Shown here: positions 1 through 64,000 of the stretch, piece by piece | Position numbering within the stretch: the stretch's first letter is position 1 | How the letters are laid out: each line of letters begins with the position of its first letter | Assembly: GCA_964016885.1 (NCBI GenBank) | Contig: OZ024744.1 | Location: forward strand, 42,532,001 to 42,596,000 | Reading direction: 5' to 3' | Length of the DNA stretch: 64,000 nt | DNA from: Eledone cirrhosa | Lineage: Eukaryota | Program-made: the position numbers and the translations under genes | Notes under the pieces: generated by a model | Databases searched by the model: none | The model's input: only the letters and a program-made list of their open reading frames with translations | Told to the model about the DNA's origin: nothing

Positions 1-3000
1 AACTACCAATACCCTAACACTGTCATAATTACCAATACCATAACACTGTCACAACTGCCAATATCCTACCACTGTCATAATTACCAATATCCTAACACTG
101 TCATAACTATCAATATCCTTACACTGCCATAACTACCAATATCATATCACTGTCATAACTACCAATATTATAACATTGTCATAACTACCAATATCATATC
201 ACTGTCATAACTACCAATATCATAACACTGTCATAACTACTAATATCATAACTGACATAACAACCAATATCCTAACACTGTCATAATTACCAATATCATA
301 ACACTGTCATAACTACCAATATCATAACACTGTCATAACTACCAATATCCTAACACTGTCATAACTACCAATGTCCTAACACTCATAACTACCTATATCA
401 TAACACTGTCATAACTACCAATATCCTAACACTGTCATAACTACCAATATCATAACTCTGTCATAACTACCAATATCCTAACACTGTCATAACTACCAAT
501 ATCATAACACTGTCATAACTACTAATATCATAACTGACATAACAACCAATATCCTAACACTGTCATAATTACCAATATCATAACACTGTCATAACTACCA
601 ATATCATAACACTGTCATAACTTCCATTATCCTAACACTGTCATAACTACCAATGTCCTAACACTCATAACTACCTATATCATAACACTGTCATAACTAC
701 CAATATCCTAACACTGTCATAACTACCAATATCATAACTCTGTCATAACTACCAATATCCTAACACTGTCATAATTACCAATATCATAACACTGTCATAA
801 TTACCCATATCCTAACACTGTCATAACTACCAATATCCTAACACTGTCATAACTACCAATATTATAACATTGTCATAACTACCAATATCCTAACGCTGTC
901 ATAACTACCAATATCCGAACACTCATAACTACCTATATCATAACACTGTCATAACTACCAATATCCTAACACTGTCATAACTACCAATATCATATCACTG
1001 TCATAACTACCAATATTATATCACTGTCATAACTACCAATATCATAACACTGTCATAACTACCAATATCGTAACACTATCATAACAACCAATATCATAGC
1101 ACTGTCATAACTACCAATATCATAACACTGTCATAATTACCAATATCCTAATACTGTCATAACTACCAATATCATAACATTGTCATAACTACCAATATCA
1201 TAACATTGTCATAACTACCAATAACATATCACTATCATAAATACCAATATCATAACACTGTCATAACTACCAATATCATATCACTGTCATGACTACCAAT
1301 ATCATAACACAATCATAACTACCAATATCATATCACTGTCATAACTACCAATATCATAACACTGTCATAATTACCAATATCATAACACTGTCATAACTAC
1401 CAATATCCTAACACTGTCATAACTACCAATATCGTAACACTATCATAACTACCAATATCATAGCACTGTCATAACTACCAATATCATAACACTGTCATAA
1501 ATACCAATATCATATCACTGTCATAAATACCAATATCATAACTGTCATAACTACCAATATCCTAACACTGTCATAACTACCAATATCATAACATTGTCAT
1601 AACTACCAATATCATAACATCGTCAAAACTACCAATATCATATTACTATCATAACTACCAATATCATAACACTGTCATAACTACCAATATCATATCACTG
1701 TCATAACTACCAATATCATAACACTGTCATAACTACCAATATCCTAACACTGTCATAACTACTAATATGATAACATTGTCATAAATACCGATATCATAAC
1801 ATCGTCATAACTACCAATATCATATCACTATCATAACTACCAATATCATAACACTGTCATAACTACCAATATCATATCACTGTCATAACTACCAATATCC
1901 TAACACTGTCATAACTACCAATATCCTAACACTGTCATAACTACCAATATCATAACACTGTCATAACTAGTAATATCATAATGTCATAACTACCAATATT
2001 CTAATACTGTCATAATTACCAATATCATAACACTGTCATAATTACCCATATCCTAACACTGTCATAACTACCAATATCCTAACACTGTCATAACTACCAA
2101 TATTATAACATTGTCATAACTACCAATATCATAACACTGTCATAACTAGCAATATCATAACACTGTCATAACTACTAATATCATAACACTGTCATAACTA
2201 CCAATATCATAACACTGTCATAACTAGTAATATCCTAACACTGTCATAACTACTAATATCATAACACTGTCATAACTACCAATATCCTAACACTGTCATA
2301 ATAACCAATATCATATCACTGTCATAACTACCAATATCCTAACACTGTCATAATTACAAATATCATAACACTGTCATAACTACCAATATCCTAACACTGC
2401 CATAGCTACCAATATCCTAGCACTGTCATAATTACCAATATCATAACACTGTGGTAATTACCAATATCATAACAGTGTCATAATTACCAATAAAATATCA
2501 CTGTGAAAACTACCAATATCATAACACTGTCATAACTACCAATATCATAACACTGTCATAACTACCAATATCGTATCACTGTCATAACTACCAATATCCT
2601 AACACTGTCATAATTACCAATATCATATCACTGTCATAACTACCAATATCCTAACACTGTCATAACTACCAATATCATAACATTGTCATAATTACCAATA
2701 TCATAACACAATCATAACTACCAATATCATATCACTGTCATAACTATCGATATGGTAACACTGTCATAATTACCAATATCATAACACTGTCATAACTACC
2801 AATATCCTAACACTGTCATACCTACTAATATCCTAACACTGTTATAACTACCAATATCCTTACACTGTCATAACTAACAATATCATAACACTGTCATAAC
2901 TACCAATATCCTAACACTGTCATAACTACTAATATCATAACACTGTCATAACTACCAATACCCTAACACTGTCATAATTACCAATACCATAACACTGTCA

Positions 3001-6000
3001 TAACTGCCAATATCCTACCACTGTCATAATTACCAATATCCAAACACTGTCATAACTATCAATATCCTTACACTGCCATAACTACCAATATCATATCACT
3101 GTCATAACTACCAATATCATAACACTGTCATAACTACTAATATCATAACTGACATAACAACCAATATCCTAACACTGTCATAATTACCAATATCATAACA
3201 CTGTCATAACTACCAATATCATAACACTGTCATAACTACCAATATCCTAACACTGTCATAACTACCAATGTCCTAACACTCATAACTACCTATATCATAA
3301 CACTGTCATAACTACCAATATCCTAACACTGTCATAACTACTAATATCATAACTCTGTCATAACTACCAATATCCTAACACTGTCATAACTACCAATATC
3401 ATAACACTGTCATAACTAGTAATAGCATAATGTCATAACTACCAATTTTCTAATACTGTCATAATTACCAATATCATAACACTGTCATAATTACCCATAT
3501 CCTAACACTGTCATAACTACCAATATCCTAACACTGTCATAACTACCAATATTATAACATTGTCATAACTACCAATATCCTAACGCTGTCATAACTACCA
3601 ATATCCTAACACTCATAACTACCTATATCATAACACTGTCATAACTACCAATATCCTAACACTGTCATAACTACCAATATCATATCACTGTCATAACTAC
3701 CAATATTATATCACTGTCATAACTACCAATATCATAACACTGTCATAACTACCAATATCGTAACACTATCATAACAACCAATATCATAGCACTGTCATAA
3801 CTACCAATATCATAACACTGTCATAATTACCAATATCCTAATACTGTCATAACTACCGATATCATAACATTGTCATAACTACCAATATCATAACATTGTC
3901 ATAACTACCAATATCATATCACTATCATAAATAACAATATCATAACACTGTCATAACTACCAATATCATATCACTGTCATGACTACCAATATCATAACAT
4001 TGTCATAACTACCAATATCATAACACTGTTATAACTACCAATATCATAACAATGTAATAACTACTAATATCATAACACTGTCATAACTACCAATATCATA
4101 ACACTGTCATAACTACCAATATCATAACACAATCATAACTACCAATATCATAACACTGTCATAATTACCAATATCATAACACTGTCATAACTACCAATAT
4201 CCTAACACTGTCATAACTACCAATATCATAACATTGTCATAACTACCAATATCATAACATCGTCAAAACTACCAATATCATATTACTATCATAACTACCA
4301 ATATCATAACACTGTCATAACTACCAATATCATATCACTGTCATAACTACCAATATCATAACACTGTCATAACTACCAATATCCTAACACTGTCATAACT
4401 ACTAATATGATAACATTGTCATAAATACCAATATCATAACATCGTCATAACTACCAATATCATATCACTATCATAACTACCAATATCATAACACTGTCAT
4501 AACTACCAATATCATATCACTGTCATAACTACCAATATCCTAACACTGTCATAACTACCAATATCCTAACACTGTCATAACTACCAATATCATAACACTG
4601 TCATAACTAGTAATATCATAATGTCATAACTACCAATATTCTAATACCAATGTCATAATTACCAATATCATAACACTGTCATACTAATATGATAACATTG
4701 TCATAAATACCGATATCATAACATCGTCATAACTACCGATATCATATCACTATCATAACTACCAATATCATAACACTGTCATAACTACCAATATCATATC
4801 ACTGTCATAACTACCAATATCCTAACACTGTCATAACTACCAATATCCTAACACTGTCATAACTACCAATATCATAACACTGTCATAACTAGTAATATCA
4901 TAATGTCATAACTACCAATATTCTAATACCAATGTCATAATTACCAATATCATAACACTGTCATAATTACCCATATCCTAACACTGTCATAACTACCAAT
5001 ATCCTAACACTGTCATAACTACCAATATTATAACATTGTCATAACTACCAATATCATAACACTGTCATAACTAGCAATATCATAACACTGTCATAACTAC
5101 TAATATCATAACACTGTCATAACTACCAATATCATAACACTGTCATAACTAGTAATATCCTAACACTGTCATAACTACTAATATCATAACACTGTCATAA
5201 CTACCAATATCCTAACACTGTCATAATAACCAATATCATATCACTGTCATAACTACCAATATCCTAACACTGTCATAATTACAAATATCATAACACTGTC
5301 ATAACTACCAATATCCTAACACTGCCATAGCTACCAATATCCTAGCACTGTCATAATTACCAATATCATAACACTGTGGTAATTACCAATATCATAACAG
5401 TGTCATAATTACCAATAAAATATCACTGTGATAACTACCAATATCATAACACTGTCATAACTACCAATATCATAACACTGTCATAACTACCAATATCGTA
5501 TCACTGTCATAACTACCAATATCCTAACACTGTCATAATTACCAATATCATATCACTGTCATAACTACCAATATCCTAACACTGTCATAACTACCAATAT
5601 CATAACATTGTCATAATTACCAATATCATAACACAATCATAACTACCAATATCATATCACTGTCATAACTATCGATATGGTAACACTGTCATAATTACCA
5701 ATATCATAACACTGTCATAACTACCAATATCCTAACACTGTCATACCTACTAATATCCTAACACTGTTATAACTACCAATATCCTTACACTGTCATAACT
5801 AACAATATCATAACACTGTCATAACTACCAATATCCTAACACTGTCATAACTACTAATATCATAACACTGTCATAACTACCAATACCCTAACACTGTCAT
5901 AATTACCAATACCATAACACTGTCATAACTGCCAATATCCTACCACTGTCATAATTACCAATATCCTAACACTGTCATAACTATCAATATCCTTACACTG

Positions 6001-9000
6001 CCATAACTACCAATATCATATCACTGTCATAACTACCAATATTATAACATTGTCATAACTACCAATATCATATCACTGTCATAACTACCAATATCATAAC
6101 ACTGTCATAACTACTAATATCATAACTGACATAACAACCAATATCCTAACACTGTCATAATTACCAATATCATAACACTGTCATAACTACCAATATCATA
6201 ACACTGTCATAACTACCAATATCCTAACACTGTCATAACTACCAATGTCCTAACACTCATAACTACCTATATCATAACACTGTCATAACTACCAATATCC
6301 TAACACTGTCATAACTACCAATATCATAACTCTGTCATAACTACCAACATCCTAACACTGTCATAACTACCAATATCCTAACACTGTCATAACTACCAAT
6401 ATCATAACACTGTCATAACTACCAATATCATAACACTGTCATAACTACTATTATCATAACACTGTCATAACTACCAATATCATAACACTGTCATAACTGC
6501 CAATATCCTAACACTGTCATAATTACCAATATCCTAACACTGTCATAACTATCAATATCCTAACACTGTCATAACTACCAATATCATATCGCTGTCATAA
6601 CTACCAATATTATAACACTGTCATAACTACCAATATCATATCACTGTCATAGCTACTAATATCATAACACTGTCATAACTACTAATATCATAACACTGTC
6701 ATAACTACCAATGTCCTAACACTGTCATAACTACCAATATCATAACACTGTCATAACTACCAATATCCTAACACTGTCATAACTACCAATATCCTAACAC
6801 TGTCATAACTACCAATATCATAACACTGTCATAACTACTAATATCATAATGTCATAACTACCAATATTCTAATACTGTCATAATTACCAATATCATAACA
6901 CTGTCATAATTACCCATATACTAACACTGTCATAACTACCAATATCCTAACACTGTCATCACTACCAATATTATAACATTGTCATAACTACCAATATCAT
7001 AACACTGTCATAACTAGCAATATCATAACACTCATAACTACTAATATCATAACACTGTCATAACTACCAATATCATAACACTGTCATAATTACCAATATC
7101 ATAACACTGTCATAACTACCAACATCCTAACACTGTCATAATTACCAATATCATAACACTGTCATAACTACCAATATCATAACACTGTCATAACTACTAA
7201 TATCATAACACTGTCATAACTACCAATATCCTAACACTGTCATAATAACCAATATCATATCACTGTCATAACTACCAATATCCTAACACTGTCATAATTA
7301 CAAATATCATAACACTGTCATAACTACCAATATCCTAACACTGCCATAGCTACCAATATCCTAGCACTGTCATAATTACCAATATCAAAACACTGTGGTA
7401 ATTACCAATATCATAACAGTGTCATAATTACCAATAAAATATCACTGTCATAACTACCAATATCAAAACACTGTCATAACTACCAATATCATATCACTGT
7501 CATAACTACCAATATCCTAACACTGTCATAATTACCAATATCATATCACTGTCATAACTACCAATATCCTAACACTGTCATAACTACCAATATCATAACA
7601 TTGTCATAATTACCAATATCATAAGACAATCATAACTACCAATATCATATCACTGTCATAACTATCGATATCGTAACACTGTCATAATTACCAATATCAT
7701 AACACTGTCATAACTACCAATATCCTAACACTGTCATAACTACTAATATCCTAACACTGTCATAACTACCAATATCCTTACACTGTCATAACTACCAATA
7801 TCATAACAATGTCATAACTACCAATATCCTAACAGTCGTAACTACTAATATCACAACACTGTCATAACTACCAATATCTTAACACTGTCATAATTACCAA
7901 TATCATAACACTGTCATAACTGCCAATATCCTACCACTGTCATAATTACCAATATCCTAACACTGTCATAACTATCAATATCCTTACACTATCATAACTA
8001 CCAATATCATATCACTGTCATAACTACCAATATTATAACACTGTCATTACTACCAATATTATATCACTGTCATAACTACCAATATCATAACACTGTCATA
8101 ACTACTAATATCATGACACTGTCATAACTACCAATATCCTAACACTGTCATAATTACCAATATCATAACACTTTCATAACTACCAATATCATAACACTGT
8201 CATAACTACCAATATCCTAACACTGTCATAACTACCAATATCCTAACACTCATAACTACCAATATCATAACACTGTCATAACTACCAATATCCTAACACT
8301 GTCATAACTACTAATATCATAATGTCATAACTACCAATATCCTAATACTGTCATAATTACCAATATCATAACACTGTCATAACTACCATTATCCTAACAC
8401 CGTCATAATTACCAATATCCTAACACTGTCATAACTACCCATATCCTAACACTGCCATAACTAGCAATATTATAACATGGTCATAACTACCAATATCATA
8501 ACACTGTCATAACTACCAATATCATAACACTGTCATAACTACTGATATCATAACACTGTCATAACTACAAATATCATAACACTGTCATAACTACCAATAT
8601 CCTAACACTGTCATAATTACCAATATCATAACACTGTCATAACTACCAATATCATAACACTGTCATAACTACCAATATCGTAACACTGTCATAATTACCA
8701 ATATCATAACACTGTCATAACTACTAATATCCTAATACTGTCATAATTACCAATATCATAACACTGTCATAACTACCAATATCCTAACACCGTCATAATT
8801 ACCAATATCCTAACACTGTCATAACTACCAATATCCTAACACTGCCATAACTAGCAATATTATAACATGGTCATAACTACCAATATCATAACACTGTCAT
8901 AACTACCAATATCATAACACTGTCATAACTACTGATATCATAACACTGTCATAACTACCAATATCATAACACTGTCATAACTACCAATATCATAACACTG

Positions 9001-12000
9001 TCATAACTACCAATATCATAACACTGTCATAATTACCAATATCCTAACACTGCCATAGCTACCAATATCCTAGCACTGTCATAATTACCAATATCATAAC
9101 ACTGTGGTAATTACCAATATCATAACAGTGTCATAATTACCAATAAAATATCACTGTCATAACTACCAATATCATAACACTGTCATAACTACCAATATCC
9201 TAACACTGTCATAACTACCAATATCATATCACTGTCATAACTACCAATATCCTAACACTGTCATAATTACCAATATCATATCACTGTCATAACTACCAAT
9301 ATCCTAACACTGTCATAACTACCAATATCATAACATTGTCATAATTACCAATATCATAACACAATCATAACTACCAATATCATATCACTGTCATAACTAT
9401 CGATATCGTGACACTGTCATAATTACCAATATCATAACACTGTCATAACTACCAATATCCTAACACTGTCATAACTACTAATATCCTAACACTGTCATAA
9501 CTACCAATATCCTTACACTGTCATAACTAACAATATCATAACACTGTCATAACTACCAATATCCTAACACTGTCATAACTACTAATATCATAACACTGTC
9601 ATAACTACCAATATCCTAACACTGTCATAATTACCAATACCATAACACTGTCATAACTGCCAATATCCTACCACTGTCATAATTACCAATATCCTAACAC
9701 TGTCATAACTATCAATATCATAACACTGTCATAACTAGTAATATCATAATGTCATAACTACCAATATTCTAATACCAATGTCATAAATACCGATATCATA
9801 ACATCGTCATAACTACCAATATCATATCACTATCATAACTACCAATATCATAACACTGTCATAACTACCAATATCATATCACTGTCATAACTACCAATAT
9901 CCTAACACTGTCATAACTACCAATATCCTAACACTGTCATAACTACCAATATCATAACACTGTCATAACTAGTAATATCATAATGTCATAACTACCAATA
10001 TTCTAATACCAATGTCATAATTACCAATATCATAACACTGTCATACTAATATGATAACATTGTCATAAATACCGATATCATAACATCGTCATAACTACCG
10101 ATATCATATCACTATCATAACTACCAATATCATAACACTGTCATAACTACCAATATCATATCACTGTCATAACTACCAATATCCTAACACTGTCATAACT
10201 ACCAATATCCTAACACTGTCATAACTACCAATATCATAACACTGTCATAACTAGTAATATCATAATGTCATAACTACCAATATTCTAATACCAATGTCAT
10301 AATTACCAATATCATAACACTGTCATAATTACCCATATCCTAACACTGTCATAACTACCAATATCCTAACACTGTCATAACTACCAATATTATAACATTG
10401 TCATAACTACCAATATCATAACACTGTCATAACTAGCAATATCATAACACTGTCATAACTACTAATATCATAACACTGTCATAACTACCAATATCATAAC
10501 ACTGTCATAACTAGTAATATCCTAACACTGTCATAACTACTAATATCATAACACTGTCATAACTACCAATATCCTAACACTGTCATAATAACCAATATCA
10601 TATCACTGTCATAACTACCAATATCCTAACACTGTCATAATTACAAATATCATAACACTGTCATAACTACCAATATCCTAACACTGCCATAGCTACCAAT
10701 ATCCTAGCACTGTCATAATTACCAATATCATAACACTGTGGTAATTACCAATATCATAACAGTGTCATAATTACCAATAAAATATCACTGTGATAACTAC
10801 CAATATCATAACACTGTCATAACTACCAATATCATAACACTGTCATAACTACCAATATCGTATCACTGTCATAACTACCAATATCCTAACACTGTCATAA
10901 TTACCAATATCATATCACTGTCATAACTACCAATATCCTAACACTGTCATAACTACCAATATCATAACATTGTCATAATTACCAATATCATAACACAATC
11001 ATAACTACCAATATCATATCACTGTCATAACTATCGATATGGTAACACTGTCATAATTACCAATATCATAACACTGTCATAACTACCAATATCCTAACAC
11101 TGTCATACCTACTAATATCCTAACACTGTTATAACTACCAATATCCTTACACTGTCATAACTAACAATATCATAACACTGTCATAACTACCAATATCCTA
11201 ACACTGTCATAACTACTAATATCATAACACTGTCATAACTACCAATACCCTAACACTGTCATAATTACCAATACCATAACACTGTCATAACTGCCAATAT
11301 CCTACCACTGTCATAATTACCAATATCCTAACACTGTCATAACTATCAATATCCTTACACTGCCATAACTACCAATATCATATCACTGTCATAACTACCA
11401 ATATTATAACATTGTCATAACTACCAATATCATATCACTGTCATAACTACCAATATCATAACACTGTCATAACTACTAATATCATAACTGACATAACAAC
11501 CAATATCCTAACACTGTCATAATTACCAATATCATAACACTGTCATAACTACCAATATCATAACACTGTCATAACTACCAATATCCTAACACTGTCATAA
11601 CTACCAATGTCCTAACACTCATAACTACCTATATCATAACACTGTCATAACTACCAATATCCTAACACTGTCATAACTACCAATATCATAACTCTGTCAT
11701 AACTACCAACATCCTAACACTGTCATAACTACCAATATCCTAACACTGTCATAACTACCAATATCATAACACTGTCATAACTACCAATATCATAACACTG
11801 TCATAACTACTATTATCATAACACTGTCATAACTACCAATATCATAACACTGTCATAACTGCCAATATCCTAACACTGTCATAATTACCAATATCCTAAC
11901 ACTGTCATAACTATCAATATCCTAACACTGTCATAACTACCAATATCATATCGCTGTCATAACTACCAATATTATAACACTGTCATAACTACCAATATCA

Positions 12001-15000
12001 TATCACTGTCATAGCTACTAATATCATAACACTGTCATAACTACTAATATCATAACACTGTCATAACTACCAATATCCTAACACTGTCATAACTACCAAT
12101 ATTATAACACTGTCATAACTACCAATATCCTAACACTGTCATAACTACCAATATCCTAACACTGTCATAACTACCAATATCATAACACTGTCATAACTAC
12201 TAATATCATAATGTCATAACTACCAATATTCTAATACTGTCATAATTACCAATATCATAACACTGTCATAATTACCCATATACTAACACTGTCATAACTA
12301 CCAATATCCTAACACTGTCATCACTACCAATATTATAACATTGTCATAACTACCAATATCATAACACTGTCATAACTAGCAATATCATAACACTCATAAC
12401 TACTAATATCATAACACTGTCATAACTACCAATATCATAACACTGTCATAATTACCAATATCATAACACTGTCATAACTACCAACATCCTAACACTGTCA
12501 TAATTACCAATATCATAACACTGTCATAACTACCAATATCATAACACTGTCATAACTACTAATATCATAACACTGTCATAACTACCAATATCCTAACACT
12601 GTCATAATAACCAATATCATATCACTGTCATAACTACCAATATCCTAACACTGTCATAATTACAAATATCATAACACTGTCATAACTACCAATATCCTAA
12701 CACTGCCATAGCTACCAATATCCTAGCACTGTCATAATTACCAATATCATAACACTGTGGTAATTACCAATATCATAACAGTGTCATAATTACCAATAAA
12801 ATATCACTGTCATAACTACCAATATCAAAACACTGTCATAACTACCAATATCATATCACTGTCATAACTACCAATATCCTAACACTGTCATAATTACCAA
12901 TATCATATCACTGTCATAACTACCAATATCCTAACACTGTCATAACTACCAATATCATAACATTGTCATAATTACCAATATCATAACACAATCATAACTA
13001 CCAATATCATATCACTGTCATAACTATCGATATCGTAACACTGTCATAATTACCAATATCATAACACTGTCATAACTACCAATATCCTAACACTGTCATA
13101 ACTACTAATATCCTAACACTGTCATAACTACCAATATCCTTACACTGTCATAACTACCAATATCATAACAATGTCATAACTACCAATATCCTAACAGTCG
13201 TAACTACTAATATCACAACACTGTCATAACTACCAATATCTTAACACTGTCATAATTACCAATATCATAACACTGTCATAACTGCCAATATCCTACCACT
13301 GTCATAATTACCAATATCCTAACACTGTCATAACTATCAATATCCTTACACTATCATAACTACCAATATCATATCACTGTCATAACTACCAATATTATAA
13401 CACTGTCATTACTACCAATATTATATCACTGTCATAACTACCAATATCATAACACTGTCATAACTACTAATATCATGACACTGTCATAACTACCAATATC
13501 CTAACACTGTCATAATTACCAATATCATAACACTTTCATAACTACCAATATCATAACACTGTCATAACTACCAATATCCTAACACTGTCATAACTACCAA
13601 TATCCTAACACTCATAACTACCAATATCATAACACTGTCATAACTACCAATATCCTAACACTGTCATAACTACTAATATCATAATGTCATAACTACCAAT
13701 ATCCTAATACTGTCATAATTACCAATATCATAACACTGTCATAACTACCATTATCCTAACACCGTCATAATTACCAATATCCTAACACTGTCATAACTAC
13801 CCATATCCTAACACTGCCATAACTAGCAATATTATAACATGGTCATAACTACCAATATCATAACACTGTCATAACTACCAATATCATAACACTGTCATAA
13901 CTACTGATATCATAACACTGTCATAACTACAAATATCATAACACTGTCATAACTACCAATATCCTAACACTGTCATAATTACCAATATCATAACACTGTC
14001 ATAACTACCAATATCATAACACTCTCATAACTACCAATATCATAACACTGTCATAATTACCAATATCATAACACTGTCATAACTACTAATATCCTAATAC
14101 TGTCATAATTACCAATATCATAACACTGTCATAACTACCAATATCCTAACACCGTCATAATTACCAATATCCTAACACTGTCATAACTACCAATATCCTA
14201 ACACTGCCATAACTAGCAATATTATAACATGGTCATAACTACCAATATCATAACACTGTCATAACTACCAATATCATAACACTGTCATAACTACTGATAT
14301 CATAACACTGTCATAACTACCAATATCATAACACTGTCATAACTACCAATATCATAACACTGTCATAACTACCAATATCATAACACTGTCATAATTACCA
14401 ATATCATAACACTGTCATAACTACTAATATCCTAATACTGTCATAACTACTAATATCATAACACTGTCATAACTACCAATATCCTAACACTGTCATAATT
14501 ACCAATATCATATCACTGTCATAACTACCAATATCCTAACACTGTCATAATTACAAATATCATAACACTCTCATAACTACCAATATCCTAACACTGCCAA
14601 AGCTACCAATATCCTAGTACTGTCATAATTACCAATATTATAACACTGTCATAACTACCAATATCATAACACTGTCATAACTACCAATATCATAATTGCC
14701 AATATCATAACACTGTCATAACTACCAATATCCTAACACTGTCATAATTACCAATATCATAACTCTGTCATAACTACCAATATCATAACACTGTCATAAC
14801 TACCAATATCATATCACTGTTATAACTACCAATATCCTAACACTGTCATAACTACCAATATCATAACACTGTCATAACTACCAATATCATAACTGTCATA
14901 ATTACCAATATCATAACACTGTCAAAATTACCAATATCATAACCATTGTCATAACTACCAATATCCTAACACTGTCATAACTACCAATATCATAACACTG

Positions 15001-18000
15001 TCATAACTACCAATATCATAACACTGTCATAACTACCAATATCATAACACTGTCATAACTACCAATATCATAACTGTCATAATTACCAATATCATAACAC
15101 TGTCAAAATTACCAATATCATAACCATTGTCATAACTACCAATATCATAACACTGTCATAATTACCAATATCATAACACTGTGGTAATTACCAATATCAT
15201 AACAGTGTCATAATTACCAATAAAATATCACTGTCATAACTACCAATATCATAACACTGTCATAACTACCAATATCATAACACTGTCATAACTACCAATA
15301 TCATATCACTGTCATATCTACCAATATCCTAACACTGTCATAACTACCAATATCATAACACTGTCATAACTACCAATATCCTAACACTGTCATAACTACC
15401 AATATCCTAACACTGTCATAACTACCAATATCATAACACTGTCATAACTAGTAATATCATAATGTCATAACTACCAATATTCTAATACTGTCATAATTAC
15501 CAATATCATAACACTGTCATAATTACACATATCCTAACACTGTCATAACTACCAATATCCTAACACTGTCATAACTACCAATATTATAACATTGTCATAA
15601 CTACCAATATCATAACACTGTCATAACTAGCAATATCATAACACTGTCATAACTACTAATATCATAACACTGTCATAACTACCAATATCATAACACTGTC
15701 ATAATTACCAATATCATAACACTGTCATAACTAGTAATATCCTAACACTGTCATAACTACTAATATCATAACACTGTCATAACTACCAATATCCTAACAC
15801 TGTCATAATAACCAATATCATATCACTGTCATAACTACCAATATCCTAACACTGTCATAATTACAAATATCATAACACTGTCATAACTACCAATATCCTA
15901 ACACTGCCATAGCTACCAATATCCTAGCACTGTCATAATTACCAATATCATAACACTGTGGTAATTACCAATATCATAACAGTGTCATAATTACCAATAA
16001 AATATCACTGTCATAACTACCAATATCATAACACTGTCATAACTACCAATATCATAACACTGTCATAACTACCAATATCATATCACTGTCATGACTACCA
16101 ATATCCTAACACTGTCATAATTACCAATATCATATCACTGTCATAACTACCAATATCCTAACACTGTCATAACTACCAATATCATAACATTGTCATAATT
16201 ACCAATATCATAACACAATCATAACTACCAATATCATATCACTGTCATAACTATCGATATCGTGACACTGTCATAATTACCAATATCATAACACTGTCAT
16301 AACTACCAATATCCTAACACTGTCATAACTACTAATATCCTAACACTGTCATAACTACCAATATCCTTACACTGTCATAACTAGCAATATCATAACACTG
16401 TCATAACTACCAATATCCTAACACTGTCATAACTACTAATATCATAACACTGTCATAACTACCAATATCCTAACACTGTCATAATTACCAATACCATAAC
16501 ACTGTCATAACTGCCAATATCCTACCACTGTCATAATTACCAATATCCTAACACTGTCATAACTATCAATATCCTTACACTGCCATAACTACCAATATCA
16601 TATCACTGTCATAACTACCAATATTATAACATTGTCATAACTATCAATATCATATCACTGTCATAACTACCAATATCATAACACTGTCATAACTACTAAT
16701 ATCATAACACTGGCATAACAACCAATATCCTAACACTGTCATAATTACCAATATCATAACACTGTCATAACTACAAATATCATAACACTGTCATAACTAC
16801 CAATATCCTAACACTCATAACTACCTATATCATAACACTGTCATAACTACCAATATCCTAACACTGTCATAACTACCAATATCATAACACTGTCATAACT
16901 ACCAATATCCTAACACTGTCATAACTACCGATATCATAACACTGTCATAACTACCAATATCATAACACTGTCATAACTACTAATATCATAACACTGTCAT
17001 AACTACCAATATCATAACACTGTCATAATTACCAATATCATAACACTGTCATAACTGCCAATATCCTAACACTGTCATAATTACCAATATCCTAACACTG
17101 TCATAACTATCAATATCCTAACACTGTCATAACTACCAATATCATATCGCTGTCATAACTACCAATATTATAACACTGTCATAACTACCAATATCATATC
17201 ACTGTCATAGCTACTAATATCATAACACTGTCATAACTACTAATATCATAACACTGTCATAACTACCAATATCCTAACACTGTCATAACTACCAATATCC
17301 TAACACTGTCATAACTACAAATATCCTAACACTGTCATAACTACCAATATCATAACACTGTTATAACTACTAATATCATAATGTCATAACTACCAATATT
17401 CTAATACTGTCATAATTACCGATATCATAACACTGTCATAGTTACCCATATACTAACACTGTCATCACTACCAACATTATAACATTGTCATAACTACCAA
17501 TATCATAACACTGTCATAACTAGCAATATCATAACACTGTCATAACTACTAATATCATAACACTGTCATAACTACCAATATCATAACACTGTCATAATTA
17601 CCAATATCATATCACTGTCATAACTACCAACATCCTAACAATGTCATAATTACCAATATCATAACACTGTCATAACTACCAATATCATAACACTGTCATA
17701 ACTACTAATATCATAACACTGTCATAACTACCAATATCCTAACACTGTCATAATAACCAATATCATATCACTGTCATAACTACCAATATCCTAACACTGT
17801 CATAATTACAAATATCATAACACTGTCATAACTACCAATATCCTAACACTGCCATAGCTACCAATATCCTAGCACTGTCATAATTACCAATATCATAACA
17901 CTGTGGTAATTACCAATATCATAACAGTGTCATAATTACCAATAAAATATCACTGTCATAACTACCAATATCATAACACAGTCATAACTACCAATATCAT

Positions 18001-21000
18001 AACACTGTCATAACTACCAATATCATATCACTGTCATAACTACCAATATCCTAACACTGTCATAATTACCAATATCATATCACTGTCATAACTACCAATA
18101 TCCTAACACTGTCATAACTACCAATATCATAACATTGTCATAATTACCAATATCATAACACAATCATAACTACCAATATCATATCACTGTCATAACTATC
18201 GATATCGTAACACTGTCATAATTACCAATATCATAACACTGTCATAACTACCAATATCCTAACACTGTCATAACTACTAATATCCTAACACTGTCATAAC
18301 TACCAATATCCTTACACTGTCATAACTACCAATATCATAACAATGTCATAACTACCAATATCCTAACAGTCATAACTACTAATATCACAACACTGTCATA
18401 ACTACCAATATCCTAACACTGTCATAATTACCAATATCATAACACTGTCATAACTGCCAATATCCTACCACTGTCATAATTACCAATATCCTAACACTGT
18501 CATAACTATCAATATCCTTACACTATCATAACTACCAATATCATATCACTGTCATAACTACCAATATTATAACACTGTCATAACTACCAAATTATATCAC
18601 TGTCATAACTACCAATATCATAACACTGTCATAACTACCAATATCATAACACTGTCATAACTACCAATATCATAACACTGTCATAATTACCAATATCATA
18701 ACACTGTCATAACTACTAATATCCTAATACTGTCATAACTACTAATATCATAACACTGTCATAACTACCAATATCCTAACACTGTCATAATTACCAATAT
18801 CATATCACTGTCATAACTACCAATATCCTAACACTGTCATAATTACAAATATCATAACACTCTCATAACTACCAATATCCTAACACTGCCAAAGCTACCA
18901 ATATCCTAGTACTGTCATAATTACCAATATTATAACACTGTCATAACTACCAATATCATAACACTGTCATAACTACCAATATCATAATTGCCAATATCAT
19001 AACACTGTCATAACTACCAATATCCTAACACTGTCATAATTACCAATATCATAACTCTGTCATAACTACCAATATCATAACACTGTCATAACTACCAATA
19101 TCATATCACTGTTATAACTACCAATATCCTAACACTGTCATAACTACCAATATCATAACACTGTCATAACTACCAATATCATAACTGTCATAATTACCAA
19201 TATCATAACACTGTCAAAATTACCAATATCATAACCATTGTCATAACTACCAATATCCTAACACTGTCATAACTACCAATATCATAACACTGTCATAACT
19301 ACCAATATCATAACACTGTCATAACTACCAATATCATAACACTGTCATAACTACCAATATCATAACTGTCATAATTACCAATATCATAACACTGTCAAAA
19401 TTACCAATATCATAACCATTGTCATAACTACCAATATCATAACACTGTCATAATTACCAATATCATAACACTGTGGTAATTACCAATATCATAACAGTGT
19501 CATAATTACCAATAAAATATCACTGTCATAACTACCAATATCATAACACTGTCATAACTACCAATATCATAACACTGTCATAACTACCAATATCATATCA
19601 CTGTCATATCTACCAATATCCTAACACTGTCATAACTACCAATATCATAACACTGTCATAACTACCAATATCCTAACACTGTCATAACTACCAATATCCT
19701 AACACTGTCATAACTACCAATATCATAACACTGTCATAACTAGTAATATCATAATGTCATAACTACCAATATTCTAATACTGTCATAATTACCAATATCA
19801 TAACACTGTCATAATTACACATATCCTAACACTGTCATAACTACCAATATCCTAACACTGTCATAACTACCAATATTATAACATTGTCATAACTACCAAT
19901 ATCATAACACTGTCATAACTAGCAATATCATAACACTGTCATAACTACTAATATCATAACACTGTCATAACTACCAATATCATAACACTGTCATAATTAC
20001 CAATATCATAACACTGTCATAACTAGTAATATCCTAACACTGTCATAACTACTAATATCATAACACTGTCATAACTACCAATATCCTAACACTGTCATAA
20101 TAACCAATATCATATCACTGTCATAACTACCAATATCCTAACACTGTCATAATTACAAATATCATAACACTGTCATAACTACCAATATCCTAACACTGCC
20201 ATAGCTACCAATATCCTAGCACTGTCATAATTACCAATATCATAACACTGTGGTAATTACCAATATCATAACAGTGTCATAATTACCAATAAAATATCAC
20301 TGTCATAACTACCAATATCATAACACTGTCATAACTACCAATATCATAACACTGTCATAACTACCAATATCATATCACTGTCATAACTACCAATATCCTA
20401 ACACTGTCATAATTACCAATATCATATCACTGTCATAACTACCAATATCCTAACACTGTCATAACTACCAATATCATAACATTGTCATAATTACCAATAT
20501 CATAACACAATCATAACTACCAATATCATATCACTGTCATAACTATCGATATCGTGACACTGTCATAATTACCAATATCATAACACTGTCATAACTACCA
20601 ATATCCTAACACTGTCATAACTACTAATATCCTAACACTGTCATAACTACCAATATCCTTACACTGTCATAACTAACAATATCATAACACTGTCATAACT
20701 ACCAATATCCTAACACTGTCATAACTACTAATATCATAACACTGTCATAACTACCAATATCCTAACACTGTCATAATTACCAATACCATAACACTGTCAT
20801 AACTGCCAATATCCTACCACTGTCATAATTACCAATATCCTAACACTGTCATAACTATCAATATCCTTACACTGCCATAACTACCAATATCATATCACTG
20901 TCATAACTACCAATATTATAACATTGTCATAACTATCAATATCATATCACTGTCATAACTACCAATATCATAACACTGTCATAACTACTAATATCATAAC

Positions 21001-24000
21001 ACTGGCATAACAACCAATATCCTAACACTGTCATAATTACCAATATCATAACACTGTCATAACTACAAATATCATAACACTGTCATAACTACCAATATCC
21101 TAACACTCATAACTACCTATATCATAACACTGTCATAACTACCAATATCCTAACACTGTCATAACTACCAATATCATAACACTGTCATAACTACCAATAT
21201 CCTAACACTGTCATAACTACCGATATCATAACACTGTCATAACTACCAATATCATAACACTGTCATAACTACTAATATCATAACACTGTCATAACTACCA
21301 ATATCATAACACTGTCATAATTACCAATATCATAACACTGTCATAACTGCCAATATCCTAACACTGTCATAATTACCAATATCCTAACACTGTCATAACT
21401 ATCAATATCCTAACACTGTCATAACTACCAATATCATATCGCTGTCATAACTACCAATATTATAACACTGTCATAACTACCAATATCATATCACTGTCAT
21501 AGCTACTAATATCATAACACTGTCATAACTACTAATATCATAACACTGTCATAACTACCAATATCCTAACACTGTCATAACTACCAATATCCTAACACTG
21601 TCATAACTACAAATATCCTAACACTGTCATAACTACCAATATCATAACACTGTCATAACTACTAATATCATAATGTCATAACTACCAATATTCTAATACT
21701 GTCATAATTACCGATATCATAACACTGTCATAGTTACCCATATACTAACACTGTCATCACTACCAACATTATAACATTGTCATAACTACCAATATCATAA
21801 CACTGTCATAACTAGCAATATCATAACACTGTCATAACTACTAATATCATAACACTGTCATAACTACCAATATCATAACACTGTCATAATTACCAATATC
21901 ATATCACTGTCATAACTACCAACATCCTAACAATGTCATAATTACCAATATCATAACACTGTCATAACTACCAATATCATAACACTGTCATAACTACTAA
22001 TATCATAACACTGTCATAACTACCAATATCCTAACACTGTCATAATAACCAATATCATATCACTGTCATAACTACCAATATCCTAACACTGTCATAATTA
22101 CAAATATCATAACACTGTCATAACTACCAATATCCTAACACTGCCATAGCTACCAATATCCTAGCACTGTCATAATTACCAATATCATAACACTGTGGTA
22201 ATTACCAATATCATAACAGTGTCATAATTACCAATAAAATATCACTGTCATAACTACCAATATCATAACACAGTCATAACTACCAATATCATAACACTGT
22301 CATAACTACCAATATCATATCACTGTCATAACTACCAATATCCTAACACTGTCATAATTACCAATATCATATCACTGTCATAACTACCAATATCCTAACA
22401 CTGTCATAACTACCAATATCATAACATTGTCATAATTACCAATATCATAACACAATCATAACTACCAATATCATATCACTGTCATAACTATCGATATCGT
22501 AACACTGTCATAATTACCAATATCATAACACTGTCATAACTACCAATATCCTAACACTGTCATAACTACTAATATCCTAACACTGTCATAACTACCAATA
22601 TCCTTACACTGTCATAACTACCAATATCATAACAATGTCATAACTACCAATATCCTAACAGTCATAACTACTAATATCACAACACTGTCATAACTACCAA
22701 TATCCTAACACTGTCATAATTACCAATATCATAACACTGTCATAACTGCCAATATCCTACCACTGTCATAATTACCAATATCCTAACACTGTCATAACTA
22801 TCAATATCCTTACACTATCATAACTACCAATATCATATCACTGTCATAACTACCAATATTATAACACTGTCATAACTACCAAATTATATCACTGTCATAA
22901 CTACCAATATCATAACACTGTCATAACTACTAATATCATAACACTGTCATAACTACCAATATCCTAACACTGTCATAATTACCAATATCATAACACTGTC
23001 ATAACTACCAATATCATAACACTGTCATAACTACCAATATCCTAACACTGTCATAACTACCAATATCCTAACACTCATAACTACCAATATCATAACACTG
23101 TCATAACTACCAATATCCTAACACTGTCATAACTACTAATATCATATTGTCATAACTACCAATATCCTAATACTGTCATAATTACCAATATCATAACACT
23201 GTCATAACTACCAATATCCTAACACCGTCATAATTACCAATATCCTAACACTGTCATAACTACCAATATCCTAACACTGCCATAACTAGCAATATTATAA
23301 CATGGACATAACTACCAATATCATAACACTGTCATAACTACCAATATCATAACACTGTCATAACTACTAATATCATAACACTGTCATAACTACCAATATC
23401 ATAACACTGTCATAATTACCAATATCATAACACTGTCATAACTACCAATATCCTAACACTGTCATAATTACCAATATCATAACACTGTCATAACTACCAA
23501 TATCATAACACTGTCATAACTACCAATATCATAACACTGTCATAATTACCAATATCATAACACTGTGATAACTACTAATATCGTAATACTGTCATAACTA
23601 CTAATATCATAACACTGTCATAACTACCAATATCCTAACACTGTCATAATTACCAATATCATATCACTTTCATAACTACCAATATCCTAACACTGTCATA
23701 ATTACAAATATCATAACACTGTCATAACTACCAATATCCTAACACTGCCAAAGCTACCAATATCCTAGTACTGTCATAATTACCAATATTATAACACTGT
23801 CATAACTACCAATATCATAACACTGTCATAACTACCAATATCATAATTACCAATATCATAACACTGTCATAACTACCAATATCCTAACACTGTCATAATT
23901 ACCAATATCATAACTCTGTCATAACTACCAATATCATAACACTGTCATAACTACCAATATCATATCACTGTTATAACTACCAATATCCTAACACTGTCAT

Positions 24001-25112
24001 AACTACCAATATCATAACACTGTCATAACTACCAATATCATAACTGTCATAATTACCAATATCATAACACTGTCAAAATTACCAATATCATAACCATTGT
24101 CATAACTACCAATATCCTAACACTGTCATAACTACCAATATCATAACACTGTCATAACTACCAATATCATAACACTGTCATAACTACCAATATCATAACA
24201 CTTTCATAACTACCAATATCATAACACTGTCATAATTACCAATATCACAACACTGTGGTAATTACCTATATCATAACCATTGTCATAACTACCCATATCC
24301 TAACACTGGCATAACTCCCAATATCATAACACTGTCTTAACTACCAATATCATAACACTGTCATAACTACCAATATCCTAACACTGTCATAATTACCAAT
24401 ATCATAACACTGTGGTAATTACCAATATCATATCACTGTCATAACTACCAATATCCTAACACTGTCATAACTACCAATATCATAACACTGTCATAACTAC
24501 CAATATCATAACACTGTCATAATTACCAATATCCTAACACTGTGGTAATTACCAATATCATAACCATTGTCATAACTCCCAATATCATAACACTGACATA
24601 ATTACCAATATCCTAACACTGTGGTAATTACCAATATCATAACACTGTCTTAACTACCAATATCATATCACTGTCATAACTACCAATATCATAACACTGT
24701 CATAACTAACAATATCATAACACTGTCATAACTACCAATATCATAACACTGTCATAACTACCATTATCATAACACTGTCATAACTCCCAATATCATAACA
24801 TTGTCATAATTACCAATATCATAACACTGTGGTAATTACCAATATCATAACACTGTGGTAATTACCAATATCATAACCATTGTCATAACTCCCAATATCA
24901 TAACACTGTCATAATTACCAATATCATAACACTGTGGTAATTACCAATATCATAACATAGTGGTAATTACCAATATCATAACACTGTGGTAATTACCAAT
25001 ATCATAACACTGTGGTAATTACCAATATCATAACACTGTGGTAATTACCAATATCATAACACTGTGGTAATTACCAATATCATAACACTGTGGTAATTAC
25101 CAATATCATAAC
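1..25112. repeat. Satellite array, 26-bp monomer (consensus ACACTGTCATAACTACCAATATCMTA), roughly 960 copies, continuing off the left edge
   Basis: ACACTGTCAT recurs at 301, 327 and 353 (period 26). The array is uninterrupted to about 25112, with point variants and occasional 23-, 24- and 27-bp monomers. Confidence 0.98.
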
Positions 25113-25207
25113 CATTTTCAACAATCATAACATTGTCAGAACTACTAACATCATAACCACAATTTCTACCACCAATGTCATACTTGCTCACTCCTATTGC
25201 AATCAAA

Positions 25208-25253
25208 CTACTACTACTACTAGTAGTATTAATACTACTACTACTACTACTAT

Positions 25254-25299
<46 letters not shown>
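25208..25299. repeat. (ACT)n microsatellite
   Basis: Run of ACT triplets visible directly; it accounts for the poly-Thr ORF 25090-25404. Confidence 0.95.
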
Positions 25300-25300
<1 letters not shown>

Positions 25301-25644
25301 ATGTTACTATCACTGCCGTCACATCAAATGATAAACCACCAATAGCATGCGTGCGTGACTTATCAGCTGAGAAGAAATATATTAAAGAATTTATGCAAAT
25401 TTAAGCTTCTTAACTGTTTACAGAAATATTTTCCAGGATATTGAAGTGAAAAAAGACAAAATGTGTGAGTTTGGGTCTGGAGCACAAAATTATATTCATA
25501 CTTACTGGCACCCCTCCCATATACATCTAGTATGCACCACCTCCACCTTCAGCCTCCCTCCCATATACCTCCCAAGTTCTAATACTCCACCACTCACCCA
25601 CACCATATACCCACCTCCCTTTTCCTTCCCTACACACCCTTCCC

Positions 25645-25820
25645 ACCAAACGCTCAGGCGACATTGTAAAGTGGTCGTGATGGCGACACGACAAAAAATG
25701 CCCAGCCCACACTATAAAGTAGTCGTAAAGATGTCATAGCAAAAGGCACCCAGCGCACACTGTAAAGTGGTAATGTAGGTGTCATGACAAAAAACACCCA
25801 GCACTCAATGTAAATGTTGT
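25645..25820 (+). repeat. Diverged ~40-bp tandem units (CACACTGTAAAGTGGTCGT...AAAAA.CACCCAG) of the SINE/RTE 3' module
   Basis: About four units; the same unit occurs at 51530-51725 (minus), 60340-60460 and 63915-64000 (minus). Confidence 0.7.
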
Positions 25821-25826
25821 CGACAT

Positions 25827-26120
25827 TATGAATTTTAGAAGCTGATAACTAGCACCATGAGGTGGATGCTGGCAGAAGCAGGAGTGGGTAATATGTTGAA
25901 AGTCAACTGTTTCTGACTTTGGTCCTTATCATGACAGTGCTCACCATCCCAGCTCTCTGCTGGAATCCAATATAGGCGAAACATATCATTTTATGCCTAT
26001 CTACATGGGCTGATTAGCCTTATTTGCATATGGAGCTGTTTGCATACCGTATATCACTGGCTTGTAAACATACCGTATATCACTAGATATACAAATACAA
26101 ATACACATACATATATATAT

Positions 26121-26212
<92 letters not shown>

Positions 26213-26467
26213 CTATGTTAGGAGCGAACACCTTAATTCTATTTTCAGGCTGAGATGGCTGACAGCTCTATATGCGAATGAGGTTTTCAGCCCATGTACA
26301 TAGGCATCAAAACTATATGTTTCGCTTATATTAGATTCCAACAGGGAGGGGGAGTGCTGTATTGATAATGACCGAGGTCAGAAACAGTCAACTTTCAACA
26401 GATTACCCACTCCTTCTTCTCCTGGAATTGACCTCATGGTGTTAGCCATCAGCTTCCAAAATTCATA
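25827..26467. repeat. Long imperfect inverted repeat (arms ~25827-26039 and ~26262-26467) around a (TA)n-containing spacer
   Basis: TATGAATTTTAGAAGCTGAT...GAGCTGT is matched in reverse complement by ACAGCTC...ATCAGCTTCCAAAATTCATA along ~210 bp. Confidence 0.85.
26112..26209. repeat. (TA)n microsatellite
   Basis: Directly visible. Confidence 0.97.
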
Positions 26468-26587
26468 GCTAAAGGCTTTCAAATGTGTATTTGTAAACAT
26501 ACTGTATATTGCTAGATATACAAATAAACATACCTATATTTATACAACTATGTCGGACATCTTAATTCTCTCTCTATATATATATGT

Positions 26588-26626
<39 letters not shown>

Positions 26627-26635
26627 CACATATAT

Positions 26636-26800
26636 ATCATCATCAACATCGATTAACGTCTATCTTCCACGCTAGCATGGTTTAGAAGGGTTTGTTCAAA
26701 TTAGAGGCAAGTTGGGTCACGTGACCATGTCTCGCTCATATAGGAGAGTTTCTGGCTGGTTTTCTATGTCTGGATGCCCTTCCTAATGCCAACCACATTG
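26636..26800 (-). mobile_element. SINE/RTE 3'-tail module fragment
   Basis: Reverse complement of GTGGTTGGCATTAGGAAGGGCATCCAG...CATGCTAGCGTGGAAGATAGACGTTAA followed by (GAT)n, like 60455-60620. Confidence 0.75.
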
Positions 26801-26999
26801 ATGTGTTGTTATCAGACAGATATTTAGGTGTAATATTATTTTGTTTTTGTTTCTGATATACTCACCATAATAGAGAACTCGGTGTTGGTAGTCCGGATAT
26901 ATGATGTACAAACGATAGCAAGAGGCAAGCAAGGGGTGGGGAAGTAAATTGCTAGATTAAAGGTGTTAAATTACTAAATTAAGTCATCAGCTTCGATTT

Positions 27000-28854
27000 A
27001 CAAGGGGTAAAAAGTAGGCTGGAACACGTTTTGTGGGTGTTCCCGTCGTCCCTCTGTTTATCTTCCTTAACCTACAGGTTTATATACAGAGAAGGTCCAT
27101 TTACTCGGGCCATTTTTGCCACATTCACCCACCTTTCAGCGAATTTATGGGGTGTAGCACCTCTCTCTCCACTCTCACCGTCCTTCTGAAGTGATACTTA
27201 AAGAAGGGGATAAGTTGTTGCCCGGAGAGAAAGGTGTTTTCACTCAGTCCTTTTAACCTCGTCCACCATATTACCTCTTTCGCCATAGCCACCAGACAGA
27301 GGAAAACTGCCTCTCCTCCATTCTTAAATGAAGGCGGCGGGTGATCCTCACGATGAACTCGGTTGACAACTGGATGCGTCCCACACGTGAGAGCAGCTGT
27401 TCGACATAATTCCACAGGTCGGTCACCCCTGGGCACTGAACAATTGCATGCAGAATGGTTTTAATGTCCTGCTTGCATCTTGGACAGGTCCTTTTGGCAG
27501 GATCTCTGCCAGGGCGTCTGTGCCTGTAGATTTTGTCTCGAACTGGTAGAGCTTCTCGGTAACACTGCCAGGCCAGAGATCTTTGGAAGTTATCCATAGG
27601 CCCAGGACGGAAAGGCCTCCCGAACAGACTGGTCAGTCAGTTCGTCTTCCTCGATGCCTAGAGTTTCCCCGAGAATGCTGTCGCACTTATCCTCCACTAA
27701 TCCTCTATACAATGTCAAGGTGGAGTCTCCGCTGATTGCCGTTTCTGCTTGGTAGAGGGCTGTGAGCGCCTGAAGTGCCAGGCGTTTATTTTCGATCTTC
27801 GCTTGACCCAGGACTGCAGCTCTGTTAGTGAGACGAGTTGTGGAAGAGCTTGTCTCACAAACGACAGCCACACCGGTTAACCGGTCAGGAATACCTGGAG
27901 ATGGGGTAGCCTCAGTGAGTGTTTTCACATCATCAGCCATGGCATGCCCAGCCCTCCATTAGCAGGGTGTGGCAGCAGATGGATCTCCTCACCAAAGGAA
28001 CCTGTTTCTTCCAGAGGAACTTGAAGAGTAGGCGTTCCATTTTGGTGAGGTGTTCGCAGAGACAAGGCACAACTGTCAAGCGGTAGTAGATGATGGATGC
28101 TATGTAAGTGTTTGCCACCTCCGCTCGACGTTTCAAGGAGAGTTTGCACTCAGCCCACTTCTGGGTAAGTGCAAACACCTTTGCAGTGACCTCGTTCCAG
28201 TTCCTGTCCACCTGGGGTTCTGGACCAAACCAGACCCCGAGCAATTTCACTGGTCCTTCCGTCCAGCATCCAAATACGCTGTCAGAAGGCATGGGTTTGC
28301 CTCTCCATGTGCCGAGTTGCAAACCGACAGACTTGTTTCGGTTTAGTCTTGCTCCTGTCAATGTTTCATGTTCCTGTAATAAGTTGCCGATTACTCCGAT
28401 TTCTGAGGTTTTTGACACCATTACAGTTACGTCATCGGCATAGGCTGACGCTGCTTTCCACAGTCCTGGTTCAATCGGGTTGCCCTGCAACAGCTCCAAG
28501 TTCCTCAGTAATGGCTCAAGAGTCAGTACATACAGAATGTAGGAGAGAGGGCATCCATAAGGGATGGAATGCATGATTTGGAATGGCTCCAATAGGTAGC
28601 CATTCACCTTGACTGCCGAGCAGATGCTGGTGTGCATGGAAACAATCCAGCCTCTGAAGATGGGACCGAAGCCGGCCGCCTTGAGAACCGCTTCCAAGTA
28701 TTGATGATGGACCCTTTCCAATACCTTAGACTCATCTAAATTGATCAGAGCCCCACCGAAGCCAGGTTTACACCCTACCCCCTCTAAGATGTATCGCATG
28801 AGGTGGAGGTTGTCGTGTATGGACCTGGTCGGGATTGCACACATTTGCACTTCC
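27000..28854 (-). mobile_element. Tx1-like non-LTR retrotransposon, 5'-truncated decayed copy (E7): RT and C-terminal zinc finger, ORF2 stop at 27072
   Basis: ORF pieces carry IHDNLHL, GCPLS, YADDV and CPRC..HAIVQC and are homologous to the other copies. Several frameshifts; the 3' terminus is not clearly defined. Confidence 0.88.
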
Positions 28855-28856
28855 AA

Positions 28857-28963
28857 AGATATAGATAAATAGACAGTTCGACATACAGACAGACAGGAAG
28901 ACTGGCAGATAGATATGTGGATAGATAGATAGATAGATAGATGGGTAGATAGATAGATAGATA
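28857..28963. repeat. (GATA)n / degenerate GACA-GATA microsatellite between E7 and E6
   Basis: Directly visible. Confidence 0.93.
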
Positions 28964-29198
28964 TATTTCTTTATTAGCCACAAGGGCGCACAAGAAAAGG
29001 GGACAATACAAAGACATGCTGGGGATTTTACATACAATGGGGCAAAAAAATATAAAACAAACAATTACAACAATCGAAATCCCCGAAGGGGGGAGGCGTT
29101 ACAAATGGGTATTTTAATACCCCGTCGATAGAACAACCCTCAACTTCAGGAGGGTGTTGTGCAAGTGCTCCTTTCTTCCTTTTGTTCTCTTCTTCAAC

Positions 29199-32100
29199 CT
29201 ACAGGTTTATAAACAGAGAAGCCCCAATCCCTCGAGCCATTTTTTCCCCATTCACCCACCTTTCAGTAAATTTACTGGGGTGCAGTGCCTCTCTCTCCAC
29301 TCTGATTCTCCTTCTAAAGTGGTATCTAAAGAAGGGAATGAGTTATTGTCCGGGGAGAAAGGCATCTGTCCTCAGTCCTCTCAATCTCATCCACCATATA
29401 ACCTCTTTCACGATAGGCACTATACAGAGGAAAGAAGTTGGCGGTTTGATCCTTACTATGGACTCGGCAGTCAACTGGATTTGTCCCATACGCAACAGCA
29501 GTTGTTCCGCGTAGTTCCACGGGTCGGTTACGCCCGGGCAGTGTACAATTGCGTGCAGGACGGGTTCAATGTCCTGCGCGAATCTTGTACACGTCCTCTT
29601 GGAAGGATCCCTGCCGGGGCGTCTTTGCCTGTAGATCTTGTCACGAACTGGTAGAGCTCCTCGGAAGCACTGCCAGGCCAGGAACCTCTGGAGGTTTTCC
29701 ATGGGTCCCGGGCGGAGTGTCCTACCAAACAGACTGGTGAGTTCTTCGTCTTCGACGCCTAGAGTCGCTCCGAGCACCTCATCGCCCTTGTGACGTACTA
29801 GCCGTCTATAGAATGTCGGAGTGGAGTCTCCACTGATTGCCATGCCTGCTTGACAGAGGACTGTGATCGCCTGAGCGCATTCAATGTGCCAGAGGCCCAT
29901 CTTCTTCGGTCTTGGCTTGACTCAGGACTGCAGCTCCGTCAGCGAGACAAATTGCGGGAAGGCCTGTCTCACAAACGGTGCCCACACCGGTTAGGGGTCG
30001 GTGAGGAATACTTGTAGATGTCGTAGCCTCAGCACATGCTTGCACATCATCAGCCACGGCATTCCCAGCCTGAAGGGTGCTGACAGCAGACGGATCTCCT
30101 CACCAGTGGAACGTGCTTCTTCCAATGGAACTGGAAGAGCATGCGTTCCATCTTAGCGAGGTGTTCACGGGGACAAGGCACGACGGTCAAGCAGTAGTAG
30201 ATGGCGGACGCTATGAAAGTGTTCGCCACCTCCGCTCGACCTTTCAAGGATAGTTTGCACTCTGCCCATTTCTGGGTGAGCGCAAACACCTTGGTCATTC
30301 CAGTTTTTCTCCACCTGGAGGTCTGGACCGAACCAGACCTCGAGCAATTTCACCGGTCCGTCCATCCAGCGTCCGACGACGCTGTCGGACGGCATTGGTT
30401 TGCATCTCCACGTTCCGAGTTGCGAACCGACAGACTTGTCCGGGTTCAGTTTTACTCCTGTGAACCTTTCATATTCCTGCAGTAAGTTGCCGATCTCCCC
30501 GATTTCGGAGGCTTCCGACACCATTACTGTGACGTCATCGGCATAAGCAGACACCGCTTTCAGTAGTCTCAGTTCCAACGGAATGCCCTGCAACAGCTCT
30601 TATTTATGCAGTAGTGGCTCTAGAGTCAGTACGTACAGAATGGAGGAGAGAGGGCATACCAGTCGGATGGAACGCATGATTGCGAACGGCTCCGATAGGT
30701 AGCCGTTCACCTTGACCATCGAGCAGATGTTGGTGTGCATTGCAGTGATCCAGCCTCTAAAGACGGGTCCGAAACCGGCCGCCTTGAGAACCGCTTCCAA
30801 GTATCGATGGTCGACCCTATCGAACGCCTTAGACTGATCTAAATTGATCAGAGCCCCAACAAATCCGGGTTTATACCCCACCCTCTCTATGATGTATCGC
30901 ATGAGGTGGCGGTTGTCGTGTATGGACCTGGTCGGGATTGCACACGTTTGTGCTTTCCCTACCAGGTTCTCGACGACAAGCGCCAACCTCGTTGCCAACA
31001 CCTTGGCCAAAATCTTTAACTCTGTGTTGAGCAGAGTCATGGGCCTAAAGTTGCTTAGTTCGTCCCCTTTGTTTTTCGTCATTCCTGATCAGCGTTACCA
31101 CGCCCCTGCCTGCAGAACTGGGGAATTCTCCCGTTCTGCTGCCAGTTGCAGTAGACGGCCTTGAGGACGCCAGAGAACAAGTCCGGCATGCCTATGTATA
31201 ACTCATAGAGTAGACCATCTATACCGGGTGATTTGCGTTTCCTACAGCGGCCCAGAGCGTCCCATATCTCAGTGGCCCAAACAGTTGCACAAAGTACCGC
31301 TGAAAGACTGCGCACATCTGCTTGGGGTCAACTAGCACGCGTCCGTTTTGGTATTTCAAAGACCGAAACGTGGACTTGTTACCACTTTTCGCCTCTGCCA
31401 CTCGGGCCCAGCTAACAGCTTTCGCTCCCTCGTTTCCTAGAGCACGTGATTTACTTCTGACCACGCAGCCTTCGTATTTCGCGTCGAAGAACTGGTCCAG
31501 TGCCGTTCTTGTTGCTAGCACTCTAGCTACGTTGTCACTCCTAAGCGCTTCCTCTATCTTGGCTACTAGTTCCGTTTCTGTTTTGTTTCTCTCGACTCTA
31601 CTCTAATTGCTTTCTTGAGGGAGTACCACCATCTGTTGTTGACAATTGCTCCCGTCAATTGTTGCTTAACTAATCTACTTATCCGTTCATTGTAGGCTTT
31701 ACGTGTCGGTAGCGACACGTTCAGCTTCCAGTATTCGGGTCCTTGTCTATGTATTCTATCACGGTTGACTATGCAGAGGACTAGTTTGTGGTCTGAATAG
31801 GTAACCATGTGCATTTGTGGACAGCTTAACATCTTCTTGTCCCTCTCTCTAATGAAAAACCTATCTAAATACGATCTAGATGTCCCGCTGCGGTTTGCCC
31901 ACGTCCACTGTGGGGCAGTCGGGAAATCTAGTCGATATCTATCGGCCAGTTGGAATTGGCCGATTAGATTTTTGAGGCTGTTGCACCCTCCTCTACTGGG
32001 ACATGCTCCCACATAGTCCCATCGTGCATCTAGGATACCATTCCAGTCCCCCACTAAAAGTAAGGAGCGAGGCGTTCCCAGAAAAGAGTCTAGACGCTTA

Positions 32101-32474
32101 AAGAAGTCTGGCCGCGATTGCCATTGCCCGGTCGGGACATAAACGGCCACCAGTCTGAAGGCTCCACCTCCAATACTGTTCACGTCGAGGACTACCAGTC
32201 TACCCTCTGGGTCCAAGTGTACTTGCTGTACTTCGACGTCCAGGTTTTTCCGGAACATGACAGCCACTCCCCCTCCACCTCCTGGCTGACAGAGAGATGC
32301 GTAGATCTCAAAGTCATTGAAGATGGGGGTTAGTTGCTGCCTGTTGTGGATCCTGGACTTGGTGATGGCTATCATATCCATACCCTGTGACCTAAGGTCG
32401 TTTAAAAGTTGGCCCTGTTTCCAGGGCATCCCTAGACCACGCACATTCACGCTTCCAACTCGTAAACTAGCTAT
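29199..32474 (-). pseudogene. E6 ORF2: APE endonuclease, reverse transcriptase and C-terminal CCHC; frameshifted
   Basis: APE motifs NVRGL, VAVYVP, GDWN, SYLDR, SDH; RT motifs FRPMTLLN, LDQSKAFDRV, YADDV. Split over at least 7 ORF pieces. Confidence 0.92.
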
Positions 32475-33313
32475 GCTGGTGGAGAAGAGTTGGCGAAAAA
32501 GGACGAAAAGGTGCACTACCTTTTCGTTTCCTGGAGATCGGCTTGTTCAATCCCCATGTGGGTGCTGGAGGGGGTGTTGGGTGGGGTGGGGAAACCTTTT
32601 AACAGGACGCGGTTGATGGGTTTCTGGCAGGGGTTGCCGACATCCTGCGAAAATTTATTTTTCAGGTCACTATAGGTCTCCATAGAAACCCTTATAAGTT
32701 TAAGGTGTGGAGACGATTTTGCTTTAACGAAAGTTTTGCCCTCCGCCACCTTGGGGTTTTGGGAGATGACCTCCATCAAACTCTTGTTGTTTATGTTGAT
32801 GTATGCGTATTGTTGTTTGTGTTTTTTTGTGTTGTTATTGTTTGTTGTTCGTTCGGGAGTTTTCTTTTAATGGTGGGTGCTTGTGTTTGGGGTGGTGTTG
32901 GTGTTGGTTTTGCTGGTAGGGGGATATTTGACTGTGGTGTTGTTTGTGTTGTTGTTTGTGTCTGTGTGTTGGTGTTGGTGATTGAAGTTTTGTGGGTTTT
33001 GTGGTGTCTCTTTTTTTTGTTTTTTGGATTTCCGAGGCTCTTCTTCACTTAAAGAAGGAGAAGCAGCCTCATCTGTTAATGAATAATCATCGTCAGGAGT
33101 GTGTGGAAGGGGTATATTGTGTAGTGGTGGTGTTTCGGTGTGTGTGTGTGTGGTAGTGTTTGATGGAGTGGGATGGGTGGGCTGTGTTCTTCAGGGGTGT
33201 TGTCTGTGTTTTTTCTATTGCTGTTGGTTGAGTGGCTGTTTGTTTTGGTGTGTTTGCTTGTTTCGTGTGTTGTTGTTGTTGTGGTGGTGGTTGTTTTGGT
33301 GTTGGTAACAGTG

Positions 33314-33682
33314 TATAGCGAGAGTACTGGGTTGTATGAATGTAACAAAACGAGACATGGTTTGTGTGTATAATATTTAATTAACAATGGTAGATAGTAT
33401 ACTTGACATGTCAAAGATAGATGTTAGAATGAAACAAAGTTAGTAGTTACCGTTTTGATTGCCAGGCAATGGTGGCTGGCAGAGGACGCCTGGCTAAGGC
33501 CAGGCGCCTGTTGGCCAAATTAATGGCAGAGCCAAATGAGAGGCTCTTGACCTGGTGCCGAAAAGGCAAAGAGAGTTAGAAAGCTTAAAGTTGTTAGTTT
33601 TATAGGGCTCTGACCGGAAGTTGCAGAAAGGGTTCTACTTCCCGTCTAGATCCCAATCAAAACAAGGGAGACAACCGCTACA
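33314..33682 (-). repeat. 3' LTR (369 bp)
   Basis: No difference from 35125-35493 found by eye; contains TATAAAA and ATTAAA on the minus strand. Confidence 0.95.
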
Positions 33683-35091
33683 TAACCTCCCGCCAGAATT
33701 TTAGTGTATAAAAATCGAAATATAAAAATATAAAAATCGAAATATAAAAATCGAAATATAAAAATCGAAAATATGTAGCAAGTTGGCGAGAATGTTGTAA
33801 CAGGCATGAAAATTACGACAAAAGAATGTTTGGAAAAATCAATGATAGATATCAAGGTAGTCAACCGCTCTTGGCCAGAGAACGACTGGACATCCATCTA
33901 TCCATCACCCAAAGATACAATGTAATAAAGTAAAAGTAATAGAAGAGCTCAAAGTTCAAATGTACAAAATATAGTTCACAGGTGTGCAATCACATGACAG
34001 CAGGAAAGAAAGTGTGTTCCAGAGAATGAATGCAGGTGGTCTCTGTTCTGTGCTATATCGTGAAATTTCCAACCTCCGAATGGATTTTCTCACAGGGAGA
34101 GTGCTGCAAAAATAAATTCTCTGGCGTTCTGCTGGTTGTTGGTGAAGCTGTGTTGATGTATTGCTGCTGATGCTGTTGTCTCGCTGGGTGAGCGTATTCG
34201 GTGTTTAAATTCACAGTAAAAAAAAAAAATTTTTTTTTTTTTTAGAAAAAATGAGTTGCGCAAAGTGCTAGAAATAGCAGCCGAAGTTGATGGTCGATGT
34301 TGAGAATGCGTTGACCTGGAAGGGTCAAGAGGCCAGCGACCAGAGAAATAAGCATTCTTAATAAATGCGCGGTTATCAACGGTAAATTTACATTATAAAT
34401 TTATAAACCGGCAAATAGAAGAATATAGCTTAAGGCTGAAGAATCCTTGGCGAGAAATGTTATCTCTGGCGTGCGGCTATGTCTGTGTGTAGAGACATCT
34501 CTGTGAATCGAGAATTTGTGCTGCCTACACGTGCCAATACAAGGTTGAAAAAAATAATATTTCTAACGCGCGAGAAAATGATAGTGCAATTTTGAAAGTG
34601 AGAATGATGAAAAAGAAAGGCTTCACTCAGCATAATTATTGGTGTGAACTTTAGAAAAAAACAAAAAACTTGAACGATGAAGAAAACGATGAACAAAAAG
34701 GCAATGGTTCATCGAAAATAAATGTTCCTGTTGAAATGTTTTTTTAAAGAATATCAAATTTCTTTTTTTTTTTTTTGTGTTTTGAAAGAGTTCGTTGTAA
34801 GAAACGAGAAACATATATATATATCGTGAAATGTTGTTTTTTTTTTTTTTGTTTTGAAAGTGTTCGTTGTAAGAAACGAGAAACATATATATATATTGGT
34901 GAAATGCGACAGTTAATTGATGCGTGAGAGAAAAAGTCTGTCTGTGCGAATTCCACATGTGCGTGTGTGCGTGTCCTTGAGTATTTTCATAGTTTGTCGC
35001 TAAATTTGCTGTGTATTCGTAATGTTACTCACAAAACCAGATGTGCTATTTTTTTCTTTTTTGGGGGGGGTGACCACTTATAGCGATGAAC

Positions 35092-35123
35092 GGCTGCGTG
35101 TTCGTATCACGTCAGGGTTACCA
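35092..35123 (-). promoter_or_regulatory. Primer-binding site complementary to the tRNA-Trp 3' end (extended)
   Basis: TGGTAACCCTGACGTGAT lies 1 nt after the LTR, versus the canonical Trp PBS TGGTGACCCCGACGTGAT; the match continues through the T arm. Confidence 0.88.
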
Positions 35124-35124
35124 A

Positions 35125-35493
35125 TATAGCGAGAGTACTGGGTTGTATGAATGTAACAAAACGAGACATGGTTTGTGTGTATAATATTTAATTAACAATG
35201 GTAGATAGTATACTTGACATGTCAAAGATAGATGTTAGAATGAAACAAAGTTAGTAGTTACCGTTTTGATTGCCAGGCAATGGTGGCTGGCAGAGGACGC
35301 CTGGCTAAGGCCAGGCGCCTGTTGGCCAAATTAATGGCAGAGCCAAATGAGAGGCTCTTGACCTGGTGCCGAAAAGGCAAAGAGAGTTAGAAAGCTTAAA
35401 GTTGTTAGTTTTATAGGGCTCTGACCGGAAGTTGCAGAAAGGGTTCTACTTCCCGTCTAGATCCCAATCAAAACAAGGGAGACAACCGCTACA
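35125..35493 (-). repeat. 5' LTR (369 bp)
   Basis: Direct repeat of 33314-33682, followed by the PBS. Confidence 0.95.
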
Positions 35494-37132
35494 AGTGTTT
35501 TCTTTTGTATTGTTTTGGTTGAGCGTGTTTGTAAAGGGCAGGAGGCATTTAGGTGTGTGGTGCTATTGCAACAAAAGCAATGTGGTTTTCATCCCTCCAC
35601 CGAAATGTTTATGTGGCTGTTATTGTCCACCAGCACTTTTTCTGGTATTTTGGAGATTCTTTCCGGGCTCATTTACACCAGAATCTCCAAATTTGTACCA
35701 GACCACGTGTGTCTGGTTGACTTTTTGATGGAGAGAATGGTATTTTTTCTCTCCTCTAAAACTCCTGCCAATATCCACTAAATATTAATATTTGGTGGTA
35801 CGTTTGTAATTCTGATTTTTTGTGTCCTTTTTCCCAGGTATGTAGGGAAAAGGGTGTATTTTTTTGACAGTATTGGCGTCACTGAGTATCTGCGTGCAAA
35901 GGCCTCGCTTTTGAGGAGTACCGAAATACTCCCGTTCTGTTTTGGCCTTCTGCATAAAGTCAATGTTTGGCAATATCTCCTTCAAGGTTGCTCAGTTTCC
36001 CCTTGACATAGGAATTGTGGTCGTTTTGTTTCATTTGAAGCAGTTCTGAAAGTAATTGTCCTTCGAAATGTCTCCAGACGAATTTCTGGGGGAGTTTATT
36101 TGAAATCCACCGTTTTCACCGAAAGTGATAAACTCCTTTGCTTCAGAGGGCATCTGTTTCGCATTGGAGATATCGAGATCTTTGAATTCTTGTTTTTTGA
36201 TGACTGTTTGTGCAAAAGTTTTTTGGTGTTGTTGTTAATGTTGTTGTTGTGGTTGTCGGTTTTTCCGTTTGTAGTTGTGTCAATGGTTTTATTTTCTGTT
36301 GTTTTTGGTGTCTGTTGTACACTGTGTGGTTCGATCTTCTTTTTATTTTTGTTGTCCATATTGGCTTCCATGGTGACGCCAATACATGCGGAGTTAGAGG
36401 TAACGTTATTATTATTTGTGACTTTCTGTAAAAGTTATTTTTGAGGTGTTGTTGTTGTTGTTGTCGGTTTTTCCGTTTGTAGTTGCTTCTATTGTTTCAT
36501 TTTTTGTGGTTTTTGATGTCTGTTGTAAGCTGTGTGGTCCATCTTGTAAGTTGCATTTTTCGGCTTCTTGGCAAAACAAAACTTTGTTGTCACTATTTGT
36601 CTCCATAGTGACGCCTATGTCGGCAGAAGTTACGGTAACGTTACTCTCTGCATTTCTCTCTCTACGTCAGCGTTCACTAGCGTTCCTTCTACTAAGCTAG
36701 CCATTATCGATAACAAAAGTATAAAATTTTTGAAAAATTTTCAAATATAATTTTCGCCCCTGTGGGGCGAAAACTTATATTACAACTCAGCTGACAATTC
36801 AGCCTGAGTGTTAATCTATCAAACAATATAAATTTTCACACAATAAATTCTGTTTTTGTATAGAAACTTTTACAAAACTTACCGACAATCTAAGGCACGT
36901 CCGGTCGATAGATAGATTTCTTTATTTACCATAAAGGCATAAAAAGAAGGGACAAATACAAAGGGGGGAGTTTACATATAATCGAGTAAAAAGGGTGTAA
37001 AATGAAAATAATCGAAAATAACCTCAAAAGGGAGGGGACGTGATGGGGGTTGCACACACACCCGAAAAAGTGTGCAATCCTTTGCCCGGGGAGCACATGG
37101 AGAAGGTGCTCCCCTCTCCTTCACTTCTTTAC

Positions 37133-40100
37133 CTACAGGATGGTATACAGAGAAGGCCCATTTACACGAGCCATTCTCGCTACTATCACCCACCTTTCAT
37201 AAAACTGCCTGTGGCCAAGCACCTCTCTCTCCATTCTTATCCTTCTTCCGAAGTGATATCGGAAGAAGTAGACCAGACTATGGCCAGAGAGGAAGTTTCC
37301 TGACCTCAGACCTTTCAATCGTGTCCACCAAACAACCTCTTTCAACATGGCTATTACGCACAGAAAAACCGCCTTTGCTTCCTTTGTGAAGAGGGGAGGC
37401 GGTTTGATTGTCATCACGGACTCGGCGGTCAATTTAATCGGCGCCACCCGCGACAGCAGTCGTTCGGCGTAGCCCCACAGATCAGCCACGCCCGGACATT
37501 GCACCAATGCGTGCGCAACGGTTTCTTCGTGACGCACGCATCTAGGGCAAATCTTTTTTGAGGGATCCCTGCCCGGGCGCCCGTGTCTGTAGAGCCTCTC
37601 TCGAACGGGTAGAGCCCCCCCGGTAGCACTGCCAGGCCAATGACTTCTGGAAGTTGTCCATTGGTCCTGGGCCGAAAGTCCTACCGAACAGGCTGGCCAG
37701 TTCGTCTTCTTCCATGTCCAGCGACTCTCCAAGGGTGTCATCGCCCCTGCTAGCCACCAGCCCTCTATAGAATGATGAGGTGGATTCTCCACCGATGGCC
37801 TGGCCCGCTTGCCAGAGAGCCCTGAGCGCCTGAGCACACTCAGTGTGCCAGTCTCCCAGTTTTCCGGATCTTTGCTTGACCCAGGACTGTAGCTCGGTGA
37901 GCGAGACGAGTCTCGGAAAGGCTCGTTTCACGAACGGAGCCCACACCGGTTGACCAGTGAGGAATACCTGTAGGTGCCGTAGCCTTAATGCGTGCCTACG
38001 CATCATCAACCACGGCATCCCCAGCCCTCCTTTCGAAGGTTGTTGGCAGCAGATGGATCTTCTCACCATAGGAGGGCGCTTCTTCCAAAGAAATTGGAAG
38101 AGCATGCGTTCCATGGTGGTGAGTGTTTCCTTAGGGCAAGGCACGACAGTCAGGCGGTAGTAAGTGACGGACGCTATGTAAATGTTCGCCACCTCCGCCC
38201 GGCCTTTTAGGGACAGCTTACACTTGGCCCATTTCTGGGTTAGTGCAAACACCTTGTTCGTAACCTCGTTCCAGTTCTTTTCCACCTGGAGGTCCGGTCC
38301 AAACCAGACCCCAAGCAACTTTACCGGGCCCTCCGTCCAGTGTCCGACGACACCGTCAGGAGGCATCGGTCTGCCTCTCCACGTTCCGAGTTGCAGCCCG
38401 ATGGATTTTTTCCGGTTCAGTTTCGCTCCTGACAACCTTTCGTACTCCTCCAGTAAGGTACCGATCGCCTCGATCTCCGAGTCGGTCGATACCATTACTG
38501 TTACGTCATCGGCGTAGGCCGACAACGCTTTGCTCAATCCTGGTTCCAGGGGGATACCCTGCAACAACTCCAACTTCCTCAGTAAAGGCTCGAGAGTCAA
38601 TACGTACAGAAGGGAGGAGAGAGGGCACCCCTATCGAATGGATCGTGTGATTTCGAACGGCTTCGAAAGGTAGCCGTTCACCTTGATCCTAGAACAGATG
38701 TGGTTGCTATGTAGGGCAGTGATCCAGCCTCTGAAAACAGGACCGAACCCAGCCGCCGCTAGCACCGCATCCAGGTAACCATGGTCGACCCTATCGAAGG
38801 CCTTAGACTGATCCAAGTTGATCAGGGCCCCACCGAAGCCGGGTTTGTTGCCAACCCTCTCTATGATGTATCGCATGAGGTGGAGGTTATCGTGAATGGA
38901 CCTGGATGGGATAGCACATGTCTGCGCATCTCCCACCAGGCCACCCACGACAAGCGCCAACCTCTTTGCTAACACCTTGGCCAAAATCTTTAACTCTGTG
39001 TTTAGCAGGGTTATGGGCTGAAAATTATTTATACTATCCCCCTTGTTCTCGTCCTTCCTCACCAGCGTGACTACGCCCTTGGCTACAGAACACGGAATTC
39101 TCCCGTTCTGCTGCCAATTGCAGTAGACCGCTTCGAGGAGTTCGGAGAAGAAGACCGGCATTGCTAAATAAAGTTCGTAAGGTATACCATCGAGACCTGG
39201 AGATTTGCGTCTGCTGCATTGGCTCAGCGCATCTCCGATCTCATCAGCCGAGATTGGTCCCTCGCAGGACTCTGCCTCTTCGCTCGAGAGACGCGGCAGG
39301 CCGTGGAGGTATGGACCGAAATCCACGCCCCCGCCCGGACCCTCGCCTCCCCCGAACAATCGGGCAAAGTGCCTTTGAAAGGCCTCGCACATCTGCTTAG
39401 GCTCCCGGATCACCCGTCCATCTTCGTCTTGCAACGACCGGATGGTGGATCGATTTCCACTCTTAGCTTCTGTCACGCGGGCCCAGCCAACGGCTTTGGC
39501 CCCCTCATTACCTAGAGCACGTATTTTACTTCGAATGACGCAGCCTTCGTGCTTTGCATCGAAAAACTGGTTCAAGGCCGTCCTCGATGCCAGCACTCTG
39601 GCCACATCTTCGCTCTTGATTGCCTCTTCTAATTTACCTGTTAATTCTTTCTCGTTTCTATTCCTATCGGCAGCTAACATCTTGCTATAACTTATTGATT
39701 CTGTTCTAATCTCTCTTTTGAGAGATGCCCACCATCGGTTGTTGACGATTGCACCCGTCAACCTCTCCTTAACTAATCTGCTAATCCGGTTTCTGTAAGT
39801 CTCTTTTGCTGGTAAAGACAAATTAAGTTTCCAGTAACCGGGACCCTGTCTATGTGTTTTCTCGAGATTGACCACGCAGGTCACTAATTTGTGATCCGTG
39901 TAGCCAACCGTGCGCATTTCTGGACAGCTTAATATGTCCCTATCCTTACTTCTAACTAAGAATCTATCTAAGTACGATCTAGATTGACCACTGTGGTTTC
40001 TCCAAGTCCAGGTAGGCACAGTTGGAAAATCTAGTCGATATCTATCGACCAAGTTAAAACGGTCGAGTAACCCCTTGAGGCTGTTACACCCCCTCTATTA

Positions 40101-40570
40101 GGACATGCTCCTGCATAGTCCCAACGTGCATCCAGGATGTCATTCCAATCCCCCGCTAGAAACAGGGAACGCGACGTTCCCAGAAAAGTCTCCAAACGCT
40201 GGAAGAAGTCGGGCCGTTCAGCTCCGAAAGGGGAGTAGACGGCGACCAGTCTCAAGGCCGCACTTTCACTACTGCCAACGTCTAGCACCAACAAACGACC
40301 CTCCGGGTCCGAGTGCACAACCTGTACGGCAAGACCCAGGTGTTTTTGCAGCAGTACGACAACCCCACCCCCACCTCCAGGTTGACAGAGAGATGCATGC
40401 ACCTCAAAGTCATCGAAGGTGGGGGCCAGCTGCCGCACGACGCTGATTCGAGTCTCACAGATAACCATTACATTTATACTACATGACCTGAGGTCATTTA
40501 GAAGCTTTGCTTGCTTCCAAGTTGAGCCCAGGCCACGTGCATTCAAACATCCTACTCTTAACACATCCAT
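37133..40570 (-). pseudogene. E5 ORF2: APE endonuclease, reverse transcriptase and C-terminal zinc finger
   Basis: NARGL, CET, GDWN, SYLDR, TDH; LDQSKAFDRV, YADDV; CPRC..HALVQC. Broken by frameshifts near 40080 and 37620 and a stop at 38631. Confidence 0.94.
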
Positions 40571-40603
40571 GTGGGCGGCAGAGCCAAAGGAGAGTGTAGA
40601 GAC

Positions 40604-42480
40604 CTACCTTTCCGCTTCCCGGGGTTCGGGTTGCACGACTTCCATGGGGTCGGGGGTGTTGGGTGAAGGGGTGTCTTGTGGTGGTGTGGGGTCGTCAGTG
40701 TGTGGTGGGGTTGGGGTGTTTGGAGTTGTGTTGGGGAGGGGAAGGGGAGGGGGAAAGCTTTTTAGTAGGACGCGGTTTATGGGTTTGACAGAGGGTGGTC
40801 CTACGTCCTCCTTAAAATCCTTTTTTAGTTTTTGGTAGAGGTTCATTGGGATCTTTATTAATTTTAAATGTGGGTAGTTTTCTGACGAAACAAAGTTTAC
40901 ACCTTCGGTTTGTACCGAAGGATTATTGTATATGAGTTCATTTAATTTATTATTGTTTCTGTTGATGTAAGTATAGTGTAATGTCTTTTTTTCGGATGGT
41001 GTGAGTGTTTCGAAGAGGGGAGGGGCAGGTTTGGTTTTGTTTGTTGCTGGAGGGGTGTTTCCTGTTTTGTTGGATTGTGTTGAGATTTGGGTGGGGGTTG
41101 TTTGTCCTTGTGTGTTTTGCACATGTTTTCTTTTTTTCCTTTTAATCTGTCTGAAGGACTCCGTTTCTTCCTCCGAATTCGTTGGGTTATCTTCAGTGTT
41201 GGAGGGAAGAGGTATGTTTGCTGGTAATGTTTCCGTGTTGGTTTTCTTTGTGGGTGAGATGGATGTCACTATGTTAGACTGTGTTGTGTGTTGTGTCTGC
41301 GGTGGTTGTGTTGTTTTATTGAGTGAGAGGTTGGGTGGGCCTGTATTTTGTTTTGGGGTAATGTGTTGTGACTGTTTGTGTTGTGGTGGTGTTGTGGTTT
41401 TACTGAGGGACGGGTTGGGTGGGACTGAGTTTTGTTGTTTGTTTATCTGTTGTGGTGGTGGTGGTGGAGCTGGTGTTGGTAGCAGGGTTTTCTTTTTGTT
41501 GAGTTGGGGACAAGCGGCCTTCAGGTGCCCTCTGCCTGCACAGATATGGCAGGACGGCCTTCTCCCCTCCATGCTAATGTTTATATATCCGTGGTCCTCT
41601 AATAGGATTCTGTCGGGTATTTGGGCGATGCGTTCAGGCTTCATTTGCACTACCAGCTCTATACCTGTTCCACTGAACGCATTGCCTGTGGTTTTCCCAA
41701 TGGAAATCACGTTGTCATTCACTGGATCGATGAAGCCAGCTATGAGCCAGCAGTAGTCCACATCTGGCATCATTGCATCCAGTCATATGCGTTGAGTTCT
41801 TTTCCCCATATAAGATGGATAAAAGGTGAAATTTTTCGAACGAATCGGTGACAAAGCACATTTTTTTGCCGCCGATTCGTTCTTCATGATAATTGCTAGG
41901 CTTCCATACAGTCTGTCTTTTCTTATGAAAGTGGTTTCATTAAGTACTTCTGTGAGTACTGTTTTGATATCTGCTTGAGAAGGCTGTTCAGGTTTTTTTG
42001 TACTGTTGTTGATGGTCCGAAACTTGACCGTTCGGCTTTCAATGTCTTTCGTGAATTCTTGAGGCATTTTTACCGATAAAAAATACCATTCTCTCCTTCA
42101 CTTGTGTATTGTTTGGCGTCTGTGATCCTTCGTACCACATCTGAAATATTTTCCGCTATATAAGTCAAAGATTTCTTTGTTTTCTGTGCAAATGAAATCT
42201 TGTCGTCTGCTTTGCTTTCTGATATGGTGTTATTTTCAAATGTTATTTTTGTGTTTGTTGTGTCTTTGTTTGTGTTATTAGTATTGTCATGCAATTTTTC
42301 AAATTTTTTTTTTTCGTTGTTGGAATCCATGTCCAGATTTGTGTTTTCGTCATTTTTTTTCTCCGCAGATTCGTCTGTTTTTATTTTAATTTTTCCTTCC
42401 TTCTCTATGACGTTAGTTTGGAAGGAAGGGGGGACTAAAGCGTGCGAGCTTACAACTCTTACCGCTGTCCCCCCCACCAC
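40604..42480 (-). pseudogene. E5 ORF1: gag-like nucleic-acid-binding protein with a CCHC knuckle and a Pro/Thr/Gln-rich tail
   Basis: CHICAGRGHLKAAC (CX2CX4HX4C). One in-frame TGA at 41783 and a frame change near 42070; the start codon is uncertain. Confidence 0.88.
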
Positions 42481-42759
42481 TATTTTCGTTCGCTGCGTTT
42501 AACATTTCTGTTAGACGATTGAAATTTTTTACACAAAATTTTTTAAAACAGGTTTTTCACCTCTAGGAGGGGTAAAGATGAGCTGACCCACCGCCTGACA
42601 GTTCAGACGGAGGGTCAAGCTACACAATTGTATCAAAATTAAGTTTGAACTCACAAAATTTCCTCAATAAATTTGAACAAAACTTCTGTGCGAAGTGAAT
42701 GACATCCACACTCTAGAACAGACGACAGCTAGATTGTCCGGTCGATAGATAGATAGATA

Positions 42760-43139
42760 TATTTCTTTATTAGCCACAGGGGCACAAAAGAAGGGGACAA
42801 ATACAAAGGGGGAAGTTTACATACAATAAAAACGTGTAAAATGTTATCACAGATGGAATTTAAAAGTTAGTCGATTTTCCCCAATAGAGGGAGACAGTTT
42901 ATATGGGTAACACATACCCCCGAAAAAATGTGCAACCCTCATCTCCAGGAGTACGAAGAGCTTGTACTCCTTTCCTCTCCTCCTCCTTTTCCTCAATCTA
43001 CAGGCTGATATAGAGAGAAGGCCCATTCACTCGGGCCATTCTCGCCACTTTCACCCACCTTTCATAAAACTTGCTGCGGTACAGCACCTCTCTCTCCATC
43101 CTGATTCTTCTTCCAAAGTGGTATTTGAAAAAAAGAATC

Positions 43140-43140
<1 letters not shown>
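42760..43140 (-). mobile_element. Tx1-like 3' fragment (E4), ~380 bp, bounded by (GATA)n on both sides
   Basis: Encodes the ORF2 C-terminus LILFFKYHFGRRIRMEREVL...GPSLYISL* plus the 3' UTR. Confidence 0.93.
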
Positions 43141-43216
<76 letters not shown>

Positions 43217-43718
43217 TGTTTCTTTATTAGCCACAGGGGCACAAAAGAAGGGGACAAATACAAAGGGGGAAGTTTACAAACAATAAAAACGTGTAAAATG
43301 TTATCACAAATGCAATTTAAAAAGTTAGTCGATTTTCCCCAATAGGGGGAGACAGTTCATATGGGTAACACATACCCCCGAAAAAATGTGCAACCCTCAA
43401 CTCCAGGAGTACGAAGAGTTTGTACTCCTTTACTCTCCTCCTCCTTGTCCTCAACCTACAGGCTGATATAGAGAGAAGGCCCATTCACTCGGGCCATTCT
43501 CGCCACTTTCACCCACCTTTCATAAAACTTGCTGGGTTACAGCACCTCTCTCTCCATCCTGATTCTTCTTCCAAAGTGGTATTTGAAAAAAAGAATCAGT
43601 TGTTGGCCGGAGAGAAAGGTGTCTGACCTCAGCCCTTTCAACCTTGTCCACCATACAACCTCTTTCGCCATAGCTATCACACAAAGGAAAACCGCCTCCC
43701 CTTCGTTTTTGAAGGAGG
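43217..43718 (-). mobile_element. Tx1-like 3' fragment (E3), ~500 bp, bounded by (GATA)n
   Basis: Nearly identical to E4 over the shared part; extends to AVFLCVIAMAKEVVWW. Confidence 0.93.
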
Positions 43719-43752
43719 TAGATAAATAGATAGATAGATAGATAGATAGATA

Positions 43753-43798
43753 TATTTCTTTATTAGCCACAGGGGCACAAAAGAAGGGGACAAATACA
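43753..43798 (-). mobile_element. Tx1-like extreme 3' stub (E2), ~46 bp, bounded by (GATA)n
   Basis: TTTCTTTATTAGCCACAGGGGCACAAAAGAAGGGGACAAATACA is identical to the E3/E4 termini. Confidence 0.88.
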
Positions 43799-43820
43799 TA
43801 GATAGATAGATAGATAGATA

Positions 43821-45611
43821 TATTTCTTCTAGGGCATCAAAAGTGGGACAAGTACAAAGGGGAGAGTTTACACAAAAAGGCGTCCTCAATAAGGAGGAGG
43901 CAATAACAAAATATAAAAATAAAATAAGATATAACAAAAAATAAAATTTTTAACAAAATCCTCAATAGAGAGGAGGCGCCTTGGGGGGTCGCACACACCC
44001 CCGAAAAAAGTGTGCAACCCTTCTCCTCAGGAGCACAGAGAAGGGGTGCTCCCTTGGTCTTTCATCTTCCTCACCTATAGTCTGATGTAGAGTGAAGGCC
44101 CATTCACACGGGCCATTCTCGCCACTTTCACCCATCTTTCATAGAAACGGCTGGGGTGCAGCACCTCTCTCTCCATCCTGATCCTTCTTCCGAAATGATA
44201 TCGGAAGAAACGGACCAGTTGTTGGCCAGAGAGAAAGGTGCCCGACCTCAGTCCTTTCAGACGCGTCCACCATACAACCTCTTTCGCCATGGCTATTACG
44301 CACAGAAACACCGCCTCTGCTTCATCTTTGAAGGGGGGAGGCGGCTTGATCATTACAATAGACTCGGTGGTCAACCGGATCGGTCCCACCCTTGACAGCA
44401 GTTGTTCGACATAACCCCACAGATCGGCTACGCCCGAGCAGTGTACTAATGCGTGTGCAACGGTTTCCTCGTCGCACACGCATCTGGGACAGATCTTTTT
44501 GGCGGGGTCCCTACCCGGGCGCCCGTGTCTGTAGAGCCTTTCTCGAACGGGTAAAGCCCCTCGGTAGCACTGCCAGGCCAGGGACTTCTGGAAGTTGTCC
44601 ATAGGTCCCGGGCTGAATGTCCTACCGAACAGGCTGGCCAGTTCGTCCTCCTCCATGTCTAGGGCTTCTCCGAGGGCGTCGTGGCACCTGCTGCGTACCA
44701 GCCCTCTATAGAATGTTGCGGTGGAGTCTCCACTGATAACCGGATCCGCCTGCCAGAGGGCGGTGAGCGCCTGGGCACACTCAGTGTGCCAGGCGCCCAG
44801 TTTTCTCGGCCTTTGCTTGACCCAGGATTGCAGCTCGGTGAGTGAGACGAGTCTGGGAAAGGTTCGTCTCACAAACGGAGCCCACACCGGTTGTCCGGTG
44901 AGGAATACGTAGAGGTGCCGTAGCCTTAATGCGTGTTTACGCATCATTAGCCACGGCATCCCCAGCCCTCCTTTCGAAGGGTGTTGACAGCAGATGGATC
45001 TCCTCACCATAGGAGCCCGCCTCTTCCAAAGGAATTGGAAGAGCGCGCGCTCCATCTTGGTGAGGGTTTCCCTTGGGCAGGGCACTACGGTCAGGCGGTA
45101 GTAGATGACGGACGCTATGTAGGTGTTCGCCACCTCCGCCCGACCTTTCAGGGATAGTTTGCAACTGGCCCACTTCTGGGTCAGTGCAAACACCCTGTTC
45201 GTAACCTCCGCCCAGTTTTTCTCCACCTGGAGGTCCGGTCCGAACCAGACCCCGAGCAACTTCACCGGGCCCTCCGTCCAGCGTCCGACGACGCTATCGG
45301 AGGGCATCGGTCTGCCCCTCCACGTGCCGAGTTGCAAACCGATCGACTTGTCCCGGTTCAGCTTAGCCCCTGTGAACTTTTCGTACTCCTCCAGTAAGGT
45401 GCCGACCGCCTCGATTTCGGAGGCCGTCGACACCATTACTGTCACGTCATCGGCGTAGGCCGACACCGCTTTCCGCAATCCCGGTTCCAAAGGGATGCCC
45501 TGCAAGAACTCCAACTTCCGCAGTAGTGGCTCGAGAGTCAACACATACAGAAGGGAGGAGAGAGGGCACCCTTGTCGGATGGACCGCGCGATTTTGAACG
45601 GCTCCGAGAGG

Positions 45612-45614
<3 letters not shown>
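43821..45614 (-). mobile_element. Tx1-like 5'-truncated copy (E1), ~1.8 kb, with an uninterrupted ORF2 C-terminal half (stop at 44075)
   Basis: RQGCPLS, YADDV and CPRC..HALVHC lie in one open frame; the 5' junction runs straight into (GATA)n. Confidence 0.95.
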
Positions 45615-45654
<40 letters not shown>

Positions 45655-45810
45655 ACTGACAGACTGTCAGACAGGCAGGTAGGTAGATAGGTAGGTGGGA
45701 AGTGGGTTTGGAGTGGGTGGATGAATGAATAGACACAGATCTAGACAGACAGACAATGAGACAGACTGACTTAGAAATAGATATACTGAGTGACAGACAG
45801 GTACAAAGGT
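45612..45810. repeat. (GATA)n grading into degenerate GACA/GGTA tetranucleotide repeat
   Basis: Directly visible. Confidence 0.9.
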
Positions 45811-46505
45811 AAACTAAATAGATTATATGACTGATATATTGACTACTAGTACAATATGCACCTAACAAATTATCTGATTCCATCTAGTTCCATAAATGCA
45901 ATATTTCTTTTACCAAAATAGATATCTAGTTGACTACATTTTTTTTCTTTTTCTCTCTAGCTACCTGGCATATATCGACAATGGTATAGTTAATTCAGAT
46001 TCTAAAGATTTTCAAATATCTTACATATTTTGATGATATAATCAATAAAATGCAACTAAAATATTTTTACCATTTTTTTTTTAGGCATTTTTGAAAGTTT
46101 TTTTCTCAAATGTTTTCTGTTGTCTATCTTATTCTCTTCCTAAATAAAGAAATATATCTTATTCTCTTCCTAAATTTTGTTCTGTCGTTTTTGTTCTTTT
46201 TTTATTTATTTTGCTGTTTTTTTTTTGTCTTTTTTTCTCTTTTTTCTCATCCTTCTTTTTTCTTCCTTTCCATCCCTTGAATGTTAGACTGTGTGTATCT
46301 TGGTTCACAATAGTTACATCATATGCATGTGTGTTGTAAAGAGGCAACTAAGAGGGCTGGCACTAGGAAGGGCATTTGACTGTAAAACACTGCCTCAAAA
46401 AGGCTCCTGCAAGGCTAAGCTGTGTTTTTATTGGGAGGAGGAAAAATGGCCTTAATAGATTGTTGTAGTTGTTTATTATTGTTTCCACCCCTACATTATA
46501 ATATA

Positions 46506-46703
46506 TGAAGGTCGGGTGAAAAGTTGATAGGCTGACCAAGATACTCTCATAGAATGACCCAATGAGGTTCATTTATCAACATAGTCCCTGGAAAGAAACA
46601 ATGCAGATATTAATAAGAATAGTTGAAACTAATACATGCAAGATTTCGCAGTTCTAGCATCACTCCTTCATAGTCAGCCTATGAACTTTTCAGCCCACCC
46701 TCA
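46506..46703. mobile_element. Tc1/mariner-type MITE, 198 bp, TA-flanked
   Basis: Left TIR TGAAGGTCGGGTGAAAAGTTGATAGGCTGAC vs right TIR (reverse complement) TGAGGGTGGGCTGAAAAGTTCATAGGCTGAC, 4 mismatches in 31; TA on both sides. Confidence 0.85.
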
Positions 46704-47364
46704 TATTTCCAAAAAAGGTAACAAATTGACAATATCTCTTTCTATAAGGTTTAGTGTACTATGTAAAGGTCTTCTTCGTTGATTCATTTGTACATATATT
46801 CAAGTATAAGACACTAAGATGTGATTTTAAAGAGATTTGGTTATTATTTCTACAATTTCTAGCTATCACATGAAGTATAGATATCCCTCATTGGTTCAAA
46901 CTTACAAGACAGTAGGGTGTAATTTGAGGGAGATTTGGCTTCCATTTCTACCAGATTGAACAGCAATATATATGATAGCTCTTATAGTCAGCAATAAGAA
47001 TTACATCTATATATACAATATAATTAATTGATCCAACAATATGGAAATATTCAAAATTTATTAAAAAGATAATTAAATTTAAGTAATTGACTCATTAGCC
47101 TGATAAAAACAGACAGATAAACTAATGATGGAATAAATATATGTTTACTATGATGAGGGAGATGGCCAACCCTTCGAATTAGACCAAAACAATTATGCTT
47201 CCATTATGTTTTCCATTATTAATATTCTCTAATAAACAAGTGTCACTGTTGTTCTTTCTAGTGGCGGGAGGTGGGATTCTATCTTAGAAAGCACCGGGGT
47301 GGGGTTAGATGCCACAATGCACCTCATCCAACTCTTTAACAATTCCACCAATACACTGTACCTG

Positions 47365-47480
47365 AACTGGTAATTTATTTATAAACCCTGAAAGAATAAA
47401 AGACAAGATTGACCTTGGCAGGATTTGGACTCAGAGCACAAAGAATTGGACTAAATAGCACTAAGTATTCTTTCTAATGC
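47365..47480 (-). mobile_element. tRNA-derived SINE fragment (GGTACTTTATTTTATC...GACCTTGGCAGGATTTGAACTCAG family)
   Basis: B-box-like GAGTYCAAATCC on the minus strand; related copies at 48010-48140, 48750-48880, 50880-51020, 62555-62760 and 62790-62990. Confidence 0.7.
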
Positions 47481-47571
47481 CTAATTCATTCAAGAGCAAT
47501 AAATTAAGGTACCAATTGAGTACTTTGAGTCAATATAATTACCCAGATGTTTTCAATCCACTGCTGGAGGT

Positions 47572-47850
47572 TCACGGCCTAATGGTAAAGGTGTTGGACT
47601 AACAATTATAATGCTGTGGGCTCAATTCCTGGACTGGGTTGTGTGCTGTGTTCATGAGCAAAACAATTCATTTCATGTTGCTCCAGTATACTCAGCTGAA
47701 ATGAGTACCATCAATAGCTGAGAGTTTAACCTTGTGATGGACTGCCATCATGTCCAGAGGGAAGTATTGTACTCTCAGTCATTTCACGTCACAAAAACTA
47801 GGATAAGTACCAGCCTGATCATCCTCCAAGCTCGAGACAGACTTTGTACT
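47572..47850 (+). mobile_element. Diverged tRNA-headed SINE
   Basis: A-box-like CGGCCTAATGG and B-box-like GGCTCAATTCC, then TGAGCAAAAC..TTGCTCCAGT..ACTCAGCTG shared with the 51040 and 52891 copies. Confidence 0.7.
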
Positions 47851-48459
47851 ATTTTTTAAACAGGATGAAACTTCTACAACTAGGTTAGTTTTAGATCTTG
47901 TCAAATGTATTTTGAACAAGGTAGAGAATTGGAATTCCTACTGCAAGGAGTTAAAACCAATACTGCAAAGTATTTTGTCTGATCTTAAAAATTCTAAAAT
48001 TTCACTACCCTGGACTGATACATTATTTTATTGATTTCTCAAAGGAAGAAATGTAAAGTTGACTTTGGTAGAATTTGAACACAGAGCCACACAGAGGGAG
48101 TAAGACCAAAGACTACAATGTATTCTTTCCAACACCCTCAATGATTCTGCGATTCATTTCTCAATGGAATTTAGTTTTTGCTCAATTAGCAGTAACATGT
48201 ATAAACGATTCATGTAAATTCCACATTGCTGGTATCTATCATTACACCTTCGTGGTTTAATGACATCTTCATTTGTATTCATGTATGACAGTCTTCTTTA
48301 TCGACTGCTGAAACATTCAAGACAACAAATGAGATTATTTCAAGTTAAACTGCTTTGTTTTCTATATCAGTGGCTCTCAAATGTATTTTATCATGGAACC
48401 CCTATAAAACATTTTTTCTAAAAACCACAGAACTCATACCTATATTTTACAGACATTCC

Positions 48460-48600
48460 CCACCACCACCAACACTACCATCATCACCATCATCACCATC
48501 ATCGTCATTGGATCATCATCATCATCATCATCATCATCACCATCCTCCTCATCATCATCATCATCATCATCATCATCTTTATCATACTGCAGTCACATCC
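48460..48600. repeat. (CAT)n/(CAC)n microsatellite
   Basis: Directly visible. Confidence 0.9.
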
Positions 48601-48749
48601 TCCTCCACCCATAGTAGTTTGCATAGTTAGTTGTGGTCCCATGGTCAGGGGATTAGCTCAGATTGTTAACAGAATTTGAATCCCTGGGCAGAATTTGCAC
48701 TCAGATACTCCAACAATTCCACCAATCCATTACCCTGTTCTAGCCTGGC

Positions 48750-48880
48750 CTGGTACTTTATTTTATCAATCCTAAATGGTTGAAAAGCAAAGTTGATCTC
48801 AATAGGATTTAAACTCAGAGAACAGTGAGACAGAAGAGATACCATAAGACATTCTATCTAATGCTCTAATGATTCTACCA
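48750..48880 (-). mobile_element. tRNA-derived SINE fragment
   Basis: TGGTACTTTATTTTATCAATCC...AAAGCAAAGTTGATCTCAATAGGATTTAAACTCAG. Confidence 0.65.
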
Positions 48881-49374
48881 ATTAATTTGTCATCTAATTT
48901 TAATAAGAGATTAAATGAAACAAAAATTGTTTTCATGAGGAAATTTATTTATCGATAAAATAAAATAAAATAAGATAAAAGCAGTCATACAATAATACAT
49001 TTTTATCAAATTTTATTTTAAAAACTCTTTATTTTGCAGATGCTGACAAATCTGTTTTGTCGAAAATCTTTGGGAAAACTGATGATAGTAATAATAATGA
49101 AATAGTAATAATTATTGTGTACAGTGCTCAGGTGCACTACAACTCATCAAAGGTGCATGCATAGTACATAGAATAATATAAAAAAGTTAAGAAAATCAAC
49201 AGTGTATGAGTCATGATATACATGATATACTAGAAGAATTCCAGAACTTTCATTTTATTTGTCAACATTTTTTTTTTCTTTTATTTCTTTGGGTGTTGGG
49301 TTAATAATCGCAATGTTATAGGTTCAATTCATGGAAAAGGGGACAAACTGTCTTCTTCAGTAAGACACTTCACC

Positions 49375-50580
49375 AGACCACCACCACTACCACCACCACA
49401 ATGGCAACAGCAGCAATAACAACATGAACATTGGCACCACCACTACCAACAACAACGCCACTACTAACACCACCACCACCACAACAACAACAACAACAAC
49501 AGCAACAACAATAACATCAACAATAACAAAAATATAATGCTCAGTGCCACATTCATTTCTGCCATAACTTGTAGCAGATCTAATGAATCTGTAGGATGTT
49601 GTTTTGTTGTTGGTATGTCTTCTCTGCTGTGGATGGTATTGATAGCTGTACTATTGTCTTCATTATGGTGCCATTGTCTTCTCCAAGACCAGATCCCATT
49701 ATGTTTACCACTTATTTGCAATGTTTTTTGTTGTTGTTGTTGTTGTTTCTTCATTTTCCTCCCTGCAATGACATCAATTCTTGTATAACAGTTACCACCA
49801 CTACCACCACCACCACCATCACAACCATCAAAATTATCACTGCCAACACCATCACCATCACAACAACCACCACTACCAACAATACCAAAATTACCACCCC
49901 ACCACTATCACAATTATCACTGCCAAACCATTACCACCTCACTATTACGACCACCATTATTTCCTCCACAGCCTCCAACATTATCACCACCACTACCACT
50001 ACCTCTAACTCCACCACCATTACACCTCACCCCCATCACTACCACCATTACCACCATATGACCACTGCTTCCATCATTTCCACCACTGTCACCACCTCCA
50101 TCATTATCACCACCACTACCACTAACACCACCATCACTACCAGCACTGCTTCCATCATTACCACCACCATCACCACCACCACCCCCATCATTATCACCAC
50201 CCCTACCACTAACACCACCACCACCACCACCATCTCCATCATTATCACCACCCCTACCACTAACACCACCACCACCTCCATCATTATCACCACTACTATT
50301 ACTACTACTAACAACACCATCACTACCACCCCTACCATTACCACCATCCCCACCACCACCACCACCAACAACAACAATAGCAACATCAACAACAACAACA
50401 ATAGCAACAACAACAACAACAACACTGCCATTACAACCAACAACAGGTTAAGGTGAATAGACACTAAACATGGTTTGTGCTTTAACAAAAGGACTCAATT
50501 AACAGAGAATGGTAAAAACCTAATAGAAATATTGGTTGGATGTTCTTCAACAACAGAAACAACAACAACTACTACTACTG

Positions 50581-50617
<37 letters not shown>

Positions 50618-50636
50618 ACAAACAACAACAGCAACA
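49375..50636. repeat. Cluster of degenerate trinucleotide tracts (ACC/ATC/AAC/ACT)n: 49375-49530, 49790-50445, 50545-50636
   Basis: Triplet-phased low-complexity sequence that produces the Thr/Ile/His/Val-rich spurious ORFs. Confidence 0.9.
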
Positions 50637-50879
50637 CGACTCACTCTAATGTTACTTCTAATGTTACATGACACAGTTGAGAAGTTTACCCTATAACCTT
50701 TTAATACACACTGTGTTCTACCATAAATATTTATTATTTAATAACATTGCCAAACATATGCATGCTATGCAGATTAGACAGACCATTTCAAGTATTTTCT
50801 GTATTCTGTGTGAAGTGTATAGTGTTGCTATATGCCTTCTCAATATGCCTTCTCGGTGGAGGGTCAGACTCTATGCTTT

Positions 50880-51020
50880 GCAGCATAGAGTTACAGTCCT
50901 TTAAGGTCTGAGTTCAAATCCTGCCGAGGTTAACTTTGCCTTTCATCCTTATGGGGTTGATAAAATAAAGTACCTGTAATGCACTGGGATAATTGCTGGC
51001 CTTGTGCCAAAAGTAGAAAA
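50880..51020 (+). mobile_element. tRNA-derived SINE fragment
   Basis: CTGAGTTCAAATCCTGCCGAGGTTAACTTTGCCTTTCATCCTTATGGGGTTGATAAAATAAAGTACC. Confidence 0.75.
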
Positions 51021-51039
51021 ATTATTTTATACATGTATA

Positions 51040-51356
51040 TCATCATCATCATCATCATTTTACGTCTGCTTTTCCCTGATTGGGAACTGATTCTGGCTTG
51101 ATTTCTACAGCTGGATGCCCTTCCTAACACCAACCTCATTTACAGTGAGTGCTGGGTGCTTTTTTGCTGTGGCACCTCCACGACCACTTTGCAGTGGAAT
51201 GATAGGGACCCCAGTCCCTATCATCTCATTTCTACAGCTGAGTAAACTGGAGCAATGTCAAAATAAAGTGTCTTGCTCAAGGAAACAACACATCATCCGG
51301 TCTGAGATTTGAACTCACAACCTTTCGATTGCAAGGCTCTAACCACTAAGCCATGT
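51040..51356 (-). mobile_element. Full composite SINE: tRNA head, central domain and RTE-type tail ending in (GAT)n
   Basis: A box TGGCTTAGTGG, B box GAGTTCAAATC, CCTTGAGCAAGACACTT, tail GAAAAGCAGACGTAAAATGATGATG; second copy at 52891-53224. Confidence 0.85.
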
Positions 51357-51364
51357 ATATATAT

Positions 51365-51725
51365 ATCATCATCATCATCACCATTTAACGTCTATTTTTC
51401 CATGCTGGGATGGGTTAGACGAGTTATCCTGCTCTGAACAATTCTAGGTCAGGTGACCATGTCTTGCTTGTACAGAACTGATTTTGGTTTGATTTCTACA
51501 GCTGAATGCTCTTCCTAGCCCACCAACCACATTTACAGTGAGTGGTGGGTGCTTTTTGTCATGACGCCTACATGACCACTCTACAGTGTGGAGTGGGTGT
51601 TTTTTGCCGTGACACTTACATGACCACTTTACAGTGTGAACTGGGTATTTTTTCCAGTCACACCTACACGACCACTTTACAGTGTGGGCTGGGCACTTTT
51701 TTTCTGTGTCGCCATCATGACCATT
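51365..51725 (-). mobile_element. SINE/RTE 3' module with ~5 tandem ~40-bp units
   Basis: Repeated ACCACTYTACAGTGTG units plus the CATGGAAAAATAGACGTTAAATG tail. Confidence 0.75.
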
Positions 51726-51774
51726 ATATATATATATATAATAGCCGGAGGAGCGTTCTTTAGTTTGATAGATA

Positions 51775-51905
51775 TTGTAACTATAACAATACAGAAAAGA
51801 AGTGGTGATAGTATATCTCCCTGCTTAATTCAATTCAAGATGTCTATACACAGTGTAGCTCCCAGATCTGTTTTTATATTTGCTGTTGAGTTGGTGTAAT
51901 TTTCT
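51775..51905 (-). pseudogene. Old non-LTR reverse transcriptase fragment
   Basis: My translation NYTNSTANIKTDLGATLCIDILN*IKQGDILSPLLF contains the QGxxLSPLLF RT motif. Confidence 0.6.
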
Positions 51906-52115
51906 TTAGTAGGTTGATGTATTTCTTGTTAATTGGGGTTTCGTTTCAGAGAAGCAAAGGCTGACAGCCAAAATGCTGACTTAATAATGTCAACTTATGA
52001 ACTGGACTTGACCTTTGCTCTTTAAACTCTGCTGATGGTGATCAAACTTTGTAGAGAAGAATATCTCATATTGATGCACAGTCTGCAATATGTGGAGTGA
52101 GCTTCTAGGAGGATA

Positions 52116-52147
<32 letters not shown>

Positions 52148-52232
52148 AATAAACAAAGAAAATGTGGTAAGAAACCAGGTGGACCATAACGCACCAGAGT
52201 ACTCAATACTTAGGGTAGTAGAGTGGGTAATG

Positions 52233-52351
52233 GGGAAAGAGTCAGGACCCCGACGGCTGAGCTCCAGCCATTTCGACAACTAAATTCGAACAGTTCGGAT
52301 CTAGCTGTCAAAACGGCCGGAGCTCAGCCATCGGGGTCCTGAATCTTTCCC
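52233..52351. repeat. 119-bp near-perfect palindrome (59-bp arms, 1-nt spacer), possible foldback MITE
   Basis: The arms differ at 8 of 59 positions; TAA lies 2 nt outside each end (52228-52230 and 52354-52356). Confidence 0.9.
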
Positions 52352-52890
52352 TATAATAATAATATTATATATACATAATATCCAAGGGTTTAGAGCATTC
52401 TGTCCATAGGGTGAGTTATGGATAATCAGTTCACAACAGTGGCATTATGCAGATACTCAAATTCATTGGGCTCAATACAACTCATTCAGTCTGCAATATT
52501 GTAATGGAGCTACTCACTATTGTAATGGAGCTACTATCTCTGGGGCAATTCATAGTTTATTGAAGAGTTCTAAATCTATGGGTAAAGAGCTCTTAAAAAA
52601 TCTCAATTGATGAATGAATTTACGGTTAAAAATCAATATATATGTAAGGGAGAGAAAAAGGGGGGGACACTTGGCACATAACATAGGATTGAATCAAATT
52701 TTGATCTGGTCTAGACCATCGCTACTGAAAAAAATTTAGCTTTGTATGGACAATTAAAGAAATCCAGCACTATTTAAGCAGTTCATATTAGAAGACAGTC
52801 GTGTAAGTATATTCCACTTCTCAGCAGTACATAAATGAGAAGTTTTCACTCCATTAATGTAGGGTGTGAATTTTATCTTATATATATATA

Positions 52891-53224
52891 TCATCATTTC
52901 ATTATCATTTTACATCCGCTTTTCCCTGCTTGCAAGGGTGGAACAGGAACTGATTCTGGTTTGATTTCTACAGCTGGATGCCCTTCCTAACACCAACCTC
53001 ATTTACAGTGAGTACTGGGTGCTTTTTTGCCATGGCACATCCATGACCACTTTGCAGTGGAATGATAGAGACCCCAGTCCCTATCATCTCATTTCTACAG
53101 CTGGGTAAACTGGAGCAATGTGAAATAAAGTGTCTTGCTCAAGGAAACAACACATCACCCAGTCTGAGAACTGATCTCACAACCTTTCGATTGCAAGGCC
53201 AATGCTCTAACCACTAAGCCATGT
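52891..53224 (-). mobile_element. Second copy of the composite tRNA/RTE-tail SINE
   Basis: Colinear with and highly similar to 51040-51356. Confidence 0.85.
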
Positions 53225-53245
53225 GCCTCCATTTATATATATATT

Positions 53246-53276
<31 letters not shown>

Positions 53277-53311
<35 letters not shown>

Positions 53312-56300
53312 TTTACGTCTGCTTTTCCCTGTGACAGGTCTTATTCAGCACAGCATCTCTCCACTTGTCACGGTCCTTCGTCATCTCCACCGTGAGCTTC
53401 AGTTATCTGAGGTCTGTTCTCACCACCTCCACCCATGTTTTTCGTGGTCTACCTCTACCACGTCTACCTTCAACTGGCATTTCCTGGCATTTCTTCACCC
53501 ATCGGTCATCCTCCATGTGCATCACATGCCCATACAACCTCAGTCTCCTCTCTTGCACACTACATTCTATCCCTCTCAGACACAGTTTCTCTCCCAACAT
53601 ATTGATGCTGGGTCGTTCACGCACATTGACATTGCACATCCAACAGAACATGCTTGCCTCATTTCTCTCCAACCATCGCATATCCTCTGCAGTTGCTGCC
53701 CATGTCTCACCTCCATGTAGCATCACGCTCCTCACACAGGCATCATGTAACTGGCCTTTCGTATGCAGGGAGAAACCCTTCTTCGTCAACAGAGGAAGCA
53801 GCTCCCTAAACTTCTTCCAACCCATCCTTATTCTAGATACTATGGCCTCGGAACACTCTCCTCCCATGCTAATCTGATCACCTAGGTACCGGAAGCTATC
53901 CACCACTTCTATAGCACCCGCCTGCATTTGAAAAATGTGTCTATCAATGCGACTTCTACTGTCTAATTTCCCTGTACATCTACTGCATACATATTTCTCC
54001 CTACCTGTTAGTTTGCCTGCTATCCCACTACATCTCTTGTGTACCCAGGATCTGCATTGTGTGCATTTTATAGAATTTATGCCAGTTCCTTTTCTGCATA
54101 TTGAACATGGCCATTTCCCTGGTGGAATCAGAGTTTTGTCCTCTTTTCTACTCATCAACACTTTTGGCTTAGCTAGGTTCACTCTCAGTCCTCTTGCTTC
54201 CAACTGCTGTTTCCATAGCCAGAATTTATTCTCTAGCTCCTCTACTGATTCTGCTATGAGAACCAGGTTGTCAGCATAGAGAACTTCCCATGGACAGCCA
54301 GTTATGGCTTGGAGGACTATAATGAACAAGAGTGGGCTGAGGACCAAACCTTGATGTACTCCTACTTGTATCTGGAATTCCTCACTAAACTCCATTCCTA
54401 CCCTGACTTTACTGACAGTACCTCTGTTCAAAGTTTGCACTGTCCTCACAAGCCATTCTTCAACACTTAGTTTCCTTAGGGACCACCAGATGACAGATCG
54501 GAGTACCCTATCAAAGGCCTTCTCTAGGTCAACGAAGGTTAAGTATAGTGGCTTATTCTTCTCTAAGAACCTCTCTTGTAATTGTCTCACCAAGAAGAGG
54601 GAATCTGTTGTACAAAACCGTGTCTTGATTACAAACTGATTACAAACTAACCCCCTCTCTAATTAGTTGTGCTAATATCCTTTCTGCCACTTTCATAAGC
54701 TGATCCATCAGTTTTATACCCCTATAATTGCTCCTCTCCAGAGCATCCCCTTTACCTTTGTAGCAATTTATGAGAATGCTGCTGCATCAGTCTTTAGGTA
54801 TGACACCACCATATATAGCTTGATTGATGATGCGCGCAACCATTTTAGTGCCTACGTCCCCTGATGCCTTCAGCATCTCAGCAACTATCCCCGACGGTCC
54901 AGCAGCCTTACCATTTTTCATTTCCTTAATCGCCTCTTGGACCCTATATTCGACAATCTCAATAGTTGGTCCCTCTGTTGGATCTACTGAGGGTAATTTC
55001 TCCCTCTTGCATTCGTTCTCCACATTCATCAGTCTCTCATAATGACATTTCCAGGCCTCCTTTTTCTGATCATTTGTGACACTAAGTACACCGGCATCAT
55101 TCCGGACACATTTATCTCCAACAACATGCTGATTTGCATTGACACACTGCTTTGCAATGTGGAACACCGCACGCCTCTGATCTTCCCATCACAGAACATT
55201 GGCAAACCTCCTACTCTCAGCCTCCCTGCGTGCTAAGTACACCTGACGTCTAGCTTCTCTCTTAGCGGCTGTATATCCTTCTCTACTCCTACCCTTTTTC
55301 CAAGCCTTCCATGCTAGTCTTTTGTCTCTAATGGCCTTATCTACTGTGCTGTTCCACCACCAGGTCACTCTCTGTCTGGTTGGAGCTCTGCTCCAGCCAC
55401 AAGTTTCACCAGTAGCCTGCAGTAAGTTGTCACATAAGAAATTCCAGTTATTATCTATGTCATACGTCTCTAAATCGTCTTCTTTTTCGTCATACTCATC
55501 TTGAAGGGCTTTCCTAAATTTGTATTTTAGTGAAAGGTCTTTTAACTTCCAGACCTTTCTTCTCCACACCTTCCTGTATGACTCATTCCATCTCTTGCTT
55601 ACTGAGATATCACTAATGACTAACCTATGCTGTGGGGTACATTCTTCTCCAGGATATGCCTTGGTATTTGACACTATCTGCCTGTCCTGCTGCCTAAGTA
55701 GTGCTCGCCTGATTTGTAGGTTATTAGGTGGTTTGCAGGTTTCTGGAAGTTAGTGTTGCAAATAGTCAGTGTACTTGCATCACAAAATTCAAGAAGTCTC
55801 ACTCCTTCTTCATTTCTTGAGCCGTAACTGTGCCCACCATGTACCCCAGGGTAACCATCCTGGAGCTGTCCAACATGACCATTCTAGTCCCCTGCTATTA
55901 TAATGATGTCTCCATCCTCTGTCATTGCGGTTGTTTGTAAAAGTTGCTCGTAAAAGCAGACTTTCTCTTCTTTGTCTAGGTCTGCTTGGGGAGCATAGGC
56001 AGAGATGATTGCAGTAGTCTCCTGCCTACAACAAATCTAAGCTTAATTATTTGATTTTTAACTCGAACTAACTCTATTGTCTTATTAATCCATCTCTCAG
56101 CCAGGAAAATGCCTACTCCCCCTAACCCATCATCCTTACCTACCCAGAAAAGCTTATAGCTAAGATGTTTGCCTGCGACTAATCTCGCAGAGGCACCTCT
56201 CCATCTCACCTCTTGCACACAGCACACACCCACACGCCTTCTCTCCAGCATCTCCGCTATTTCAGCAGATCTACCTGTGAGAGTGCCAACATTAAGTGTT

Positions 56301-56330
56301 GCAACTCTGAGATGCGACGTCTTCATATTT
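53277..56330 (-). mobile_element. RTE-clade LINE (RTE-A), near full-length single ORF, decayed, (GAT)n tail
   Basis: APE motifs TLNVGTLTG, VQEVRW, QHRLV; RT motifs FVDLEKAFDRV, GVHQG..LSPLLF, LYADNL, FRYLG; C-terminal RGRGRPRKTW. Frameshifts and stops. Confidence 0.93.
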
Positions 56331-56401
56331 TTGTTGTTGTTCCTATATACTTGTTGCTGTGCTTATAGTTGTTTTGGCATTGATACACTGGTTGATACAA
56401 G

Positions 56402-56522
56402 GGATTAATGTGAATCTTTTTGAATTTGATATATAAATTATAAGGATTAATGTGAATCTTTTTGAATTTGATACATAAATTATAGGGGATTAATGTGAGT
56501 CTTTTTGAATTTGATATATAAG
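56402..56522. repeat. ~42-44-bp tandem repeat, ~3 copies
   Basis: GGATTAATGTGAATCTTTTTGAATTTGATAYATAA starts at about 56402, 56444 and 56488. Confidence 0.85.
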
Positions 56523-56574
56523 TTTTGAGGTCCATCTTGTGTTGGTTATATTCCAGCATTAAGTGACTGAAGTG

Positions 56575-56760
56575 TCTTCTTCATCACCCACATATTCCTC
56601 AGAGGGTCGTGGGGGTAGAGTCCTCCAACTGATTTGGCTGGATCCCCAAGTGAGACTAGCCAAGCACATAGATGTTATCCAACCATCTTGCTCAGGGTCT
56701 ACCCCTAGGTCTCCTGCTGGTTTTGCTTATAAGATCTGTCCAGTGATTCTTTCCTGAAGT
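56575..56760 (-). mobile_element. 3' fragment of another RTE-like LINE
   Basis: My translation RRPRGRP*ARWLDNI..LG*SHLGI resembles RTE ORF C-termini. Confidence 0.5.
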
Positions 56761-56781
56761 GTGCAGGTGCAGAGCATAAAT

Positions 56782-56820
<39 letters not shown>

Positions 56821-56822
<2 letters not shown>

Positions 56823-57365
56823 CAAGGTTTAGCAAATAAGATAATGTTTCAAAATAAATATTAAAAAATTAACTGTACTTACTATGGTTACCTTTACCGA
56901 TTCGGTTTCGATTCTCCAAAATATAAACGGAGTCCATACGGCCTTCATTGCAAAGAAAGAATCTCGTCAGAAGGATCTTTTCATTCGGAGAATATAAAAT
57001 TCTCGAATTCAAATTACGAACTGGCGCTATTCAAAATTGTTCCCGAGATGAGAGTAAATGAAGTGGAATCAATTTTTTCAAGGGCCGAGTGTAAAGATAA
57101 AGGCAGAGGCAGGGAGGTCAAATGGCTACTGCTATAACTAGCAGCAGTCAGAACGACCAAATTTTTCTCAACATAGAGGAGTATAGTAATGATAGGATAT
57201 GTGTTCCTACACGCACAGGCGCTAAGGGACACATGTATTGTCCAACCGTATGCCAATGTGGTTCAATGGCAGGTAAATAAATTAATGAGCCAGAACATAT
57301 ATAATCAAGGTTTAGCAAATAAGATAAAGTTTCAAAATAAATTTTAAAAAATTAACTGTACTTAC
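56821..57365 (-). mobile_element. Hammerhead-containing element (Penelope pseudo-LTR or retrozyme-like): 483-bp unit plus a 62-bp terminal direct repeat, inside (TA)n
   Basis: 56821-56882 is repeated at 57304-57365; (TA)n on both sides; hammerhead core inside. Confidence 0.7.
56891..56974 (-). ncRNA. Type I hammerhead ribozyme motif
   Basis: CCTT-CTGACGA-GATTCT...AGAATC-GAAA-CCGAATCGG-TA-AAGG: all core nucleotides, stems I/II/III and a GUA cleavage triplet. Confidence 0.82.
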
Positions 57366-57387
57366 AATATATATATATATATATATA

Positions 57388-60300
57388 AAACGATGCTGCT
57401 ATAAGCTTTTCTGGGTGGGAAATGACAATGGAGTGGGTGGGGTAGGAATCATGTTAGCAGAAAAATGGGTAGATAAGATAATAGACGTAAATAGAGTGAA
57501 CGACAGAATAATTAAAATAAGACTTGTCCTAAATAGAACTACTGTGACAGTAATATCTCCGTATGCACCTCAATCCGGACTGCCTGGTGCTATAAAAGAC
57601 AGATTCTATGAAACATTGATGCTCGCTACCTCCCAAATAACTGACAGTGACTACATAATTATTGCTGGCGACCTAAATGTGACAGCTATGACGGAATCCA
57701 TGGAGGCTATGGGTTTGGTACTAGAAATGAGGAAGGCTCCAGAATCCTGGAATTCTGTGACGCAAATAACCTAACTATCTGTAACACTAACTTCAAAAAA
57801 TGAGACAATCACTTGATCACCTATAGATCAGGGGAACATGCCAATCAGATAGATTATATCCTTACCAGAAGACGTGATAGAATGTCTGTTCTAAATACTA
57901 AATCCCTCCCCCATGAAGAATGCACCTCCCAACATAGACTCATAGTCAGCGACCTCATAGTCAGGACAAGACGTACTCGACAACAGAGGAGGACTATCCT
58001 CAGGAGAAAAATATGGAAGCTAAAGGACCCCACAGTCAGTAATAAATTTAAAAGCATATTACTTGATGCTTTCGACAGTAAGGAAGAGCAATTAGAGTTG
58101 TACAATATAGAGGAACAGTGGGAATTCCTGAAAGCTAACCGGCTGAAGGTGGCAGAGGAAGTCTGTGGCTGGAGCATGCCTATAGGCAGGAGGCGAGTAA
58201 CTTGGTGGTGGAGCAGTGAGGTGGAGGAGTCAATTAAGGCCAAAAAGCAGGCTTGGAAAGTATGGCAGGATGGGGGAAGTAGAGAAGACTATCAAGTGGC
58301 CAGGAGGGAAGCTAGGAGAAAAGTGTACTTTGCAAGAAGGGAAGCAGAGGAAAGAAAGTTCAAGCATGTTCTACAACGCGAGGAACAAAAACGTGAGGTG
58401 TTCAGGATTGCTAGGCAATGTGTCAAGGAAAACCGTGATATTGTCGGGGAGAAGCATGTCTTTAATGATGATGGCGTACTTGCCATCACTGACGCTGATA
58501 AGAAGGTAGCTTGGAAGTGTCACTACAAAAGGCTACTAAATGAGGAGAATAAATGGGAAAAAGACAGTCTCCCCACATCGATCCAATAGAGGGACCAGCA
58601 CTGCTAGTTGAAGGTAGTATAATAAGTAAGGCAATCAAAGATATGAAGACGGGTAAGGCGGCTGGGCCTTCGGAAATAGTTGCTGAAATGCTGAAAGCAT
58701 CTGGAACGGTGGGACACACTATGGTCACCCGGATAGTAAACCAAGTCATACAGAATGGGGCCGTTCCGAAGGACTGGCGTAGCAGCATCATCATTAACTG
58801 CTACAAGGGTAAAGGAGATGTCCTAGATAGAGGTCATGAAGGTCACAGAAAAAGTAATAGCACAACTAATCAGAGAACGAATTGATCTAGATGAAATGCA
58901 GTTCGGGTTTGTGTCAGGCAAAAGTACCACAGACGCTCTTTTCAGACAACTACAGGAGAAGTACCTAGCTAAAAGTAAACCCCTATACTTAGCTTTTGTT
59001 GACTTGGAGAAAGCCTTTGACAGAGTACCCCGCTCGATTATCTGGTGGGCCCTTAGAAAACTAGGTGTAGATGAATGGCTTGTGGGTGCTATACAAGTCA
59101 TGTTTAAAGAAACAGTCAGCAAGGTTAGAATTAACAACGAATATAGTGAAGAGTTTAGCGTAAAAGTTGGTGTTCATCAGGGCTCAGTTCTTAGCCCCCT
59201 ACTATTTATTATTGCCCTTCAGGCTATAACAGAGGAGTTCAAGACTGGCTGCCCATGGGAACTCCTATATGCAGATGATCTAACGCTCATAGCTTAATCA
59301 ATGGCTGAACTAGAGAAGAAATTCCAAACATGGAAGCATGGCCTAGAATCAAAAGGCCTTAAAGTTAACTTGTCTAAGACTAAAGTTCTAGTTTGTAGGA
59401 AGGAAAATAGGGCACCGGTCCCATCTGGGAAATGGCCATGCTCAGTGTGTAGGAAAGGAGTAGGCAGAAACTCCATTTTATGTCCCAAATGCAAAGTATG
59501 GGTGCATAAAAGATGTAGTGGGATCACAGGTAAGCTAACTAAGAATATAGATTTTATATGTGGCCGGTGCTCAGGTGCAATAAGTAGCAGCAAGTGCCCA
59601 CAGAATACTAGCTCATTCTATTGCACAGATGGTTCTATAGAAATAGTGGACACCTTCCGTTACCTGGGTGACAAAATCATCAGTGGGGGAGGGTGCTCTG
59701 AAAGTACAGTAGCTAGAGTCAGAACTGGATGGAAAAAGTTCAGAGAGCTTATACCACTATTAGCCGCTAAAGGGTTCTCTCTAAAAGTGAAAGGCAGGCT
59801 GTATGATGCCTGCATACGAACAGCAATGTTACATGGCAGTGAGACATGGGCATTGTGTGCAGAGGATATACGCAGACTGGAGAGGAAAGAAGCTTGAATG
59901 CTCCGTTGGATGTGTAATAGTAATATACGTGAACGGCAAAGCATAAACGAACTAAGGGAAAAATTAGGAATAAGAGGGATCAGATGTTGTTTACTCGAGA
60001 GAAGACTACGTTGGTACGGTCATGTGATGCGCATGAAAGACGACAGCTGTATAAAAAAGTGCAGGGCAATAAAAATAGACGGTAGCCACGGAGTAGGCAG
60101 ACCCAGAAAAACCTGGGACGACTTGATAAATTCCGACCTCACACACTTACACCTCTCCAAGACAATGTCACTGGACCGAGATCTTTGGCGCTACACAGTA
60201 ATACAGAAGACCCGCCTTGCCTAAGTACAAAGCGAAACCTACAGTCAGTAGGCACCTCTAACAAAAATACACCCCTGTCCCACTACCCCCACCCCATCCA

Positions 60301-60620
60301 CACCCCCCCTTCAATGTAAAGTTATGTTGGTACCACAACATCCAGTCCGAAACAAATGAGGTCGTGTAGGTGTCACGACAAAAAAAAAACACGGTCCACG
60401 CTGTAATGTAGCCGTGTAGGTCACACGGTAAAAACCTCCCAGTCCACACTGTAAACGTGGTTGGTGTTAGGAAGGGCATCCAGCCGTAGAAAACACGCCA
60501 GCCAGTCCTATACAAGCAGGACAACCAATCTTGCCTCAAGTGGGAAAACTCCCGTCCAAACCCATGCAAGCGTGGAAGATGGACGTTAAACGATGATGAT
60601 GATGAAGATGATGATGATGA
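57388..60620 (+). mobile_element. RTE-clade LINE (RTE-B), 5'-truncated and decayed; ORF ends at 60224; 3' module and (GAT)n tail
   Basis: YAPQ, GDLN, QIDYIL, SQHRL; FVDLEKAFDRV, GVHQGSVLSPLLF, LYADDL, FRYLG; GRPRKTW. Six ORF pieces. Confidence 0.93.
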
Positions 60621-60956
60621 TATATACACATAAATATATATATATAGAGAGAGAGAGAGAGTAACGCATGTCCAGAGAATTATTTGATAATATATATACA
60701 TTATCTCTACTCCTAATCAGCACAATTAACCTCACAAAAAAATCAATTAGACCAGGCTATAAGAATAAAAGGCATCTATGAAGAAACAGTAAATAGATAC
60801 ACCACCGCGGCATCTTCATGTGCAACTGCTATAGAGCATCTACCTAATGTTTCAACAGCACGTGGAAATTAATTAAATATACGGTCAACCATACATAATT
60901 AGGTAAACATTTATGTTAAAAATGCTTATATACATACCAGGATTAAATCACTAAAT

Positions 60957-61032
60957 CCCGACCCATGGGTTTCGCTCTCTTTTGAGATACCCTATTTAAG
61001 GTTCATACTCAAGTTTAGAGCTCTTCAAGGGG
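60957..61032 (-). ncRNA. Type I hammerhead ribozyme-like motif (C3U core variant) in a ~640-bp microsatellite-flanked insert
   Basis: CCC-TTGAAGA-GCTCT...AGAGC-GAAA-CCCATGGG-TC-GGG; palindromic stem III and a GUC triplet. Confidence 0.65.
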
Positions 61033-61296
61033 TAAACTCGCTAGATATATTATTTTCCAAAGTGGCCCCGCCAAACACGAATTCAAAATGGTTGAGAACT
61101 GTGACGTGGCAGTGGTCAAGTCAGGAAGGGTGTGATTGGTTGCTTACGGAGATTGGGTTGGTTGCTAGAAAGCGCAGCCCAATATCGCCCAAATTTTTAT
61201 CTCAACCTTATGGGAGATTATTAAATATAAATATTTACACATACACCAATTAAACAGTTACAGGCACATATGTGTTTTTGCAACCATGTGTGTAAA

Positions 61297-61299
<3 letters not shown>

Positions 61300-61379
<80 letters not shown>
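61300..61379. repeat. (TA)n microsatellite
   Basis: Directly visible. Confidence 0.95.
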
Positions 61380-61913
61380 GGAGAATAGGATTGGCTGTGT
61401 AGTTGCTATTCACTGTTCTCCCTGAGTATGTGAGTGAATGTGTTTATGTGTGTGCATGACAAAAAAGTATTTCTTCTTTAATTTAAACAAATAAAAGATA
61501 TAAATAAGAGAGTAAAAAAATAACATTACAGATATTATATTCTGAGATTAAAACATAAAAACATCTCAACACAAAGGCTTCATTAACATTGTAGAGTTTT
61601 TTTGTTTTTTTTCTCTCTCTATTTATTCTTTGACAAATTTGACAATTTCTGACAGATTGTCAGAATTTATAAAGATCATTGTTGAAGAGATATTTAATCA
61701 TATACATTCTTTCATTCTTTTATTCTTTCCTTTTTTTTTTACTGGCTTCGTGCATTGGAAAGGATAAGTTGATAAAAATCGACCCTCTACCCCAGTATCT
61801 TTTTTTTTTTTTTTTGAAGGCAGGCAAACTCTTTTTGTCGGACTGGTAAGTTGTTGTAGGGAAAAGAACCTTAAAATACAGAGTGCCTGCAAAAAAACGT
61901 ATACACACTTTAT

Positions 61914-62087
61914 AACACTGTAAATGTGGTTGGTGTTAGGAAGGGCATCCAGCTGTAGAAAACCTGCCAGATAGTCCTATATTAGTGAGACACAGTCACC
62001 CGACCAACCTTGCCTCAAGTGGGACAACTCCCGTCTAACCCATGCTAGCGTGGAAAGTGGACCTTAAACGAGGATGATGATGATAAT
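61914..62087 (+). mobile_element. SINE/RTE 3' module
   Basis: GTGGTTGGTGTTAGGAAGGGCATCCAGCTGTAGAAA...CATGCTAGCGTGGAAAGTGGAC followed by (GAT)n. Confidence 0.8.
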
Positions 62088-62554
62088 GTGCATGTGTATG
62101 TGTGTATGCATATATACATGCATGTGTGTGTGTATGGCACTTTGGCATGTATCTTTTATTATATCCTTTGGTTGACCAATACCTTGTAAGTGAAACTCAT
62201 AAGAAAGCGTGTCATATGTGTTTAAATGTATAAGTTTATGTGTTTTGTTTTTGTTTGTTTTACTGTTTCTATTCATGGACTACCTTTGACTATTTTTAGG
62301 GCCTCTGTGACTAATGGATGAGTGGTATTTTGAATCAATTGACCTACTCTAAATGCTAGTAATAGAATGGATGCCAATAGAGACACCCAGGAGGGAAGGC
62401 GTCAGGAGTGTTGAACTTGTTAATACCAAGCTGCCTGAAAAAAACACTGATTCTCTGATACAAAACTTTATTTTAAAGTATTTATATTTATCTAAAAGCA
62501 TTCCATCAAAATTCTTTGTATGAATGTTCCAAACACCAGCTTAACAATTCTATC

Positions 62555-62990
62555 TAATATTGGCACACGGCCAGCAATTTGGGGAAGGGTAAGTCAATTG
62601 AATCTATCCCAGTACTTGACTGGTACTTTATTTTATCAAGCCTGGAAAAATGAAAGCAAAATTGACCTTGGTGGGATTTGAACTCAGAACATAAAAAGTC
62701 ATAACTAAATACCTCAAAACATTTTTGTCTGACATTCTACTGATACTACCAAACCACCACCTTACTCTAGCTTAATAATTGTTTATACCTTTGGCATAAG
62801 GCCAGCAATTTGAAGGGGAGGTGAAAGTTGATTAAATCAACCCCAGTATGTTACTGGTACTTTATTTTATTGACCTCATAAGGATGAAAGACAAAACTAA
62901 CCTTGGCAGGATTTGAACTCAGAGTGTAAAGAGATGTAACTCTAAACTGTGAAACATGGTGACCGAAACTCTACCGATTCTGCCAAATGA
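62555..62990 (-). mobile_element. Two adjacent tRNA-derived SINE copies (62555-62760 and 62790-62990)
   Basis: Each reads TTGGCA..AGGCCAGCAATTT...TGGTACTTTATTTTAT...ACCTTGG..GGATTTGAACTCAG. Confidence 0.75.
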
Positions 62991-63747
62991 GAATGTTAGC
63001 AATATTTTTGTTGTTGTTTTTAATTATAAACACAAGGTTTAAATTGTGCAACAGGTTAAACTTACCACTTAAGTAGGTCACAGTAAGGTTTGAACTTAGA
63101 ACACCAATGCCATAAACTATTTCACTTGACCACCATTTTGATAATGTCATTGTCACTAATACTGTTTGTATTACTTGTAATGGAATCATAGATGTTTTTG
63201 TTTCTTTTTGCAAAGAAGAGAGAGATAAAGGAAGAATTAAAACCAGTATTAGATCATGAAGGACATTGCCTTGAACAACAAGAACAAAACATATACTATG
63301 TTCTATAAAATATGGTCTTTTTTTGTTTATCTGTTCTTACTGAGCCTACTTCTTACTTCAAAACAACTTTTACCTCTCATTCTCTTCTTTCATGCCACTA
63401 AGCTAAGCCAAGCTCTTCCTCAGCTCTTGTCTGAAATATATATATATATATATTTTTTTTTTCTTTTTATGTGAATGCAAGGAGATAAAAAGAAATAATA
63501 ATAATAATTATTATTATTAATAATATTGGCACTGCATTTATTTGATCCTGCAGATATCTCAAAGAAAAGTTTAATGATCATCGATATCAAACATTTTATC
63601 ATGGGAAAGGCGAAGCATTTGGTGTTATTGAAAGATATAAAGGGGGAAGAGGAAGGAACTGAAAAAAAATATTTCAGAAAAAGCAAGTGTGTATTCAGTC
63701 ACTCGTCATATCAGGATGCTGAAACGCAGCAAGATTATGGTGTTTTT

Positions 63748-64000
63748 CATCATCATATCATCATCACCATTTTACGTCCGTTCTTCCATGCTAGCATGGG
63801 TTAGACGGGTTGTCCTGTTTTGGGCAGTGTCTGGTTGGCTGACCATGCCTTGCTCATACAGGAACTGATTTTGGCTTGATTTCTACAGCTGGATGCCCTT
63901 CCTAACACCAACCTCATTTACAGTGAGTGCTGGGTGCTTTTTCGTGGTGCCTACACGTCCACTTTACAGTGTGGGCTGGGTGCTTTTTTGCAGTGGCACC
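63748..64000 (-). mobile_element. SINE/RTE 3' module, running off the window
   Basis: (CAT)n then TTTTACGTCCGTTCTTCCATGCTAGCATGGG...GGATGCCCTTCCTAACACCAACC and ~40-bp units. Confidence 0.8.

What the first reader, a model, noticed from the sequence alone, without database searches (positions are those of the whole stretch)
27000..45810. Head-to-tail stack of seven Tx1-like LINEs, every junction a (GATA)n tract: candidate GATA-microsatellite-targeting, self-perpetuating retrotransposon array
Seen: seven copies from several diverged subfamilies, all on the minus strand, abut one another with only (GATA)n between them (28857-28963, 36907-36917, 42744-42759, 43140-43216, 43719-43752, 43798-43820, 45612 onward). 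Six end in GAAA(TA)(TCTA)n with no poly(A). Both full-length copies begin TATC|GACCGGAC. Degenerate GACA/GATA tracts at 28857 and 45650 look like halves of one old microsatellite pushed ~16.7 kb apart. Known: Tx1-group APE elements are often sequence-specific (Kibi/Koshi in TC/TTC repeats, Keno in U2, Dewa in tRNA arrays), and R1-clade Waldo/Mino target ACAY/AC repeats. Inference: this family's endonuclease nicks (GATA)n, and each insertion leaves or extends a TCTA tail that is a fresh target. That would build polar arrays reminiscent of telomeric retrotransposon arrays. I do not recall a described GATA-specific Tx1 family but cannot search.
Basis: partly seen in the sequence, partly recalled or inferred. 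Interest (0 to 1): 0.9.

Follow-up and report, generated by a model that had tools for sequence, protein, structure and literature searches.

The report
GATA-seeking retrotransposon with TAA-seeking sister
Seven copies of a recently active jumping gene sit head to tail because the family inserts into GATA repeats and duplicates that landing site each time, while its closest sister family in the same genome lands in TAA repeats instead, likely through changes in the DNA-cutting enzyme; repeat-seeking jumping genes are known, but this pair offers a ready test of how they change aim.

Summary
The stack is real: seven co-oriented L1/Tx1-type LINE pieces from five subfamilies. GATA targeting holds genome-wide. 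77 of 92 resolved 5' junctions lie in GATA, including 26 of 34 randomly truncated copies, against 0 of 23 for an RTE control and 0.25% background. At least 11,674 3' ends follow TAGATA. Two corrections. The TCTA 'tail' is the target-site duplication (TSD; 17-23 bp in E3, 10-15 bp in E1/E5 types): an empty allele in raw data has one copy and no added repeats. The shared GACCGGAC start is E2's 5' end copied into E3's TSD. Stacks grow by re-insertion into TSDs, always co-oriented, at interstitial sites; they are not telomere-like. A sister clade (about 67% ORF2 identity, about 11,300 ends) targets (TAA)n; one target change separates the two on every tree. The family is recently active (13 of 37 full-length E3 copies have both ORFs open). 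Microsatellite-targeting Tx1 elements and tandem insertion across a TSD are known. I found no GATA target in nine literature searches; Repbase and Dfam were not searchable. This scan noted the GATA family before, in this genome and others.

The parts
27021..28857 (-). E1: older subfamily, 5'-truncated, last ~200 bp of the 3' end missing; RT and C-terminal part, broken
   Evidence: 92-95% to relatives
28858..28963 (+). Degenerate GATA/GACA tract, likely the left part of the original microsatellite plus TSDs
28964..36906 (-). E2: full-length, old (91-93% to relatives), both ORFs broken; 5' terminus GACCGGAC
33314..35493 (-). Non-autonomous LTR-type insertion in E2 ORF1: identical 369-bp LTRs (33314-33682, 35125-35493), 4-bp TSD AGTG, no ORF over 133 codons
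36899..36916 (+). Left copy of E3's 18-bp TSD (E2's terminal 8 nt plus GATAGATAGA)
36917..42735 (-). E3: full-length 5.8 kb, young subfamily (99% to relatives); ORF1 with a CX2CX4HX4C knuckle, ORF2 APE-RT-zf with two frameshifts and one stop in this copy
42736..42759 (+). Right copy of E3's TSD (42736-42753) running into (GATA)4
42760..43141 (-). E4: 5'-truncated, E5-type subfamily
43141..43216 (+). (GATA)19
43217..43718 (-). E5: 5'-truncated, 98.6% to relatives
43719..43752 (+). GATA tract
43753..43798 (-). E6: 45-bp 3' stub of the E5 type
43799..43820 (+). GATA tract
43821..45614 (-). E7: 5'-truncated, young (99%), open RT/C-terminal frame; 5' junction has GGTAG microhomology with the tract
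45612..45810 (+). (GATA)10 then degenerate GACA/GGTA tract, likely the right part of the original microsatellite

Best explanation
This is a recently active L1-group LINE lineage that inserts into GATA repeats in one fixed orientation and duplicates 10-23 bp of the target without adding a tail, so later copies insert into the duplicated repeat and form head-to-tail stacks; its APE endonuclease likely chooses the site by nicking the GATA strand at or just 5' of TAG^A. Shown: target, polarity, TSD, no tail, nesting order, recent activity, and a sister clade on (TAA)n. Inferred: target-primed reverse transcription starts at a fixed RNA end just after AAUAAA, helped by at most ~5 nt of microhomology; a second nick 10-23 nt away sets a subfamily-specific TSD; the GATA/TAA difference lies in a few APE surface residues (hairpin tip S/T versus I/M; Y versus C at the position aligned to L1 R155; CQP versus S-R/K-P). 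The window stack was built in two waves: E1 and E2 first (7-9% diverged), then E3-E7 (1-2%).
For: 5' junctions with a GATA-phase 8-mer: E5 16 of 18 resolved (29 examined), E1 10 of 16 (29), E3 27 of 29, E2 24 of 29. RTE control 0 of 23 resolved of 29; background 0.25%. 3' ends by lineage (233 assigned of 253): GATA lineage 143 GATA, 0 TAA, 1 both, 8 neither; TAA lineage 76 TAA, 0 GATA, 5 neither. Genome counts: 28,517 exact 3'-end motifs, 11,674 after TAGATA, 11,311 after TAATAA. TSDs anchored by non-repeat bases: 11 E3 copies of 37 with both ends, 18-23 bp (read by eye), 7 E1/E5-type, 10-15 bp. An empty allele of L099 in run X1 has one TSD copy joined to the right flank. TSDs that captured a neighbour's end: window E3, L083, L122. 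Clustering: 20 of 99 consecutive GATA-type pairs within 8 kb (1.6 expected), all 20 co-oriented; GATA-TAA cross pairs 2 versus 3.3 expected. 25 of 39 E3 copies have a co-oriented neighbour, 1 opposite. Copies on different contigs differ by 1-4 nt in 5.8 kb; 13 of 37 have both ORFs open. One label change on all five trees; GATA clade 95/100 (whole ORF2) and 99/99 (RT). Candidate residues; role of the hairpin and R155 in L1 from PMC1950540 passages.
Against: No nicking assay and no RNA data (one search listed no RNA run). 15 of 92 resolved 5' junctions miss the strict rule; most carry shorter or degenerate GATA, but some have none (L008, L213, L215, L226). Minimal targets such as (TA)n-TAGA or (GA)n-GATA are used, so the target is a short TAGA-type word enriched in GATA tracts rather than a long array. 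Searches scored only the 40 best hits, which favours young, intact copies. The automatic TSD script found an exact duplicate of 10 nt or more in only 44 of 104 two-ended elements, partly because boundaries over-ran into the repeat. One tandem pair (L117/L118) is identical with identical spacers, so some stacks may arise by duplication. Diagnostic APE residues rest on a single lineage split and may be passengers; PMC1950540 argues loop flexibility matters more than loop sequence in L1. The empty allele is one 63-nt contig, possibly from the sample behind the assembly.
Confidence: 0.8

Rival explanations
1. The RNA, not the endonuclease, picks the target: transcripts read through into the copy's own TSD, end in (UCUA)n, and pair with a nicked GATA strand; the endonuclease is only loosely AT-specific.
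For: AATAAA lies 4-8 nt from the fixed 3' end, so cleavage would fall inside the repeat (sequence; distance rule from general knowledge). Junctions are in phase with the repeat and never carry poly(A). An earlier scan note (e1-8671301, untested here) proposes an RNA-borne target copy for another Tx1 family in this genome.
Against: Anchored sites with only ATAGA or AGATAGA gained no extra units (L095, L093; L099), whereas free annealing of a repeat tail should often add them. Off-target copies in (GAT)n exist (36 matches, about 30 places) but founded no large lineage. Target follows the protein tree with one change.
Confidence: 0.15
2. The elements carry an encoded (TCTA)n tail, as CR1/L2 elements do, and insert without real target choice; stacks are passive accumulation in a repeat-rich region.
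For: Every intact 3' end is followed by TCTA units; the site lies beside a 25-kb satellite.
Against: 26 of 34 resolved 5'-truncated copies, cut at unrelated positions, abut GATA at the 5' side. Empty allele without a tail. GATA-type and TAA-type copies do not cluster with each other.
Confidence: 0.02
3. The stack is an assembly artefact or a tandem duplication of one unit.
For: No listed contig piece spans the stack; L117/L118 elsewhere are identical.
Against: The five subfamilies are 70-84% alike, differ in age and are nested through a TSD. A 99-nt contig matches 36838-36936 across the E2/E3 junction with no difference (only about 20 nt lie beyond the tract). Like stacks occur across the genome, and truncated-end-to-3'-end joints appear in reads of two other samples.
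Confidence: 0.03

Closest known systems
Kibi (TC)n, Koshi (TTC)n and crocodilian Tx1 families on (TTCC)n/(TTTC)n (PMC4494074, passages; PMC3812793, passages)
   Same: APE-type LINEs of the L1/Tx1 group with microsatellite-specific insertion; related families differ in repeat unit.
   Different: Targets here are GATA and TAA, neither named for Tx1 in the passages read; ORF2 is short (about 1,145 aa); both lineages are young with intact copies in one invertebrate genome; kinship to Kibi/Koshi was not testable.
Tandem SINEU-3 insertions sandwiching a TSD (PMC4494074) and tandem Utopia-1_NVit (PMC4640811, passages)
   Same: Sequential insertion into a regenerated target gives head-to-tail copies.
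   Different: Here autonomous LINEs of five subfamilies and two ages share one microsatellite.
Dong (R4 clade) on (TAA)n; Waldo/Mino (R1 clade) on ACAY/AC (PMC3812793)
   Same: Microsatellite targeting; Dong shares the TAA target with the sister lineage.
   Different: Other clades; Dong has a restriction-like endonuclease (recalled; the review lists it among APE elements), so TAA targeting would be convergent.
Telomeric HeT-A/TART/TAHRE and TRAS/SART arrays (recalled; PMC5537684 seen only as a search listing)
   Same: Polar head-to-tail arrays.
   Different: Interstitial, over 11,000 dispersed sites, no end elongation, no repeat synthesis beyond the TSD.
L1-Tx1 families of Octopus vulgaris (PMC13282606, first third of text and term search; PMC8967140, passages)
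   Same: 13 recently active L1-Tx1 families are listed for O. vulgaris; homologues of this lineage may be among them.
   Different: No target, GATA or nesting is mentioned in the main text searched; libraries and supplements were not seen.

Membership tests
L1 group non-LTR retrotransposon | N-terminal APE endonuclease in ORF2 | tested here: met
   PF03372, E 5.9e-8, over cut-off; catalytic N, E, D, D, H positions align to L1 (E3 has DR for L1's DH before the final DH)
L1 group non-LTR retrotransposon | RT closer to L1 than to R2 or RTE | tested here: met
   PDB hits L1 ORF2p E 3.6e-51 versus R2 2.5e-20; groups with plant L1 and a TX1-named protein, away from RTE
L1 group non-LTR retrotransposon | C-terminal zinc motif, two ORFs, 5' truncation, TSD | tested here: met
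   PF13966 E 8e-6, just under cut-off; ORF1 643 and ORF2 1156 codons stop to stop
Tx1 clade | RT monophyly with Tx1L, Keno, Kibi, Koshi | tested here: inconclusive
   No reference sequences available; the tree is an open fork that holds a coral protein named 'Transposon TX1', a fish protein and plant L1
Tx1 clade | ORF1 with a CCHC zinc knuckle (feature recalled) | tested here: met
   CX2CX4HX4C in E3 and both TAA ORF1s; PF00098 only E 0.29
Tx1 clade | Target-sequence preference (over 20% of flanks, criterion of PMC4494074) | tested here: met
   77 of 92 resolved 5' junctions
Kibi/Koshi | (TC)n or (TTC)n target | tested here: not met
   GATA or TAA instead
Microsatellite-targeting APE element | Endonuclease cleaves the target specifically | not testable with these tools
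   needs a nicking assay
CR1/L2-type repeat-tailed LINE | Element-encoded tandem-repeat tail added at insertion | tested here: not met
Telomeric retrotransposon array | Chromosome-end location and end elongation | tested here: not met
   C28:42.56 Mb of 136.5 Mb; dispersed copies
Catalogued Repbase/Dfam family | Match to a named consensus with a recorded target | not testable with these tools
   no such library on hand

The most novel reading that the evidence does not exclude
The element has no tail of its own; each transcript picks up the target sequence from its own TSD and uses it as a short guide for the next insertion, so a copy that lands in a new repeat can found a lineage with a new target. 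The GATA/TAA split would then be a target switch inherited through RNA, with the endonuclease adapting afterwards.
Probability: 0.15. Interest if true: 0.85.

Novelty: new variant of a known kind. Interest (0 to 1): 0.55.

Why it matters
How APE endonucleases of LINEs gain and change sequence specificity is open: loop grafts between distant elements gave only partial answers (PMC1950540). Here two sister lineages with APE domains 60-66% identical, both with intact natural copies and thousands of insertions, use different repeats with no cross-over in 233 ends. A short list of residues can be swapped directly, which bears on engineering site-specific insertion tools. For the host, about 3 of 10 sampled GATA tracts carry the family, so it reshapes this microsatellite class and could upset GATA markers. 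With RTE on (TA)n, three LINE lineages divide the genome's microsatellites among them.

Tried and rejected
Single-sequence fold of the E3 APE domain: pLDDT 35, unusable, not searched. ESM Atlas: generic APE-RT clusters, no taxa. Homologue searches gave no named Kibi, Koshi, Keno or Tx1L. No RNA holder listed. RAD-seq of another sample did not cover the L099 flank. Direction of the switch: TAA monophyly neither shown nor rejected (p-AU 0.25 RT, 0.47 whole ORF2; P0001 was labelled TAA by tree position only, its flanks are unknown). A third, (GAT)n-targeting lineage with the same 3' end: only 36 matches; the 30 best zf-RVT loci were TAA-lineage type where the end was legible. 3'-terminal hairpin: z -0.3 to -2.4 in 4 of 4 folded, weak. 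The 20-bp outer repeat as proof that E7 came first: rejected as ambiguous, since E7 supplies GGTAG and is younger than E2. In one search ten RTE 'junctions' were gaps in my reference; one search is used for that control. Literature searches without a GATA-targeting LINE. Kojima and Fujiwara 2004 and the Tx1L endonuclease paper were not held; supplements and Fig. 3 of PMC4494074, which list Tx1 targets, could not be seen and may name GATA or TAA.
Full report
Observation. The window (G000:C28:42,532,001-42,596,000; 3.0-Gb genome) holds seven minus-strand LINE pieces between 27021 and 45614, separated only by GATA-type tracts. They encode APE, RT and zf-RVT domains. Self-comparison gives five subfamilies, 70-84% alike, with E4, E5 and E6 forming one. 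E1 and E2 are 91-95% identical to their nearest fetched relatives, E3-E7 98-99.5%, so the stack formed in two waves. E1 has lost its last ~200 bp. E2 carries a non-autonomous LTR-type insertion with identical LTRs and an AGTG duplication, a dispersed family with 1,851 candidates. The host is probably an octopod; that label comes from earlier scan notes and recall, not from a test of mine.

Target. I collected copies with element-only queries and read the flanks. With a fixed rule (8-nt GATA-phase word within about 33 nt; 45 for E2), 5' junctions were GATA in 16 of 18 resolved E5-type copies (29 examined, 11 ran off the locus), 10 of 16 E1-type (29 examined), 27 of 29 full-length E3 ends and 24 of 29 E2-type ends: 77 of 92. 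The 34 truncated copies end at unrelated positions, so their GATA cannot be element sequence. An RTE family from the same window gave 0 of 23 resolved junctions in GATA, mostly (TA)n instead; random DNA gives 0.25% (39 stretches, 390 kb). Genome-wide, an exact 17-nt 3'-end motif occurs 28,517 times, 11,674 times after TAGATA; the motif misses E3 and E7 types, so this is a floor. In the random sample 3 of about 10 GATA tract clusters carried family sequence (my grouping). Against: 15 of 92 junctions miss the rule, a few with no GATA at all, and only the 40 best hits per search were scored.

The tail is a TSD. Of 39 full-length E3 copies fetched, 37 had both ends; 11 have duplications anchored by non-repeat bases, 18-23 bp, ending in TAGA and abutting the element's fixed end (read by eye). 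Seven E1/E5-type copies show 10-15 bp (12 anchored of 104 two-ended elements, the script over-ran many boundaries). Sites with as little as ATAGA gained no units. For L099, run X1 holds a 63-nt contig that joins the left flank and one TSD copy to the right flank, the predicted empty allele. In two copies (L100, L128) the right duplicate ends in TAG, which puts the nick at or 5' of TAG^A on the GATA strand (inference). In the window, GTCCGGTCGATAGATAGA occurs at 36899 and 42736; E2-type ends carry GTCCGGTC and no other E3 end does. So E3 inserted into the GATA beside E2's 5' end and copied it. L083 and L122 show the same capture. This is direct evidence for insertion into an earlier element's TSD.

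Stacking. 25 of 39 E3 copies have a co-oriented family neighbour within 250 nt, 1 an opposite one, 13 none. Among the first 100 GATA-type ends on C1, 20 of 99 consecutive pairs lie within 8 kb (1.6 expected), all co-oriented; for 99 TAA-type ends 25 pairs, 23 co-oriented; GATA-TAA cross pairs are at chance, 2 versus 3.3. Stacking is therefore target-specific, not a shared graveyard. Tandem pairs L107/L108 and L103/L104 differ by 18-20 nt and have closer kin elsewhere (independent insertions); L117/L118 are identical (duplication or assembly). Growth per event is one TSD, and sites are interstitial, so the telomere analogy is superficial. E2-type 5' ends are stacked more often than other junctions (23 of 29 versus 19 of 63, p 1e-5); age may explain it, I did not resolve it.

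Activity. E3 copies on different contigs differ by 1-4 nt in 5.8 kb, 13 of 37 have both ORFs open, and one has an empty allele. No RNA run was listed.

Sister lineage. A random stretch (L136) held a relative flanked by (TAA)n. Its family has TAA at 3' ends and at 7 of 11 resolved 5' junctions (29 examined), GATA at none. Across 233 assigned 3' ends of 253 found, no GATA-lineage end lay in pure TAA and no TAA-lineage end in GATA. 11,311 genome matches follow TAATAA, a few counted twice. Intact ORFs exist. ORF2 identity between lineages is 65-72%, APE 60-66% (leaving out the degraded L297). Trees of APE, tether, RT, C-terminus and whole ORF2 each need one change; the GATA clade has 95/100 and 99/99 support in whole ORF2 and RT, weaker in APE and C-terminus; direction is unresolved. 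Broken copies entered these trees as concatenated tblastn pieces. APE differences include the tip of the betaB6-betaB5 hairpin (S/T versus I/M), Y versus C at the column aligned to L1 R155, and CQP versus S-R/K-P. PMC1950540 (passages) places that hairpin and R155 at target recognition in L1, but also finds loop flexibility more important than sequence. With one split, these residues are candidates only.

Mechanism. Shown: target, polarity, TSD without tail, nesting, recent activity, two clades with two targets. Inferred: APE nicks the GATA strand; reverse transcription starts at a fixed RNA end after AAUAAA with at most ~5 nt of pairing; a second nick sets the TSD; each TSD is a new target (0.8). 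The main rival is an RNA guide picked up from the TSD (0.15).

Known or new. Microsatellite-targeting Tx1 families are known for TC, TTC, TTCC and TTTC, and tandem insertion across a TSD is described (PMC4494074 passages; PMC3812793 passages; PMC4640811 passages). L1-Tx1 families are listed as active in O. vulgaris without targets in the text searched (PMC13282606). Nine searches found no GATA-targeting LINE, but Repbase, Dfam, Kojima and Fujiwara 2004 and the supplements of PMC4494074 were out of reach. L1-group membership is met; strict Tx1-clade membership is inconclusive. The scan recorded this GATA family earlier in this genome (e1-9510316) and two other windows. Verdict: new variant of a known kind; interest 0.55, carried mainly by the testable GATA/TAA pair.

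Noticed in passing
window 1-25112: Satellite of a 26-bp unit, about 920-970 copies, 85-90% matches, with internal blocks recurring at about 5,362 and 4,292 bp, suggesting higher-order repeats.
   Followed up: no
window 33314-35493: Non-coding LTR-type element with identical LTRs, 4-bp TSD, a purine tract and a primer site resembling tRNA-Trp (recalled); 1,851 candidates, pairs 1.7-1.8 kb apart elsewhere.
   Followed up: partly
window 53330-56200 (-) and 57390-60300 (+): Two RTE-type LINEs (65% alike, RT with an inserted PHD-like finger); the family of the second inserts mostly into (TA)n.
   Followed up: partly
L136:1610-7720; L310; L327: TAA-targeting sister lineage with intact copies and its own head-to-tail stacks; L136 seems to sit in the TAA tail of another LINE.
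   Followed up: yes
L062-L090: 23 of 29 E2-type full-length 5' ends have another family 3' end within 200 nt, far more than other junction classes; unexplained.
   Followed up: partly
window 40605-40615 and 32519-32530; L305, L293, L310: A splice-donor-like AAG|GTA(A/G)G lies just upstream of ORF2 in E3, E1, E2 and one TAA type (4 of 7 checked by exact motif), as earlier scan notes report.
   Followed up: partly
window 36920-36950, 43220-43250; L136:1625-1660: A small stem-loop just before AATAAA recurs in both lineages; folding support is weak.
   Followed up: partly
L014: An E5-type copy with an apparent duplication of about 60-90 bp that includes the neighbour's 5' end.
   Followed up: no
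window 25650-26800, 51020-53330, 60360-64000: Several copies of abundant SINE-like repeats with (CAT)n ends, and of a second short repeat at 47360, 48750, 50850, 62540-62990.
   Followed up: no
L099:6130-6190: A perfect ~58-nt palindrome next to the polymorphic E3 insertion.
   Followed up: no

Follow-up and report, generated by a model that had tools for sequence, protein, structure and literature searches.

Introduction

The closest described counterpart of the locus analyzed here is deferred second-strand transfer, which Hardy et al. (2025) reported for 44 defective HIV-1 proviruses carrying 7–54 nt of tRNA-Lys3 (PMC12657518). Position 58 of the tRNA is changed in 5 of the 44 proviruses; the change is written U58A, and we take it as the same change as the T58 described below. 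The read-through mechanism is thus already known from these proviruses (PMC12657518). The plus-strand strong stop at m1A58 was demonstrated for HIV by Fukuda et al. (2021), and the same source gives lentiviral complementarity to the primer up to position 55, so the maximum of 18 nt that the initial annotation of our locus assigned to primer-binding sites holds as the usual limit and not as a strict one (PMC8599865). Misincorporation opposite m1A is mixed and context-dependent (PMC4787781). LTRs of the CsRn1 type end in TGT...ATA or TGT...AAA (PMC2582038). For mouse elements, a review found no link between primer-site mismatches and tRNA modifications, and it describes Ty1 and Ty3 as not inheriting primer sequence (PMC7472051).

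Here we describe an LTR element of Eledone cirrhosa in a 64,000-nt stretch of DNA, hereafter the window (assembly GCA_964016885.1, contig OZ024744.1, positions 42,532,001–42,596,000, forward strand), in which 32 nt of tRNA-Trp sequence stand beside the LTR. We consider it likely that these 32 nt are an over-copy of the primer that arose through read-through of a putative m1A58, probably once and probably with a wrong base inserted, followed by a late jump to the end of the minus strand. What is new compared with the known mechanism is that an over-copy now serves as working primer site in a germline family that has amplified; the open-access literature yielded no report of such a family arising from primer read-through.

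Results

The LTR element and its family

A single nucleotide separates the tRNA-Trp copy from the end of the 5´ LTR (Table 1). The window element contains no coding frame and no Gag, and the one internal frame that was tested has no Pfam match. It has a tRNA-Trp primer site adjoining the 5´ LTR and LTR ends of the form TGT...ATA, which are CsRn1 traits, and a 4-bp target-site duplication is clear in seven of the eight family copies checked, including the window copy. About 480 bp of the interior recur, at ~90% identity, in the 3´ part of a family with coding capacity (L258 and related loci), in which the Gag motif CX2HX9CX3C is present. Together, the Trp site, the 4-bp duplication, the LTR ends and the Gag of the partner fit a young non-coding derivative of CsRn1-like Ty3/Gypsy elements, with the coding L258 family as the likely source (helper) of its enzymes. 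Chimeras exist between the two families, which suggests that both are packaged in shared particles. In L301, L306–L308, L311 and L319, a partner LTR with its 18-nt site is joined at a 3-nt microhomology to an inverted 32-nt unit and a window-family LTR end, and L316 carries a partner LTR on the interior of the window family. The family is large: a pattern with a base other than A at position 58 has 514 exact matches in the genome, and a few of the first 100 listed lie outside the family.

In the window, positions 1–25000 hold a 26-bp satellite array with strong strand skew, and positions 27000–46000 hold several related broken LINEs (endonuclease and reverse transcriptase matches, tetranucleotide tails) stacked on the minus strand, with the LTR element upstream of one of them. 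At 53400–59900, two frames in inverted orientation match PHD fingers, and one of them lies next to a reverse transcriptase match.

Table 1. Features of the LTR element, in positions of the window.
Feature	Position	Strand	Evidence or remark
LTR element, 2180 bp	33314–35493	minus	two LTRs identical over 369 bp
5´ LTR, 369 bp, ends TGT...ATA	35125–35493	minus	identical to the other LTR
tRNA-Trp copy, 32 nt, positions 76 to 45	35092–35123	minus	alignment to host tRNA-Trp(CCA) genes
Working primer-binding site, first 18 nt of the tRNA copy	35106–35123	minus	tRNA bases regained at 67/72 by scattered young copies
tRNA position 72, T, true mismatch	35119	plus	C72 in older insert-bearing copies
tRNA position 67, A	35114	plus	same base in host gene L031
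tRNA position 58, T for A	35105	plus	T in 39/39 insert-bearing copies picked by internal sequence
Junction filler, 5 nt	35087–35091	minus	missing in insert-free relatives
Second copy of the final 10 nt of the LTR end	35077–35086	minus	same sequence as the LTR end of old copies L074/L111
Relic primer site, 11 nt, now degenerate	35066–35076	minus	perfect and sole site in 19/30 relatives
Internal segment matching, in two blocks at ~90% identity, the 3´ region of the coding CsRn1-like L258 family	33951–34433	minus	
Polypurine tract	33683–33694	minus	read directly in the sequence
3´ LTR	33314–33682	minus	identical to the 5´ LTR
Target-site duplication, 4 bp	left 33310–33313, right 35494–35497		flanks the element

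The 32-nt match to host tRNA-Trp

Positions 45–76 of host tRNA-Trp(CCA) agree with the stretch at 35092–35123 in 29 of 32 nt when the commonest G57 gene plus CCA is used, and in 30 of 32 nt against a host gene with A67 (L031), which leaves mismatches at 58 and 72. The initial annotation had proposed a 32-nt tRNA-Trp primer match with T at position 58 (35105); alignment to the host genes confirms it, and the match indeed passes the 18-nt limit, extending 13 nt beyond position 58. The older primer site with the duplicated LTR end at 35066–35086 and the presence of the stretch in hundreds of copies had escaped that annotation. The chance of a 29/32 match anywhere in the window is ~3e-9, and that of a 13/14 in-register match past the 18-nt site is ~3e-7. 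The 3.0-Gb genome contains 58 exact pattern matches to tRNA-Trp(CCA) genes, confirmed by ARAGORN, which finds no tRNA gene within the 64-kb window; the stretch is therefore not a tRNA gene. The A/G polymorphism at position 67 is also found in the coding partner, and T72 was acquired after the insertion, as older insert-bearing copies have C72.

Insertion next to an older primer site

When 30 family copies are picked by internal sequence alone, 19 consist at this point of the LTR end, an 11-nt site and an A-tract, 10 carry the insert and 1 (L127) carries an independent insert. In insert-bearing copies, the LTR end is followed by tRNA positions 76 to 45, then by the 5-nt filler, a repeated 10-nt LTR end and finally the old site. 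The insert of L127 comprises tRNA positions 51–76 of the A57 gene type with A58 kept, and each of the two inserts is accompanied by a duplication of the old primer site together with 10 nt of LTR end. The oldest insert-bearing copies match the tRNA over the 32 nt except at position 58. The 32 nt are an insertion, and the ancestral state is the 11-nt primer site, a polarity that rests on anatomy and not on a rooted tree. The tree (80 rows, primer region excluded) has unsettled bootstrap values and does not root the insert-bearing versus insert-free state; its rows L061–L080 were chosen for variant sites, so that no frequencies are drawn from them. Old insert-free and insert-bearing copies intermix in this tree (6–7 changes), and L425 shows a precise loss of the insert, which indicates that some insert-free copies are revertants. 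Among young copies with identical LTRs, 29 of 30 are insert-bearing. Tandem doubling of the 46–47-nt insert unit is observed in L061, L073 and L115.

Position 58 is fixed while positions 67 and 72 revert

With a query that leaves out position 58, this position is T in 10/10 and 29/29 insert-bearing copies, and none of these 39 copies combines the focal junction with A58. C58 is rare (three family rows among the first 100 listed of the 514 matches). Positions 67 and 72 behave differently: copies with the tRNA-perfect G67/C72 are scattered through the young clade of the tree as sisters of A67/T72 copies, and among independent raw reads, 17 of 91 have G for A at 35114 and 18 of 97 have C for T at 35119. 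G67 and/or C72 occur in 4 of 29 insert-bearing copies, one of them at the locus of the query itself. Reversion at 67/72 is thus well below the 50% that is expected for retroviral primer sites. A Fisher test of joint G67/C72 over the first 100 listed rows (12, 1, 10 and 76; one non-family row dropped) gives p ~1e-8 for a set that mixes old ancestral copies with reversions, and the tree is relied on instead. Since 67 and 72 revert and T58 does not, the outer site is the working one, sometimes refreshed from the primer, with refreshing that ends before position 58. The coding partner has the same boundary, as its junctions break exactly at 59. In 60 loci picked by integrase (drawn from 150 listed and chosen for long frames), nine have an 18-nt Trp site ending at 59 and one has a 28-nt match.

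Independent over-long copies of tRNA-Trp

Counting the focal one, 28 independent over-copies with different junctions were collected across the genome (29 loci, one dropped as belonging to the same family), using queries biased in different ways (C58/C37, A58, T58 and neutral) and samples of at most 40 matches per search. Position 58 is changed in 13 of the 28 (T in 8, C in 4, G in 1; 46%, binomial p 4e-14), position 37 in 3 of 10 (binomial p 2e-3) and position 26 in the single over-copy that covers it, compared with 21 of 846 at all other positions (2.5% per site). Positions 58, 37 and 26 are the usual sites of tRNA methylation on the pairing face. Because the changes at 58 are in excess and comprise three kinds of wrong base, we infer that the template tRNA carried m1A58. 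The other 15 over-copies keep A58, so read-through also happens without error. In the neutral sample, obtained with a query ending at 59, 7 of 30 junctions extend further, and 6 of these 7 are changed at 58.

The 5´ ends of the over-copies are also not spread evenly: nine lie at 27–30 and eight at 35–39 (one of these at 38), and one over-copy, with the change at 26, reaches position 5 near the 5´ end of the tRNA. The usual blocks to copying are at positions 9, 26 and 37; 10 of the 28 ends (at 5 or 27–30) and the one at 38 adjoin them. Some over-copies reside in coding elements (L185, L187 and L188). When the longest over-copy served as query, most matches were genes.

Several loci of this collection show features of their own. 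L063:3560-4126 (C1 near 273133300) is a fold-back palindrome of another LTR with arms 89% alike, a 4-bp target duplication and a loop of tRNA-Trp positions 28–76 that is changed at 37 and 58; it looks like an over-long plus strand that primed itself and then integrated. Other long palindromes are found at L088, L099 and L110. Six over-copies (L086, L145, L154, L156, L159 and L161) end at 35–37 with 58 and 37 unchanged, five of them from the A58 query, where bias is possible; they may have been primed by a 3´ half of the tRNA or by a tRNA without modifications. G49A is found in 4 of the 22 over-copies that cover the site (L083, L086, L108 and L400) and in 1 of 73 gene copies; it is not a CpG change.

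A coding group with a block complementary to tRNA positions 56–44

A separate coding group comprises 22 of the 60 loci L211–L270. In these (L229:1095-1140 and 21 more), a 14-nt Trp site is followed by a block in which 11–12 of 13 nt are complementary to tRNA positions 56–44, and 15 of the 22 also have a 7-nt block complementary to positions 36–30 in the anticodon region, which may be chance. The longer block is probably an older, eroded over-copy in an active family.

Discussion

Alternative explanations

Two alternatives retain the over-copying and dispense with the copying error at m1A58. The primer could have been a variant tRNA-Trp with U58, which has no methyl block and from which T58 would be copied faithfully. 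Such genes exist: among 73 well-aligned gene copies, which represent both C4 clusters and a few single genes, two have T58, one with G57 like the element (C4:277429789) and one with A57 (C4:353469717), which is the base in all seven non-focal T58 events, and unblocked tRNAs would be enriched among read-through products. However, both genes carry further damaging changes (G24A in the A57 gene; C32A, G37T and G49A in the G57 gene, where the element has G49), and two in 73 is the background rate of 2.5% per site. A57 is also the majority type of gene (52/73), C58 (four events) and G58 (one event) match none of the 73 copies, and the excess at 58 persists without the seven A57/T58 events (6/21, p ~1e-5 against background). 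We therefore regard a variant primer as quite unlikely. The initial annotation had named a host gene with T58 as a finding that would refute read-through, and formally such genes are present; yet they lower the read-through claim without removing it, since both are damaged, A58 is found in all 39 copies that are near-intact, and the element sequence is identical to neither gene. The second alternative assumes error-free copying of a tRNA that lacked the methyl group, with an ordinary mutation turning A58 into T in the founder before it amplified; it draws on the 15 of 28 over-copies that keep A58. It is very unlikely, because in the oldest insert-bearing copies 58 is the only difference over 32 nt and because 46% at 58 stands against a background of 2.5% per site.

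The remaining alternatives explain the stretch by its use or by another route of insertion. The extra 14 nt may owe their retention to extended pairing of the opened tRNA over the full 32 nt, as in Ty1, Ty3 or gypsy, to the advantage of the insert-bearing lineage. The predicted duplex is -72 to -76 kcal/mol with the insert versus -50 kcal/mol (duplexfold, long window, no control), no fixed change separates old from young lineages in 45–58 while the relic site and 67/72 have changed, young copies nearly all bear the insert, and the coding group keeps its block complementary to 44–56. On the other hand, zero changes in 14 nt at 9% internal divergence is not significant (p ~0.25), the insert can be lost precisely, as in L425, and the coding group shares its whole leader, so that its block is explained by descent. 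We consider such selection unlikely, and extended primer pairing, which the initial annotation had offered as an alternative, is not the origin of the stretch: the duplication and T58 are left unexplained by it, so pairing could only be a later use. That the reverse transcriptase of this lineage habitually reads through 58 and recopies 32 nt in each round is most improbable, even with over-copies as frequent as 7 of 30 among the surviving junctions of a related LTR family. It predicts a mixture of A, T, C and G at 58 and ragged ends, whereas T in 39/39 and one fixed junction are seen, T58 never reverts while 67/72 do, and the sites of the partner end at 59. Of the earlier claim, the fossil of primer copying past 58, with T58 most likely a copying error, thus stands, while routine copying through 58 by the lineage is not supported. 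A LINE-inserted 3´ fragment of the tRNA, with the flanking 8–10-nt repeat as target-site duplication, would suit the short direct repeat and a region rich in LINEs; it is equally improbable, as a tail is missing, the repeat extends over the LTR end and the old primer site, the CCA end coincides exactly with the primer position, and another insert of independent origin is arranged in the same way.

Proposed course of the over-copying

A single read-through of the primer would have proceeded as follows. During plus-strand synthesis, the reverse transcriptase, presumably supplied with the other enzymes by the coding CsRn1-like family, would pass m1A58 and probably insert a wrong base. The resulting over-long plus strand would be unable to pair with the short 11-nt site and would instead be joined to a minus-strand end still holding ~10 nt of LTR, which would account for the duplicated 10 nt of the LTR end, though not for the 5-nt filler. 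What is observed is that the two LTRs, the polypurine tract and a complete 18-nt site have been retained and that the copy has amplified to hundreds. The new outer site is refreshed from the tRNA, and the inner site has decayed. Later rounds would stop normally at 59, so that T58 and positions 45–57 would be inherited as ordinary template.

Implications

Read-through has been described as a dead end; here its product would have kept all signals and founded a large, recently active subfamily, which would mean that a copying error can create a new primer site. Independent over-copies would act as natural tRNA sequencing inside germline retrotransposon particles, with error and stop positions readable from an assembly alone in animals without tRNA modification data. 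Because insert-free, insert-bearing, tandem and revertant copies coexist, the family offers a test of selection on extra primer pairing. More tentatively, and with a probability that we set low, over-copying could be a route to extended tRNA-pairing sites, in which full pairing of the 32 nt by the opened tRNA contributed to the displacement of the 11-nt ancestor by insert-bearing copies, and the coding group is an older, eroded case. If so, assemblies would hold a fossil map of germline tRNA methylation (58, 37, 26 and 9) and would record stages in the origin of multipartite primer sites.

Comparison with known systems

The window element shares with the CsRn1 clade (PwRn1/AgCR) the tRNA-Trp site, the 4-bp duplication and the TGT...ATA ends, and its partner has the CX2HX9CX3C Gag; the primer sites quoted for CsRn1 elements are 11–12 nt long, and the window element, unlike them, has no coding frame (PMC2582038). 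Helenus TRIMs are likewise non-autonomous LTR elements with tRNA-derived sequence and, in animals, 4-bp duplications; in them the tRNA sequence is located within the LTR, where it forms a Pol III promoter, whereas here it lies outside the LTR, antisense and CCA-ended, as a copy of the primer itself (PMC10886601). Assignment to Helenus/TRIMp3 was rejected, as the tRNA part is outside both LTRs and the length of 2180 bp compares with a limit of under 1 kb for these elements (PMC10886601).

Like Ty1, Ty3 and Drosophila gypsy, the element is complementary to the T-arm region of its primer outside the 3´ end; the extra sites of those elements are described as separate boxes with tested pairing, whereas here a single in-register copy has a datable origin and predicted pairing (PMC1635307). 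As in mouse ETn/MusD/IAP, the commonest primer site has two mismatches and perfect sites are scattered in the tree; the window Gypsy family seems to inherit primer sequence, with refreshing at a low rate, unlike Ty1 and Ty3 as portrayed in the same review (PMC7472051).

The 18-nt limit in the coding partner and the many junctions ending at 59 agree with the m1A58 stop (PMC8599865). According to that work, products of read-through cannot complete synthesis and integrate, whereas the window family would descend from one that did (PMC8599865). The nearest likeness is to deferred transfer in HIV, in which the LTR end and the primer site are followed by further primer-tRNA sequence and then a jump (PMC12657518). 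The corresponding traits are present here: in-register tRNA sequence starts at the LTR end and runs past 59, a junction to element sequence follows, and an insert-free state exists. Compared with the HIV case, changes at 37 and 26 are seen in addition to those at 58 (PMC12657518). The HIV products are somatic, deleted and defective, whereas here the jump would have duplicated sequence, kept the cis signals, entered the germline and been amplified (PMC12657518).
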